A stretch of DNA of 64,000 bases, taken from positions 664,907 through 728,906 of the forward strand of contig JAQGDQ010000025.1 of assembly GCA_030141605.1 (NCBI GenBank). The letters are read 5' to 3'. The stretch comes from Tubiluchus corallicola. Taxonomy: Eukaryota; Animalia; Priapulida. Position numbers and translations under genes: made by a program. The notes beneath the pieces are model-generated. The model searched no databases. It saw only the letters and a list, made by a program, of their open reading frames with translations, and was not told the origin of the DNA. Positions within the stretch are counted from its first letter, which is position 1. Every line of letters starts with the position of its first letter. Positions 1 to 64,000 of the stretch are shown here, one piece after another.

Positions 1-332
1 GAACTGAAATTCAAATCAAATTCAAATTAGAAAGATGGCAAGCCATTAGTTTCAGCATTTTACTCCTGCTGTATTACTAGAAAAACTATATCACTTTCGA
101 TTACTTGATTCTTAGTACTAAGGGTAAACAAGAGTTAACAGTTTCAAAGTAAAATTGCTTAACTAAAATTTCGTAGCTCTGCTTCAAGGATTCTCATATT
201 CATGTCTAAATATTAGGAGAACGCCCCTGCCTTTCAAACCCTTTTTTCCACGTCGCATTGACCAAACTGTAAAACAAATCTCTTAAACAATCCACTTCTT
301 GGAACTTTATTAAAGGATTTACGAAAACAAAC

Positions 333-3300
333 CATTTGCTCAGCCACCTGATCCTGGAGTTGCTCAATGCGTCGATGTGCGTGGGCAATTAGGGAATTTA
401 ATTCGTCTTCAGTCAATTTCTTACCTAAATAAAAGAAACAGACAGCACGTCGAGTTGTAACATGCAATGATATAAATGGCTTATGCTAGTATAATCATCA
501 CACTGCAAACAATCCACTAAATGTGACCTGGAAAGTTGTTAATACGCCTCTGTTATTTCAATAAATTCAATATTAAGTACTCACTGAATTCATGTCTTAG
601 TTTTACCTTAGTAAATGCATAAAAACAACCGTTAATTTTCAATGTAATTTGACAACAGGGGTGACTAATTCTAAGATAAAACAAACAACACAATAGAAAA
701 AAAACATGTCAGATCAGTGACTTGAGCTGTACAACTGATTTGTTTGCAGTATTTGTTAGTTATAGTCCAGACTTCAGAATAAAGCTGAAACCAATATATT
801 TAACATAAAAAAATATTTTCATCTACAGCTTCAACAACCAGGGAAAAGTAAAGTAAAGAAAGTATAGGGTGCTAGCTTGCTTAACCAGGAAATTTAACAT
901 AAGATTTAAACGATAATCTTATCTATCACTGACGTAACACTCCAGAAACCTGTGCAACTCGGCCACAAAACAAATACAAGCAATACATAATAACTAAACC
1001 TCTCTTTCCAAGTTTTACATCTGGCAGAATACTCTCAAGTTCTTTCTTGAACTGTTTCCGGCCTTGCTCAACTAAGTCTTTGTATTCAACCATGACAGCT
1101 GATTCTGTTCTTGCAGATTCCAGCTGGAAAGAAACACAGCAACATTCATTTCACGATCTTTGATTCTTGGTTACTGTGGTTACAGAAAAGTGCAGGTAAC
1201 AACTATAACGCATTCACTGCTATTACTGGCGATAGCATTAACCAATTTTCTTTATTAGTAATAAAGTGTACAACGGCTGGAAGAAATACACTAAGACGCC
1301 AAACAAGATAGCTATAACATGTGCATGCGTAAATGGAAAATTAGTAGGTTAACCACATTAAGTTAAATTTCTACAAGGTAATGTCCGAACAATATTGTAA
1401 TTGATCAGCGTTTTTGAAATAAACTGGGTACATAAGTAGTGACATAAGTAAAAAAATTAATGAGAATTTCATTTAGGTTAACCCAGTACAAAAAAATAAT
1501 TATATTTACTCTAGGAATTGGTTTAATGAAAAAAATTTGTCGATTAGCACAAGGATTTCTACACAATGTTAGACTAGCAGATGCAAGAAAAGAAACGTTA
1601 GAAATAATTTAAGATACAAGATCTGGCTCTATTGAAGTGTAGCTAATGATAAAATTAATGTGGCATTACTTCCATTACTAGCAAGGCTGGAACTAGCATT
1701 AAAAATACAAAATCTTTACGTAGGCCCACCTAAATAAAGCAATTACCTCTGATTCAGATGAGCCAAGGCTGTATTGGAGTTTGTTCAATGCATCCGCTGC
1801 GGTAATGAGAATCGGATTCCTAGCCGTATCCTTGTTTTCCCTTCCTGTATTTACAACAGTCTTCAACCTTTCTACACTTTCCCTAATGAAAAAAAGAATA
1901 AGAAAGCTCGTATAACTGCAGCAACAAACTTTAGAGAAATGTACATTAATTTTTTGTGTTTGTAGCAAATGATATCATTCCCAGATTATGAAACTTCACA
2001 TTAACTTCAGAGGAATTTTACAAATTCAGAAGCACTTGCTGGGTTAACAAGAATTACTTTGTTGCAAGAACAACCTATAAGTCATGCTTTCTTCCAACTG
2101 AAGTTGTTGTTTTTCTGTGTTTGTAAACCCAGAATTAGTTCTTAAACTCTACATTAGCACCTACAGAAAATTTTACTAAACTTCTGAAAATTAATTTGTC
2201 CTATTACAAATTTAAAATGCCTTCCACTTCTTACAAACGCATATTGTTCTGAACAATTTGTTATCTGATACAAGAGGGGACACAGGGGGCAATCACCACC
2301 AGGCACAAGGGTGAGAGGCCGCTAAATTCCTCTAGATTTCAATGATTGTTAATAATAATTGCTAATCCGACATTAACAAAACAATTAACAAAAGTTTTTA
2401 AACTACAACAAAATTGACTAGCCAGAGATCATTGTAGCTGACTTAGTTATACGTAGAGCATTAGAAAAAAAGCTAATGTTGTTACTTAATGACGTGTGTA
2501 GGGTGTCGTGTGGCTTAGCTGATCGACAATTTTGGGAGAAACAGCGGCGTTTCTCTAAATGCCATTTGTGTTATCGTCAAAACCGTAGTGTTCTGTATCT
2601 TTCATAATTTTTGCATGTTTTAATGCTGGAGCTGAATGTCTAACAACTGTCATGTTATGAGCAATTAATGCATAGAAAAGAGTTATTCTGGTGAAGTACT
2701 GCAAATCAAACTCAGGGTCATAGAAAAAATTTGCTTGTCTTTATCCCATCATGTCGAAAAACGAAAGTTGGGCTCAGGTATGCAAAAAAATGCGCACAAT
2801 TTGTGGCTTCACCCACAAAACAAGTAATCATAACATTAAAGGGGTAGAACACAAGAAGCTTTTTTGCCCCAGGGTGCTACAAGTACTTGCTACACCGCTA
2901 CAGTCGTGGCCAAAAGTTTAAGCCCACCTGTGATTATGACGTGAATTTTGAGCTTGTTTGGTATTCAGTACCATATATTTTCCCTCATGGTGGACTGATT
3001 CGTACACACGATGGCTCATTAGGAAGGTAATTGAAAATTGCAAATAAATGTTTGTGTTGCACATGCGCGGGGCTTACAAGATGACGTCATCGCATTGATG
3101 ACGTCATCAGTACGGTTGTGGCTATTCTCTTAGACGCGCTCTTGGCAGTAGCTTTCTCTCCAGTCGTCTGATTATGTTGGATAGTAATTCTAATGAAAGG
3201 TAAGAGGATGAGTGATCAACTGCACATGCGCATATGTTATGATATGATATGCAACACACTTCCTATCATATCATGAATCAACCTAACAAATTTTTCCATG

Positions 3301-6300
3301 TCCAATCAATCATTTGGAAAAAAGAGTTATCAGTTACCTTGCTTGGTCTGTGTAAGAGTCGGCTTTCCTAACTGCAACATTCTTCACATCCAGAGCAGCA
3401 CCAACCATTTGCCACTGAGCGTCCTTATCACCCACCTTCAAAAACAAACCATTTTATTAAGAATCAATTACTGCTTCATGTTGGAAAAATAATAAAAATG
3501 CACTTTTATAAAATTTTCATCTGGACCACCTAAAATTTACTTCAATTTCAGTTTTAATGCTTCACCAAAATAGCAGATCTAGTTAGATCATGAATTACAA
3601 ATTCAAAGCAAAGTCCTTAAAATCAAAACAAGCAACAACAAAAACAACATACTTCTTGAAAATGATCTTATCAACAATATTAGCAATTTAAACTCAAATG
3701 TCTTTTAAACAGTAGCTAGACCTATTGTTAAGGTACAAGAAAACCATCCACTTACATAAAGCTTAAAAAATTCGTCTAGAAAATCTGTCCACTTACATGC
3801 TGCCTTTTTGCATACAGGACCTGCATCGGCAGTAACGCTGTATAAAACATGTAAATTTAAACTCCCGCGATGGCCGTTAGACGCAGCCATTTTGATGGTA
3901 GGTCGTTTGAAACGAGTTTGGATAACATTGAGTAAAGTTTGAAAAAACAATCAGAACATTCGTAGGGCACATGTTGCTAACTGAGTAACATTTTAAATAC
4001 GTTATCTTGTCAATAAGATTAAAAATAAGTTTTTTGGTTCTGGAGGAAAATGCTACTTAACATAGATTTACATGGAAAGTTTTTTGGCAGATAATTTAAC
4101 ATTGCCTTTTCTTTCCTGATTTATGTTTCCATAGGTGATGTCACGTAATGGCGCGGTAGGAATAGTATTGAGGGAGATTTAAAATGAAAACAAACAAAAA
4201 TCCGTTCAGTGCAACTACGATATATACATAATACTGCTGTAAAGTAGTATAAATTTTTTAAGGCGATTTTTCTGAAACCTACTTCAGGTACCCTTTTTCT
4301 TGTCCTTTAAGTTAATGTTAAGTCACAGAACAAGAACTGTTTTGTGCAAAACTACCTTTCACTTTTACGATCATGCCAAACTCTCCCACAATTCCCAATT
4401 GCAAAACAAGTGAACATCTTGTAAGCAGTAAAAAGACATAACTGTTTGTCACTTGAATTCTTTTCAGCACAAGAAAAGACAAAAGTTTAAATCATTATAG
4501 TTTTACCGTAGATAACTGAAAAATAATTGATTATTTCCTAACCTCCACTGCCAAATCTACCCATAAGCCATTGAAACAACTTCAATTGTTCTTACCTTTG
4601 ATCTATCCATCGCTGTCCTTAATTGTTGAGTATGTGTGTTCAAAGCATCAACAGCTGCTTTATGCAAGTCAACAGCTGTTTTCACACTGAATTCACATTT
4701 GCTTTGTTCACTTTCAAGCAACTTCTCTAAAGCTGTAACAATTTGTAACAATTTGTGAATGAAAAATGGAAAAAACTGAAAAATGTTTTAAACAAATCTG
4801 GCTAATTTTTCTGAAAGTCATTAGGTACAAATATTGATTATCATTAATTGATTTAGTTGATCTCATGCTCTCAGACAGTTGAAAATGTAGAGCCAAATCG
4901 AAATTTTAGTTCATATTCTTGACCAGACAAACTGATTGGTGAATATAAAAACGATTGCCAGCACCCACTTAAGCAAAGACAGGACTTTCATTCAGATACA
5001 TGTACAACATCTACAACGTTTCCACATACTTAATGTCCCACAAAAACCCACCTAAATAAAATGTCTAGACAAAATTGCATGTCATTTATAATGCATCTGG
5101 CAATGCAGGTATTGGCAAGGAGCCAGAAAGTGGTTTAAAAAACAGATAAAAATATTTTTCAGCTCACAAGAATCCAAACTGTCTCCATCACGAACACAGC
5201 ATGAAAAATGAATAAATCGCCTCAACGCCAGGTAATTGACACCAGTAATTGATAATGTGCAGTTTATTTAACTTTATAAAAACGTATTTTAGAAAGAACA
5301 CAACAGAGTTTTCATTTCAGGTACACTAATTACCTGCATTTTCTGCAGCAACCTCAGCATCTCTTTCTGCTAAACGCCTCTCCATCATCTCACTTTCTTG
5401 TCTGCCCTTCACACCCTTGTCAGCCGTAATCTTTATTTTCTCGCCAGACACTAAAATATTTTAAAGAAAAAATCACTGACAGCCAAAGTGGATATACAAC
5501 ATAATAAATACAAAGTAACCTAAAAAAAATTTCCATTTTCTTCAATAATAGATTGCATTACATGAAAACATTTCATTTTTACTGTGTTGCATGCAGCTTT
5601 TACGTAAAGTATGAACACTTGTATTTTTTCATTTTTAATCACTAATTGTGTTTTGATAATAGCTGACAATTTACAATTCAATGTCAATTTTCAGAAAATA
5701 CTCACATAATAATTCTCACACTGTTGTGGTGTTCATGTGGTGATTTAACGTACACGATTCTGCACTAAGCAAGACTTCTGATAACGTGCACAATGCCAAT
5801 AAATGTTGAAAAAAATTTAAAAAAATAGACATGCAATTAAAATAGCAAAGGCATTTTGCAAAGTTTGTTTTCATTTTCCAAAATTGCAAATCTGTCAGCT
5901 AATAAACTTATTGTTATTCGCGAAATTTATAATGCTAGTATGGGTGGTGCATGACCTGGAAAAAAGGCTTACAATGTCTTAATTTTCTGAATCGTTGAAT
6001 TGCCATTTCCTACACGCAGTAGCGTGTGCAGTCACAGACATACATTTATAATTAATTTACTTCACTCTTTACCACTGGCACCTCAGAAATTTCTAAACTT
6101 GTATAACCAAACTGGTGACAAAGTACATGTGATTTAATGAAGTTGCTGAAAATGCAATTTGCTGAAGCACGATTTCTACTGTTCAGAAAAGGTTAAAAGA
6201 AATCTAGATGCAAAACAACATCTAGCAAGAATTCTGGTACAAAAAAATGACACTGTGTTGTGCCAGTAATCTTAAATGGTCTTTTGAAGCCTTTGGAAAG

Positions 6301-9300
6301 ACTGAAGAGACAAAGAATTTATCATCCTGATGCTACAAAAAAATCTCTGCCTAAAGATTAATACCTCAGCAGCAAACCTCATTTATCTTCAAGCTTTGTA
6401 CACCATTACTTCAACATTCATGTGGCTAAAACCTTATCAAATATAGTGAAAATAATCGTTCTGTTCACAAAATTCACAAGACCAAATATACCAATCACTT
6501 TTCAACATTAGTTTCACATCCCTTATATTTATAATTGTTCTGCTGTTACTACAACTAAAATGTATCTATAGTGAAATAGTTACCTAATGGCTGAGTGTCT
6601 ATATCTTCCGGTTGTGTTCTTGGTGTGCCAGCTATAATTGTTCGCTCCGGTTTCTGCAAACATAAGATAACAATCACTACAACAGTAACTCGTGTAAGAT
6701 GAATTCTTTGCAAATGTATGCAACAGACTTAAGATGCGTGTACCCAAATCCTCAACTAGGCCTGTATGCAATTTCTGATGGAACATACTGTAAAATTTAT
6801 TACAAAACACTGCATTTGATAAAATTTTGTAGTATTAGACAGACAATGATTAAAATCACGGAGCTCTTTTTTAACAGGTATCAATCTTGAATCAACACCA
6901 AATGAATTAAAAACAATGTAGTAACAGCAAAGCAAGTAAAATTAGTTATATTACTCATTTTGTCTATGAGTGCTTGCAATAAATACAAATTGACAGTGAA
7001 GTGGGCTGAACGGGTATTAATTACATTCTCCGCAAAATAATAAGCGAATATTCGAGAATAACAATTTACTAATTTTCCCGACAAGTTTGCAAGAAGAGTT
7101 CAAAACAGACAGATTATTAGTATCAGGGCAAAAATTGAAAATATTGGTACAAAATGTGAACAAAATGGTAAGAAATACTTACTTTTCTTCCCAAAGGTGG
7201 CAATACATCAGTGCTGCAAAATAATTAAGCATATATTTCAAACTTCCTTAATTGTTTGGATTTTAACAGAATCACCAAAAATGACAGATCTGTATGATGA
7301 CCACATAAAAACAATCAATTATCATGTTAACTAATATGCAATACTATTATAGAAATATTTAGCTTGTTCATATAACAAGTTAACAACATTTAAATAAAAC
7401 TACAACCAAGTAAATAACTTTTACATAAAATCACTGCTACAGTTGGTAAGGCTAGGAAACAATTGGAGCTGCTCAAATCCTTTTTGTTCATAACATGTCT
7501 CTACCCTTCTTTTACAACACAATGAACTTATATCACATGGAGTTTATGTTGTCCAGGATATCTATACATTTGCTTTTCTCAAAGCCAGTAGGCAATCTCA
7601 CATCTGGCTTTGCTTTATCAAGTAATTAGTTTTTCTTTTGGTCCTTAAAAACTTGTTGAAGATGACTATGGTAGAACAATCATAAATGTGCCAAGAGTTT
7701 TGTGTTCTAAGTAGATACAATAAAAATTCTGCATAGTTAAATTTGGCCCTGACACTGCCTTAATGAATATATTTTATAATTGATTTTAACAAAAGCCTAT
7801 AACATATCAAACCGGTAAAGCATGACATTTTAATGCTTATGCAGAACTAATGATCTTAACCGTTTTTGTCAAATCATTTCAAAACAATTGAAAAATTATC
7901 AGAGAGTACCCGAGTACTTGAGAATGTTTGACCACTAATGCAATTAGCAAATGTGTCACTCATACCAACTCTACTAATTAAACATAGTAAGCGCTGTTGA
8001 GGAAAACTCCTGTATTTGTTAACATGTCTACTGTCATGTCTACAACTAAACAAGTACATAATGCCTTAGCAACTTAAGAGCCAAAGTAATTACAGCTTCT
8101 GGTTAAATAACAAACTACGTAAAAAACTTTAGAGTCCAAACCTTGAACCAAAATCCCGTGTCTCCAAACTTAACATTGACAGTACTAGGTTGATAGATTG
8201 AGTGGAATATGGAACATTACTTTCCACTTGTTCACGAAATTTTGGGTCATACCAAGCATAACCGATGACACCACCTGCGCCAGCAATTGAAACTCCGAGT
8301 AGCTTTATAATAGTTCCACCCCATCCTCTGAAAGTACCAAATTGTTGAAAAATAAGTCCACGTAAACCAAGAGCTGTAATCGAAATTTGTTTAGTCACCT
8401 GAAAGATGCTGGTACAAAATAAGGATACATGTCTTGAGACCCAAGGTAGCATTTCCAATCAAAATCATCTTTTAACTTGTGTTCTGCAAGCAAATTTACA
8501 CTCAGTCAGGTCATAGCAAGTAGAAAAGTGACAATAGGGAGTGAACTGTAACTTTGCCAAGTTAACACAGTGCATAAGCAGAAACAATACAGTACCAAAG
8601 TGAAATTAAACATGCAATTTTATAAGCCATGCTGAGATTTTTTACACAATGCATATATTATGTGGAAGTATGCAAGGCCGGCTCTATCGCTAGGCAAATT
8701 AGACAGTTGTCTGGGGCACCAAATGCTGGAAGGAATTCTTCAATTCTTAAGTTTTGCTTTAGCATAAGTAGTAGTGTAATGTTATGTGTAATTGCTTCAA
8801 TGTACAACAGTTTAATTTAACAAAAAAACTGCTCGAGTTATTTTCCTGACAAAATACTGTATGACTCACTGACGCCAACATGCAGCTCTCTTCCTTCAGC
8901 AAAACACTTTCTACTTTTTCTTCTTCTGGCTTCCTAAGATTACGTCATTTTATGCAAACACTACTGAGTACTGACATGTTACTCTCCTCATGCCCAGTTT
9001 ATCTTGTATATAGATAGCAGCATAAAAATTTTTATTGCTCCTGAAGACTCAGGACATACAGTGGAATCACAAGTTCAATTTCAAATGAAATTGACATGAG
9101 CTGTACATAGATAATCAACTATAGTTAATTAGTACACTGTAATAAATGTATATAAGCCTAACGCACAGATGCCATTATACTTTTATTACATACAGCAAAA
9201 ATTCAATTTTGTGGGTCGGGTGCATGGCAACAATGGGGAAGCCGTTGACAGTTGAGGAGGGAACGACAAAAATACTTATTCCTAGAGTACCAAACTAGCT

Positions 9301-10021
9301 AGAGCCGGCCCTGGAAATACGTTGATATTATGATAACAAAGAACCATTATAAGATGCCATGTTAAACCTTTTCGCAGGAGGCAGCACTGGTGGTACGTCA
9401 GCCTTTGGAGGCACAGTTGGTTTTACTTCTGTCGTTTTGACACTTTGGGTGGTTTTTGTTTCACCTGGTTTCACATCTGCCTTGGAGGATGAATAACGAT
9501 GGCTTCTCGTTGTCTAAAATAAAAGAATGTCATATTACTTCATGAACTACAAATTAATTGTGATAACAATATATAATAAAAAATAAGCCTAACTTTATTG
9601 GTCCACTTAAGCAAGAGGTAGATTACATTCAGACGAGTTAGTCCAGGAATCTTTTTTTCAGCTTATTTTACATGTAATCACTTATACATACACATACACA
9701 CACACACACATTCCACTTGAGATAACATAAATCTAAAACGAGAGAGAAAACGTGTGATAAAGCAATTAACAGAGGTTTAACAAGAGAGAAAACTATGGGC
9801 AAAACGCCTACTACGGTAATAAATACAATTTAAATTATTACTTGCAATGGCTGAAATTTATTTGAATAATTGAAATGATTTTATCTAAACTTTGTTGAAT
9901 ATGAAACCGATACACATACTGCACTTTGCTTGCTTGTAAGTGAAATTTAGATAACATTAATGTGTATTTTGTTAGCACGTACCCTAAACTTGAGAGGAAA
10001 TTGACGCGTTGTTCGCCACAT
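333..10021 (-). CDS. IMMT: MICOS complex subunit MIC60 / mitofilin, 5' part (continues beyond the left edge)
   Basis: Phase-consistent GT-AG exons: 10021-9983 (MWRTTRQFPLKFR, basic presequence), 9513-9368, 8327-8142 (TM LLGVSIAGAGGVIGYAWYDPKFREQVESNVPY), 7213-7183, 6653-6584, 5450-5334, 4732-4596, 3435-3338, 1882-1747, 1123-1000 (YKDLVEQGRKQFKKELESILPDV), 424-333 (KLTEDELNSLIAHAHRRIEQLQ, a hallmark mitofilin motif). Probable non-coding exon ends at 10133. Confidence 0.93.
8673..9313. mobile_element. hAT-like MITE in IMMT intron
   Basis: TIRs CAAGGCCGGCTCTA / TAGAGCCGGCCCTG; 8-bp flanks GAAGTATG / GAAATACG (6/8 match). Confidence 0.7.
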
Positions 10022-10133
10022 TTCACGTTTAGTCTTCCTCTCTGCTATTTGTGTGAAAAGCCAACAAAAATATATAAAAATTTGACAATTATTTAACTAA
10101 AGTGACCACAACAGGCACCGGCTCCTACTTACA

Positions 10134-10472
10134 CAACGTACAGCCTTACACACTTTAGCTTATAACTTCACGAATTCGCCACTAGAGGTCGACGTCAAGT
10201 TGAAGGGCATTCAGGACTTTCTACTTTTTATCCAAGGGTAACAATCTCTTGGTAGAAAAAACATTTTCGCATAATTTATGTAAAACACAATGCAAAAAAC
10301 AAAACCATCACTTTTTTAGAAAATTGTTTAAAATTGATTATACTGTAGAAAATCTTTTTGCGACTTGTGACAGTGAATTATGACCGACGTACAAAAAATG
10401 ATGAGCGCTCCCACCTATAAAAATGGGACTATTTTAACCTACATCCGGTACAGCGAGTTTCAGACTTTCAAT
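10134..10472. promoter_or_regulatory. Putative bidirectional promoter IMMT/MRPL35
   Basis: Short spacer between divergent first exons. Contains an ETS/GABP-like site (ACATCCGGT at 10441 = ACCGGATGT on minus) and a CRE-like GACGTCA at 10191. TSSs cannot be located from sequence alone. Confidence 0.55.
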
Positions 10473-13400
10473 ATGTCTGCGGCCTGTTTTGTGCGTGGCG
10501 TGATAAGTGGTACATAAAAAACATTCTTTCTTTTACGTTCAACTAATCTTTCGCTAAATAAGTAAAATAACTTGTACAGTAGTTAGTAAGTCTAATATCT
10601 TCTTAGGTTTGGCACACTTTCTTACTATACATGTTGAGTAACATGTGGTACACCATTGCCCAGAGTATTTCATGATTTTCTTAATGGATTTCATTTTTAT
10701 ATAATGAAGATACAGCTGTCCTATTGAGATGAAATAACGGCTACTGGTAAGCCGTTTCTTCACATTTCAAGAACTCCTATGTTTGGTCCAGTTGATGGTG
10801 GTAATTTGCAGATTATTCTGTAACTTTCCTGGACCATCCAGGCATCCGTTGGTAAAAGAGATTAAAGTTTGTTTCATCCTCAACCTGGTTTGCCTCTTTG
10901 ACAGTGTACATCTGTCCGTCAAGAGTTTGAGCTGTCATATTCTGAGATGCAATAATATATGAAATTTCTAAGCTATTGTTGTTGACGATGATGTTATTGG
11001 TGGTGATAGATGTGGTGGTTGTGTTGATAGTTTTGAAAGTAATAACAAGAGAACCATAGAAGAGCTGCACCTCCACTCTTGAAATTTGGTGTGTTCTTGT
11101 AAATACATACACTTGTACTCGCTTCACACATATACACCCATGTAAACCCAGCCGCAGTGCATTGATAGCAAGGTACATCATCATATTAAAATTAAATACA
11201 TTGTCAGAAAGTGAAATACATCTTTTTAAGTGACTATGTTTTAAAATGCAATGTAGAAAATAAAATTACAATAGCATTTTTTAAAACTACATTGAAATAA
11301 AAGGAAATCCATTGACAAAGTTTTGAAATAAATTGTAGGAAAATGAAATACGTCATTGATCTTTTGAAGTACATTTTATAAAAATGAAATCCATCAAGCA
11401 TCTTTTGAAATATATTGTAGGAAAATGAAATACTTTGTCTAATTCAGTAAATTAATAGTGCATCTTTAAGAATACTGTGCAAAAAGGTGTCTCCTGTAGT
11501 TTCAGGAGTTTATTTCCATCCCAATTGGATCTTGCCATTAAGCCAAATGAACAAAGCCACATAAGCAAAATGAATGACTACCCCACCCCCTGGTCAGATG
11601 AACGGGTTAGCTAAGTAATCGTGGTATGTGCTTAGTAGCCGAGGTTAGGAATTTCACCGACTGTCGTTGGTTATCGCCTGGTTCGCAACAAGGCTGATCT
11701 CGAAAAAGTTTTAATTTGAAGTTCCATGTATGCTTGAATTAAGTCACTCACCTTTGCAGCTACCCCATCATTTTGACACTTATTACGGCTTTAGCTCAGT
11801 AGCCTTCGTGTAAAGAAGCCAAAACTGGGTTATATCTTACACTCATTTTCTATACAACTTATTTTAGATGCTTGCGCTTAACTATAATTGAGCGAGAATA
11901 TATGTGCGTCAATAGTTAAGGATACTAGTATCATGGTGTAGGCAGACTTGTTTCTCTTGAATCAAATCTAAATTTTGTTCTTTAATAGCATCAACATACG
12001 TTTGGATAGCCTCTTTAAATTGATTAACTGTGATTGCTTCCAAGCCCTTTGTGGTAAACCATTCCACAGTACCCTATGGTTAAAAAAGTATTTTCTTAAA
12101 ACCCAGCTTTGCTCTTTTCTATGTTTTTGGTAACCCTAGGTGTGCAAGAAGACAGTTCACTCTCTGTAGAGATCTTTCCGCTAAGACATCTGGACAAATA
12201 TGTTATCTAGAAGAAGGGTCTTTTTTTGGTTTATACTTCAGTACTCAACCTAAGTTACTGTTTTCCTGATCTACAGGCACTATATTTTGGTTACTTTTTT
12301 GAAGTTTAATGATGACAAAATAATAATTAGTGACTGCTAATTGATCATTTTTCTCTTATTCATGATTTCAATGACAAGAATTGAAACAAAAAAAACCAAA
12401 ACAACATTTAAGGCAAAACATAATTTTGTGAGTTTTCTATTTCAAATAGAAGCAGCTGGAAAATTTTTATTGTGATACTGACAGTTACTAATGAAAAATT
12501 TTTGTAAACGTAAACAAATACCAGACGGGGTTAACATATCTGTAGTGCAATTTCTCATGTACATATTCTAGAAATTTAGTAAACATGGCTTTATTGCCTG
12601 TCAGCACAGTGCTCAGTTGTTAGCATATTTACAAAGCAGTGCATTAAGGAATACTACAATGACTGCCTAACTGTTTGTTTACATTACTGCTATTGAATCC
12701 TAAAATGTTTTTTAATGGATCACACATTTTATAATAGTTACTGCCCATATTTGTGGCATCTGTTGGACTGCTAATGCACGTTGCTAATGCCAAGGCTTGT
12801 GTAATCACTCTTGTATTGCTTAGGCTAGTGAATTTTGTGAGTTGTTAGCAGCTATTGGCAACAAGAGACAAAAAGGAAACTTGTGAATATCAATTACTTT
12901 ATTTAAAAAAAATTCAAATGTTCCTGTTATGCCATTGGAAGCAAACCTTGTTTCTTTGTAACAATGTGTGTTACGACAAGATCTCTCAAAACAGTGAATC
13001 AAACGACATTGCTTAATTTCAACTTATTGATGTAGCTGTTAGCTATACATTGGGTATAATATATGTATGTATTCTGCTAAAGAGGTTCTTGTTGGAAATG
13101 AAACAGTTGAAAGAGCTAATCATTTTTGAACTAAAATGAATAACGGCAGTAATCAGAGTGTAACTAGCAACACCTTTGTACTCGCAACTGCATTTTTCAG
13201 CACATTCTTCATAATTATTGGACTCATCATCATTGTTCTAAATATGCTTGTTGTCACTGCTATTCTCAAATATAAAAAGTTGCAAACAATGTCAAATTGG
13301 CTCTTGCTTAATCTGTCAGTGGGTGATGGATTGCTTGGCAGTATGGCATTGATGCTTGTAGACGGCGTTTTGCACATGAATGTTATTTCTGCAAATAAGT

Positions 13401-16400
13401 GCTTATTTATTGTGGTGTTCTCACAAATTTGTGGCACATGTTCAGTCACAACCCTTATTGTGATCACGGCAGAACGTTATATTGCAATAGTACATCCACT
13501 TTTCCTTTCAAAAATACAATCTTCACACATTGTTATTCTCATTACTATGACATGGATATGGGCAGCATTTTTTGGATTGATAATTTTGTATGGACAGCGC
13601 ATGACAAGTCGACTTGTTTATTGTTCTTTTTACAATGCGGTACATCCAAAATATTTCATTGCTCTTAACATATATGGTATCACAGCAATGTTGTTTGTTT
13701 TCACTGGCTATGCGAGAATTATGTTAATTGCAAATCGCCACCAAAGACAGATTAATCCAGTTTCACAACAGAGTTGTCAGCTACTGCAAAACGTCAAGTC
13801 TGCAAAGATAATGTTCGTTGTTGCTGGGACGTTTGCGATCTGCTGGATGCCGATTAATGTAACAGGCATGTTTTTCATGTATGCCACGGACAGAAAAGAA
13901 AACTTCTATGTGGAGCTTTTTTGCTATGCTATGGTCTTTATTAACTCAATGGTCAATCCATTGATATATGCTTGGAAACACAAACATTTTAAGCTAAGCT
14001 TTGCACACATGTTGACATGTAAATCAGGGGAGCCAAATTTCAAATCCATGGAAAGATTTTAGTTAATACTGCTATTGTATGTCACAGTGTTTGATTTACG
14101 CATATAATTGGACAAGCATTTACAATACGAACAGCTAAGGCAGACTTCATATTACACATGTTAAACTTTTGTGTAATTTTTAGAATACACTGCAAGCTGT
14201 TGTGCCTTTTTATTAATGACAAGCTTGGTATTAAATGTTAGCTATTGTTGTTGTTGCTGTTGCTGCTGTTGTTGTTGTCGTCGTTGTTACTGCTACTGTT
14301 GTTGCTGTTGCTATTGTTGTTGTTGAATAATACAGTGTGAATGATGTTGTTGTTGTTGTCGTCGTTGTCACTGCTACTGTTGTTGCTGTTGCTGTTGCTG
14401 TTGCTATTGTTGTTGTTGAATAAATACAGTTTGAATGAAGGTGGGTGCTGATACCATTACGTATTTGATTTTTTTATTTGCACGTGCATTGTGTGCTTCA
14501 GTGTATTAGCATGGTGCATGCCTTTGCAATGTAGACATTTTGGGTTGATATATTACAGATGATTACATTTTATTAACATCATAATCTCTGCATCATTAAT
14601 GTATCACTTATTAACTTTCATAAACTTCTGCAATTTTACTTGCTTCTAACTAATTTATTGCAAGTCAACTAACATGTAATAACTTGTAATGATACTTTAA
14701 TCATACATATTTAGTTGACTGACTTGATTTGAGCTGCCAAAAGTCCTGAATGCATGTGAGAAATTGCACTACATACATAAAATTGCTCCATGTATTCGAA
14801 TGTACCCATTTACAACACTTGTTATTGCACATGTCTTTGGGACATTGGGTTTATTGCATATGCTTTTGGTGGCCCTACATATGCAAGGAGACAGTTCACC
14901 CTCTGTAACAGCCTTTCCTCTTTTCGAAAAATATGCTTGTCACCTAGAAGAAGGGTCTTTTTACTCGGCTAATATTTCTGTACTCACCTCAAATTACTGT
15001 TTTATTAATAGGCAGTTACCAACGTTTAAAGTTACCAACGGTGACTGTTAATTTGGCAACTAACTGTTATTCATAAATAATTTCCATTTTAAATGAGTGC
15101 AGTTATGAAATTTTTGCTGTGGTACTGACCCTTACTAATGAAAAGTTTTTCCACACATTATTAATCAGCGGAGAGAGTTATCATAAGTTTTTGTAAGTTC
15201 ACAATTCTGTTCTGCACAACATATAAATAGCCAATGATTAATACATTTCTCAGATATTTTTCAGCTATCCGTAGGCAGTTTCTTGTACACATATTCTAGT
15301 AGACTTGTAAAACATGGTTTTTTTGTCTGTCAGCACAGCAGTTATTAGTGTATTTACAGACCAGCACTCTAAGGAATACTACATACAATTGCTGCCTTGT
15401 TTGTTTGTGTTATTACTATTAGCCTGTAAAATATTTTATACATTTTATAATAACTACTGCCAATACTTATTGCATCTGCTGGACTGCTAATGCATGTTTG
15501 CTAAAGCAAAGGCTTGCATAATCATTAGTGAATTACTTAGGCTATTGCAATTTGTGAGTGGTTAGTCGCTGTTGGGAATGATTGGCAAAAGAAGTATTGT
15601 AAATATAGGTCAGTTTATATCGAAAAGATATTCACTTTTTTTGTTATGACATTGGAAGCAAAACCCTTTTTCTTTGTAGTAATGTGCGTTTACGATAAGA
15701 TCTCTCAAAACAGTCACTCATAGGACATTGCTTAAATTTCTGCCTCTCAGTGTAGCTGTTAACTATACATTGGGTGTAATATATGTGTGTATTCTGCTAA
15801 AGAGGTTCTTGTTGCAAATGAAACAGTTGAAAGAGCTTATCATTTTTGAACTAAAATGAATAACGGCAGTAATCACAGTGTAACTAGCAACACCTTTGTA
15901 TTCGCAACTGCATTTTTCTGCACATTCTTTATAATTATTGGACTCATCATCATTGTTCTAAATATGCTTGTTGTCACTTCTATTCTCAAATATAAGAAGT
16001 TGCAAACAATGTCGAATTGGCTGGTGCTTAATTTGTCAGTGGGTGATGGATTATTTGGCAGCATGGCATTGATGCTTGTAGATGGTGTCTTGCACATGAA
16101 TGTTATTTCTGCAAATAAGTGCTTATTTATTATGGTGTTCTCACAAGTTTGTGGCACATGTTCAGTCACAACCCTTATCGTGATCACGGCAGAACGTTAT
16201 ATTGCAATAGTACACCCATTTTTTCTTCCAAAAATACAATCTTCACACATTGTTATTCTCATTACTATGACGTGGATATGGGCAGCATTTTTTGGATTGA
16301 TTACTTTGTATGGACAGCGCATGACAAGTCGACTTGTTTACTGTTCTATTTACAATATGATAACTCCAATGCATTTCATTGCTTTTAGCATATATGGTAT

Positions 16401-19400
16401 CACAACAATGTTGTTAATTTTCATTGGCTATGCAAGAATTATGTTAATTGCAAATCGCCATCAAAGACAGATTAATCCAGTTTCACAACAGAGTTCTCAG
16501 TTACTGCAAAACATCAAGTCTGCAAAGATAATGTTCGTTGTTGCTGGGACGTTTGCGATCTGCTGGATGCCGATTAATGTAACAGGCATGTTTTTCATGT
16601 ATGCCACGGACAGAAAAGAAAACTTCTATGTGGAGCTTTTTTGCTATGCTATGGTCTTTATTAACTCAATGGTCAATCCATTGATATATGCTTGGAAACA
16701 CAAACATTTTAAGCTAAGCTTTGCACACATGTTGACTTGTAAATCAGGGGAGCCAAATTTCGAATTCTTTTAAAGATCTTAGTTAATACATCTATTGTAT
16801 GTCACAATGTGTGTTAACTTTAAGTAAGCATTTACAATGCGAGCAGTTAAAGCAGACTTCATATTACACATGTTAAATTTTTCTGTAATTGTTAGAATAC
16901 ACTGCAAGCTGTTGTACCCTTTTATTAATGACAAGCTTGGTATTAAATGTTAACTGTTGTTGTTGTTGTGGTCATAGTTGTCGTTGTTGCTGCCACTGCT
17001 GTTGCTATTATTGTTGAATAAATGCAGTATGAATGATACTGTTGTTTTCGTTGTCGCTGCCACTGCCACTGCTGATGCTGCTGCTATTGCTGCTGTTTCT
17101 ATTGTTGTTGTTGAACAAATACAGTGAGAACGATGTTGTTGTTTTCGTTGTCCCTGCCACTGCCACTGCTGTTGCTGTTACTGCTGCTCCTGCTGCTGCT
17201 ATTGTTGTTGTTGAATAAATACAGTATGAATGAGTGCAATTGCTATACAATTTCGTATTTGATTTTGTTTACACAGTTTATTGTGTGTGTTGTGTGCTTC
17301 AGTGTATTACCATACATTTCCAGTGTAGACATTTTTAGCTTGATGTATTACAGATGATTATAATTTATTAACATCATAATCTGTGTATCATTAATGTATC
17401 GCTTATTAACTTTAACTTCTGCAATTTAACTTGCTTCTAACTAACTTACTGCAAGTCAATTAACATGTAATGATATTTTAATCACATTTATTTAGTTGAC
17501 TGATTAGATTAGAGCTGCCAAAAGTCCTGAATGCATGTGAGAAATTGCACTACATACATAAAATTGCTCCATGTATTCGAATGTACCCATTTACAGCATT
17601 TGTTATTGCATATGTCTTTGGGACTCTGGGTTTATTGCATATGCTTTTGGTGGCCCTACATATGCAAGGAGAAAGTTCACCCTCTGTAACAGTCTTTCCT
17701 CTTTTGGAACAATATACTTGTCATCTAGAAGAAGGGTCTTTTTACTTGGGTAATATTTCTGTACTCCACCTCAAATAGCAGTTTCACTGCTATGTACTAT
17801 ATTTCAGTTAGTTTTTAAAAGTTTAATTCTGCCAAAGTAATAGGTGACTGTTAGTTTGGCAGCTCACTCTTATTCACAAATAATTTCATATGAAGCAGCA
17901 TGTATTTCTGTCATCGAGTCAGTGCAAAAAACTAGACAATATTGTAGCTCCCTTTTGGAAAAGACCCAGATATTATGTTGACGATATTTATGAACCTTAT
18001 CAGCCACGAACTTCACCGGAATTTCCACATTTATAACCATTCGTCTTGAAATCATTGTTTGACAATTTGAGCGTGAAATGCCTCATTCGTGATAAATTAT
18101 CACAACTATTACTGATTCTTGAGGAATTTCAAATGTTCTGAACACAAAAAATAAAAACAACATGTAAGAAATACAGAATTGTTTTTCAGTATAGTACCTA
18201 TATCTGTATGTTATATAGCCAAATGATATTGATTAGTAAGCCATCTAATGGGACAGACTTTTGCTTTTAAAACTGCTATTTTGGAAAATAAGAACTTTTT
18301 ATGATGCAGAGCCAAGGAAAGTCAATGTCCAGTGTGGAAAGATGGCTAAGAACATGCACATACCTGTTAAACTTTATTTGCACATGTATCCTTAAATAAT
18401 TTATATACTTTAGTATGACCTACATCGGGTTCTGTGCAAATGTTCTTTGTCAGTACAATGTTGTCTTTTGCACATAAAGAAACATTTGTTTTTGGTGTTT
18501 GCAAAAGTGTGCCACTATTTTTGTTGTATTAATTTTTATAAGAGCAGTTTTTGGCAGCTCACTCTTATTCACAAATAATTTTGTGGTCTTTGATTTCAAA
18601 TGACTGCAGTTGTGAAATTTTTACTGTTATACTGACCCTTACTAATGAAAAGTTTTTCCTTACATAAGAAAATAGCAGAGAGAGTTAAAATAAGTTTTCG
18701 CAAGTTCACAACTGTTTTCTGCAAAAAAGATCAATGGCCCATGATTATTTCATTTCTCAGATATTTGGCAGCTATCTGTAGTGCAGTTTCTTGTATACAT
18801 ATTCTAGTAGACTAGTAAAACATGGCTTTTTTCGTCTGTCAACCTGCAGTTATTAGTGTATTTACAAAGCAACACACAAAGGAATACTACAATTGCTGTG
18901 TTGTTTATTTGTGTTATTGCTGGTAGCCTCTAGAATATTTTATAATGGATCATACACATTTTATAATAACTGCTGCCAATACTAATGTAGCTGGACTGCT
19001 AATGCATATTTGCTATGCATGTGGAATCATTAGTGAAGTACTTAGGCTATTGAAGTTTGTGAGTTGTTAGTGCATGTTGGGAATGAGAGGCATAAGAAGT
19101 ATTGGGAATATAAGTCAGTTTACATCGAAAAAATGTTCAGTTTTTTGTTACAACATTGGAAGAAAAACCTTTTTTGTTTGTGCGTTACGATAAGATCTCT
19201 CAAAACAGTCACTCAAAGGGCATTGCTTAATTTCTGCCTCTCAATGTAGCTGTTAGCTATACATTGGCTGTAATATACGTGTGTATTCTGCTAAAGAGGT
19301 TCTTGTTACAAATGAAACAGTTGAAAGAGCTTATCATTTTTGAACTGAAATGAATAACAGCACTAATCAGAGTGTAACTAGTGACACTTTTGTACTCGCA

Positions 19401-22285
19401 GCTGCATTTTTCAGCACATTCTTCATAATTATTGGACTCATCATCATTGTTCTAAATATGCTTGTTGTCACTGCTATTCTCAAATATAAAAAGTTGCAAA
19501 CAATGTCAAATTGGCTGGTGCTTAATTTGTCAGTGGGTGATGGATTGTTTGGCAGCATGGCACTGATGCTTGTAGATGGCGTTTTGCACATGAACGTAGT
19601 TTCTGAAAATAAGTGCTTATTTATTGTGGTGTTCTCACATATTTGTGGCACATGTTCAATCACAACCCTTATCGCAATCACAGCAGAACGTTATATTGCA
19701 ATAGTACATCCATTTTTCCTTTCAAAAATACAATCTTCACACATTGTTATTCTCATTACTATGACGTGGATATGGGCAGCATTTTTTGGATTGATTATTT
19801 TGTATGGACATCGCATGACAAGTCGACTTGTTTACTGTTCTTTTTACAATATGACACATCCAATGTTTTTCATTGCTTTTAACATACATGGTATTGCAGC
19901 AATGTTGTTAATTTTCATTGGCTATGCAAGAATTATGTTAATTGCAAATCGCCACCAAAGACAGATTAATCCAGTCTCACAACAGAGTTCTCAGTTACTA
20001 CAAAACATCAAGTCTGCAAAGATAATGTTCATTGTTGCTGGGACGTTTGCGATCTGCTGGATACCAATTAATGTAACAGGCATGTTTTTCATGTATGCCA
20101 CTGACCGAAAAGAAAACTTCTGCGTGGAGTTTTTTTGCTATGCTATGGTCTTTATTAACTCAATGGCCAATCCATTGATATATGCTTGGAAACATAAACA
20201 TTTTAAACTAAGCTTTGCACACATGCTGATGTGTAAGTCGGGGGAGCCAAATTTGAGATCCTTATAAATGTTATAGGTAATAACCATTTATGTTGCGAAC
20301 AGCTAAAACAAACTGTTCACATTATGCATGTTAAAATTCTGCGTAATTTGCAGAAAAAAGTATGGGCTGTTGTACACTTTTATTAATGGTAACGTTGGTG
20401 TTAAATGTTGGAACTGTTATTTATCATTTTTTGATACCATGCTTATAAGTAAGTCTTTTTTTACAAAATTAGTCTTAATGTAAAACTGACAGTAGAGTTA
20501 GGATTTCTTGTTTTTGTTTTTTTATTCTTAGAATGTCTATTAGGTGCCAGTAAACCTCCTACTCTCACTACAGGTGAATGTACCATAGATGTTGTTTACT
20601 AGTTCTTAATCGATGCATCTCTTGATTACAGGATTAAGACGAAGCATCTCTAAATCTGTAACATTAAGTTTGAACTCGTCATGCCTCTTTGAAAATGCAG
20701 CACAAAATAGACTTCATTATATAAACTTGCTAAACTATCCAAATCACCTACGGTTGACTCAGACAAGGTTTTTATCAAAATGTTTTACTCCTGCTCAAAG
20801 GTGAGTTACTTTTGTTATATTGCATCTTTCACAGCTTTCACTTGCGTAAAGCTAGGACTCCATCTACCTGTAATGCGTGTTGGTTGATGGCATAGTGTAT
20901 ATGTATTTAAACACGTGGAAAAGAAGCATTAAGATGCATACATAATGTGTGCTGCATGATTTATATGCAATTGTTTATTAATGCATTCTCATATTACCAC
21001 ATTTGAACCAGTCAGTACGCATCACGCATTAGAGATCACGAATCACTTATGCATTACATGGAATCCTACCTTAACATCACACTGTAGACACTCGGCACAC
21101 AGCAAGGTGCTATGCAGCAGTTGGACACACAGCTTACTAAAGTCGGTTTTTTTTGCGGAAAGATGGGAAGATAACTTATTGTTAAGGATATTCCTTTTTG
21201 GTAAGGCATTGTTGTTTGTGCAACGCCACACGTCAGAGGATAGTTTTCAATAGTGAGATAATTTCTTGTCCTACCACAACCATGAATATTAGTAGACTGC
21301 TGGACAGTAAAGTGCATGTAGAAAGGGAAAAGATTGACTGTTAAATTTTTTTTTTGAAAGAGTTTACAGCTTTTTACTTGATCTTCAAGATCACGTTGAT
21401 CATGCTGAAAGCTGAGCTTGTCAGTAAATTCAGGGCTTGCAATAACATACATATGCATGTATCTGCATGCGTATCATAAGGCTGACCTTAGGTTTTGTGT
21501 AGTACACAGCTGATAAATGAATTCAACATGCAACTTTCTTTCTTCTACGAAGTGCTTTATGACGTGTGCAGACATAGAGAGTTCTCTCGCAACTTCTTTC
21601 TGAGAGTAAAGTTGCAACGTGTGAACGGCTTAGCAACTTCTCTTGCAACTTGGTGCAACATGTGAACAGTTTAGCAACTTCTCTTGCAACTTGTTGCAAT
21701 GTGTGAACAGCTTGGCAACCTCTCTCTGAGAGAAGTTGTGCAACAAGTTGTGAGAGAAGTCTCTATGTCTGAACGGGCTATTAGAAAAAGATTCTGAGAA
21801 AAGGGAAACGCAACTGCTTTATTTTTCCGCAATAAACACCCCAATGGAACTTCCAGTCGAAATATGCCATTTTAAAAGTTCTTGGGACGCTTTTTTAGCA
21901 CCCCTGCATTTAATTACAAGTGCTTTGTTTATTTTTCAGCAATCTTTTAGTTCAGAAAACTGGACCACTTTTGCAGCCACAAAGACAAATTGTCAAATCA
22001 TCAAGAAATAGAGGCAAAATGAAAACGAAACACTCAGTCGTTAATCGATTTTACCGTTTGCAGTCAGGTAACTGGATTCGTACCTACGTTGGCCGCCACA
22101 AGAAGTTGTGGAAGCGGCGAAACAAGTGGCGATGGCGAATGAAGCAGCACGTATTTCTGTCATCGAGTCAGTGCAAAAAACTAGACAAGATGGTAGCTCC
22201 CTTTTGGAAAAGACCTAGATATTATGTTGACGATATTTATGAACCGTATCAGCCACGAACTTCACCGGAATTTCCACATTTATAG
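10473..22285 (+). CDS. MRPL35: Mitochondrial ribosomal protein L35 (bL35m), 3 exons, about 183 aa
   Basis: Exon 3 (21940-22285) encodes GKMKTKHSVVNRFYRLQSGNWIR..GRHKKLWKR..LDKMVAPFWKRPRYYVDDIYEPY, the bL35m signature. Exon 2 (20632-20800) and exon 1 (10473-10509, MSAACFVRGVIS) join in phases 1 and 2 with no stop. Exon 1 is the least certain assignment. Confidence 0.9.
11185..11435. repeat. Degenerate AT-rich minisatellite (about 35-40 bp, TTTTGAAATACATTGTAG(G/A)AAAATGAAAT)
   Basis: About 6 imperfect copies. Confidence 0.6.
11990..12100 (-). mobile_element. CR1-like ORF2 3' end remnant
   Basis: KYFFNHRVLWNGLPQ / EAITVNQFK remnant on minus. Confidence 0.5.
13136..14062 (+). CDS. Class A (rhodopsin-like) GPCR, copy 1, intronless ORF, orphan (adenosine/MECA-like)
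   Basis: 7 hydrophobic segments, N-glycosylation sequons, LSVGD (TM2), C3.25, ERY, W4.50, ECL2 Cys, CWMP, NSMVNPLIY, helix 8 and a C-terminal Cys. Ser at 3.32, so not a canonical aminergic receptor. Confidence 0.95.
   Translation: MNNGSNQSVTSNTFVLATAFFSTFFIIIGLIIIVLNMLVVTAILKYKKLQTMSNWLLLNLSVGDGLLGSMALMLVDGVLHMNVISANKCLFIVVFSQICGTCSVTTLIVITAERYIAIVHPLFLSKIQSSHIVILITMTWIWAAFFGLIILYGQRMTSRLVYCSFYNAVHPKYFIALNIYGITAMLFVFTGYARIMLIANRHQRQINPVSQQSCQLLQNVKSAKIMFVVAGTFAICWMPINVTGMFFMYATDRKENFYVELFCYAMVFINSMVNPLIYAWKHKHFKLSFAHMLTCKSGEPNFKSMERF
14240..14440. repeat. (GTT/GCT)n compound repeat downstream of GPCR copy 1
   Basis: Seen directly; two higher-order units. Confidence 0.9.
15856..16773 (+). 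CDS. Class A GPCR, copy 2 (tandem paralogue)
   Basis: Intact 305-aa ORF, closely similar to copy 1, all class A motifs intact. Confidence 0.95.
   Translation: MNNGSNHSVTSNTFVFATAFFCTFFIIIGLIIIVLNMLVVTSILKYKKLQTMSNWLVLNLSVGDGLFGSMALMLVDGVLHMNVISANKCLFIMVFSQVCGTCSVTTLIVITAERYIAIVHPFFLPKIQSSHIVILITMTWIWAAFFGLITLYGQRMTSRLVYCSIYNMITPMHFIAFSIYGITTMLLIFIGYARIMLIANRHQRQINPVSQQSSQLLQNIKSAKIMFVVAGTFAICWMPINVTGMFFMYATDRKENFYVELFCYAMVFINSMVNPLIYAWKHKHFKLSFAHMLTCKSGEPNFEFF
16950..17232. repeat. (GTT/GCT)n compound repeat downstream of GPCR copy 2
   Basis: Seen directly; three higher-order units. Confidence 0.9.
17890..18552 (+). pseudogene. Duplicated fragment of MRPL35 last exon plus 3' UTR
   Basis: Near-identical to 22139-22782 (ATGAAGCAGCA...AGAGCAGTTTTT). 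Flanked by a 32-bp direct repeat at 17855-17886 and 18550-18581. Confidence 0.9.
19350..20267 (+). CDS. Class A GPCR, copy 3 (tandem paralogue)
   Basis: Intact 305-aa ORF with ERY, CWIP and NSMANPLIY. Confidence 0.95.
   Translation: MNNSTNQSVTSDTFVLAAAFFSTFFIIIGLIIIVLNMLVVTAILKYKKLQTMSNWLVLNLSVGDGLFGSMALMLVDGVLHMNVVSENKCLFIVVFSHICGTCSITTLIAITAERYIAIVHPFFLSKIQSSHIVILITMTWIWAAFFGLIILYGHRMTSRLVYCSFYNMTHPMFFIAFNIHGIAAMLLIFIGYARIMLIANRHQRQINPVSQQSSQLLQNIKSAKIMFIVAGTFAICWIPINVTGMFFMYATDRKENFCVEFFCYAMVFINSMANPLIYAWKHKHFKLSFAHMLMCKSGEPNLRSL
21561..21778. mobile_element. Palindromic Harbinger-like MITE with internal about 40-bp tandem units
   Basis: TIRs CAGACATAGAGAGTTCTCTCGCAACTT / AAGTTGTGAGAGAAGTCTCTATGTCTG; internal repeats of GCAACTTCTCTTGCAACTTG..GTGTGAAC. 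Confidence 0.75.
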
Positions 22286-25200
22286 CCATTCGTCTTGAAA
22301 TCATTGTTTGACAATTTGAGCGTGAAATGCCTCATTCGTGATAAATTATCACAACTATTGCTGACTCTTGAGGAGTTTCAAATGTTCTGAACACAAAAAA
22401 TAAAAACAACATTTAAGAAATACTGAATTGCTTTTCAGTATAGTACCCATATCTGTATGTTATATAGCCAAATGATATTGATTAGTAATGGGACAGACTT
22501 TTGCTTTTAAAACTGCTATTTTGGAAAATAAGAACTTTTTATGATGCAGAGCCAAGGAAAGTCAATGTCCAGTGTGGAAAGATGGCTAAGAACATGCACG
22601 TACCTGTTAAACTTTATTTGCACATGTCTCCTTAAATAATTTATGTACTTTAGTATGACCTACTTTGGATTCTGTGCGAATGTTCTTTTTCAGTACAATG
22701 CTGTCTTTTGCACATAAAGTAACATTTGTTTGCAAAAGTGTGCCACTATTTCTGCAGTCTTTGTTTATTAAGAGCAGTTTTTTCATCAAATTAGTTTGTC
22801 AGTTTTAGTTTAACAAACTAGTTTGATCGTGTAAATAGCAAAACTGACAAACTTTTAGTTTGAGAAACAAAGTCTGATGGTATCAAACTGTCTTGAATTC
22901 AGCAAACAAAAACTGACATACTCAGACCCAATAGCCAATAGCATCGTTTGTCATTATTAATTCAGCAAGTGGTATAAATGTTCGACGATCAGCATTATTG
23001 GATATTGGTTGGTATTGGAACCTGAAGGCTAGAAACAGTGGTAATATAAAGGACCTTTTTGATTTTGCTTACAAAAAGAAAACTGCAATTTTACTGTACT
23101 GTTTTCTACCAATCAACAATTTGCAACAGTACTGTAGGTGTGTTATGCAGGTTGTTTGTTAGTTACACTGAACTTCTTGCTATAAATAGTCAAATATTGC
23201 GGGTGTGACATATGCACACAATTGAAAAACTCACGCAGCACCTCAACTTTTAAATCTTTGAAAATCAAACTGTGACTGCCACTTTCAATTCTTTGCTGTA
23301 GTTATTTTTTCATCCAAACTTTTAACACTTTTTTTTCCAATTTCTCCTTTTTTAATTGTTCAATCCGAAGACAGGCCAATATTGACACCATAATTTGATT
23401 GACACCCAATGTTGAATATTGATTGCCAGAGTTAGTGAGTAAAGTTTGATGTCGTCTAAACACACATCAGTTTTTAGATTGACAGTTTTCGTTTGTCAGT
23501 TTTAGATTGACAGTTTAAAAACTGGTCGTGTAAACAGACCACTAAAGATTCGCTACCAACCCACTGACAATCTTCAGTGATGTTTCATTTGTTTTTCTTA
23601 ATTTCACTGTCTTATATGGCAGAGTAAACAGCAATAGTTGTTCTAATACTTTGTTGTATGATTACTAGCTCATTTTAATAACCGTGCCATTATATGTTTA
23701 TTTTATGCATTTGCAATCATATTAAGTGAAGCAGTACTACTGGCCTGCTGCTGCCATCTTTTGGGATTTTGAAACTTCATAATACTAAATAGAAAATCCT
23801 TGCTGTAGTTTGTCATTGGCATTGGTTGATAAAGTTTTGTATAATTTATTGTCGTGTCGGCATACCAGAACTCTTTATGTCTGAGAAGTTTATTCAAGTT
23901 TCAGTTTGAATTGTACGACACCAGCAAAAACATGTTACCTCATGTATTTCTTGTGAGGTTTCCTAAATGAAAGGGCAGGCGGAATTGCGCTTGATATAGT
24001 TATAGTAGGCCTACACCTGCACAGGTAATAAAAATAATCGTTTGTATGCTGTATATTATTTATAATTTTCACTGTAGCATAACAAATTGCCAGTGATGTA
24101 GAGTTTCCAGAAAATATTTTAAATACGTTTTCAGAAACAATTGCAAACCGTTTCCACATACATTAAATTCATACTTTTGAAAATGAACCTGTGGTTTATA
24201 CCAATGAATGCAGGTTTTTAGTATAAAACAAAGGCGTTGTAATGTGCAGCAACATTTACTGATAATCTTTTTGCTAAATCTGTGTAATAGACATTGTAAT
24301 AAAAACTTCTTTATTTTCAAGGAAATCTATAATAAGTATTTAGATGTACTTTTGACATGTAAAATGACGAGCATGCTAATGCTGGGCTATAAAGTTCATG
24401 AAGAAAATGGCTTCAGTATTTTTGCAGTGTAGTGCAAGTGTATTACTGAATTGTTTTTATACCCGTATAATTGTTGTACATGTAATTTGTAGCTACCATT
24501 ATTAGGAATTTTATATTAACTGTTACTCATGACAGTTTTCTGATAGTACTAGTGTAGATACTTTTGAAGTTTTTCGTAATGAAATTGTATCTTTTCTCAT
24601 GAACTTTATGCCTTTATTATGTTTCTGTTCATCAAGAGTAAAAATATACCACCAATATTAAAAGAAATTACAACTTGAGCTGAAAGCATATTTTCTTGTA
24701 ATGAATTATTGTGCCTGCGTTTGCATTTGTCACAGATACTGTGTAGCTGCCTACCTGATTTGTCATAATAAATGAAATGTTCGTTTAACGAAGACTAACA
24801 GAATAAATCCAGGCACCAGATTAATTAGATGTTGCAGTAATTATGACTAATCGAGTTCGAACCTGCAGGTGACACAGGTCTGTTGTGCTGTTGTAATGCA
24901 TTTTCAGTAATATTTTACCTGTACTAGTAAATTTTAAGAAAGTGATAATGGTAATGATATCTTTTTGATGGTGTATAAACATTAAACAAGCTAAGCATTT
25001 TGAAACGGCAACAGAGAGAAACAAAGGGAAGGGGCACCAGAAAAGTGAAAGACGGCGAGGAAGAGATGTCTGTGTACATCTTGAAAGCACAATGTTCTGT
25101 GTTCATGTCATGATTTGACTACAATTTTTCAGTTCCTCTTTTTTCAGTTAATTAACTGTTTAAGTAGTTGTAAATCTGTTATTCTGCTTAATGTGTTTGT

Positions 25201-26059
25201 GTGCGCGTGTGTGTGTGTGTGTAAGAGTGCGGCGTGCGGGAGTGGGTATGTATGTGTGTGGTGTGTGCAAGCTGAAATCTAGTAGACAACCTCAGTTCCT
25301 ACTACAAATGTTTAATGGTTATGACCGGGATTTTAGCTCTTTAGCCTGGAACGTGTTGTAAGGTGAAACACTTGACTAGCAGAGATGTTATCACAACCAA
25401 TGAGATAAATAGCTTGAGAAAGTAGTAGTTTTCCTGGCTGTCATCTACCTATTTACTAAGCAGGCTTAGTGCTACTTAACTTAAAGCCAAACTGACATCA
25501 TGACCATATTCCCATATGCTCTTATACAGCCAAGCAATAATTGTACTAATACTCTCCTAGCGTGATGAAATCATAATTGTTTTTATGACTCTGAAGATTA
25601 ATATTAATTTAGACACATCCCTGTGAATATATTAACCTAATAACTCTTGCTTACTGCTCTTGATATCAGCTATGGTGTTATAAGCAGAATTATAGCGAAG
25701 CAATGATGTTGCATGGATTATATTGCAGGCCTGCAAATTTCTGTGTCTATTAGCAAATGTTTTATGTAATAGAATAAAAACTAAAATATTGAAAAATAAA
25801 ATACAAATGATGCCATCTCTGGTATTACACTAAACAAGTAGTTTGGTGGTTAACTTATTTTGTTATGCATACTTTTAATACGAACACACAATAGCTATAG
25901 TTACAATCAAGTGAAATAAATTCCTTTTATTCGTTATTAAAAAATAAATAATACGCCAAAAAAATAAATAAATTTTGAATGTAGAGTGTAGTATCATTTT
26001 CATAGCTTATAACTATAAGTGATTTCTCCAGGCTCAACACATCTTTGTCCACATTCTTT

Positions 26060-29000
26060 CTAGAAACCAGCCTGTAAATAAAAGAACAAAACTATTGTTT
26101 CCCAAAGCTAATTTAATAAAATTAGGGAAATGTTAATTCAAAATATCTTGCTATCTTAGTGATACCTGTCAATATTTTACAAGGTATACAGGGCATCAGG
26201 TAAACGAATTCAATAAATTAACTTTTGCGTATTAAAGTTGTAGGAAGAAAGACAGTTTGCCGCTTGCCATTACATAGTGCATTCAGATCACAAGTTGGTA
26301 ATGCATAATAATACCTGTATGCAATAGTCATATAAGTAATTTTCAATGGGAGAATTTTACTGTCAGCAAATCGTTATCCATAAAAGACACATTACCTAAA
26401 GATGATCTTTTTTATTCATTCACACTTGTTGCATTAAAATAAGCTAGCAGGCCTACTTTAATTGAGTACCTGAACTGAAAATACAAGCTTAATGCAATTT
26501 TCTAGTAGAAGAATTCAGCATAGCACCAATTAACGCCTCAGCAGTTCTGCACTACTAACTGACAGTCTCTGTGTAAGATTCACACAGATTATATAAATGA
26601 TCATTTTTCGTTTAGCAAAGCTTCATCCACAGATTTGTACACTTACGGCTGTTGGATATAAGAATGTTTCAGCCTCGTCTGTACCAAATGGGTTCTCCGT
26701 GACACAAGTGAAAACACCCATATCATCTAACCACGATATGCCTTTGATGAACAAATCTCCGTTTTTAAGAACCTGCAAATAAAATGTCAATCGTAAGAGC
26801 TCGTAACAAAGAAACTTATTTTAACTTCTCAAGTTTTTTCTCGAATAAAAAGTCCTGAATACTATGCCTTATATAAACTAGTAAGATAACTGAATCAGCA
26901 TTTGATCAGTTGAAGTTATCAGATATCACGGTTAAATTTTAATCTATGCAATTTGATAATCTAATCTGTTGGAAAACTAAAGCTGTATCATTTCACTGAT
27001 AATTTTTCAATAACCGTTTTTAAAGTCAAAAAAGCTAAACTTGAATATTACAGGTACTGCCGTGAATAGAATGTAAATATGAATCTAATGATTAGTGAAT
27101 AACATGAATTTAAGTTAATAGAAAATTCGTTAGCTTTTCGTTTGCTAGTCAATTTTAAAGTTAGATTAGCTTTGAAAAGTATACCAGGTTAATTAATTAA
27201 TGTTGTTAGAAAAACATCTGGTGCCACATCTGCACTTAGGTGTTGAAGTTGAATATGGTTTAGATTATTATGTGTATTAAAAATACATAGAGAGAGCTAA
27301 ATAAACCTTGTGGAACACCACTGATAACTCCGAAGGGTTCATACTTTGTGAAGCGTGAAGCGACGAAACCTAGGTCCCCTGATGGCTGGGTTTGCGGAAA
27401 AAACTTTACTTGCACTGTGGTAAAGCATTTGACAAGTCAAGGAAGATGCCACGCGTTGTGAATTTGTTGCTTAGTGTGTTTAGCATTTTTTCAATAAATT
27501 CAGGTGAGGCAAGTGATGATTTGCAGAATGCAAACTGAATTTTCATTTTGAGAAATAGCTCTCTTAAATAAAGATATTCAGCCGTCAAAAATATGGTTTC
27601 AACAAGTTCTAAGCCATTCCCAAGGCCCCGAGCTTTGGAAATGGAGAGTAGATATTGAGCCAAGAGTGTATATTGAAATAATTATGTTATAGAAGGCAAG
27701 TGCCTCCAAAAATACGAAACTGAATATTTTTCAGTTTATTGTAAAGGCATTTTCCAAATTTATCTTTATTTTGCACATAAGTTCTAGCTATTTACATAAT
27801 CGTCGAAAAAAAGATGATAGATGAAATAATAATTATACTAAAATTCTAAAAAATGATTGATTTGATGTTTGAACTTAAATTTTATAGTGCGAATATTATA
27901 ATATTATTAATTAATTTGAGAATAAAATTAACTCCAAGTACTTAAAACCAATTTTAATGACATGTGTAATGCAGAAAAGTTGATAGGTTCGAACTCTACC
28001 AGCTGCCAATAAATTTGTTTTTACACAGTATGTGCTAAATAATCACTGTTGCACTGTCTATGTATAATTTCCATCTCCTAATAATAAAGTGTGGTGTAGT
28101 GATAAAAAATCTTACTGCACTCCGTATTTTGTGTGCACTTTACAATGCAACGTGCTGACCCAACATCTTACACCTGGTGTCATTGTCACCAACTAAGTCC
28201 CTATTTTAGTATCAAACTTATAATTGATATACACAAGTTTTACAATTATGAAGATCATTTCACTCATTTTTATGCAGTCATGCTGTGCGCATGTATATTG
28301 TTTATGTCAGGGCCGGATTAAGATCTCAAAAGGCCCCAAGCGCCCAAAAGATTGTGGCACCCCCATATATGCGTAATTCAGAATGAAAACAATGCTAAAC
28401 TGTAAAACGAAATTTTATCATACGAAATGAAAAAAAAAAATTGCAGTAAGATTAATTTACGGTAAATGCTAGGACATCAGCTTTATATCACATACAAAAG
28501 TGATTAGATTAAAAACACAGAGACGATTCTATATCTTACAAAGGACAGCCATTCAGTACGTCTACATGCAAATTTGATATCAATAATCATAGATCAACTT
28601 ATTAAAGAAGATCAGTATAATGTTATAGTGAATAAAACTTATTCTAACAAACCTTTTCATTTTCTTAAGGACAGGGGGTGAGCATCGAACGTTCGAATTC
28701 GAACTCGAACGAGTTTTTTAGTTCGAACTCGATTCGAACCTAAAACTGCAGATTCGAATAATTCAGCATTTCAGTCATATATGTTCTTTATCATTAAAAC
28801 CATTGAAACATTATGCAATTAGCATAATTTAGCTGTGATTTCTGTGCACAATTTTAAGCAAATTACTAGTCGTTTTATCGAAGAACAAAATCGACTGATA
28901 TGCACGATCTTTGAAAGACTAATTTTTATTGGTGGTTCGAAAACTTGTTTGAAAGTCTTTCAGTCTCAGTTCGAATTCGAAGCACTGAAGTTCGGTTCTA

Positions 29001-32000
29001 TTTGAATTCGAAAGTCACAAATTCGGTTCGTTTCGAATTCGCTTTCTGGTAGAGAATGCTCACCCCTTCTTAAGGAAATTAATATGGGTGAAAGATGCAA
29101 GTGCAAAAATTTACTTAACATTTTTTACAGAAATACATATTGGTCCATTTAATAATTGTTTAGGTATGATTGTTATTTATTGTTCCTCGAAATTTATTCA
29201 ATAACTAAGAGAACTTGCGTTTTTATAGCGTTATTTCAGGTAAAGTTATAGTCCCTGCACTTTTGCAAATTGGCACCAACTTTTTGAACAGTTTCAAGAT
29301 CGCTGCTGCCTCCAGGGCCTATTTCAGCCTAAGCGAGGCCCGGGGAAGTGGGGCGTTATACAGTATGTTTGCATACAGCGAAAAAAATAATGTTACCTCG
29401 GCGCGAGGCCCCGGCGAAGTATCCCCACTCCCCCCCCCCCTGAAATAGGCCCTGGCTGCCTCCCAGTTTTTCTCCCATTAGATTGCTCATTTAAAGGTCC
29501 ACTGACACCATGTTAGACACCCGCTGTCAAAATTCACTATTGACTAACGTAATACAAAAAAACCGGGTTTATTTCTTAATACCGCTTTCTAACTCTTTGG
29601 TTAGTATTGAAACACTCTGCCAGAAAATTTGGCTGTTAGACAAAGGATACCATGTTCTTAATGTTTCTGGTGCTGCCGGCGGGCTATGTGAGCGTCACTA
29701 CAAAACACACACCTCTGGGCCGGGCCGAGAACTTTTGATCACGTGTTAATTGCATAAGATGTCATGCTTGAAGTTCGGCCTCGACAATAACACGCAAGAC
29801 ACTTGGTTTACATAAGTAATTATTATGACAACATTTTACATATGCTACAGTCTACGAGACAGCAGGCAAGCCTATTTAAAGTTGCCCGGACTATTATTAA
29901 AGTGTGAAGATGTCGCAGAGTAATTACAGTAATATGGTTTGTCTCAGTTCGTCCAAGATTAGTGAAAATTTTGGTAAACTACGTGAATTGAAATATGTAT
30001 CCAATTTACAAACAGAGTTAGTACAAACAGAGTTGTGGTAAATTTATTTATCAGCAAATAAACAATCTCAGTAATTACTGAATCTCACGCTTTGTTCAAT
30101 AAATTCACTGACGTTACATAACATAATAATATTTTCATATTTTGTAAGGCTGTCCTCTCCCATTTAATAACAAATTGCTGTAGGCTGGTGACCTTGAAGA
30201 ACTGAATTCAAAGTTAAAAGTCATATTGTCATATTTGCTGCAATTTAAGAGATTTTACCATCTTCAATTTGTTAACCACATACATTGCACCAATTTCTTT
30301 CTATACATAACACTGATTATTAACAAGATCATTTTTTAAGTTGTTACGATGTAGTCTTAGCCTTGAATGCACTACTCAATCAAATCTAGAACCCTGTAAA
30401 AATCCTTTAGGCGTTTGTTCTAATTCAATTACAGAATGCTTCTTGAAGCTACTAAGAGTAGCTTTGTTTAAAACGCTTCAAAAAATTTGACTGTCTTGAC
30501 AGTTAGTTTAATTCATTTTCCTTGTTATCCCAGCCAACTGTTCAGAATTCCAATTAGGACTTTGATACGGCGCGCTTACAAATCAACACAAAGACAGTGT
30601 TGGAACTTGCTGTCATCAACAACAACAAAAAAACATTCTCTCAATCCTTCGTCATAAATTCTATTTATTAAAGAACTTGTGTATGGAACTTCAGTAAAAT
30701 TTAATTAGTTAATTAACTGCTGCACGACGTTAGTGTACAGAACAATCAATTTATATTAATTTGTTAAAAAAGTTGAGGATGAAACTTTCTAAATTAAGTC
30801 AGTGTTTGAACAACAGGGCCTAGTGTTCGAATTCTGACTGGATATCAAATACACATACCGACTTGGACTACATTTTTTACTTCCTTTTTTTGAAAAACCG
30901 TTATGTTAATTATTTTCTTTCCAAAAAACAAGCATGTGGGTTTATTAATTTTTTCATGCGTATAACAGTTCCCATGTTTCTATCAAGTGTAAAACAGACA
31001 TCAAGCAAACGCACGTGAATGCATGATTTAGCGCATTCTGCACGCCTAATATAATGCGCATTGCACGAGTATAATGAGCATGACCTGACTAGAATCAGGT
31101 CAAATAATCATTGAATCCCCGGGTTTAACGAGAAATTGGCTTTATGACGGTATTATAAAGATTAACAAAATTAACAGACATAATTAATGGATATTCCAAG
31201 GTGAGATGCCTTTCTGCACGCATTCACAAAGCGAATAATTTAATTCGTCTCGCTCGCTGTGCGTGCCTGCTTGAAAAGTCGAAGCTTGTTAATAATACAT
31301 TACTAAGATGACTGTGACGTTTGGATTCGGAAATACGTTTGCTTCCGGTCGGCCTACACAACGTGCATTTACGGTAATTAACTTTGCGTCAGGAGATAAA
31401 AGATGGGTTTAATTCATGCGGGCGTTCTCAATGTCGCCATCGTAGATAAATTTAAAACCGTCGCAACGCCACACTTTAATTTATCGAGCAGTTGGAGAGG
31501 ATAGCGAAGTTCTCAAATGGCAAATAAAATGAACTAAGCAAAGCTTCTAATATTCTTATCATAGCTGATTTAGGCTCATTCAGCCAACACATCCTGATGA
31601 TTTTAGCCATTTAGCCAAATGGCGCCCTTAAAAATTGCGACGTCATTGTCATTAAATCGTTAAATTTTTAAAAGCTCTAAAATCTAAAAGCTTTGAGGGA
31701 AGAAGCAATCCTCGACAACATTTGTTGCGTTTTAATATACTGTACTGCAGGGCTGTGATGAGATGAAGTGTAATACTGGCAGGGGAATACAGCAGACTTC
31801 TCAGGTGTGCGTGTGAACGTGGCTTTATCTAGCACATAGACTCTTATTCTGACCTTGTGTTAGTAGGAGCCACTAGTCACGTGCACACCTGAGCTTATAA
31901 AAAGGGTAGGTCTGTTGTAGATCCTTGTCAGTGGTCGTCTCCTCCCAGCTCTGTTCACACTTCAGGCTTTGCTCTATTCTATTCTGTTCGGTAAGCTATT

Positions 32001-35000
32001 TGGAATATTTTTGTAATAAATTGTCATTTTGATTTTATTATTCATTTTGGTTTTGGTTTGGCATTGACTTAGTTGAGACATGCTGCACGATGTAGGCCGC
32101 GGTGCCATCCGTCCTGCGTCCATTAAAAGTGTAGAGCAGTCCAAAACAATTAAAAATATTTAAATCACAATACAAAATATGTGCATAGATTGCTTTGCTT
32201 AAAAATGTAAAAGAAGTTTATCTCACGCCAAACGAATGTTGATGACGGCATATATAAAAAATGACGTAAGCTGGTGTATGCTAGGCAGTGTGAATGTTTG
32301 AAGGCAAGCTGTGTAAAGGTACACGTTGCAAAATTCCTACACTTTGCTTAGAAGTGCCGTCATTCTAATGTTGTATTTAACTGTGTTTATCTAATTATTA
32401 GTCATTCGATCAATTTAAGGTGGTTACATTGCTTTAATCTACAGGATTACACCTAGAATGTGTAAGTAATTATCGGAGTAGGTACCGGGTGGGTTACATA
32501 GTTTATAGAGTTCGCTCTATAAGTAAAAAAAAGATTCTGAAATACCTGGCGGAATAAGTGTTTATATTGTACGGAAACCGGATAACGCCATATTTCGTCT
32601 AAAATGAGAGCGTTCAAGCGTATAGTGACGGGGACCCTAAAGGGACTGGAAACATATGATAATGTGTCAAGGTCGGATTAATGCATAAGCAGACTAAGCA
32701 CGTGCTTAGCTATCCTAAAACAGATAAAATTTTAATAAAGTATGTTGAACAGCATAAAACTCTTACACAGTCCAAAATGTTAGGTAGTGCGCTACAGGAG
32801 AATGATGATTTTTTGTTGTTGTTGGCTTGACATCGTGCCTTTTTTGTAGCTGACTTATTTAATTAAAATTTCATTTTGAAGTCAATAAGGAATTGGCGTC
32901 GCATAAGTACTGTAGAGAGCAGTGGTTCTCAAAACTGCGGGTCATGACCACCAAAAGGGTCGTGAGTCTTTCTCTGGGGATCATGGAGGGCCTAACTGTA
33001 TGTGCATTCAGCTCGCCAGTTTTTACAGATTCTAATCGTTTAAAAATATACTAGCTTATACTGCTGTCAGTTTTGTTAGATGCTCACGCAAGCCACCTAA
33101 TATTGTAACCGCCTTTCGTGTAGTGCAAGTGGTGCAGTCAAGTGATGAAAAGAAGAAGCAATACAGCTTGGGTTTTTTTTAAACTTACTTGGTATTTCTT
33201 CTGACTGCCATTTGAAATCACTTGTCCTGATGGTCCTAGCCAGACTACCGCAGGTTCTGGAACGCCTGTAGTTCTGCAGAACAATTCCACATCGCTGCCC
33301 TCTAGCTCCACTCGATTACCCGTCCACATATAAATACGACTAGGGGTTCCTGGACAATAGAAAACTTATTTGTACAATAATTTCTATTAAAAAATTTGCA
33401 TAATGAATTTACTAATCCGTTTAATGAATCACACCTAAAACAGTACATAGGCCTAATTATAATTTTATAATTTTTCACTTAAGTCGCTTTCAGTTGGGCG
33501 ATATGCTCGACAAAGTATGATACATGCACTGAAAAGAGCAAATGATCTTTAAACATAGACGTATTAAACGAAACAGTCTATATACCTAATAATTATTATA
33601 ACAGATTACAGATTTAAATTCATTACAATCAACAATTATTATGCACGACGCTATGTGATTCTCATTTGAACTTAAGTTTTATTAGTCTTAAAAACTTTAA
33701 GCACATTACATGGTTATAAAGAATTCTCGGTGTAGGAAGGTTGAAGATTATATTCTTTTCGTTATTTAGGAATAATTAGAAATTTTACAGACCTGTGCGT
33801 CTTTTGTTTTTTGCACACTTCGTCTCTCCAATTTCATTTGGACTCTCTGAAACAGCAATTGTAAAAAGGTAGTGATATTGTCAAACAGTTTAAATTTATT
33901 TCACTCTTGATGTGCTGAACAAATACTGCAATGTTAACTGACATAGCAAACATAGGCATTCGAGCCACAGGGGCTGGGATGCAGCCTCTCGAATTCGGGC
34001 AAACACATTAATTCGGGCAATAATCGAGTTTTTCGGGCACAGGCCAAATGATGAGAAATAAAATAAAATAACATTTTTCATTAAAGGAAATATGGAAATT
34101 TCTCCATGCCGCCAAATGAAATGCCCGAAATCCGGGCATTTCCTTGATCATGGAGTAGGGTGAGATAATTACAGGACTCCGAGTATTTTTCGGGCAAAAC
34201 TGGCTCAGTCCTTCTGGAAAAACCTGCCCGTACAGCAAAACCTGCCTATGACAGCAAAAAAGAAACTTCTGCATAAAAATATGGTCATCATGCAGGCATC
34301 AGTTTCAGTGATTTCACGCTGCCTTCAATATAAACCTCATTATAGGGACCCGCTTGAATAAGTCTAAAAATGAACAAACCCCCTCTATGTTCAACTCTAC
34401 TAATATTCCGGAAAAATGCCGCCTAAAATGAATATTTTGTCTGTGTTAATTTTTGTTTTAACTGCTAGTAGATTCATATTAAAAACCAAAAGGAGCGATG
34501 GCAAAAAATATATGTGAATACATTAACATTGATCTCTGAGATAAAGAAATGAACTAAAGATGGTCGGTTAACGATAGTTACGTTAAAAAAGTACGGGCCA
34601 AGATATATCAAGGTTAACCCGGTGTAGTTTCTATCCAACTTATGAAACACATTACAGAAACCTGCTTGAATAATACAATTTTGATCGTTTATACAGAATG
34701 TAGCAGTGCATAAATCCATAATACGCGCTGCAGATCAAATCAAGATTTATTAACATGGCGTGACGAATTTCATTATGACAACATGCATTTTCAATTATCC
34801 TCTTTTAGTATTGCGTTGGTAGGTTAGTTTCATTCCTACCCGAAACCTGAATATCAGTTCTTTTATGTTTAACCCCTGCTAGCTGATGTAATTAGTTATT
34901 CAAAAATGTGTTTTAATATATCAGTAAACGCTTGTTATGATGTGTAGTCTTTTGTGTGCACGAGTGTATTGTTTGTTGTTTAAATTACATAATTACGTAA

Positions 35001-35892
35001 AAATTAATACAATAAATAATACCAAATGCAATAATGATGATCATGTGGAAAAAATGATGTTCCATTAAAGAGACCACTGGAAACACTGAAAAAACTTTTA
35101 GTGGTTATTTTTTTCTCAGACTAGTGGTAAAAGTAGTAAAATAATGGAGAGTTTACAATTCCCCACATAATTTAAATACACTAACCCTAACCCTAATCCT
35201 AACTCTAACTCATCCTAACTCTAACTCAACCCTAACTCCAAACCTAACCCTAACCCCCACCCTAATCTTAATCCGCTTCACGAACTAATTTCTTCTGTGT
35301 GGGGAATTGTAAACTTTAACCAAAATAATAATAACTACGATGATGAAAATATTTTAATAATCACCTTTTACTATAACTCGCGTCTCGGTTGTAATAGTTT
35401 TGAAAGGCGATTCGGCAACACATGAGTATATTCCCTCATCATGCTTTGTAGCACAATCCAAATATAGCTTGGATTTTGTTGTGCTCAAACCTAATTGAAA
35501 TTTATCATCGTTTTGTTTTAATGGACCTGAACTCCAATACTCATTTTCACCCTGCAGAGAAAAAATAAAAAGTTAAAGTAAGAACGTTAAGGGGTAACGA
35601 ACAGTATGAGTAAGACCCATTTCACAGTGAGGACGCGCGGCAAATTCCTCGTGCAGGTCCTCGTGAGGAATTTTGTTGCCAGCTAGGAGCTATGCATCCT
35701 CCTCGTGAGGAGATTGTCGTATGGCAGAAATACTGCATGTTCCGGTTTCAAACTACTCAATTACTTCTTTCTTATTTAACGAACAATTATCACATTTCAG
35801 CATAAAATTATTTTAATCTCTCTTAACACACTGGCGATTTTATGTTTTATTAATGCAACATCGATGGCCATGTTCGTGATAAAGAAAAATAA

Positions 35893-35931
<39 letters not shown>

Positions 35932-38900
35932 ATATTATACATATATTTATTTTATATATGTATATATTTTCAGATTTTGAAGCTGTTAGTAGAACTGGCT
36001 ACTGACATTATTAATTGTACTTTGTGTATGAGAAACACGGCAAGTTTAACTTAATTTAGACATGGCTATACAGTATAAAACTTGCAAAGTAGCTACAGTT
36101 AAAACCACGCCGTTTCAAAAATGAACTTTCTTGCTGCACGGGATTTCGCAAAAAATCGAAAATTTTCTAACTTTTTTTTTTATTTTCTGACAGCAATTCC
36201 GTTCGTCATTTTCCTTGCGTCCTCACTGTGAAATGGGTTATTGGTTTTATTTTTTAAAAAACGCGTCATAAAGGAGTATGATAACAAGGGCAAGCATCAT
36301 TATACTTGTACAGGTAATCATAATTAGGTCATTCTGATTATCGGATAAATTTAGAATTCGTAGATATAACCTAGGCCTACATAGATTCTATTTCAATAGC
36401 GTAACACTCTTTGAACAACAAACACACTTGTGGAATTTGTTTCATTGCCACTGTCTCCTACATTACTACCTACATTGTTTCACCAACACCACCGCCACAA
36501 CAACAACTGCTGTCGTCGCTACCTTCACTATCATCGACATCGTGACATTTGAATAAACAGCGTCAATGTCTCGGCTTCGCCTTCCCCAAGAGTAGCTGAG
36601 ATGCGGCAAAGATGACCCATTGATATAAGGATGTTTTGCCATAGAATTTCAAACTCGTAAAACTCGTAGATACACTCGAGTGTACTATCTTGACAGACGA
36701 AATGAACGTTTGACGCTTTTACGTTTGACGCTTGAACCTTTTTGACGCTTTTAGCAATTGCAGGGTTTAACGCTTTCTATGTAATGGAAAGATAAAATTG
36801 CAGCATCAGACACAACTTGAGATTTCATCTATGCAATCGAAATTCAGTATATTTAGTGTTGCAATATCGCCTTTTTCTTCTCATAAAGGGCTCTGCATGG
36901 GTGTATTAAAAAACGAAAGTTGTTGCAGCCACAAAAAATACAAAAAAAAATCGCTTGTCGCTAATGAACCCGATAAAACTCGAAAACACATAAATTAAGA
37001 CAGCAGCGAAAACAACGGCCACTGACAGCAACTGAAAATTAAAAAAAAAAACAAAGCAAAGCCAAAATTAATATTTCGAGTTAGAGATCTACAAAAACGA
37101 ACTGCATGTCAACCATTAGAAAAAGAAACGTAGTTACGCTACATAGATTAGATACATCAATATGTAGTTTTCCAAAATGTAATTAGACGCAAATTCTGCT
37201 CGTAGTAGCACATCAAGTGTAAATACATAATTTCCTGTAATTTCCCGCACCAGCATAGTTGAGTAATGAGTATAATTATTTTTCGAAGGATTTCTTGTTG
37301 CTTGGTGATTCATAATATGATTTTCAGCTTGTAAATCAATTTGTAAATCACTGTTTTGACATAGGTTTTCTCTTAGGTTTATTTTGTTTTGCACGTATTT
37401 CATAATGTGGTTTAGAGTTTAGACATTCAATTTCTGAACAATTTTGCTTTAATCCTTGTACTAAATTTTTGAACTGCATCATAGTTCAGACGTTCTCTTC
37501 ACAATCCCTCAGTCTGTGACGTAAAATCGCAACGCATGAACAATTGAACATCCACATACATCTGAAGCCAGCGCCGGCATCGTCGCCATTATCCCAACAA
37601 CTAGTGGGCAAAAGTTTTTTATCTAATTAAATATGATCACACCAGTGTGCCGTTCTACAGCATTGCGCCTAGTATAACAGTATAATAATCATAAATGTAC
37701 ACAGTATAAACCCACGAGTCCCATAATCCGCCTGGGACATGTAGTATTGTTATGATCAGTAGGCTTATTACGATCTCTCTTGTGCAATTAATGAAGTTTG
37801 TACCTTTGTGGCTCAAATCCGTGACAAATGGAGGCTGGTGGCAATGAACTTGCGCTTATTATTACGCGGCTGTTATACGCTATTGAAGCCAATTGTAGCT
37901 AAATTCTCATTCGTGTATTGTATTTGACCAATAATTTCACTGAAAATGCAATCCAGATTCTGACCTGATTTCAGCTGCTTCCACTCAAGATATAGAATAA
38001 ACTCACGTGATATGTCACTTTATTAATCTGAACTGAACTCCAATTAAAGCGGAATAATTTTAAGAGGTTAAAGGAAGACAGAATGATACTTCATATCCCT
38101 ACCTCATTTTCAAGTACTGCAAAAAGCATACAATTTAACGCCAATAATACTGGAAAAGCGTTTCTGATAGTTAAATAATAAATAGATTAAAATTTTAATT
38201 TACGGTGTGCGAGCCCAACTACTGATGACATCACAAACGAACATAATTTTAAACGGCAAAAATATTCCATGTGTTTGCAAAAGCGAAAATTGAAGTACTG
38301 TGGTACTGTAGGATATTCAGTGTGTTGTACTAAAACTAGGCAAATTTTAAGATAAAAATTCAAATTTCAAATTTGCCGCTGTGCTCACACATGAGCTGTC
38401 GAGCCTATGTACAAACGAACACCTCTGACCTGGGAGACACAGCACCGCTTTTTGCATCATGTTTCCTTTCAATATTTTAAAGGGCAGATTGTTTTGACCT
38501 ATAGTTTAAGATTGGGTCCGGTTTTGCTTTAACAACAGAATAATCTTCAAAAATCGAAGAAAATATCCGGAAAATCAAGATTGCTGTGTTTCCCAACTCC
38601 AAGCATTAAATTGCCGTTAATTTCCCATAGGGTCGCAATAAAAGCGGCTTTTCTTTCAATCGACTTCTTCAAAGCGGTTTGAGAACCACTGAGGTGAGGT
38701 TAATAACACGTTACGAGGAAGAAAGTTTGAACAATGATCACTTTACTGGGTTTCGCCTCCGTCGCCTTTTAAAGTAATTCGGTTCTAACTTGCGAGTGGG
38801 AGTACTTCTTGTACAAAAAACAACTTCTTGTTTGGAACGGAAGTGGTGCTGAAAAGCCGCTGGCATAGCAGTATTTAGTTTTCTTTTATTTTATTTGAGT

Positions 38901-39726
38901 ATTTGAGTTCTTTTATTTTAGAATTCTGCTTGCCCAATGTCAACAATAGACATAACAGGCACATGGTGATAATTGTACAAAAAATATCCAATTTTGTATA
39001 AATTGAGGACGCAGCAAAAAGCAATGAAAATAGGGCCCACAAAGCAACAAACGAAAAGTTAGCAAGGCATTAAAAATAGTAAGCTCGAGAACTTCTAAAG
39101 CAAACAAAAGGGCCGCCATGCAGGATATTGCACACCCTCTCAAAAAGACAGACAAACACAGAAGACCATCTCGCGCAAAAAAGAATCCCGAACTACCAAC
39201 GGACAAGAGTTCATCTCTTGGTCATGATGCAACTTCTCAAGCACAATTTCATTTCGGCAGCGAGACAGAATATGATCAGATTGTAATCAATTGGACTATT
39301 CACACACAAAATGTGAGTAATTTAGCGCCTCCCAACCCCCACTCATACACAAGCTCTTTAGAGTACGTTTTACCACCACATATAAAATGGTAAAATCTAG
39401 TTTTGCACAGGAGTTCTCTTTTCATTCATGTTTGCCAGTAGTTTAGGTCAACTTGCTGCTTCTTAAGTCTTCAAATGAATTTCCACAATGTGTAATAAGT
39501 GTAATAAGTATTAATTAATAATAAAAATGCGGATTAAATTTTTGTTTTTGTAACCAATGCCGGATTTTGGTATAAGCTAAATATGCTACAACCTAGGGCC
39601 TCACAATCTGCATGGGCCTCAAGAAGATTCCAGATTGGGGTTAATATTCATTTTTATAATTAAGTAATTACTAAGTAATATTTTAGTCATAAAATAATTT
39701 GTATTGTTCACTTTGCTATTAAATAA

Positions 39727-39763
<37 letters not shown>

Positions 39764-42700
39764 AGTTATCTGAGACCAGTTGGTGTAATTTCAAAACAGA
39801 GGGCCTCAGGGCCTTATATAGCTTAAGGTCTCACCAAGTCTAAATCCGGCACTATTTATAATCTGTGTTTTTTAACTGTACGCAGAATCCTATACTCTTT
39901 ACAAAGGTTTAAAAAATAGTCTTATAAAGTCTGCTTAATTACATCCACTGCTTCAAAGTCTTCATCCACAGGTTAAATTGTTTCGCCTTTCAATTTTGTC
40001 ATGAAACCATTTTGGGCATCAAAACTTCTATAATCGATTTTTATCATCTAATAAAAACGTCTGTAGCAAATAAAAATGCATATTGTCCATTTTCGGAGCC
40101 ACTATAATGTAAACTGCAAAGCCATTGCAAATGTACTCATTGTTGTAGACACTATATAATCAGTACAACAACAGAAATCACAGCCGAACGAAAAGATGCC
40201 AGAAAATTATTTAGCATTTTGCTGGTGGCCGGTATTTATTGTAAATTGAGCCGATAAAAGTTGTAGATGTGTCAATACTCCAAAAAGCCCGAATTAAAAA
40301 CGTCTAAATACCTGGATGATTTTTTCCCCATCTTTCAGCCAGTATATCGTCGGAGGAGGCGTACCTCCGGCATGACATTCTAAAGTGATACTATCATCAG
40401 CGTGAACTGCCAGTCTGGTTGGAGGTACCATCCCCTGAAAGTCTAACCGAGGCTCAACGAACGCTGCTAGGTCTGGAAAAAACATGCTAACTTATTCTTT
40501 GTTGGCTACATATTATTAGTTTAACAATGAGTGGAGACGCATTTATGAAAATTTCTTAATAAGTTGACAAAGCAGAAAATAACTGTAAGAGTATATAGAA
40601 TGAATACACATCTCACCCGCATCTTTGCTCCGTCTTTGCCTGTATGGCTCGCGTCCAAATCTCTGAAACAGGAAGACACGCTATTTTAGTGTTCAAGTGT
40701 TATGTAAAATTAAAAAAAGTTGACATTTTTTCCAAGTTAGATATTAACATTGTGATTTTATCTGAGTTTTACCAGAATCGAATAGAGTTCTTAACACTTA
40801 AAATCACTGGGATGAGGGACACGCTCAGAGGTTTGCCGTACATACTTAAATACCGACAATAAGTAAATAGTAAGATTCTAATCTAGTTCCGAAACATTTT
40901 ATGGTCTACTAGTAATGCCCATTTTCTTGTGCAAGTAAACCATTCCAAATAAGGACAGACCCTAATCATTCTATTCAAAAAGAATATCGAAAAGTTTTTC
41001 CTTAGGATATCAAAGAAAAACTTCAAGGAAATGATCGCCGTCGTTTCGTTAGTAAACACCTTACTATAAGAAAACACTAAAATCTTAAAATTCCAATCTA
41101 ATTCTAGAACGTTTTGTGGCCTACTAGTACTTTCTTGTGTAGGTAAGCCATTCCAAATAAGGACAGACTCTATTCTAAAAAATGTCGAAAGGTTTTTGGT
41201 ACATCCAAGAAAAAGTTCAAGGAAATAGTCGTCATCGTTTCGTTAGTGATAACTTTTGTTAAAAGCTTGTTAAAATCTAACATTAGTCTAGAGCTAATAA
41301 ATGCACCTTTTTATAGGTAGTTTCATAACACAAGGGCCTCAACGCTACTTGCAAACGCTCTCAACTCTCTTACAGTCCGCTTAGCACACCTTTCCTTCTA
41401 TTTTTTTGCAGCTACGACTCAAAACTGTTTACGAATTTCTGTCGTCATCTTGATTCCAAGATTAATACTAATCGCAAAGAAATCTTTTTATTGCTGCTCT
41501 AAGCTTACACTGTCTAACCAGCTTTAGGCCAAGGTAGACGATGGCAATTTAGCAATAAGCACCACAATTGTTATCACCAGAATTTGTTGTAGTTCTTAGA
41601 GATTCCACATGTATAACTGATATAGATTTAAAACACCTTTGTATAATAGATAGATTTTGTTTAACTAATAGTTTAATAGATTATGAAAAGATCATGACTG
41701 AGTCTGGGTTTGAAGCAGAATCCTCGGAACTACAAGTATAAATCCTTGACCCTAGGTTACTTGTGATGCCTAGGTCATTATGACCCTAATTTTAACTCGT
41801 TCCCAATAGTTATCGTCCATTTCAACGTATCCACGTGTTCGTATGCCTAGCTAGCTATATTTACCCAAATGCGTTTACATGTGCAACGGTAGACCGTAGA
41901 TATCATTGTGCAGGTCGTTTGCGACAGCGCCGGATACGGTAGGAGTTGGCATAGTTATTCTGTCTCTATGCAAACTACAAGTCCAACTCGAGTACCTTAT
42001 ACAAAGTGCATCAGGTCTTATGTACGTACCGCAACAATCGTGCCGCTGAAGTTCCCTTAGAAAGTGCCCCGGTGTAAGTGCCCTTAGAAAACACCGAGCT
42101 ACATTGGCACGTAATTATTTGCTATTAAATATAATACTCCTAGCATTTCCTTAATGGTGTACGTAAGACAGGCGGTAATGCCGGTCGGAAATGACTGTAA
42201 GCAAACATCAGGGTAATCACTAAACGACCTTATATGTCCGTGAAACCTAGAATTGAAAATTACGGTGATATTAGGTTGCATAATATGGATATAGAAGAAA
42301 GTGAAGCCAAGTAATTAAGAACTAGCGGAATTTCCGATGCAACGACAACGATAACAATTTGCCGTTGGGTTTTCACTGCAGTATCACCGCGTTGACTTTT
42401 AACCGCATATATATTTCATCAAAGTACGGGGCTGAAGTCTTTGCCTAAAAAATTGTGTCTTCGCCTCCAACTTCTCGATAGGCCCGCAGCTTATAATCAC
42501 AGACCCACTATAATCATGCCATTATCATAAGTGGTAGATTTCTTATCATCAAATTGGCAGACGAAAAATACAAGAGATTTCTATCCCTATAGCTGTGTAA
42601 ATACTAATGTTAGAACCAAAGTGTTTTCTTCACCAACCTGTAATAACTATAACCCATTCTCCCAGGCAATAATCGCGTTAAAGTCTGTTAACTAACCGCT

Positions 42701-44742
42701 AGGAAGTGGCCATAATCTGTCATGCTTAGGGTCTCAACAGGAGATAATACCGGGATTGGCTGCAGTAGCCAAGGGATTGGAAAAGTCAAGGGATCCAGAA
42801 CCTCGGGATTTGCAGTTGAATTGAGACCCCTATCATGATATCCACATTCCAAAATCTGTCCTGCAGTTAATCAGGCAGGCAAAATCCAATCAAGAGCTGA
42901 GCTTAAATAGTGGTAACCTAACCTGCCTGCGTGAGATTAATAGCTAACAATTCAGTGCATGAGCTTCAGAACAGGTACACTTCTTTGACAACTGCCTTGC
43001 TCGGAACTTGGTAAACTGTATCTGATATCATTATTTTCGACCTTTCCTGTGTCCCTCGCTGTAGTAATCAGATGTTGTATCCCACAGTAAAAAAACGAAA
43101 TTTCCAGAGCTATTGCAGTCGAACAACGTGCCGAAAACTGTTTTAATTGTGACGTTAATCGTCTAAAAAACATTCTGCCAGGTCGCCTCACAGCTTCTCT
43201 ATAGCACATATGTCAAAAAAACGTATTGTACAATTTTCATTTACTTTTATAATAAAATTGTGAAATGCACCGCGGCTCCTTTTAGCATCTTTATATTAGT
43301 GACTGCAGAATAAAAATAATGAACGATGGCGTCTTAGTAATAAATTCGGCATCATATGAATGTGAGGTTTGTGAGGCCTAAATTGGCAGCAATTTCATGC
43401 TTCAACATTAATGCATCATATATGTAGTTGCAACACGAGATTTCCAATTAAATGGAGACTACTAAAATGAATTTTTAGCTAGAATACTATGCGTCGACAT
43501 TTTGAAATTGATATTCGGCAAATTCATTTGCTTATTTGCATGAAGAACTGATTTGAGTGAACATGTGAACATTGATGACTATAACTGGAGAATGAAAAAT
43601 GAAATTTAAGTAACGGCTTCAACGCGAACTTTCACCATTGAAAATACTAATAAGATTACTGGAAATTTCAGAAAAGATTTCAATATATAGGTTTTAATAT
43701 GATATTTATCGTTTATTCGTTTTATATCTAATACGCTCTAGTTTGCATGTATTTTTCCACTTATTTAATTGTATAACTTAATGATTTATCGTTTTGCATA
43801 AAAATCTCTCCAAAGAAATCATTAATTGGCAAATGATCTTGGCAGTAAATTAACAGAATCATTTTTTTCACTAATAAAAATTACCATAGACAAATACTCT
43901 GGTTGTACTATGTTATGAGAAGTATTTGCTCTGACAAAAAGTGTTTTGCGTAAAAGCGCGTTCACATTCATGCGGTTATACAGCCGATGATAGGATTGCA
44001 TAATATTGTGTCTCGTTATGAGGCGTTCACATTCATTGGCAAGAAATGTATCAAAGCTATCAATGATAAACTTGAATCTTGGTACTGGCAGCAAGAAATG
44101 AACCGGGCTGCGCGGACTGCAAATAGCAATAACCTTAGAACGTATAAACTTTTTAAAAATACTTATAAGATGGAAAATTATATGTTGTTAATTGATATTC
44201 CAAAGCATGGCAGAACCAGCTTAAATAGATTTCGTATTAGTGCTCATAAATTAGCAATTGAAATCGGTAGATAACATAAGCCGAAAAAAATACCTGTAGA
44301 GCAACGAGTATGTAAAATTGTTGTTTGAACAAAGTAGGGGACGAATTGCATGTAATTACTGAATGCCCAGTGTACGTTCATGCACGGGAGGTATCCTTTG
44401 GTACCCTTTCTAATTTCTGTCTAACTTTCATTATATGCCGCTTATTGACTCCTAATGAGAAGTTCCTGTTTTTAAGTGCAGCACAAGACGTACAACTTAT
44501 TAAAATTAATGTTAGATTGGTTCACAACATATTCGAAGACAGGCTTGACCGAGATAACTCATAGCAAGCCTGACTGACTGACTAACTGTAATAATATTAA
44601 ATTTATATATGTATGTTTGTTGCTCTGTTGTATGTTTTTTGTGCTTGAACCATTATACCACATACATGGTTTCTTTGTTTCAATGTAGAATGTTTCTTTT
44701 TTAAGTCTGGTTTTTCTTTGTCTCTTGTAATTTGCTTAAAGA

Positions 44743-44783
<41 letters not shown>

Positions 44784-47700
44784 ATATTAGCACAGGGCTA
44801 AAGTGTGTGCTAAACGGTTGGGTAGCTCATCCGACTATGCAAATCTCTTTGGGAATAGCATGCGCCCCCCCCCCTCCCCGGCGTGCTGGAAGCCGTTGTT
44901 CGTGATCATCACAGCCCAGAGCTGACTAATCTCAAGGTCTAGCGCATAATGCATATTGTAACAAGTTTGTGATGCACAGAGGAATTGTGCTCGTCTAACG
45001 TCTGTAGCAAGACTAGCCAGAGTGTTAAGTTGGGATTTACGTAAGATAATATTGATACTCGTTTGGTGAAAGTTATCAGAGGTATTTCACTTATATTACC
45101 AGAAGTCTGCAACAGCTGAGTTTCGCGTTCATCATTGTATTAGGGGAATTGGTATCATTCAATGACGTCGTCCTCTACACGTCCTCCTGGACAATACACT
45201 CGAAGAACTAGGATCATTAGTATTTGCACGTCACATCGACAAATCCACGTGCTTAGTCAGAAGAGTCACAATTTTTAAGTCTGCACATACACATCCGGGG
45301 TATGGAACTTATAACCTCCTAAACGGAAGGCATACGCGCTATTTCTGCAGTGTGATAAATATGTCTTGCAGTTATTAAAAATGTAAAAAACATAGAGAAT
45401 GAACTTATAATTTGTTTTGGTATCATGTTAAGTGAAGTTCGTCAAAAACTTAGCAGTAGGATATTATCATAGCACCGGCTGGGTTTGGCGGCAACCTGCA
45501 GACCTGCAGTTAATTGTAACTTGTGTAAGAAGCATAATGCAGAGTCAAAGTTGCCAACCAGTTCTTGTTTTAACGAAGCAGCAAAATTAAAGCCAAGTTT
45601 TTGACATGTTCAATTTGGAATTCGATAGAAAGCATTGACAGCTCTGTTATATATGTTATTTTAGTTATACTTAGAATAGATACTGAGTATATATCTTAAT
45701 ACTCCGAAGCTATGCCTAATGAAGCCGAGTTTTTGAACCCCAGGGGTTTTCCGCCTTTTTCAAGTTGGAACAACATGGCTTGGTGTGTATGGGTTGAGTA
45801 AAAACCTTTTGAATCAAATTCTTTGATAGATTTTCTGCAAAAGTTCTCCCAATGAATTAGTTTCTGCGCATGCGCATATCTACTATTCTAACTGAATCGA
45901 CAAAGAACAAGAGTGCAACTGTAACTGAGCAGTGAGAAGTATCGTTACACTGGACACTTTCCTAATGCTGTTCAACTTAGCACTGTTTTTCTACTATATC
46001 GCTCATAATTATTAAATGTTTGAAACCAAGTTTTGACTGAACCGAAGAAAATGTAAAAGTCAATACCTAGATTTGACCTAGGAACTTTTTAATTACAAGT
46101 TTAACTTTATAACTATTTGGCTACGCAGCGCTCTTGATCAAGCCGTTCTTGTCTAATTCAGTGTTATACAGCAGACCAACCAAATTCGCATTTCCAAGTG
46201 TTAGTTTTCTCGCCATAGAGTTGTTACTAACTATTTGAATTACATTTACTAATTGAAATTTTGAAAGTTAAAATTATTAATTTAACATTTTTTATCTCGT
46301 GAGTTTTCACTTTTTGGAACAAAAACCAGTAGATTTCCAAGACTTGCGGTGATTTATTCTTATGCCAAGTTTGGTAATTATAGCTTCACCAGTTTTGATT
46401 AACAGCAATTTTTTCGTCATTGACTTTGATCTTTGACCTTTTGAACTCAAAATCAATGAATTTGCATCTTTTGGCCAGAACTATCCCTGTGCCAAGTTGG
46501 TGGTAATAGCTTCATTTCATTTTATTGTGCAGACAAGCACACATACACACACGTACAGACAGACAGACAGACTACTACTCACGGCGTGGCAAAGAGGATA
46601 TAAATTAATAATTTTTGTATAATTATGCTGACCCTCAAATACACTGAACGCCTTTAAAAGTGATACTCGTTCAACACATTTCAGTTTTAATATGTCATTA
46701 ATATTTTGATATCGCTTTAATGTTTGCTGGCTTTAGCTTGACCTCTAGTAATGTATCACATAATGTCATGCCCAGATTTGGTCAAAATTTGTGTGTGACG
46801 ATATTTTCACAAGGTATGCCACTTTCTGGATAGCAATCAACGGGATAAGCCAGTGATTCCCTAACCGGAGGCACTTGGTCCCAAAAAGAGGAAGTTCAAA
46901 TCCAAGTGGAAGAATTTTAAGAAGGGCAGGAAATGGGTAAGAATTTCAGTTAGAGGAGGAACTCCAAACAGGAAAGCGTGTACTCTATAAATGTGATGTT
47001 AATTTTAATAAAATACAAGTTTCATGATTCACCGAAACAGTGAGTTCATTTTTTTCGTTTGAGCGCAACAATAAAGAAGTTTTACGTAGCTTCGAAAATT
47101 GCTTCAATAATTGCCACTAAAGCGGTTTTGAAGAAGAAAAAATTATTACATAATATAATTTAAGGAAGCATTTCAGTGTGCCTAAGAATGAGTCTGCGGG
47201 CATGTGTTATATATATATAGCAAAATAAGCAAATGCTAATGCATTGTTGCTGATATGAGTAACCAACGTATGAAACGAACAGTTACTAACCAACACACTA
47301 AAGTCTTTAACAGCTGTACTATGGAAGAAGACAACATAAAGCAAAAGGGAGAGAGAGAGCATATATATACACACATATATGCTCTCTCTATTATATATAT
47401 ATAAACTAGAAATGGTTGCTTTAAGCTATCTAACTATCTAACAGAAAGTGCTATTCTGAACTTGTCTTATGTCGCCCATCACTATTTCGATATCGTTAGT
47501 TGTTACCGCAACATTTTTTGATACACTGTATGTGGAAAAACTGAAAAAGCGTCTACATTTCTCTTAAAATAAGAAAAACGGAGATTTTAGAGAGTGACCT
47601 GTTTTTTTACCGCCGAGATTTGGATATATCTAAATTTCGTCTATATTTTTATAGCAGAAGAACGAATTGAAAAATTTTTGGGTTTACAAGAAAATTTAAA

Positions 47701-48364
47701 AAAATGTATTTTAAGAGGCGCGTATGACAGGACTATACATAGCATGCATTAGCATTTCGAGAGAAGAAAAAAGCTGCAAAATGTCACAAATCAGTTATCA
47801 GGGCAGTGCATAAAGGTCCTAACGAAAATATTTAAAAACAGGTGTCTTTATACAGGAGCGTAGTCAGGTTCTAAAGTTAGGAAGAGCAAGCAGGTAATAA
47901 AGGCGCTGTGACACATACCAATTTTTTTAGCGTATTGATTATATATTTTAATTTTGTGTTTAAAATCAAAACACGGGGAAGATACAGTTTTAAAGGAAGT
48001 ACATAATTGTTATTTCATATTTAAAATTAAGACACAATAGAGAGTTTCACAGTAATTTCATAAATCTCAAAACTTAATAAAAACGGAGTTGTTAATTTAA
48101 ACGTAAAACGTGACAAAATAAATCGGCTTTGGCGCGGTTGCTAAGGCGTCAATTTTGAAAAATGTGTTCGGGGAGCGGTTACTCCCCTGGCTTCCCTATT
48201 AGCTGCGCCACTGTCTTTATAATTTCTTACATAATTCCCCACGACGTCAATAAAAGAAATCTGCTTACCTTGTGCGTTCTAAAATTTCTCGATAATCCCA
48301 CATTCCTGCTCAGTGCTGTTGTTACAACTACCAAGAGAAAGAAGATGCAATTTTTCCAACACAT
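26060..48364 (-). CDS. Secreted two-Ig-domain protein, IMP-L2 / ZIG-like (insulin-related-peptide-binding family), about 280 aa
   Basis: Exons 48364-48269 (signal peptide MCWKNCIFFLLVVVTTALS), 40662-40617, 40472-40312 (ITLECHAGGTPPPTIYWLKDG), 35551-35365 (SKLYLDC..DEGIYSCVA), 33846-33793 (linker Cys), 33349-33189 (RIYMWTGNRVELEGSDVELFCR), 26772-26647 (VLKNGDLFIKGISWLDDMGVFTCVTENPFGTDEAETFLYP), 26071-26060. All phases are consistent, and the C-terminal Ig resembles IMP-L2 (VLANGDLLI..WEDMGNYKC..TFVYP). Confidence 0.85.
27240..27660 (-). mobile_element. Degraded CR1/L2 RT fragment
   Basis: QFAF..RGIFLDLSNA and VISGVPQG remnants on minus. Confidence 0.65.
28672..29068. mobile_element. hAT-like MITE
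   Basis: TIRs AGGGG(G)TGAGCAT / ATGCTCACCCCT, TTCGAA-rich subterminal repeats, TSD CTTAAGGA. Confidence 0.8.
29313..29454. mobile_element. Young 142-bp hAT MITE
   Basis: Perfect 15-bp TIR CAGGGCCTATTTCAG and perfect TSD GCTGCCTC. Confidence 0.92.
30210..30480 (-). mobile_element. Degraded LINE ORF2 C-terminal fragment
   Basis: HSRLRL..NLKNDL..CNVCG..IED..LNCSKY remnant with frameshifts. Confidence 0.45.
35146..35321. mobile_element. Merlin-like MITE with telomere-like (CCCTAA) interior
   Basis: GG...CC termini, inverted AGTTTACAATTCCCCACA, TSD AAAATAAT, degenerate CTAACC array at 35181-35267. Confidence 0.75.
35615..36238. mobile_element. PIF/Harbinger-like MITE
   Basis: 22-bp perfect TIR ACCCATTTCACAGTGAGGACGC; internal (AT)n. 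Confidence 0.8.
39555..39853. mobile_element. hAT-like MITE
   Basis: CAATGCCGGATTT / AAATCCGGCACTA ends; flanks TTTGTAAC / TTTATAAT. Confidence 0.65.
40880..41250. repeat. Two diverged tandem copies of a about 215-bp unit
   Basis: Shared CCATTCCAAATAAGGACAGAC, TTCAAGGAAAT and TCGTTTCGTTAGT blocks. Confidence 0.75.
43990..44785 (+). mobile_element. 3' fragment of RTEX-like LINE with (TAAA)n tail
   Basis: LRTYKLFK..ENY..LNRFRISAHKLAIEIGR*..IPVEQRVCKI../GDELHVITECPVY C-terminal Cys/His domain, broken by a stop and a frameshift, followed by a 3' UTR and about 10 TAAA repeats. Confidence 0.8.
46300..46590 (+). mobile_element. Helentron/HINE-like non-autonomous element fragment
   Basis: Repeated GCCAAGTT..TAGCTTCA units, TGACCTTT motifs and a (CA)n/(CAGA)n microsatellite before the end, the usual layout of these elements. 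Confidence 0.5.
47853..48213. mobile_element. hAT-like MITE
   Basis: CAGGAGCGTAGTCA / TAGCTGCGCCACTG ends; perfect TSD TCTTTATA. Confidence 0.8.
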
Positions 48365-48558
48365 TTGCCTAAAATGCAAAATTTAAACCAATGAGCAAAC
48401 ACAGTAGGATTCCATCAGATCTTACTTAGAATTTTAATGCAAAATTGCGTACAAACAATATTATCTGCTCCGTCGTCCTTCCACAAATGCAGCTTTTAAT
48501 GCAGTTCGAATGGTGCCGAATTTTACAGACATTAAAATTCAGACATTTATAACGTTCT

Positions 48559-48784
48559 TGACTGACTGACTGACTGACTGACTGACTGATTGACTGACTG
48601 ACTGACTGACTGACTGACTGACTGACTGACTGATTGACTGACTGACTGACTGACTGACTGACTGACTGACTGACTGACTGACTGACTGACTGACTGACTG
48701 ACTGACTGACTGACTGACTGACTGACTGATTGACTGACTGACTGACTGACTGACTGACTGACTGAATGAATGAATGAATGAATG
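48559..48784. repeat. (GACT)n followed by (GAAT)n tetranucleotide microsatellite
   Basis: Seen directly; explains the SQSV-repeat ORF. Confidence 0.98.
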
Positions 48785-49338
48785 TTAGTTTTCAATCAAT
48801 CAAAACTATTTTATTCAATTTCTAAGGGATAGGTAAAAAACGCCTTTCAAGTTTCAAGGTCGGAAATTTCGACATTCATTAAACTCACTCGCCAGGTGAC
48901 AACTTAATTCTTCTTTGTGGACAGTTGTCTGTCCATTATTTAATATTAATATTTATACTAAAACAGAAACTTATCAAACTTGTTTGCAAGGTGCGCTATA
49001 AAAATTCTTAAATTTTGACAGAAATATGTTATAAATATGTTGTCTTTCTGACATGTTAAGTTTTTTGGTTATTTTTTTGCTACATACATTACATCTTTTT
49101 AACAATCAGGCATGCTTCATGTATTTGGCGATGCCGTGATAATATTATCACATACAAAAGTGTTTAAATATTACATTTAATCATTAATTAATTTAAAAAA
49201 AAGAGGTTAATTTACCCCCATTTTCTGTTTTATATTAAGTGTCATTTTTTCATGCTAAGAGTTTCCCCATTTTAGCATTTTTTCGTTTTGTTGGGAAAAA
49301 ATTATTACGAAATTGTTAAAAATAGGGATTTTCTTACC

Positions 49339-49620
49339 TTGGTTAAGTTTCTCTTGTAGCTGCGTCAGCGCCGGTGGTACAAGCACGTGCAGCTTTCCTT
49401 CTCTTTCGTCACTTACTGCTGCCCATGTCTTTATTACAGGTGCGTAAAGCTATAAAATTGCGTTAAGAGCATGACTGTGCATCTTCAGTTACCAGATGAC
49501 CAGTATGCTGGACGCTGATTGGCTAACAGTGACACACCATCATCGCCTACACCGCCCCCGCATGTGCGTCTGCCCGTTAAAATTGATTTTTTCCTGTTAA
49601 CAGTTTTTTCGAGCGGAAGT
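49339..49620 (-). promoter_or_regulatory. Putative non-coding first exon and promoter of the IMP-L2-like gene
   Basis: Strong donor AAG|GTAAGA at 49339. Upstream on minus: CCAAT box (TAGCCAATCAGC, about 49513-49524), GC box (GGGGCGG, about 49551-49559) and an ETS core GCGGAAGT (about 49613) in a locally GC-richer patch. Confidence 0.55.
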
Positions 49621-49784
49621 TAATCGTTGTTCAAGTAACTAATGTTTGCCTATTCTTATTGCAAATTTAACGTGTAGCGTATGAAACCCACGCTTATAAG
49701 AAGATTTTTGCAAATTTGATCATTTTGAATCAAATTGCATTATCAATCCTCTCTCTGGGCCGAATTACCGCATAAGCAGGCTAA

Positions 49785-52297
49785 TAATAATAATAATAAT
49801 AATAATCTTTTATTTATCTTTTAACACACGCACAGTTACAATACAATTAATTTAGCAACAAAAATGTGAAGAAAGGGCAGCGAAAGACCAATTGGTCATC
49901 TAGTCAGCTGCCCTTTGGTTAGTGATGAACATTTTTTATAGGCGCTATGCTAGTGTATTAGTGTTAGTACTGCTTATAATAAATAAAGTGTTACGAATGA
50001 CATAAAATTGATAATGATATGCTTATAATGTGTTAGTACAATTCATACACAGTAATAATAAGTGCATAATAATAATAAAAAAAATCAAACTGAACATAAC
50101 TGAAATAAGGACTGAAACAAGAACTGAAATAAAAATCTGACATCAGAAACATAATAACAATGGTAACTGAAATTTACTTTATAACACAAGCATAATGTAA
50201 AAAAAAAAATACAGAGCGAGTTTTGATGATCTGATGTAAAATGAAGAGGCAGATAGATAGGCAAAATACTGTACGCTTATCTCAATAATAAGTTTGCAAG
50301 AGTTGACATTTATATAATTTACTTAACTGATAGATACTAGTCGATTGCTTAAGATCATCTGAAAGAGTATTCCATAGAATTGTACCATTATGTTTTAAAG
50401 TTTGTAGACCTTTTGTTGTGTTAAATCTTTCCTGAAAATAGTTTTGTTTGGTAGCTGCTCTCGTAGAATACTGGTGAACGTCACTAATCTTTTTGAAATA
50501 ATTGCCGTATAATTTAGGTAGAATGCCCTTTTTATAGTTGAACATGAATTTCGCTAACTCAAGCTTATAAATTTCATTAATTTTTAATAATTGCAAAGCA
50601 TAATAGGAAGGGGTAGCATGATCTCGGAACCCAGCAAAAGTCATTGTTTTGATAATTTTGTTATGTGCTGATGTAAGAGGTTTCAAAACAGATTTTTTTG
50701 CTGTGCCCCACGATAAGATACAATAGTTAATGTGTGGGTACACAATGGCAAAGTAAATCATTTTTAGTATATCCGTGCTCAAGTAATGCCTCAATTTAAA
50801 AAATATACCTGTAACTTTGCTTACTTTGTAGGTAATATTTTTTATGTGTGTTGACCAATTAAGGGTGTCATCTATGTAGACGCCCAGATATTTTATGTCT
50901 GATACTTGTTCTAATAAACAGTCTTGCATGGATACTGTTATAATGGAGTTTTCATTGTTTTCAAATTTATTTCTTATGATCATAAATTTTGTTTTATTAT
51001 AGTTTACTGTTAACTTATTTGTACGCATCCATGTTTTAATTTTGATCAATTGTTCATTACTTCTAAGCTCAAGATTTTGCGTATCGTTGTCTGCTAAGAA
51101 GAGGTTAGTGTCATCAGCAAAAAGTCGTGTTTGCATGTTAGTACAAAGAGGGAGGTCATTTATATATATCAGGAAAAGAAGTGGACCCAAGGTGGATCCT
51201 TGAGGTACACCACACTGAATTGAGCATTGGTCAGAGGCAAAATTCTCAACAACCGTAAACTGGTGTCTGTTTGTAAGATATGACTGGAATAGTTTTTGCG
51301 TGATTCCACGGATACCATAATAGTCCATTTTGTTGAGTAAAATGTCGTGTTGAACGGTGTCAAAAGCTTTTGTTAAATCAAGAAAAATGCCGCAGGTAAG
51401 TAATTTATTGTCTAGGTTTGTCAGAAGATTGTCTATGATTTCAGCAGTTGCTAATATTGTGGAATGATTTTTGCAGAAACCGAAGTGAAAACATGATATT
51501 GTATCATTTTTGATTAAATATGTCATCAGGCGTTTATATAAAATTGACTCAAAAATTTTGGCAATGGGTGATATGAGTGAGATAGGTCGGTAGTTGTTCA
51601 GCTCATTTGGATCATCTTTTTTATATATGGGGATTACTTTTGCCAGTTTTAAAGTGTCGGGGAATGTCCCAGTCAGAATTGACGCATTAAACAGATTTGT
51701 AAGCGGAGCTAAAATTATGTTTTTAGACATTTTAAAATATGTAATTGGAATGTCATAAGGGCATTTTGCTTTATTGGGATCTAGTCTATCAATAGCTTGG
51801 GAAATCTCGATTTCGCTAACTGGTGTGATATAGAAAGAATTTTCTTGGGGATGCATTAAATAGTCTGTATACTTACAGTTTTCGGGTTGTGTTATGCGTG
51901 ATGCCAGTGATATACCAATGTTTGCAAAAAAACTGTTAAAAGCATTAGCTTTATGGTGCGGGTCACACGAGGTTGTGCCTTGGTAACGAACTTTAGTTGG
52001 CATTATACTAGCTGTCTTTTTTTTAATTTTGAGAAGTTCATTGATAGTGCTCCAAGTTTGTTTCATGTTATTTTTGTTTGCAACCAAGATCTGGGAGTAA
52101 TACTTCTTTTTGGATTCATGTTTGATGTGATTAAGTTTGTTAGAATATGTTTTATATCAATTTTGCTTATACAGCGAGTTGGATAACTTGTGTGTTGTAT
52201 ACATACGGCTTCTTGTTTTAATAGAATTAAGAATGCCGGGAGTGATCCATGGTTTAGCTATAGTTTTTGAGTTTTTCCTTGATAACGTTTTGAGTGG
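49785..52297 (-). mobile_element. 5'-truncated CR1/L2-group non-LTR retrotransposon
   Basis: ORF2 with RT motifs (NYRPISL, FLDLTKAFDTV, GVPQGSTLGPLLF, LFADDT, KYLGV), upstream KPWIT segment in the same frame behind one TGA (52157-52159), about 500-nt 3' UTR ending in AATAAA plus (ATT)n, and GGCTAA duplication at 49779-49784 / 52298-52303. Confidence 0.92.
50282..52087 (-). CDS. LINE ORF2 reverse transcriptase (partial, lacks endonuclease)
   Basis: 601-aa ORF with complete RT domain motifs. Confidence 0.9.
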   Translation of the reverse strand: MVANKNNMKQTWSTINELLKIKKKTASIMPTKVRYQGTTSCDPHHKANAFNSFFANIGISLASRITQPENCKYTDYLMHPQENSFYITPVSEIEISQAIDRLDPNKAKCPYDIPITYFKMSKNIILAPLTNLFNASILTGTFPDTLKLAKVIPIYKKDDPNELNNYRPISLISPIAKIFESILYKRLMTYLIKNDTISCFHFGFCKNHSTILATAEIIDNLLTNLDNKLLTCGIFLDLTKAFDTVQHDILLNKMDYYGIRGITQKLFQSYLTNRHQFTVVENFASDQCSIQCGVPQGSTLGPLLFLIYINDLPLCTNMQTRLFADDTNLFLADNDTQNLELRSNEQLIKIKTWMRTNKLTVNYNKTKFMIIRNKFENNENSIITVSMQDCLLEQVSDIKYLGVYIDDTLNWSTHIKNITYKVSKVTGIFFKLRHYLSTDILKMIYFAIVYPHINYCILSWGTAKKSVLKPLTSAHNKIIKTMTFAGFRDHATPSYYALQLLKINEIYKLELAKFMFNYKKGILPKLYGNYFKKISDVHQYSTRAATKQNYFQERFNTTKGLQTLKHNGTILWNTLSDDLKQSTSIYQLSKLYKCQLLQTYY

Positions 52298-54149
52298 GGC
52301 TAAGCACGTACGTAGGTCACCAAGCCGGCAAAAAATTGAAAACAGATACAATTTTAATAAAGTATGCAAACATAAAACTGAAATGAAGTTGACAACAGCA
52401 TTAGTCATTGTACTATAGAAATGTGTTACATTTTTTAGTGTAGGGTATGAGAAAGTGCATTAGTTAAGTCATTCCTAAAATCAGTGACCTCTGGTGCTAG
52501 AAATAACTGATTTTTTGTTTAATGGCAGGCATCGTAAATTCTTTTTTATAATTAGAATTCAATTCCAATTTAAAATCATTAAAGAATTTAAATGGCATAA
52601 ATCATATGTATAGCAATGAAGTTTGTTTTATACATAATGTCGCATTATTTGAACATGTATCACATAACACGTATGCTTGAACCGCGAGACATGCACGTAG
52701 TGACGTAGAGCAAAGAAGAGAGCCGGAGTACCAGGTGTTAGGTGTGCTTAGAACACCAAAGCACCTTCATCCGGCTTAGAACTCTCTAACTTGATTAAGT
52801 TAGCTAACTTGCATCCAATTTTGCGTAACTTGTTCGCAAATGCTACAAGTATCTCTCTCTCTTGAATAGGCTTCGCCATTTTTGTCTTGGCATATTTAGT
52901 AATATGATAATTAAATTTACATAAAACATGCATTCTGTGTTTGTACTTGAGGTGCCTACCCTTTCAGGGCATGTCAGCCAATACTTTCAAATGGTTCCGT
53001 CAAATATAGAACATAGTAGCATCATTTCTTCTTTTGTTTTATATACCTTCCAAGCTGTAAAATAAGCCTACTTGTGCTAGTCACACTTTAAGATTTTTGC
53101 TCTTGTATCTGCTGTTATCACAGTAGGTGACTAATGTCACAACATTATGTCATATAAATTGCACACGACTCCACTGAAGAAAAATCACTAATTACAAATT
53201 TGACTTTTTCATGTTCAGCTGTAATCAAATATTTCTGCTACATGAAAAATTTTTGGAACCCAAAAGTTAAAAGATAAATTCAAATTATTCATACTGATTA
53301 TTTTCGTTTTTTACCAATGATTTACCCATTGAAAGTTATATCCTAAAACTGTACCTCTTGTTATTGGTAATTTTTAGTAGGTGTTGAGCCTTTTAGCTAT
53401 TATAAAGTCATTTAACATCAGGTTTGGTAGCCTAATTATACCTTTAATTAACTTTTTGTCCTAAAAACGCGACAGTAATTATTTTAAAACATCTTAGGAG
53501 TATTAAAGATCTGACCCGATAAGTAACAGTAAAGTCAAATGTCAGTGCCCTTTTCTACACCAATTACTCAGTCTAGTCAGCCTAAAGCTAAAGTATCAAA
53601 TAAACAGACAAGGGCGTAATAAAGAAAATTGCAACGTCTGCAGCTCTTATTTTTCAGAATTCTTTTGCAAAAACGTGGGTAATAACATTTCAAACGAACA
53701 AACTGAATGTACCAAATGGAAAATTCGTTTGACGAACGTTGACTCGCAAGCAACATTGTGACCACGTTGAATTTATTATGTATTTGTTGTCGCTTCGAAA
53801 TCAGACAAACAGTTTTTAGCGCATTCCGGCATGCAGACGTTTGACAAAGTGACATGCGAGGTGTGAATGCGTGTGCGTTCGTAACTCGTGAGTGATGGCA
53901 CCTCCTGTTATAATTGTAGTTGTGATGGGGTTCACTGCCACCATTTGCAAAGTAATTTTTGAACGTTTCGTATCTACTACCTTCATACTGCACACGTTTT
54001 TCTCCAAAAAAATTCAAAACATTTTTATGCATCAAATAACCACAACTGTAACAACTAATGTACGATATAATTCTCTTGAACATTAAAACTTGTTGAGCAG
54101 GTTTACTTAAGTTAATGTCTGGCTTAAATTTATGACTTCATTCATATAT

Positions 54150-54420
54150 TTCAGTCACCATTCATTCGTTCATTCATTCATGCATGCATGCATGCCTTCG
54201 TGCATTCATTTTTTTCATTCATTCTCTTATTTATTCATTTGTTCATGAATTGTTTTGTTCACTCACTCACTCATTTATGCATTCATTCGTTCCTTTATTT
54301 ATTCATTCTTTTTTTTTAAATTGAATTAATCACTTATCTGTTCATTCATTCGTACGTGCGTATGTATGCGCGTTTGTTCGTGTATTTATCCATTTTCTTT
54401 TTATTTATTCATTCATTTGA
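54150..54420. repeat. Degenerate (TTCA)n low-complexity repeat
   Basis: Seen directly. Confidence 0.8.
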
Positions 54421-56181
54421 ATTTTGTTAATTGTATCGCGAAGAAATGTCCATGTTGATAGTTGAAGATAAAAGCCTGGAACAATGTTCTAGGGGAAATC
54501 TAGGCCAATCCCTGCCATTCCTGGTGCAATACAAGTAACTATTTCATCACCCATGCACACAGCTGATGTTCAATGACGCGCTACTTACAAGATGTCGCCG
54601 CGGGCTGCGTCTTTGTTCGAAACTCATGTAAAATTAAGCAGTTTTCTAAGAAAATGTTCAAAGGGAGAGCAGAGAATCTCATTGCAAACAAAAATGACAA
54701 AGCCAAACCGGTCTATCGTAAAGAAAATTCCGCTCTGAAACTTCGGCAAGTCGTATGCCTAAATAGTCTGTAAATTCTTGTGTCACTCCCGAGTGTAACA
54801 ACCTGTCTTTATCCGGGTTTTATGAAGTCATACCCAACCTTCAATTTTGCTGTTCCACGAAACAAGGACAATTACAGCGCAGTAGCCAGCTATTTCTAAG
54901 ACGGCAATGCTGCTCATTACAATGCAGCAGCGCGCTATTTCTATAACGACATGCTTCAAAGCACACTTCCTGTCAGAAACTGTGCCCATAAGGTCAGAAG
55001 TTATTGGGTCATTCAACCAGTGTAGATTATCAATTATTATAATTTTGATAAAAAAGATCTCTTCTTTATTACACAAAGACTATTTTTTGAGAGTAATGAA
55101 TCGTTTTTACATGCATGGTTAAAATTATTTCAGATTAACATTCAGTTGTTATTGATTAAACTGATTTCGTAAATATAATTCTCATACATGTTACTCAATG
55201 CGCTGAATGTAAAAATGCAAAATTGTTATTTACAACTAAAGAAAGCAGTGTTTTTGTACTCACTGCAAGGTTCGTCAGATTATGACCATCCCACAAAGTT
55301 GGATTTCAGTCAGAAATGAAACGTTAGTCAGTTAGAAATCAATCAATCAATCAATTAACCTTAACTCCCGCAAAGCGAACCTCGCTTGGGCATATTTTTT
55401 TGAAAAGAAAATGACGGACGTAAGCCAGTAGACAGCACGAAGCTACCATAACAAAATTAAGCTTTTGCAGTTCATTCAGAAATTCTGCTATTCTAACATA
55501 CTAAGTTTTTGTGTTTAACTGTGTTATGTAGAAATTAATTAATCATCAGACCCATTAGCAACAGCATTGAAGGTGCTTTCATAGCTTTAATCCACAAGAT
55601 TATATTTAAAGAATACTCCAGTTTTCATTCAAAATGAGCGCACCCAAGCGTTGTATAATCGCGATTTTAACTGACTTTACTAACTACACGAGACGCTTAT
55701 CACAATTTCATTGTTGAAACTTTAAGACATTTTTCTCAAAATTAATATGAAAGTAAGTTCAATTTATCGATCGGCTCATTGTGATCCCACAGATAAGAAT
55801 GTTTGTTATTACTAAAACAATAATAGAATGCACCAAGAAAATGTCATTATTTAGCATTCAAAAAACAAGCTTGGTAGGCATGTGCACGAAGTTTTGGAGG
55901 TTCTTGAGTTTGCAATGATTTCAATGAAATGCAAATTAAACTGCAGACTGATCGAGACGTATGAAGTTTTAACGCTAATATTGAGTACGTGAATTGCTTT
56001 AACAGTACTTTGATGTAATAAGATTAGTATCCTAGTCTCACTCGTTATTTCCGTACCCCGGTCCGTTAGTATTGCCACGTTCTTCACTCGTTAGTTTTAC
56101 CCACAGTCGTAGAGGCGAAAGCGTGTTTACGAAAACGGTGCGCGAGCTTTTCTGGAACTTCTAGACAATTATTAAGTAAAC

Positions 56182-59100
56182 ATGGTGACGCCCAGAAGCA
56201 CGCGATACGTAACTGTAAAAATTATCATAATTCTGTTAGTACAAATAAACTTATACGAAACTCAAAACTTTTATACAATTGATGATTCAAGTGAATTAGG
56301 AAAGCGTTTTTCTGGAATTGGTGCTGTTAGTGGAGGCGGCGTAAGTAAAAACTTTGAAGTATACCCGGTACTTAGTTAAAATAATTCGTGTCTTAAATTT
56401 TTAAGACCCATAATATTGTTTTATACCCTTTTCTTTTTAATCGTACGTAGCGGTTGTGTAGAACTTAAACTTAGAAAGACATTCAGCTTGACATTGTGAC
56501 AATGAGTGTTTCTGTTTCTATTATGCATAAATTGATTGATTGAATATCTTTATTGACATAAACATATGATAATAACAATGTAATAATTCATGTGTTAATT
56601 AATACTAAAAAAAACCCAACCCACATTAATAGCTGATATAGACAAAAATAACCTCCAGATTACTGATGTTCTCTGATGATATCGAATTAGTACAATGATT
56701 AATTGGATGATGACATAATTTCATCATCTTTAGAACAGCAAAATCTTCATTGGACACATACGTACAAAGAATTCAATGTAAAATTGCAGGTTTGTCAAAA
56801 TAGTATATTTCAGTGGAGTTTCAAGAAGCGAGATGTTGCCAAATCAGAACAGAATCTTTGTCTGTATGCTTTTGTGCATTAGTCATGAAACAGAATATTT
56901 TTAATACATATATTTATATGGATTTTCTAACAAGGGATGTTACTGAAACAAAAATTTCGTTTTGGTTTGCCGATAATAATTGTCCTTTCAGTTCATCTTC
57001 ATTTTCGTCGAAATTATTAAATTTCGTAGCCGAGACTTTAGGTAAAATTTTTTCGGAGATTTTAGTAATATTTATTCAGCTTTACTATTTTTTCGTGGAT
57101 GTTAAAAATTGCAGAAAAATTTTGCTTAAAATAATTGAAGTAAAGCGTAATATATCATTTATTTAACTTTTTGTGCCATTTGTAGTATGCTTTACGGCAG
57201 TGCGGCATATCTTCAGTGCTGACAACTGTGAAGCTTTAAGGTCTCTAGGCACAATCAACCGAAATATCAAAGTGTAATTTGAATAAAAACAAGTTTAGTT
57301 TCATTTATGAAATCTTCTTCTTCTTCCCAGCTTTTCCCTATTCGGGGTCGCCGTTGTGAATGAGTCTTCACCACGCATTCCTGTTGTTGACCATCTCTTC
57401 ATTTATGTCTTCAATTCCCACAAGATCTTCACCGACTCTTCTTTTCAGGTGTCCATACCATTGCAATCTTGCGAGGCTTCCACTACTTTTACTGTTCCTC
57501 TGATATTATTTCTAATTTTATCTCTTCTTGTTATTCCTACCATCCATCTCAACATCCTCATCTCCACCACACCCATTTTCTTCTCTTCGGTCTTCTTTAG
57601 AGAAGCTGCTTCCAGCCCATAGATTAGAGCAGGTCTGACCACTTCTTTGTGGACTTTCCCTTTAAGTCTCACCGACTCATTCATAGAAGGTTTTGGCACA
57701 GTTTTTACAGGCAGATGCCCTTCCTGACCCTAACCCTTCCTATTTATCCGGGCTTGGGACCGGCACTGAGTTGAGCTGGCTTGCCCCTCCTCCAGTGGCT
57801 AGGTTAGTTTCATTTATGAAATATTGGCAACAAAATATTTACAAAATAAAATTTTTCAGCTTTTTGAAGCATCGTGTTCTTTAATCATAAACATTGTTCT
57901 ATTTATTTGGTTAAGATTTTTCGCTTAACTACTTCGATCAAGCTTGTATTAGAGCAAATAAAAGCAAACAAGCAAAAACAAAGTATTTTATTTGTTTCAG
58001 AATTTTTTTCAGTTTTGATAGTAGTTGGTTTTTCAAAAATGATTTTTTTCATTCGTTTCGGTATCGGCTTCCTATGTTTCATAAATTTCTGTTTCAGTTC
58101 CGGTTTCTAATTTCAGTTTCGGTAACATCCCTGTTACTAGTTGATGAAGTTAAGCAGCAGATGAGCAATAACAATTTGCACATTATTCTAAAAAATGAAA
58201 AACCTAACTACCCGACTTATGATGTCGCACCTATAAATTTTGATTAAGTTTATAATTTTATGATTTTGGCATTGGTTTGACAAAGAGTTTACCTTTCAAA
58301 AGATTGATAGCGATCTTCGCATGTTCATTAATGCAAACCACCAAGAACGTTTTTAATGCGTAATGTAAATCTCATATTTTCTAAAAAGCTAGTACAGAAA
58401 GTTTCGTGTGCCTGGCCATCGGAAAGCTGTATTGAAAAATTATTTTTCTGACACATGTGTAATTGTGTATGCGCAAAGCAAAATGTCAAGAATTTTTTTC
58501 TTGCATTCTCACTTGTGACCAGGGGCGTCGTGCACCAAAAAAAATTGGGGGGGGGGCCCGACTGTATATAATGGCGGAACTTAACTGTTTAAAAAACGTA
58601 TAATTTCGAAAAATATGAACAGTATTTAGCATTCAAGAAAAACGATTTATTTATTCCCAACTGGCATTTAACTTAAAGCTATAGCAACGGAAACTTAATT
58701 AAAATTAAAAATTAAATTAAAATTTAATTAAGTATTTATTAGCTGTCAGAAATCCGACGCAGAACATCACTCCAGAAGAGCTCTACCACAGACTTCAAGT
58801 CCATATTCTTTGTTTTCTCAGCCTGAACTGCAAGGATCATCGGGTCACTCAGTCGTGCCTGACTCATTGTACTGCGGAGAGCATTCTTGACAAATTGCGG
58901 GAACACGGTTGGACTTGAAAAATGAAGTCAGATTGGACTGCCTTGACATCGTTTAAGAAATATAGCTAAAATCGCAGCGAAAACTAGCAAAGATTTTCCT
59001 AGCAGGAGAGAAATGTTGAAATCTGCTCAAAATCACGCCCTTTTATGCAGCAAACTCGTGGGAAAGAGTCGCTAAGGACTAGCAAAGAGTCGGTAATGTC

Positions 59101-61254
59101 CAATCAGGAGGTGGCTGAGCCGTGGCTCATCAATTTGTATCTCCCAAACCGACTCTCTGGTACTAGGCTAGCTCCACAAACTGACTCTCTGGTACTAGGC
59201 TAGCTCCACAAACTGACTCTCTGGTACTAGGCTAGCTCAACATGACTTCAATGTTTGCATTGTTTTTGCTCTATTATTTCACTTATTCTCTATTATAACA
59301 CACTGCTGAACGAAGCTCGAGTGGCTAACTGAGCCGTTTTGTTAACTAACAGTCTTTTGTGCAAAGACGCTAATGCTACTCAACAAGCTGCTTTGTTAAC
59401 TGTTCCTGCCTGCCTCCTGAATAGATTACATGCAAACAAATTAACTACATCCTGACTTTCAGGTAAACACATACTCATGCTCATACTGTTCGCATTTATG
59501 GAGCGCTGGCCCGCTATTGCATGTCAAAAAGTCGGAAATAAATTTGCTTACCCGTCTCATTACGAGCCGCTGACACCCTTCAAATTTTTAACATTTTCTA
59601 AAAAAATTGGGGGGGGGGGCCGGGCCCCTATGGCACGACGCCACTGCTTGTGACACTTACTTGAACCACGCCTAGTGCAATACGTACATGAATTAGTTGG
59701 TATTACGAAGCAAGGTGCTGTTTTGCACATTCATTAAAGAAAGAACCAACCCTCGAGCAATATTTTTTGCATTTTAATATAGTCCTACAATTAGAAATAT
59801 TGAAACTACCACACAATGTGCATGCATAAAATGTGTTGCTTATAACTGCGAAAGAAATTTGAATAATTCTTATCTCCTGCTAAATGAACATCGCTGTGGG
59901 CATATTCGAAAAAAATGACGCAAGCTGGTGAACAGCACGAAGGCATGTAGCAAAACTTCTGACATTCACTGAGAAGGTTTTCTAAAGCGTATTCTAGCTG
60001 ATTAAATCTATGTGTTTAACTGTGAATAATGATTTTGCAAATACTCATGCAAGTGTCTTCCCTTAGTATTTGAGAAAAATACTAAAAACTTTCAGTAACA
60101 AACTGTAATAACTGCTTCATGTAGTTAGTAAAATCAATATAAAGTCACGATCATTTCATGCTTGGGCACACTCATTTTGAATGAAGAACTGATTTCATTT
60201 GATTACCAAACAATGCATATACCTATCCCACCAGGTGTTAGAGCAAACACTTTTCATTCAAAATGAGTGTGCCCAAGCGTGAAATGATCGTGACTTTATA
60301 TTGATTTTACTTACTGCATGAAGCACTTATAACCGTTTATTATTGACAGTTTCTAACATTTTTCTCAAATATTAACTAAAGATACTTGCATGAGTATTTG
60401 CATAATTATTATTCACAGTTTCGCACGACCTTGGAAACTTAATCCCTAACTTTTGAAGTTTAAAACGTGCACAAACACTTTGGGACAAGTAAGTGTGATG
60501 TGGAGCCAGTGTTAAAGAAAAGAAGTAAAGTCTGAGTTGAATTTCCACTCTGTAAGTTTAGACTGATGAGTAGGAATCAAATCTGGGTTGTTTCCTCACG
60601 AGTCCGAATCGAATTCTAGTTCTTAGTGTTAGCAGTATTAGTTTCACAGTTTAATATTTATATTTTTTAAAGCCGTCGAAGTCGCATTCTGATTCGAATG
60701 TGAGTCAAGTCCTAGTCATTAACATACAAATCTAAGTTGAGTAGCAGGTCTTTCTGTTTTTTTATGCTGGAGTTTGAGTCAAGTCCGCTTCGGCAGAAAG
60801 TGCGACCTGAGTTCGAAGCAATGACACTGTACTCCAGCAGTGTGTGAAACAGTTGCCCATCCTCCCGCGATCATCCCTAACCTAAGTCCAATATGTTGTG
60901 GGATGTGTAACACGTGTTTTGCGCCAAAAAAGCAAATTTTAATTTGCTGGAGAATTAAAGAGCAACTGTCAGACTTGCCGACATTTCAATGGTTTGTAAT
61001 GGTTACCACTTCCTGTACAATATCGGTACTTTTGAGTTTTTTCAAACGTTAAACCTTTTAAAACAACCTATTCTTGTTAGAATTGGCAACTTTGTATGTT
61101 GTTGATTTGTATCTACAAATGTTGATCATTGCATATAGAACTACATGAGCTATAATTAATCCATACATTCTTATTTCCATTTCAGGCAACTTCCAAATTG
61201 CTTATAAACTATAACGAGACCTATAGGGATCAGATACTAGACTACCTTTTTAAG
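56182..61254 (+). CDS. GALC: Galactocerebrosidase (GH59), exons 1-2 (gene continues beyond the right edge)
   Basis: Exon 1 (56182-56340) has a signal-like stretch plus [23 protein letters not shown]. Exon 2 (61186-61254) encodes [23 protein letters not shown]. Both match the GALC N-terminus ([31 protein letters not shown]). Confidence 0.93.
57314..57805 (-). mobile_element. Non-autonomous RTE-derived retroelement (bipartite, SINE-like) with 19-bp TSD
   Basis: RTE C-terminal remnant (KGKVHKEVVRPALIYGLE..EMRMLRWMVGITRRDKIRN), (GAA)n tail, TSD TTAGTTTCATTTATGAAAT at 57295-57313 and 57804-57822. Confidence 0.88.
57730..57806 (-). ncRNA. Twister ribozyme (type P1) remnant at the 5' end of the RTE element
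   Basis: Minus strand: U^AA CCUA GC CACUG..CAGUG CCGG UCCCAAGC CCGG AUAAA UAGG AA GGG. P2, P3, P4, T1 (CCC/GGG) and T2 (GC/GC) all form. The core GCCGGUCCCAAGCCCGGAUAAA matches the Oryza sativa twister as recalled. The catalytic-G position (57738) reads A. Confidence 0.8.
58520..59646 (-). mobile_element. Internally deleted hAT transposon
   Basis: TIRs CAGGGGCGTCGTGC / GCACGACGCCACTG, perfect 8-bp TSD CTTGTGAC, minus-strand remnant KNALRSTMSQARLSDPMILAVQAE (hAT C-terminal dimerisation region) at about 58740-58892, and 3 x 32-bp internal repeat at 59145-59238. Confidence 0.88.
60018..60420. repeat. Fold-back element: about 168-bp inverted arms with about 67-bp spacer
   Basis: 60018-60185 is the reverse complement of 60253-60420, with the inner part nearly perfect. 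A diverged single arm lies at about 55622-55760. Confidence 0.85.
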
Positions 61255-61582
61255 GTAAGTTTTTGTATTATTATAGAAATGGCTTTTTTAGCTTGTTTTA
61301 ATTTAATGATATTATTTAGTTGTATAGTTCTTTACTAATTTTTTTATGTAAGTTAGTTACTATAGAAATAGTTTTTTATTTTATTTTGATTTATAAGATG
61401 TGATGTAGCTCAACAGTTCTTTACAGGCTTAGTAACTTGTAAAGTGCTTTTTTAAAAAATTTCTACAATCTCATCCAAATTTCCTCCATGATAACATCTA
61501 GAAATCAGCCAAGCATAACACTTTGCAGTTTCTGGAGCAAAAAACATAGATCAGTTAATTACACTTATGCTTCAGCAATGAG

Positions 61583-61976
61583 AATAAGCCTTTTCACAGT
61601 TCCAGCGATTGATAATGATCGTGAAAAGGTCAAAGGTTAAGTGTATCAGACAACGCATTTGTGTGCACTTGACAACGTCTTGTAGCCCATGCTATTGTAA
61701 TAGTAACAGTTTTAACAGCTAGCTAGAACCTTACCTATTTATTTTTTCTTGTTCCCAAGCAACACTCTGCTAGTAAATCACTCTACCCACAGACTAATGC
61801 GTAATTAAGTAAAGTCCACCTAAAACAACTGAAGTTACTAACTGATACAAGAGACGGCTTTGCTTTACCCACGTGTCATGTGACGGTTATAGTTTAGGCG
61901 CCTTGCTGTGGTACACTTAACCTTTGACCTACAGAAGCTTACTCGTGCACACAACAGAACTGTGAAAAGGCTTATT
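61583..61976. mobile_element. MITE with TIR AATAAGCCTTTTCACAGTTC
   Basis: 20-bp perfect TIRs plus inverted subterminal AGGTCAAAGGTTAAGTGTA. Confidence 0.8.
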
Positions 61977-64000
61977 GGCTCCCCATCTCACAGCATCCAT
62001 TTCAAATGAAGAAATGCCAAAGTTGTTTCTGTTTGATTGTAATCATGAGCATTTCACATGAAAGAAACCACTTAGCTTATCATTCTAGTTAGGTTTCTGC
62101 TTGTGCCTGTTACTCTAGGGCTGTCTTTATTGTATTGAGTTAACACAGTGACTCCAGCCTGGCTATGTTATCTCCGAAGCTCCTTATTGAGGATAATCTG
62201 TAACCTCAGTTTATGAGATATGAAATACTTCTTCACAATGTCAGGAAATGTTTATTACATAAACATATAAGTTCTGGTCTTTGGATATATATATTTTATC
62301 ATGTACTAATCCATCATACAAAATTGTAGCTATACCATTTACCATTATAATGTAGTAGGTCTCATTTCTTTCTTGATCTACTAATATGATTACTAATTAA
62401 CTATTATGATAAACCCTAAATCATAATAATTACATGCATATTTTAATCAATTGTTATTGGTTTTTTCTCAGGCAAACAGTACTATGACGTATTAAAGCAG
62501 CAGCAATAATATTTACATTCTTATTTGGATCTGAAAATAAAGATAGGATTTTTGAATTTGGGACAAACTTTAACTCCTTGCATAAGTGTAAGCGTTTGCT
62601 GCATTTTGCCTTCGGTTCATGAAAAACTGCTCTCACTAAGCAGCAATTACGTTATATTTGATAATTATACAATGGATCTCCTCACACAATGGATCTTCGT
62701 GCAAAATTATATATGAAATGCATGTGCTTACCTTAGTCAAATTAAAAATCGACTTTTGACAAAAAAATTGAAAAAAGCTTTCAGTAACTGCAGTGTTTGC
62801 ACAGTAACTTTTTGGCAGATCGGTTCACTTTTCCTGGAATTCTGTACAGGGGACGGTTCTCTTGGCTGTTACAGTAGCAAGCAAGCGATAATCAACAAAA
62901 TAGTGTGTACGATTACACAAGTGTACGTTAGACTAAGCTACTCCATTGACTAAGTTGGAGTGTCTGAAAAGCGCATGTTTTTCGTAATTTTATCCAATGA
63001 AATCACTTATAAATTGCTAAACAAATAGCAGCTAACCAAGATTCTCCTGAATTTAACAGTACCTAATTTATAATCATTTAGTTATGACTGTACTCATACA
63101 GTAGCAGAAAAGTTACAGGTCTTATAAGACCTATTTTGAATGGTGCGGTCGTGAAGGAGTTAAAGACCAGTCCCTACTTTACAACTTACACACAGTCATA
63201 CCTCTTTATACCCCCACTTTGGGACTCTGGAAAAAGTTGGCATTGAGTGTGTTTGGCATTATAATCAGGTGCATTAATACATGCATGTTTATGCAAATAT
63301 AGACATTTTGTTTTCCTAAAAATTTGGGCATTAAGCAAGGTTGCCATTATAAAGGGGGGGGCATTATGACAAGGTTTGACTGCACATTTAAAATGTACAA
63401 CATTTTTTCTTTGCTTTTGACAACTGTTGTGCTACTGATGCACTTGCATTCTTGGCAGTTACCCTGACTGACTTAAGTATAGTGGAACAGAATCCCAATT
63501 TAATCATTCTACTCAGTATGTATGTAGCCCAACAATTAGAAGTAATTCCTAGAATTATCAGTTCTGTTTTTAGGAGATTCTTGCTAATGTCACTTATTTC
63601 CCATTAAGAAAGATGTTCACGTTGACCTGACTTGCAGCACTGGTTGTAATTCATTTGAATTAATGTCTATCTTTACTCCCGGTAGCCACTGTTATTTACG
63701 TTAATTTACGAAGCAGTTTGATTAGATAATGATACATCTAAATTAGAGAAGATTTTGTTTTGTGCTTTCTTGATAAGATGACAATGCTGAGTTTCACTAT
63801 TAAGTTCTGTAATTACCTATAAAATCTTCTTGCATCCTTCCTTTATGATTAATATTATCTCCAGGCTTTCAGAATCAGTCTGTACACCGTCAGTAATTGT
63901 GCCCTTAAAAGTATTATTACTTCCTTGCTGCAACACGTTCATTATGAAGCAAGGCTTGTAATTGATTGCCCAGGAGCAGTAACTAGCTACCTAGGCTGTG

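What the first reader, a model, noticed from the sequence alone, without database searches (positions are those of the whole stretch)
10473..19353. Candidate shared-exon bicistronic system: MRPL35 exon 1 + conserved leader ORF (TM microprotein) stop-start coupled to each GPCR
Seen: exactly 100 nt upstream of every GPCR ATG is a branch-point/pyrimidine/TAG acceptor-like site (GCTTAA...TGTAG| at 13035, 15755, 19249). Inter-copy alignment is indel-rich upstream of it and indel-free after it. The 100 nt are open in phase 1, the phase in which MRPL35 exon 1 ends. Splicing gives MSAACFVRGVIS-AVSYTLGIIYVCILLKRFLLEMKQLKELIIFELK* (46 aa, one hydrophobic segment followed by KR). In all three copies its TGA overlaps the GPCR start as ATGA. 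Of 9 variable sites I count in the leader, 5 are synonymous third positions (TAT/TAC, GTA/GTG, TTG/TTA, CTA/CTT, CTA/CTG) and the rest are mild (I/V, G/A, E/Q, S/N). An internal ATG also gives a conserved overlapping uORF MKQLKELIIFELK*. Established: AUGA/UAAUG overlaps mediate termination-reinitiation in some viruses and retroelements. Inference: the GPCRs are alternative terminal exons driven by the housekeeping MRPL35 promoter, with translation gated by, or coupled to, a small membrane protein. The sample of sites is small and the copies are recent, so this is a hypothesis.
Basis: partly seen in the sequence, partly recalled or inferred. Interest (0 to 1): 0.85.

Follow-up and report, generated by a model that had tools for sequence, protein, structure and literature searches.

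The report
Receptor genes inside MRPL35's first intron
Three intact G-protein-coupled receptor genes sit on the same strand inside the first intron of a mitochondrial ribosomal protein gene (MRPL35), each behind an unusually well-preserved 100-base leader that likely splices onto MRPL35's first exon and would then encode a 46-residue membrane peptide ending on the receptor's start codon, but no RNA data were available to show that this splice happens.

Summary
MRPL35 exon 1 (10473-10509, phase 1) is real, and three intact class A GPCRs lie in its 10-kb first intron on the same strand. Each has a YAG 100 nt upstream and an open 33-codon frame that ends in ATGA. The leader is constrained like coding sequence (9/100 variable columns against 140/451 upstream, p=2e-6), and conservation changes at or just before the AG. 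A fourth version in another DNA run keeps frame, length and ATGA. Weaker points: the synonymous excess is not significant (5/9, p=0.03-0.11; 7/16 with the fourth version, p=0.04-0.19), and 5 of the 7 new changes alter residues. At least 48 of 148 related GPCRs start ATGA anyway. There is no TURBS motif or unusual folding. Each copy also has a possible private donor about 200 nt upstream. No usable RNA run and no orthologous locus was found. Most likely the acceptor is real and exon 1 splicing yields the peptide (about 50%), while obligatory stop-start coupling is less likely (about 13%). Shared-first-exon nesting is known (ChAT/VAChT, Su(var)3-9/eIF2gamma), and this scan noted it in other genomes; it had no note on this locus.

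The parts
10473..10509 (+). MRPL35 coding exon 1 (37 nt, ends in phase 1; strong AUG context, A at -3)
   Evidence: tblastn with P0003, 10 of 13 residues identical; three-exon model gives 183 aa with one terminal stop; context
12837..12842 (+). possible private 5' splice donor (GTGAGT after TTT) for copy 1; intron would be 199 nt
   Evidence: invariant in 3 of 3 copies; U1-pairing score 14-15, the same as or one above the MRPL35 exon 1 donor (14)
13036..13139 (+). leader 1: 100 nt after the TAG acceptor at 13035, open in phase 1; its TGA (13137-13139) overlaps the GPCR ATG; internal 13-codon uORF from 13098
13136..14062 (+). GPCR copy 1, 308 aa, single coding exon, class A (7tm_1)
   Evidence: ORF; Pfam 7tm_1 120.8 bits against cut-off 30.5; ERY, CWMP, NPLIY
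15554..15559 (+). possible private donor for copy 2; intron would be 202 nt
15756..15859 (+). leader 2 (acceptor 15755; competing CAG at 15750 would give a stop right after exon 1); internal uORF from 15818
15856..16773 (+). GPCR copy 2, 305 aa
17890..18552 (+). inserted copy of the MRPL35 3' end (end of exon 3 plus 3'UTR with AATAAA at 18150), flanked by a repeat of about 32 bp
   Evidence: 92.6% identical to 22139-22782; flanks; poly(A) signal
19059..19064 (+). possible private donor for copy 3; intron would be 191 nt
19250..19353 (+). leader 3 (acceptor 19249); internal uORF from 19312
19350..20267 (+). GPCR copy 3, 305 aa; no AATAAA or ATTAAA before MRPL35 exon 2
20632..20800 (+). MRPL35 exon 2 (the true partner of exon 1; its acceptor has CTTAAT 22 nt upstream, like the leaders)
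21940..22285 (+). MRPL35 exon 3 (Ribosomal_L35p domain)
9983..10021 (-). putative first coding exon of IMMT/mitofilin, head to head with MRPL35 about 450 nt away
   Evidence: my reading; Mitofilin Pfam hit in a downstream exon, 8132-8452

Best explanation
Three intact class A GPCR paralogues lie on the same strand inside MRPL35 intron 1, and each 100-nt leader is likely the start of a real terminal exon that is sometimes spliced onto MRPL35 exon 1, giving an mRNA that would encode a 46-residue single-pass peptide, while the receptor itself is more likely made by ordinary scanning from a second, private 5' end than by stop-start reinitiation. Shown: gene layout, phase match, open frame, ATGA overlap, low leader divergence, possible private donors. 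Inferred: use of the acceptor; use of exon 1 as donor (its AUG is the only in-frame start found); translation and selection on the peptide; mitochondrial targeting (exon 1 is the start of a presumed presequence, followed by a hydrophobic stretch and KR); receptor translation by leaky scanning past the weak-context internal AUG.
For: The leader varies at 9/100 columns against 140/451 upstream (Fisher 1.7e-6) and 20/89 in the last 100 columns (p=0.014); the best change point is at -5, the TGTAG. The 3' flanks diverge 12-27%, so the low divergence is one-sided. Copy 1 against copy 3: leader differences by codon position are 2/1/5 of 34 each, and the CDS gives 23/13/32 of 305. The leader total (8/100) lies below even CDS synonymous divergence (p=0.017). 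Leader dN/dS in this frame is 0.16-0.40 against 0.33-0.41 for the CDS; the other frames give 0.65-1.94, or no synonymous change. A fourth version in DNA run X1 keeps the acceptor, 100-nt length, open frame and ATGA. The leader acceptors share CTTAAT about 20 nt upstream with the true exon 2 acceptor, and one putative IMMT acceptor has the same motif. ATGs ahead of the private donors are open in phase 0, not the peptide frame. Shared coding first exons occur in flies (PMC4528330 section 8).
Against: The synonymous excess is not significant once transitions are allowed for: 5/9 p=0.075, 7/16 p=0.13 at the local transition rate. It sits in the internal uORF (3/4, p=0.044), not in the hydrophobic part (4/12, p=0.53). 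The fourth version adds 5 replacements and 2 silent changes. The acceptors are weak, ranking 78, 83 and 99 of 474 AGs in a crude model; the true exon 2 acceptor ranks 52. In copy 2 the first AG after the branch-like motif is 15750, which would stop the frame at once. A second change-point peak lies at -59 to -67. The copies exchange sequence, which can lower divergence without selection. The frame is open by chance 4-15% of the time.
Confidence: 0.38

Rival explanations
1. Each GPCR is an ordinary nested gene with its own promoter and a non-coding first exon ending at the GTGAGT about 200 nt upstream. The leader is 5'UTR carrying a conserved 13-codon overlapping uORF that tunes receptor output. 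MRPL35 exon 1 is not used, and the longer open frame is chance.
For: The donor hexamer is invariant at the same place in 3 of 3 copies (3 of the 8 GTRAGT in intron 1), and the most variable stretch (-200 to -100, 36-46% of columns) follows it, as intron interior would. The synonymous signal is in the internal uORF. The internal AUG has a weak -3 base in 2 of 3 copies and the GPCR AUG a purine in 3 of 3. A uORF peptide controlling a GPCR is known for ADRB2 (table row in PMC9776223).
Against: It does not explain why leader positions 1-62 are also conserved (7 variable of 62 against 31% upstream). The donor has poor exonic pairing, and the sequence upstream of it is patchily conserved. The phase match and hydrophobic stretch would be coincidence.
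Confidence: 0.32
2. One reading: the GPCRs are made only as alternative terminal exons of MRPL35, and ribosomes that finish the 46-aa frame reinitiate at the overlapping AUG, coupling receptor synthesis to the peptide.
For: ATGA is kept in 3 of 3 window copies and in the fourth version. Cellular coupled termination-reinitiation without TURBS is reported (CASQ2), and the SLAMF1 uORF overlaps its main AUG (PMC5972666 section 16).
Against: At least 48 of 148 related GPCRs must start ATGA. UGGGA is absent, and leader folding z is -0.29 to -0.56. The same review gives about 82-fold lower output for CASQ2 coupling. Other AUGs lie in the leader (2 more in copy 1, 1 more in copy 2).
Confidence: 0.13
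3. The AG is not used. The leader is unspliced promoter-proximal or 5'UTR sequence kept alike by gene conversion spreading from the CDS, and the frame features are chance.
For: Conversion or unequal crossover is evident: copies 1 and 2 differ at 1 of 200 bases over CDS 701-900, and copy 2 switches affinity along the unit. The acceptors score weakly.
Against: The 3' side shows no such spreading. The best boundary falls on the YAG, and the leader is less diverged than CDS silent sites.
Confidence: 0.12
4. The acceptors take a spliced-leader RNA in trans, releasing GPCR mRNAs from the MRPL35 pre-mRNA as in an operon.
For: An acceptor without a certain donor on a same-strand pre-mRNA fits this route (established knowledge for nematodes, tunicates and chaetognaths; recalled).
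Against: It would not explain the in-phase open frame or the constraint on the leader.
Confidence: 0.05

Closest known systems
Su(var)3-9 / eIF2gamma compound gene of insects (PMC1435931 abstract and Background; PMC4528330 section 8)
   Same: An unrelated gene sits as a terminal exon in a phase-1 intron of a housekeeping gene and shares its promoter, first coding sequence and start codon.
   Different: There the fusion is in frame and gives one long protein. Here the shared start would read a short frame that stops on the nested gene's AUG, and the nested gene is a tandem cluster of receptors.
Cholinergic gene locus unc-17/cha-1 (VAChT in ChAT intron 1) and unc-60 (PMC3875643 passages)
   Same: Nested same-strand gene in intron 1, chosen by alternative splicing and polyadenylation from a common first exon.
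   Different: The shared exon is untranslated (unc-17/cha-1) or holds only the start codon in frame (unc-60), with no intervening peptide. Those cases are shown by mRNA.
Coupled termination-reinitiation: calicivirus and influenza B TURBS, SART1, cellular GAD, CASQ2, SLAMF1 (PMC10275272 passages; PMC5972666 passages and section 16)
   Same: An upstream stop overlaps the downstream start out of frame (AUGA).
   Different: The TURBS core UGGGA is absent and no structure above shuffles was found; coupling is not shown.
ADRB2 5' leader peptide (19 aa; table row and reference title in PMC9776223)
   Same: A peptide encoded upstream of a class A GPCR on the same mRNA.
   Different: It is a plain uORF with its own AUG in the receptor's own transcript, not a frame borrowed from another gene's exon.
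Class A GPCRs nearest by sequence: GPR119, adenosine A2A/A2B and amine receptors; unnamed P0066 at 35%
   Same: 7tm_1 fold with ERY, CWxP and NPLIY motifs.
   Different: Other hits are at most 33% identical. These are lineage-specific orphans, and no ligand can be assigned.

Membership tests
Class A (rhodopsin-like) GPCR | 7tm_1 domain above the curated cut-off | tested here: met
   120.8-123.9 bits against 30.5 in 3 of 3
Class A (rhodopsin-like) GPCR | E/DRY, CWxP and NPxxY motifs (motif list recalled) | tested here: met
   ERY 113, CWMP/CWIP 236, NPLIY 274 in 3 of 3
Shared-first-exon nested compound gene | Complete unrelated gene on the same strand inside a host intron | tested here: met
Shared-first-exon nested compound gene | Functional acceptor ahead of the nested gene | tested here: inconclusive
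   Branch-like motif and conservation boundary fit, but ranks are 78-99 of 474 AGs and the motif list was partly drawn from these sites
Shared-first-exon nested compound gene | mRNA joins the host first exon to the nested gene | not testable with these tools
   No RNA holder listed; the two runs laid gave no splice junction even for MRPL35 or IMMT
TURBS-type termination-reinitiation | Stop and start within about 20 nt, out of frame | tested here: met
   ATGA in 3 of 3
TURBS-type termination-reinitiation | Motif 1 core UGGGA upstream of the overlap | tested here: not met
   Absent from exon 1 and 3 of 3 leaders; only TGGG at position 16 in 2 of 3
TURBS-type termination-reinitiation | Structured RNA element at the overlap | tested here: inconclusive
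   z -0.29, -0.42, -0.56 for leader plus 25 nt; no Rfam hit over the leaders; a downstream SART1-type element was not examined
TURBS-type termination-reinitiation | Downstream translation depends on upstream termination | not testable with these tools
   needs reporters
Conserved-peptide uORF / microprotein | Purifying selection on residues | tested here: inconclusive
   dN/dS 0.16-0.40 among window copies; binomial p 0.03-0.19
Conserved-peptide uORF / microprotein | Homologous peptide in other species | tested here: inconclusive
   No candidate and no Atlas hit; both searches are weak for 40 residues, and no orthologous DNA was available
Conserved-peptide uORF / microprotein | Evidence of translation | not testable with these tools
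   needs Ribo-seq or mass spectrometry

The most novel reading that the evidence does not exclude
A receptor cluster has captured the first coding exon of a mitochondrial ribosomal protein gene. One housekeeping promoter yields MRPL35 or, by alternative terminal-exon choice, a bicistronic mRNA in which a new mitochondria-directed single-pass microprotein hands its terminating ribosome to a GPCR through an AUGA overlap, without a TURBS element.
Probability: 0.13. Interest if true: 0.8.

Novelty: new variant of a known kind. Interest (0 to 1): 0.45.

Why it matters
If exon 1 splicing is real, this is a young example of a new microprotein being born from a housekeeping exon plus a receptor's leader, repeated in three or four paralogues so that its evolution can be followed. 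If coupling is also real, it would be one of few cellular cases of stop-start reinitiation and would tie GPCR output to a mitochondrial promoter. If only the private-exon reading holds, it is an ordinary nested orphan-GPCR cluster with a conserved uORF.

Tried and rejected
RNA evidence: no RNA holder listed. X1 covers introns and shows no splice joints, so I read it as DNA. X2 laid 7 short pieces on 17 kb, some with adapter-like ends, and 0 on the leader stretch. Neither says anything about expression. No whole genome is held. Orthologous loci: 0 matches for a 26-nt leader pattern and 0 confirmed of 50 candidate stretches for the GPCR in metagenome contigs. Peptide homologues: none, from weak searches. 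The idea that the leader is a duplicate of MRPL35 exon 2 or exon 3 was rejected: DNA alignment p 0.31-0.97, protein p 0.06-0.85 against shuffles. The idea that the leader is an N-terminal extension of the GPCR was rejected: an in-frame TGA lies 9 nt before the ATG in 3 of 3 copies, and changes are mostly replacements in that frame. The closest relative P0066 has a longer N-terminus with no visible likeness to the leader frames (by eye). A first guess at MRPL35 exon 2 (20532-20573) was wrong; the homologue places it at 20632-20800. Known RNA families: 4 hits at E 0.44-0.98, all below gathering score and outside the leaders. Taxon: the MRPL35 tree gave no supported placement beyond the unnamed sister P0003. 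A search for spliced-leader trans-splicing in priapulids listed 3 papers, none on that question by title or abstract start. Literature on this locus: MRPL35+IMMT+bidirectional gave 0 papers; MRPL35+nested+GPCR+intron gave 1 unrelated paper; nested gene/same strand/shared first exon/GPCR with at least 3 of 4 terms gave 0. The human GPR75/ASB3 shared exon is recalled only; one search gave a listing that I did not read, so I do not rely on it. No structure or complex prediction was run.
Full report
Layout. The window comes from an unidentified invertebrate; an MRPL35 tree gave no supported placement beyond an unnamed sister sequence, P0003. tblastn with P0003, which is 84% identical over exon 3, places MRPL35 exons at 10473-10509, 20632-20800 and 21940-22285. 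The joined model is 183 aa with one terminal stop and carries Ribosomal_L35p. IMMT lies head to head on the minus strand (Mitofilin hit). Three ORFs of 308, 305 and 305 aa lie inside intron 1 on the same strand. All are class A GPCRs with ERY, CWxP and NPLIY, 5.7-7.4% different from each other with dN/dS 0.33-0.41. They are orphans: the best of 1.84 billion representatives is 35% identical, and the nearest solved structures are GPR119 and adenosine receptors.

Observation.

Is the leader special? Yes. It varies at 9 of 100 columns with no gap, against 140 of 451 ungapped columns plus 49 gapped ones in the 500 upstream (Fisher 1.7e-6), and 20 of 89 in the nearest 100 (p=0.014). No 100-column window upstream falls below 20%. 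The best change point is 5 columns before the exon start, with a second peak at -59 to -67 within two log-likelihood units. The 3' flanks differ by 12-27%, so the low divergence is one-sided. Copy 2 is copy-3-like upstream (84 of 138 informative sites) and copy-1-like downstream (31 of 42), so there are really two lineages. Between copies 1 and 3 the leader differs at 2, 1 and 5 of 34 first, second and third positions, and the CDS at 23, 13 and 32 of 305. The leader total of 8/100 is below even the CDS silent rate of 0.158 (p=0.017).

How strong is the coding signal? Suggestive only. At the local transition fraction (80 of 134) a neutral change is synonymous 28% of the time, so 5 of 9 has p=0.075 (range 0.026-0.105). 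Run X1, which I read as DNA of the same species (long near-identical contigs over introns, no splice joints), holds a contig with a fourth version of the leader. It has 12 differences from copy 3, no gap, and no listed change at the acceptor or at ATGA, and it is 9-12 differences from each window copy. Its frame is open, but of its 7 new changes 5 are replacements (L>F, G>C, V>A, Q>L, E>Q) and 2 are silent. Pooled, 7 of 16 gives p=0.13 (0.04-0.19), and surviving 16 changes without a stop has a chance of 0.4-0.55. The silent excess lies in the internal uORF (3 of 4, p=0.044), not in positions 1-62 (4 of 12, p=0.53), although positions 1-62 are still far less variable than the flanks. Where the fourth version lies in the genome is unknown. 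Chance levels for the other features: a 33-codon frame is open in 15% of intron positions, 10% of downstream positions and 4% of leader shuffles. The hydrophobic peak is matched by 5-14% of 200 open control frames and 3-10% of 2000 open shuffles. At least 48 of 148 Met-initial proteins among the 150 GPCR hits have a second codon that must start with A, so ATGA alone is common.

Are the acceptors real, and which donor feeds them? In a crude model from 10 reference acceptors (8 are my unverified IMMT picks) they rank 78, 83 and 99 of 474 AGs, and the true exon 2 acceptor ranks 52. Only 10 of 257 YAGs have a branch-like motif with no AG between; these include 13035, 19249 and the true exon 2 acceptor, though the motif list was partly drawn from these sites. 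For copy 2 the qualifying site is 15750, not 15755, and splicing exon 1 there would stop the frame at once. A rival donor exists. GTGAGT after TTT is invariant 191-202 nt upstream of each acceptor, pairs with U1 as well as the weak MRPL35 exon 1 donor in my score (14-15 against 14; other reference donors 17-21), and is followed by the most variable stretch. ATGs upstream of it that stay open are all in phase 0, so this exon would not feed the peptide frame. MRPL35 exon 1 holds the only in-frame AUG found. No RNA run could decide between the donors.

Mechanism. The simplest account of CDS-level constraint across the whole 100 nt is that the frame is translated, which needs exon 1. I therefore put an exon1-to-leader mRNA with a translated peptide at about 50%. 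For the receptor, a ribosome that starts at the strong MRPL35 AUG and runs 46 codons would need coupled reinitiation. In viruses that needs a TURBS with a UGGGA core (PMC10275272 passages; PMC5972666 passages). UGGGA is absent and the leaders fold no better than shuffles. TURBS-free cellular coupling is reported but was about 82-fold less productive for CASQ2 (PMC5972666 section 16). A private first exon with leaky scanning past the weak internal AUG is an easier route to the receptor. So the best reading is one terminal exon with two 5' ends (0.38). Next come private exon only (0.32), obligatory coupling (0.13), no splicing with gene conversion (0.12) and trans-splicing (0.05). These figures are my judgement.

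Comparison with known systems. Same-strand nesting with a shared first exon is established: unc-17/cha-1 and unc-60 (PMC3875643 passages) and Su(var)3-9/eIF2gamma (PMC1435931 abstract and Background). FlyBase lists 130 genes sharing a promoter and non-coding 5' exons, and 10 pairs plus a triplet sharing coding sequence (PMC4528330 section 8). It also lists 159 dicistronic pairs whose stop-to-start distances include overlaps (passages). I did not open that paper's Files S1-S2, which may list a closer match. A leader peptide on a GPCR mRNA is known for ADRB2 (PMC9776223 table row). Co-transcription in ant receptor arrays appeared in a search listing only (PMC12393541). Earlier notes of this scan describe several shared-exon nestings in other genomes. 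They led me to the Su(var)3-9 paper and raised my prior for exon sharing, but I did not check their claims. None covers this locus. My searches found no paper on GPCRs nested in MRPL35; the library lacks most subscription journals. What would be new is the combination: a shared coding exon read into a short out-of-frame peptide that ends on the nested gene's start, in a tandem receptor cluster.

Verdict. The anatomy is real and the constraint on the leader is real and not fully explained by ordinary causes. The shared-exon peptide is an even bet, and the stop-start gate is a minority reading. One RNA-seq data set would settle the first question. Interest 0.45; new variant of a known kind.

Noticed in passing
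window 17890-18552: A 663-bp copy of the MRPL35 3' end (last 48 codons plus 3'UTR, 92.6% identical) is inserted in sense orientation in MRPL35's own intron 1, upstream of GPCR copy 3. It lies between repeats of about 32 bp and keeps its AATAAA at 18150, a possible intronic poly(A) site.
   Followed up: partly
window 20267-20631: GPCR copy 3 has no AATAAA or ATTAAA before MRPL35 exon 2 and has a good donor-like site at 20277, 10 nt after its stop, so its transcripts could run on into MRPL35 exons 2-3.
   Followed up: partly
run X1 contigs laid on 19071-19528: Contigs at depth 15-29 (intact copies about 6) join 19071 to 19447 (loss of leader and start) and 19513 to 16591 (loss of the middle of the CDS); possibly multi-copy internally deleted receptor derivatives elsewhere in the genome.
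   Followed up: no
window 12136-12240, 14875-14990, 17655-17770: A conserved block about 900-1000 nt upstream of each unit (including an invariant 19-nt run) with no conserved splice site and no Rfam match; possible promoter or enhancer.
   Followed up: partly
window 13836-14035 and 16556-16755: GPCR copies 1 and 2 differ at only 1 of 200 bases here, against 4-15 per 100 elsewhere: a recent conversion or crossover tract.
   Followed up: partly
window 9983-10509: IMMT and MRPL35 are head to head about 450 nt apart, the same pairing as in vertebrates (recalled; search found no paper with these terms).
   Followed up: no
window 12774-12836, 15494-15553, 19002-19058: An ATG-initiated frame of 19-21 codons stays open to the possible private donor in 3 of 3 copies (phase 0) despite indels; spliced, it would form a short uORF that stops early in the leader.
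   Followed up: partly
window 50282-52066 (-): 594-aa open frame that looks like a non-LTR retrotransposon reverse transcriptase by eye; not searched.
   Followed up: no

What the first reader, a model, noticed from the sequence alone, without database searches (positions are those of the whole stretch)
57730..57806. Twister ribozyme defining the 5' end of a short RTE-derived retroelement in GALC intron 1
Seen (minus strand): UAA-CCUA-GC-CACUG[24 nt]CAGUG-CCGG-UCCCAAGC-CCGG-AUAAA-UAGG-AA-GGG. P2 CCUA/UAGG, P3 CACUG/CAGUG, P4 CCGG/CCGG and both pseudoknots fit the type-P1 twister consensus. The element boundary given by the TSD falls at the U^A scissile position (57806/57805), as expected if the RNA template was generated by self-cleavage. 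The 5' P1 strand is absent. The general-base G position (57738) is A, so this copy is probably inactive, which matters little for the antisense host gene. Established: twisters are reported at RTE 5' ends in Schistosoma. A ribozyme-headed 0.5-kb non-autonomous family in this lineage may be undescribed (inference).
Basis: partly seen in the sequence, partly recalled or inferred. Interest (0 to 1): 0.8.

Follow-up and report, generated by a model that had tools for sequence, protein, structure and literature searches.

The report
Twister-headed miniature RTE retrotransposon copy
This is one slightly damaged copy of an abundant 0.5-kb jumping element whose inspectable relatives begin exactly at the cut site of a twister-type RNA that likely cuts the element's RNA free before copying, a trick already published for a blood-fluke retrotransposon and here carried by a shortened, non-coding derivative.

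Summary
Observation confirmed. 57806-57730 (minus) is a type-P1 twister fold (52.4 bits, E 5.8e-10, below Rfam's 67.2 cut-off) heading a 492-nt internally deleted RTE-like element, antisense in GALC intron 1, nested in a 0.7-kb inverted-repeat element. Corrections: the 19-nt duplication overlaps the ribozyme's first AA, so this copy alone does not fix the boundary; and G>A copies often still cleave (PMC11662667), so 'inactive' is unproven. No cleavage was measured. Mechanism as published for Schistosoma Perere-3 (twister) and Drosophila R2 SIDEs (ribozyme-headed deletion derivatives); I found no paper on a twister-headed non-autonomous RTE, but this scan noted 7 similar elements in other genomes. 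One extra: a covarying P3-tip hairpin with an AARCCA loop in 6 of 8 RTE-type heads, function untested.

The parts
57730..57805 (-). Type-P1 twister ribozyme, 3' cleavage product part (starts at AA); general-base position 57738 is A in this copy, G in relatives
   Evidence: cmscan 52.4 bits, E 5.8e-10; pairs read directly; 57738 variant in laid contigs
57805..57806 (-). Predicted scissile U^A bond; family 5' junctions fall here
   Evidence: depth 5633 -> 4221 -> 454 across 57801-57809 in X1; loose ends at 57805/57806 with unrelated flanks in X1 and X3
57773..57786 (-). P3-tip hairpin, 4-bp stem closing an AAGCCA loop; G-run 5' of it is longer in most relatives
   Evidence: folding and motif position, alignment folding, pair counts, loose poly-C ends at 57787
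57690..57729 (-). Rest of the RTE-type 5' UTR, with the CAGGAAGGGCATC motif (57726-57714) shared with autonomous elements
   Evidence: 88% over 78 nt to L003 and 88% over 65 nt to L004 heads; motif position
57670..57689 (-). Main internal-deletion junction: an ATG at 57684 runs in frame into the C-terminal ORF remnant; about 860 codons missing relative to P0004
   Evidence: DNA match to L003 ends at element position 141, protein match starts at 57672 = P0004 residue 864; bridged by divergent contigs X3 record 19 and X4 record 26
57344..57672 (-). C-terminal RTE ORF remnants with two further deletions (about 10 and 29 codons), a frameshift and a stop
   Evidence: 35% identity over 65 aa, E 6e-12, to P0004; tblastn to L003 C-terminus
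57314..57352 (-). RTE-type 3' end ending in a GAA-repeat tail
   Evidence: 77% over 52 nt to the 3' end of the RTE copy in L003; direct reading
57804..57822 (.). Target-site duplication, 5' copy (19 nt, last 2 nt shared with the ribozyme's AA)
   Evidence: empty-site paralogues join 57297 to 57812
57295..57313 (.). Target-site duplication, 3' copy
56933..58132 (.). Host repeat into which the element inserted: dispersed element with 24-nt terminal inverted repeats (about 0.7 kb without the insert), MITE-like
   Evidence: inverted arms 56933-56956 / 58109-58132, 88%; loose ends at 56933 and 58133
56182..56340 (+). GALC exon 1 (host gene)
   Evidence: phmmer to mouse galactocerebrosidase 4ccc, E 0.0014
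61186..61254 (+). GALC exon 2 (host gene)
   Evidence: Pfam Glyco_hydro_59 E 6.7e-07; 4ccc E 3.3e-05

Best explanation
The stretch is a twister ribozyme fold at the head of a repeated, internally deleted RTE-like retroelement, and it likely cuts the element's RNA out of read-through host transcripts so that an autonomous RTE partner's enzyme would copy it starting at the cut. Steps: (1, inferred) a source copy is transcribed from a neighbouring Pol II promoter; (2, inferred from the junctions and from Perere-3 assays) the twister cleaves at N^AA, with P1 supplied loosely by whatever flank lies upstream or dispensed with; (3, inferred) the retained C-terminal/3' UTR segment and GAA tail recruit an RTE APE-RT protein in trans for target-primed reverse transcription; (4, shown) full-length insertions begin at AA directly against a 17-19 nt duplication. 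This copy landed in a MITE-like repeat in GALC intron 1, antisense, carries a private G>A at the general base and at least 11 other listed differences from most relatives, and is most likely an impaired passenger with no host role.
For: Full-length twister-P1 model match. Relatives have G at 57738: 727970/732400 depth in X1 (99 contigs), 97%, >99.9% and 95% in X2-X4 (4 runs = at most 2 samples). Of 15 listed contigs from other loci, 8 end at 57805, 6 at 57806, 1 at 57808; loose-end flanks agree only 0.49-0.57; U at -1 in 10 of 25 loose ends, about what base composition gives. Summed depth about 6-12e5 over the element in X1 against about 170-180 for single contigs of the flanks, without a drop at the main junction. 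Autonomous single-ORF APE+RT elements with the same head exist: L003, L004 (P0004, 1019 aa, RVT_1 and Exo_endo_phos), L010, L001, L009. Loose ends at 57408 read as the undeleted RTE C-terminus, so less-deleted relatives are in the same runs. Published precedent: TSDs adjacent to the AA and in vitro cleavage of P1-poor T-variants (PMC8501958 sections 17-19, 22).
Against: No cleavage or RNA 5' end was measured. About 98% of the family depth stops in a G-run at 57787-57788, so most 5' ends were not seen. Score is below the Rfam gathering threshold. A pseudoknot-free model gives P2 a probability of 0.00-0.06 in this copy and favours a competing helix between 57807-57801 and 57736-57730 in 13 of 16 window choices (the model cannot score T1/T2). 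Depth is a sum over overlapping contigs and is no copy number.
Confidence: 0.86

Rival explanations
1. The master copy has an internal promoter that starts transcription at or near the first A; the ribozyme is inherited baggage and the 5' boundary was fixed once, by an old cleavage.
For: A recent burst from one master would also keep G57738 and a sharp 5' end. The L1Tc/NARTc head is both promoter and ribozyme (PMC3383444, abstract start in search listing). Kojima expects Pol II transcription governed by 5' extremes (PMC5786205 passage).
Against: The end sits on the exact scissile bond in 14 of 15 listed junctions; distant families (L003, L010; fish and plant entries in the PMC8501958 supplement) show the same boundary and intact catalytic core.
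Confidence: 0.08
2. This is a one-off deleted copy of a full-length RTE (deletion during or after insertion), not a family that moves as a 0.5-kb unit; the depth comes from full-length and truncated autonomous copies.
For: Only 2 listed divergent contigs bridge the main junction; 1088 loose-end rows were not shown; X3 depth is about 20-fold higher at the 3' end than the 5' end.
Against: X1 depth is flat across the junction (8.0e5, 7.7e5, 7.6e5), no loose end at 57670-57690 is among the best-supported rows, and the bridging contigs differ from this copy at 9 and 8 letters, so they are other copies.
Confidence: 0.04
3. The ribozyme has been kept for a host role, such as cutting an antisense transcript of GALC intron 1.
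For: The insertion is also present in a second sample (X3 record 17 runs from the flank into the tail).
Against: This copy has lost the catalytic G that relatives keep, is antisense to GALC and sits inside another repeat.
Confidence: 0.02

Closest known systems
T-variant twister ribozymes heading Perere-3 of Schistosoma mansoni (Liu et al. 2021, PMC8501958; abstract, sections 17-19 part 1, 22 and supplement parts 31-32 of 104 read)
   Same: Type-P1 twister at the 5' end of an APE/RT non-LTR element; TSD abuts the AA; P1 5' strand comes from the flank; GAGGG-UU 3' strand. The supplement lists a catfish entry with nearly the same head as here.
   Different: Perere-3 is autonomous; this unit has lost about 860 codons. 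Long P3 with AAGCCA tip and a CAGGAAGGGCATC motif, not in the listed Sma sequences; GAA tail instead of GTAA. No cleavage assay here.
R2 SIDEs and R2/R1 hybrid SIDEs of Drosophila (Eickbush and Eickbush 2012, PMC3414825; abstract read)
   Same: Non-autonomous element made of a 5' self-cleaving ribozyme joined to the 3' end by internal deletion, mobilised in trans.
   Different: SIDEs use an HDV-like ribozyme and insert site-specifically in 28S rDNA; this one uses a twister, is dispersed and makes 17-19 nt duplications.
Bipartite non-autonomous RTE LINEs, e.g. RTE-N2_Lch, RTESINE1/2, Bov-A (Kojima 2018, PMC5786205; parts 1-2 of 5 and passages read)
   Same: 5' and 3' parts of an RTE joined by internal deletion, no tRNA head (none found); the paper already suggests that 5' ribozymes explain why such elements keep the true 5' end.
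   Different: The paper never mentions twister (0 occurrences) and cites HDV-like ribozymes; this element keeps about 330 nt of C-terminal coding sequence with two more deletions rather than UTRs only.

Membership tests
Twister ribozyme, type P1 (RF03160) | Covariance-model match over the whole model | tested here: met
   52.4 bits, E 5.8e-10, positions 1-68 of 68
Twister ribozyme, type P1 (RF03160) | Score at or above the gathering threshold 67.2 | tested here: not met
   52.4 bits; intact heads such as L003 also fall short at 61.3, so the shortfall partly reflects long P3 and missing P1
Twister ribozyme, type P1 (RF03160) | P2, P4 and both pseudoknots T1, T2 | tested here: met
   All pairs Watson-Crick in this copy; P2 shows two-sided changes in 3 of 4 pairs across 8 heads, P4/T1 invariant partly because they were in the search pattern
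Twister ribozyme, type P1 (RF03160) | General acid A and general base G | tested here: inconclusive
   A present at 57805; base is A at 57738 in this copy (not met) but G in 95-100% of relatives' depth (met for the family)
Twister ribozyme, type P1 (RF03160) | P1 helix | tested here: not met
   1 of 4 pairs; P1 is reported dispensable (PMC11662667 passages; PMC5113685 part 1)
Twister ribozyme, type P1 (RF03160) | Self-cleavage at N^A | not testable with these tools
   Only indirect: 5' junctions at 57805/57806
RTE-clade non-LTR retrotransposon derivative | Homology to single-ORF APE+RT elements at both ends | tested here: met
   Head 88% to L003/L004; C-terminal remnants E 6e-12 to P0004, which has Exo_endo_phos and RVT_1 in one 1019-aa frame
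RTE-clade non-LTR retrotransposon derivative | Placement in the RTE clade by RT phylogeny against named references | not tested
   No named references available; the RTE label rests on recalled features (single ORF, short 3' UTR, microsatellite tail, C-terminal motif)
Bipartite non-autonomous LINE / SIDE-like element | TSD and 3' tail of a TPRT insertion | tested here: met
   19-nt duplication, GAA tail, empty-site paralogues
Bipartite non-autonomous LINE / SIDE-like element | Multiple copies share the same internal deletion | tested here: met
   Flat X1 depth over the junction and 2 listed divergent bridging contigs; copy number not determined
tRNA-headed SINE | tRNA-derived head | tested here: not met
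   No tRNA gene in the window; no other Rfam hit; the first 120 nt are ribozyme and RTE 5' UTR

The most novel reading that the evidence does not exclude
The head is more than a cutter: in a sub-lineage of twister-headed RTEs the P3 tip is a conserved, covarying hairpin with an AARCCA loop at a fixed distance (22-23 nt) from the core, which together with the downstream CAGGAAGGGCAUCC motif forms an undescribed cis-acting RNA module (binding site for the RTE protein at the 5' end, or a switch pairing with the GGUU after the catalytic G) that a parasite element must keep in order to move.
Probability: 0.2. Interest if true: 0.6.

Novelty: new variant of a known kind. Interest (0 to 1): 0.3.

Why it matters
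Twister ribozymes have one published eukaryotic role, in one flatworm retrotransposon. A successful non-coding derivative in another animal, with 5' ends on the scissile bond, extends that role and parallels the R2 SIDEs with a different ribozyme class. It gives a small testable substrate for asking what 5' RNA an RTE protein needs. It is an extension, not a new principle, and this particular copy is probably irrelevant to GALC.

Tried and rejected
Whole-genome family consensus: no genome held; replaced by two lays of public contigs. No RNA holder listed; X5 and X6 (same species label) laid nothing, which is no evidence either way. X3's 3' bias might reflect an RNA library but its kind is not on record; not used. 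No second twister or RTE-head copy in the window. Viral-contig scans gave 3 phage twisters without RTE context and 2 chance motif matches (L012, L013), dropped. Organism: nearest named MRPL35 match is a nemertean at 54%, too distant to name the lineage, so 'undescribed in this lineage' cannot be checked against repeat libraries. Sigma-70 promoter scan is irrelevant to an animal and at chance level. Pairing of the AARCCA loop with the downstream GGC/GGCU was considered and rejected as inconsistent across heads. CHiTA supplement, which might hold cleavage data for heads of this type, was too large to read.

Full report
Observation. Infernal matches the whole twister-P1 model at 57810-57730 with 52.4 bits, E 5.8e-10, below the curators' 67.2; 3 of the 4 P1 pairs are non-canonical. 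It is the only Rfam match at E<=0.5 in the window. The position corresponding to the general-base G is A (57738). GALC exon 1 (56182-56340) and exon 2 (61186-61254) match galactocerebrosidase, so the feature is antisense in intron 1. The organism is an animal of unresolved lineage: the nearest named match of its MRPL35 exon is a nemertean protein at 54%; no genome is held.

The element. A 19-nt direct repeat at 57804-57822 and 57295-57313 brackets 490-492 nt. The repeat includes the U^AA of the cleavage site, so this copy alone does not locate the 5' end. From 5' to 3' the element holds the twister, a UTR motif CAGGAAGGGCATC (57726-57714), an ATG at 57684 fused to C-terminal ORF remnants, and a GAA tail. 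Pattern scans returned 5 metagenome loci and 3 loci that are apparently animal contaminants of bacterial assemblies; 6 distinct ones besides the degenerate L002 show RTE-type APE/RT coding sequence downstream. L004 carries a single 1019-aa frame with Exo_endo_phos and RVT_1. The window element matches the heads of L003 and L004 at 88% and residues 864-960 of P0004; relative to the L003 C-terminus two further deletions of about 10 and 29 codons are present. The RTE label rests on this homology plus recalled clade features; no tree was built.

The family. Contigs of four public DNA or unknown-kind runs (at most 2 samples) were laid at 80% likeness. Summed depth in X1 is 6-12e5 along 57296-57779 against about 170-180 for individual flank contigs; the tool warns that this is no copy number, but it shows a highly repeated unit. 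Depth does not fall at the main junction, and two listed divergent contigs bridge it (X3 record 19, 9 differences in 160 nt; X4 record 26). At 57738 relatives read G on the element strand in 99.4%, 97%, >99.9% and 95% of depth (X1-X4), so the A is private to this copy, one of at least 11 listed differences (124 rows not shown). Contigs of paralogous empty sites skip from 57297 to 57812, showing a true insertion; the target is a dispersed element with 24-nt terminal inverted repeats at 56933-58132. Loose ends at 57408 (6 contigs in X1, 10 in X3, agreement 0.95-1) continue as undeleted RTE C-terminal sequence, so longer relatives exist in the same runs.

The 5' end. A second lay on 57750-57839 shows X1 depth of 5633 at 57801-57803, 4221 at 57804-57806 and 454 at 57807-57809 (X3: 1286, 1045, 42). 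Loose ends lie at 57805 (10 and 5 contigs) and 57806 (5 and 5), with flanks that agree only 0.49-0.57; one lies at 57810. Of 16 listed pieces one is this locus; of the other 15, 8 end at 57805, 6 at 57806 and 1 at 57808 (437 more not shown). The 5' end is therefore the AA of the cleavage product. The limit: depth falls from 3.8e5 to 6e3 at 57788 because most relatives have a longer G-run there (66 loose poly-C ends), so about 1.5% of the family was inspected. X5 and X6 laid nothing.

Mechanism. Most likely a source copy is co-transcribed from a host promoter, the twister cleaves at N^AA, and an autonomous RTE protein reverse-transcribes the RNA at a new site, leaving AA against the duplication. 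The junctions are shown; transcription, cleavage and trans-mobilisation are inferred. Against activity, a pseudoknot-free calculation favours a helix between the flank-derived CUAACCU and GGGUUAG that would bury the cleavage site (probability 0.65-1.0 in 13 of 16 window choices, 0.06-0.28 in 3). I read it as impaired, and antisense to GALC in any case.

An extra feature. A C-AARCCA sequence lies 22-23 nt before the core in 6 of 8 distinct RTE-type heads (window, L001, L003, L004, L009 = L011, L010; absent in L002, L005) and 0 of 3 phage twisters; it was not part of the search pattern. It caps a 4-5 bp stem with two-sided changes in 3 of 4 pairs (few, related sequences, structure chosen by me, so the shuffle counts are not probabilities). 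The Liu supplement (parts 31-32 of 104 read) has catfish and Sinocyclocheilus heads with AAGCCA, AAGTCA or AAGCTA loops, but 20 seahorse entries and several other fish heads with the same downstream context lack it, as do the Schistosoma examples. It may be a functional 5' module or only a mark of ancestry. A search for 'twister' with 'AAGCCA' listed 9 papers, none about this by title or abstract start, and no earlier scan note held it.

Comparison and novelty. Liu et al. 2021 (PMC8501958; abstract, sections 17, 18 part 1, 19, 22) show twisters at the 5' end of Perere-3 with TSDs adjacent to the AA, flank-supplied P1 and in vitro cleavage. R2 SIDEs are ribozyme-headed internal-deletion derivatives (PMC3414825, abstract; PMC6765202, passages). 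Kojima 2018 (PMC5786205, parts 1-2 of 5 and passages) describes bipartite RTEs and links their intact 5' ends to ribozymes without naming twister. Six searches listed no paper on a twister-headed non-autonomous RTE; the library lacks most subscription journals and Repbase/Dfam entries were not searchable. Earlier notes of this scan report 7 similar elements in other genomes (unchecked, not used as support). Verdict: real, correctly read, a new variant of a known kind; interest 0.3.

Noticed in passing
window 56933-58132: The retroelement sits inside a dispersed ~0.7-kb element with 24-nt terminal inverted repeats (88%); the repeat start and an imperfect 8-nt flank match look hAT-MITE-like (family label recalled).
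   Followed up: partly
window 57784-57792: Most relatives have a long pure G-run in the P3 arm where this copy has GGAGGAGGGG; it breaks assemblies and hides most 5' junctions.
   Followed up: partly
run X3: Depth is about 20-fold higher at the element's 3' end than at its 5' end, unlike X1; could be a 3'-biased RNA library or many truncated copies; library kind not on record.
   Followed up: no
L003:700-872: An RTE 3' end with GAA tail is followed after about 20 nt by a twister-headed RTE: tandem elements, where the ribozyme would separate units of a read-through transcript.
   Followed up: no
L009, L010, L011: Twister-headed RTE fragments inside bacterial genome assemblies (Alcanivorax, Breoghania, Thalassococcus records), most likely animal DNA contamination; L009 and L011 share the same family.
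   Followed up: no
window 12537-20421: Three tandem intronless rhodopsin-family GPCR genes (13130-14062, 15850-16773, 19344-20267) in ~83-85% identical duplicated blocks; a 660-nt piece is also duplicated at 22139-22782 in the MRPL35 gene region.
   Followed up: partly
window 50282-52459 (-): A LINE remnant with a 624-aa open RT frame (RVT_1), of another type than the RTE element; a smaller LINE-like fragment at 43954-44274.
   Followed up: no
window 60018-60420 and 55619-55745: A 400-nt inverted-repeat element (81% self-complementary) with a partial copy upstream of GALC exon 1.
   Followed up: no
L007, L008: Phage contigs with clusters of ribozymes: two twisters plus a twister-sister (L007), two twisters plus an HDV-like hit (L008).
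   Followed up: no
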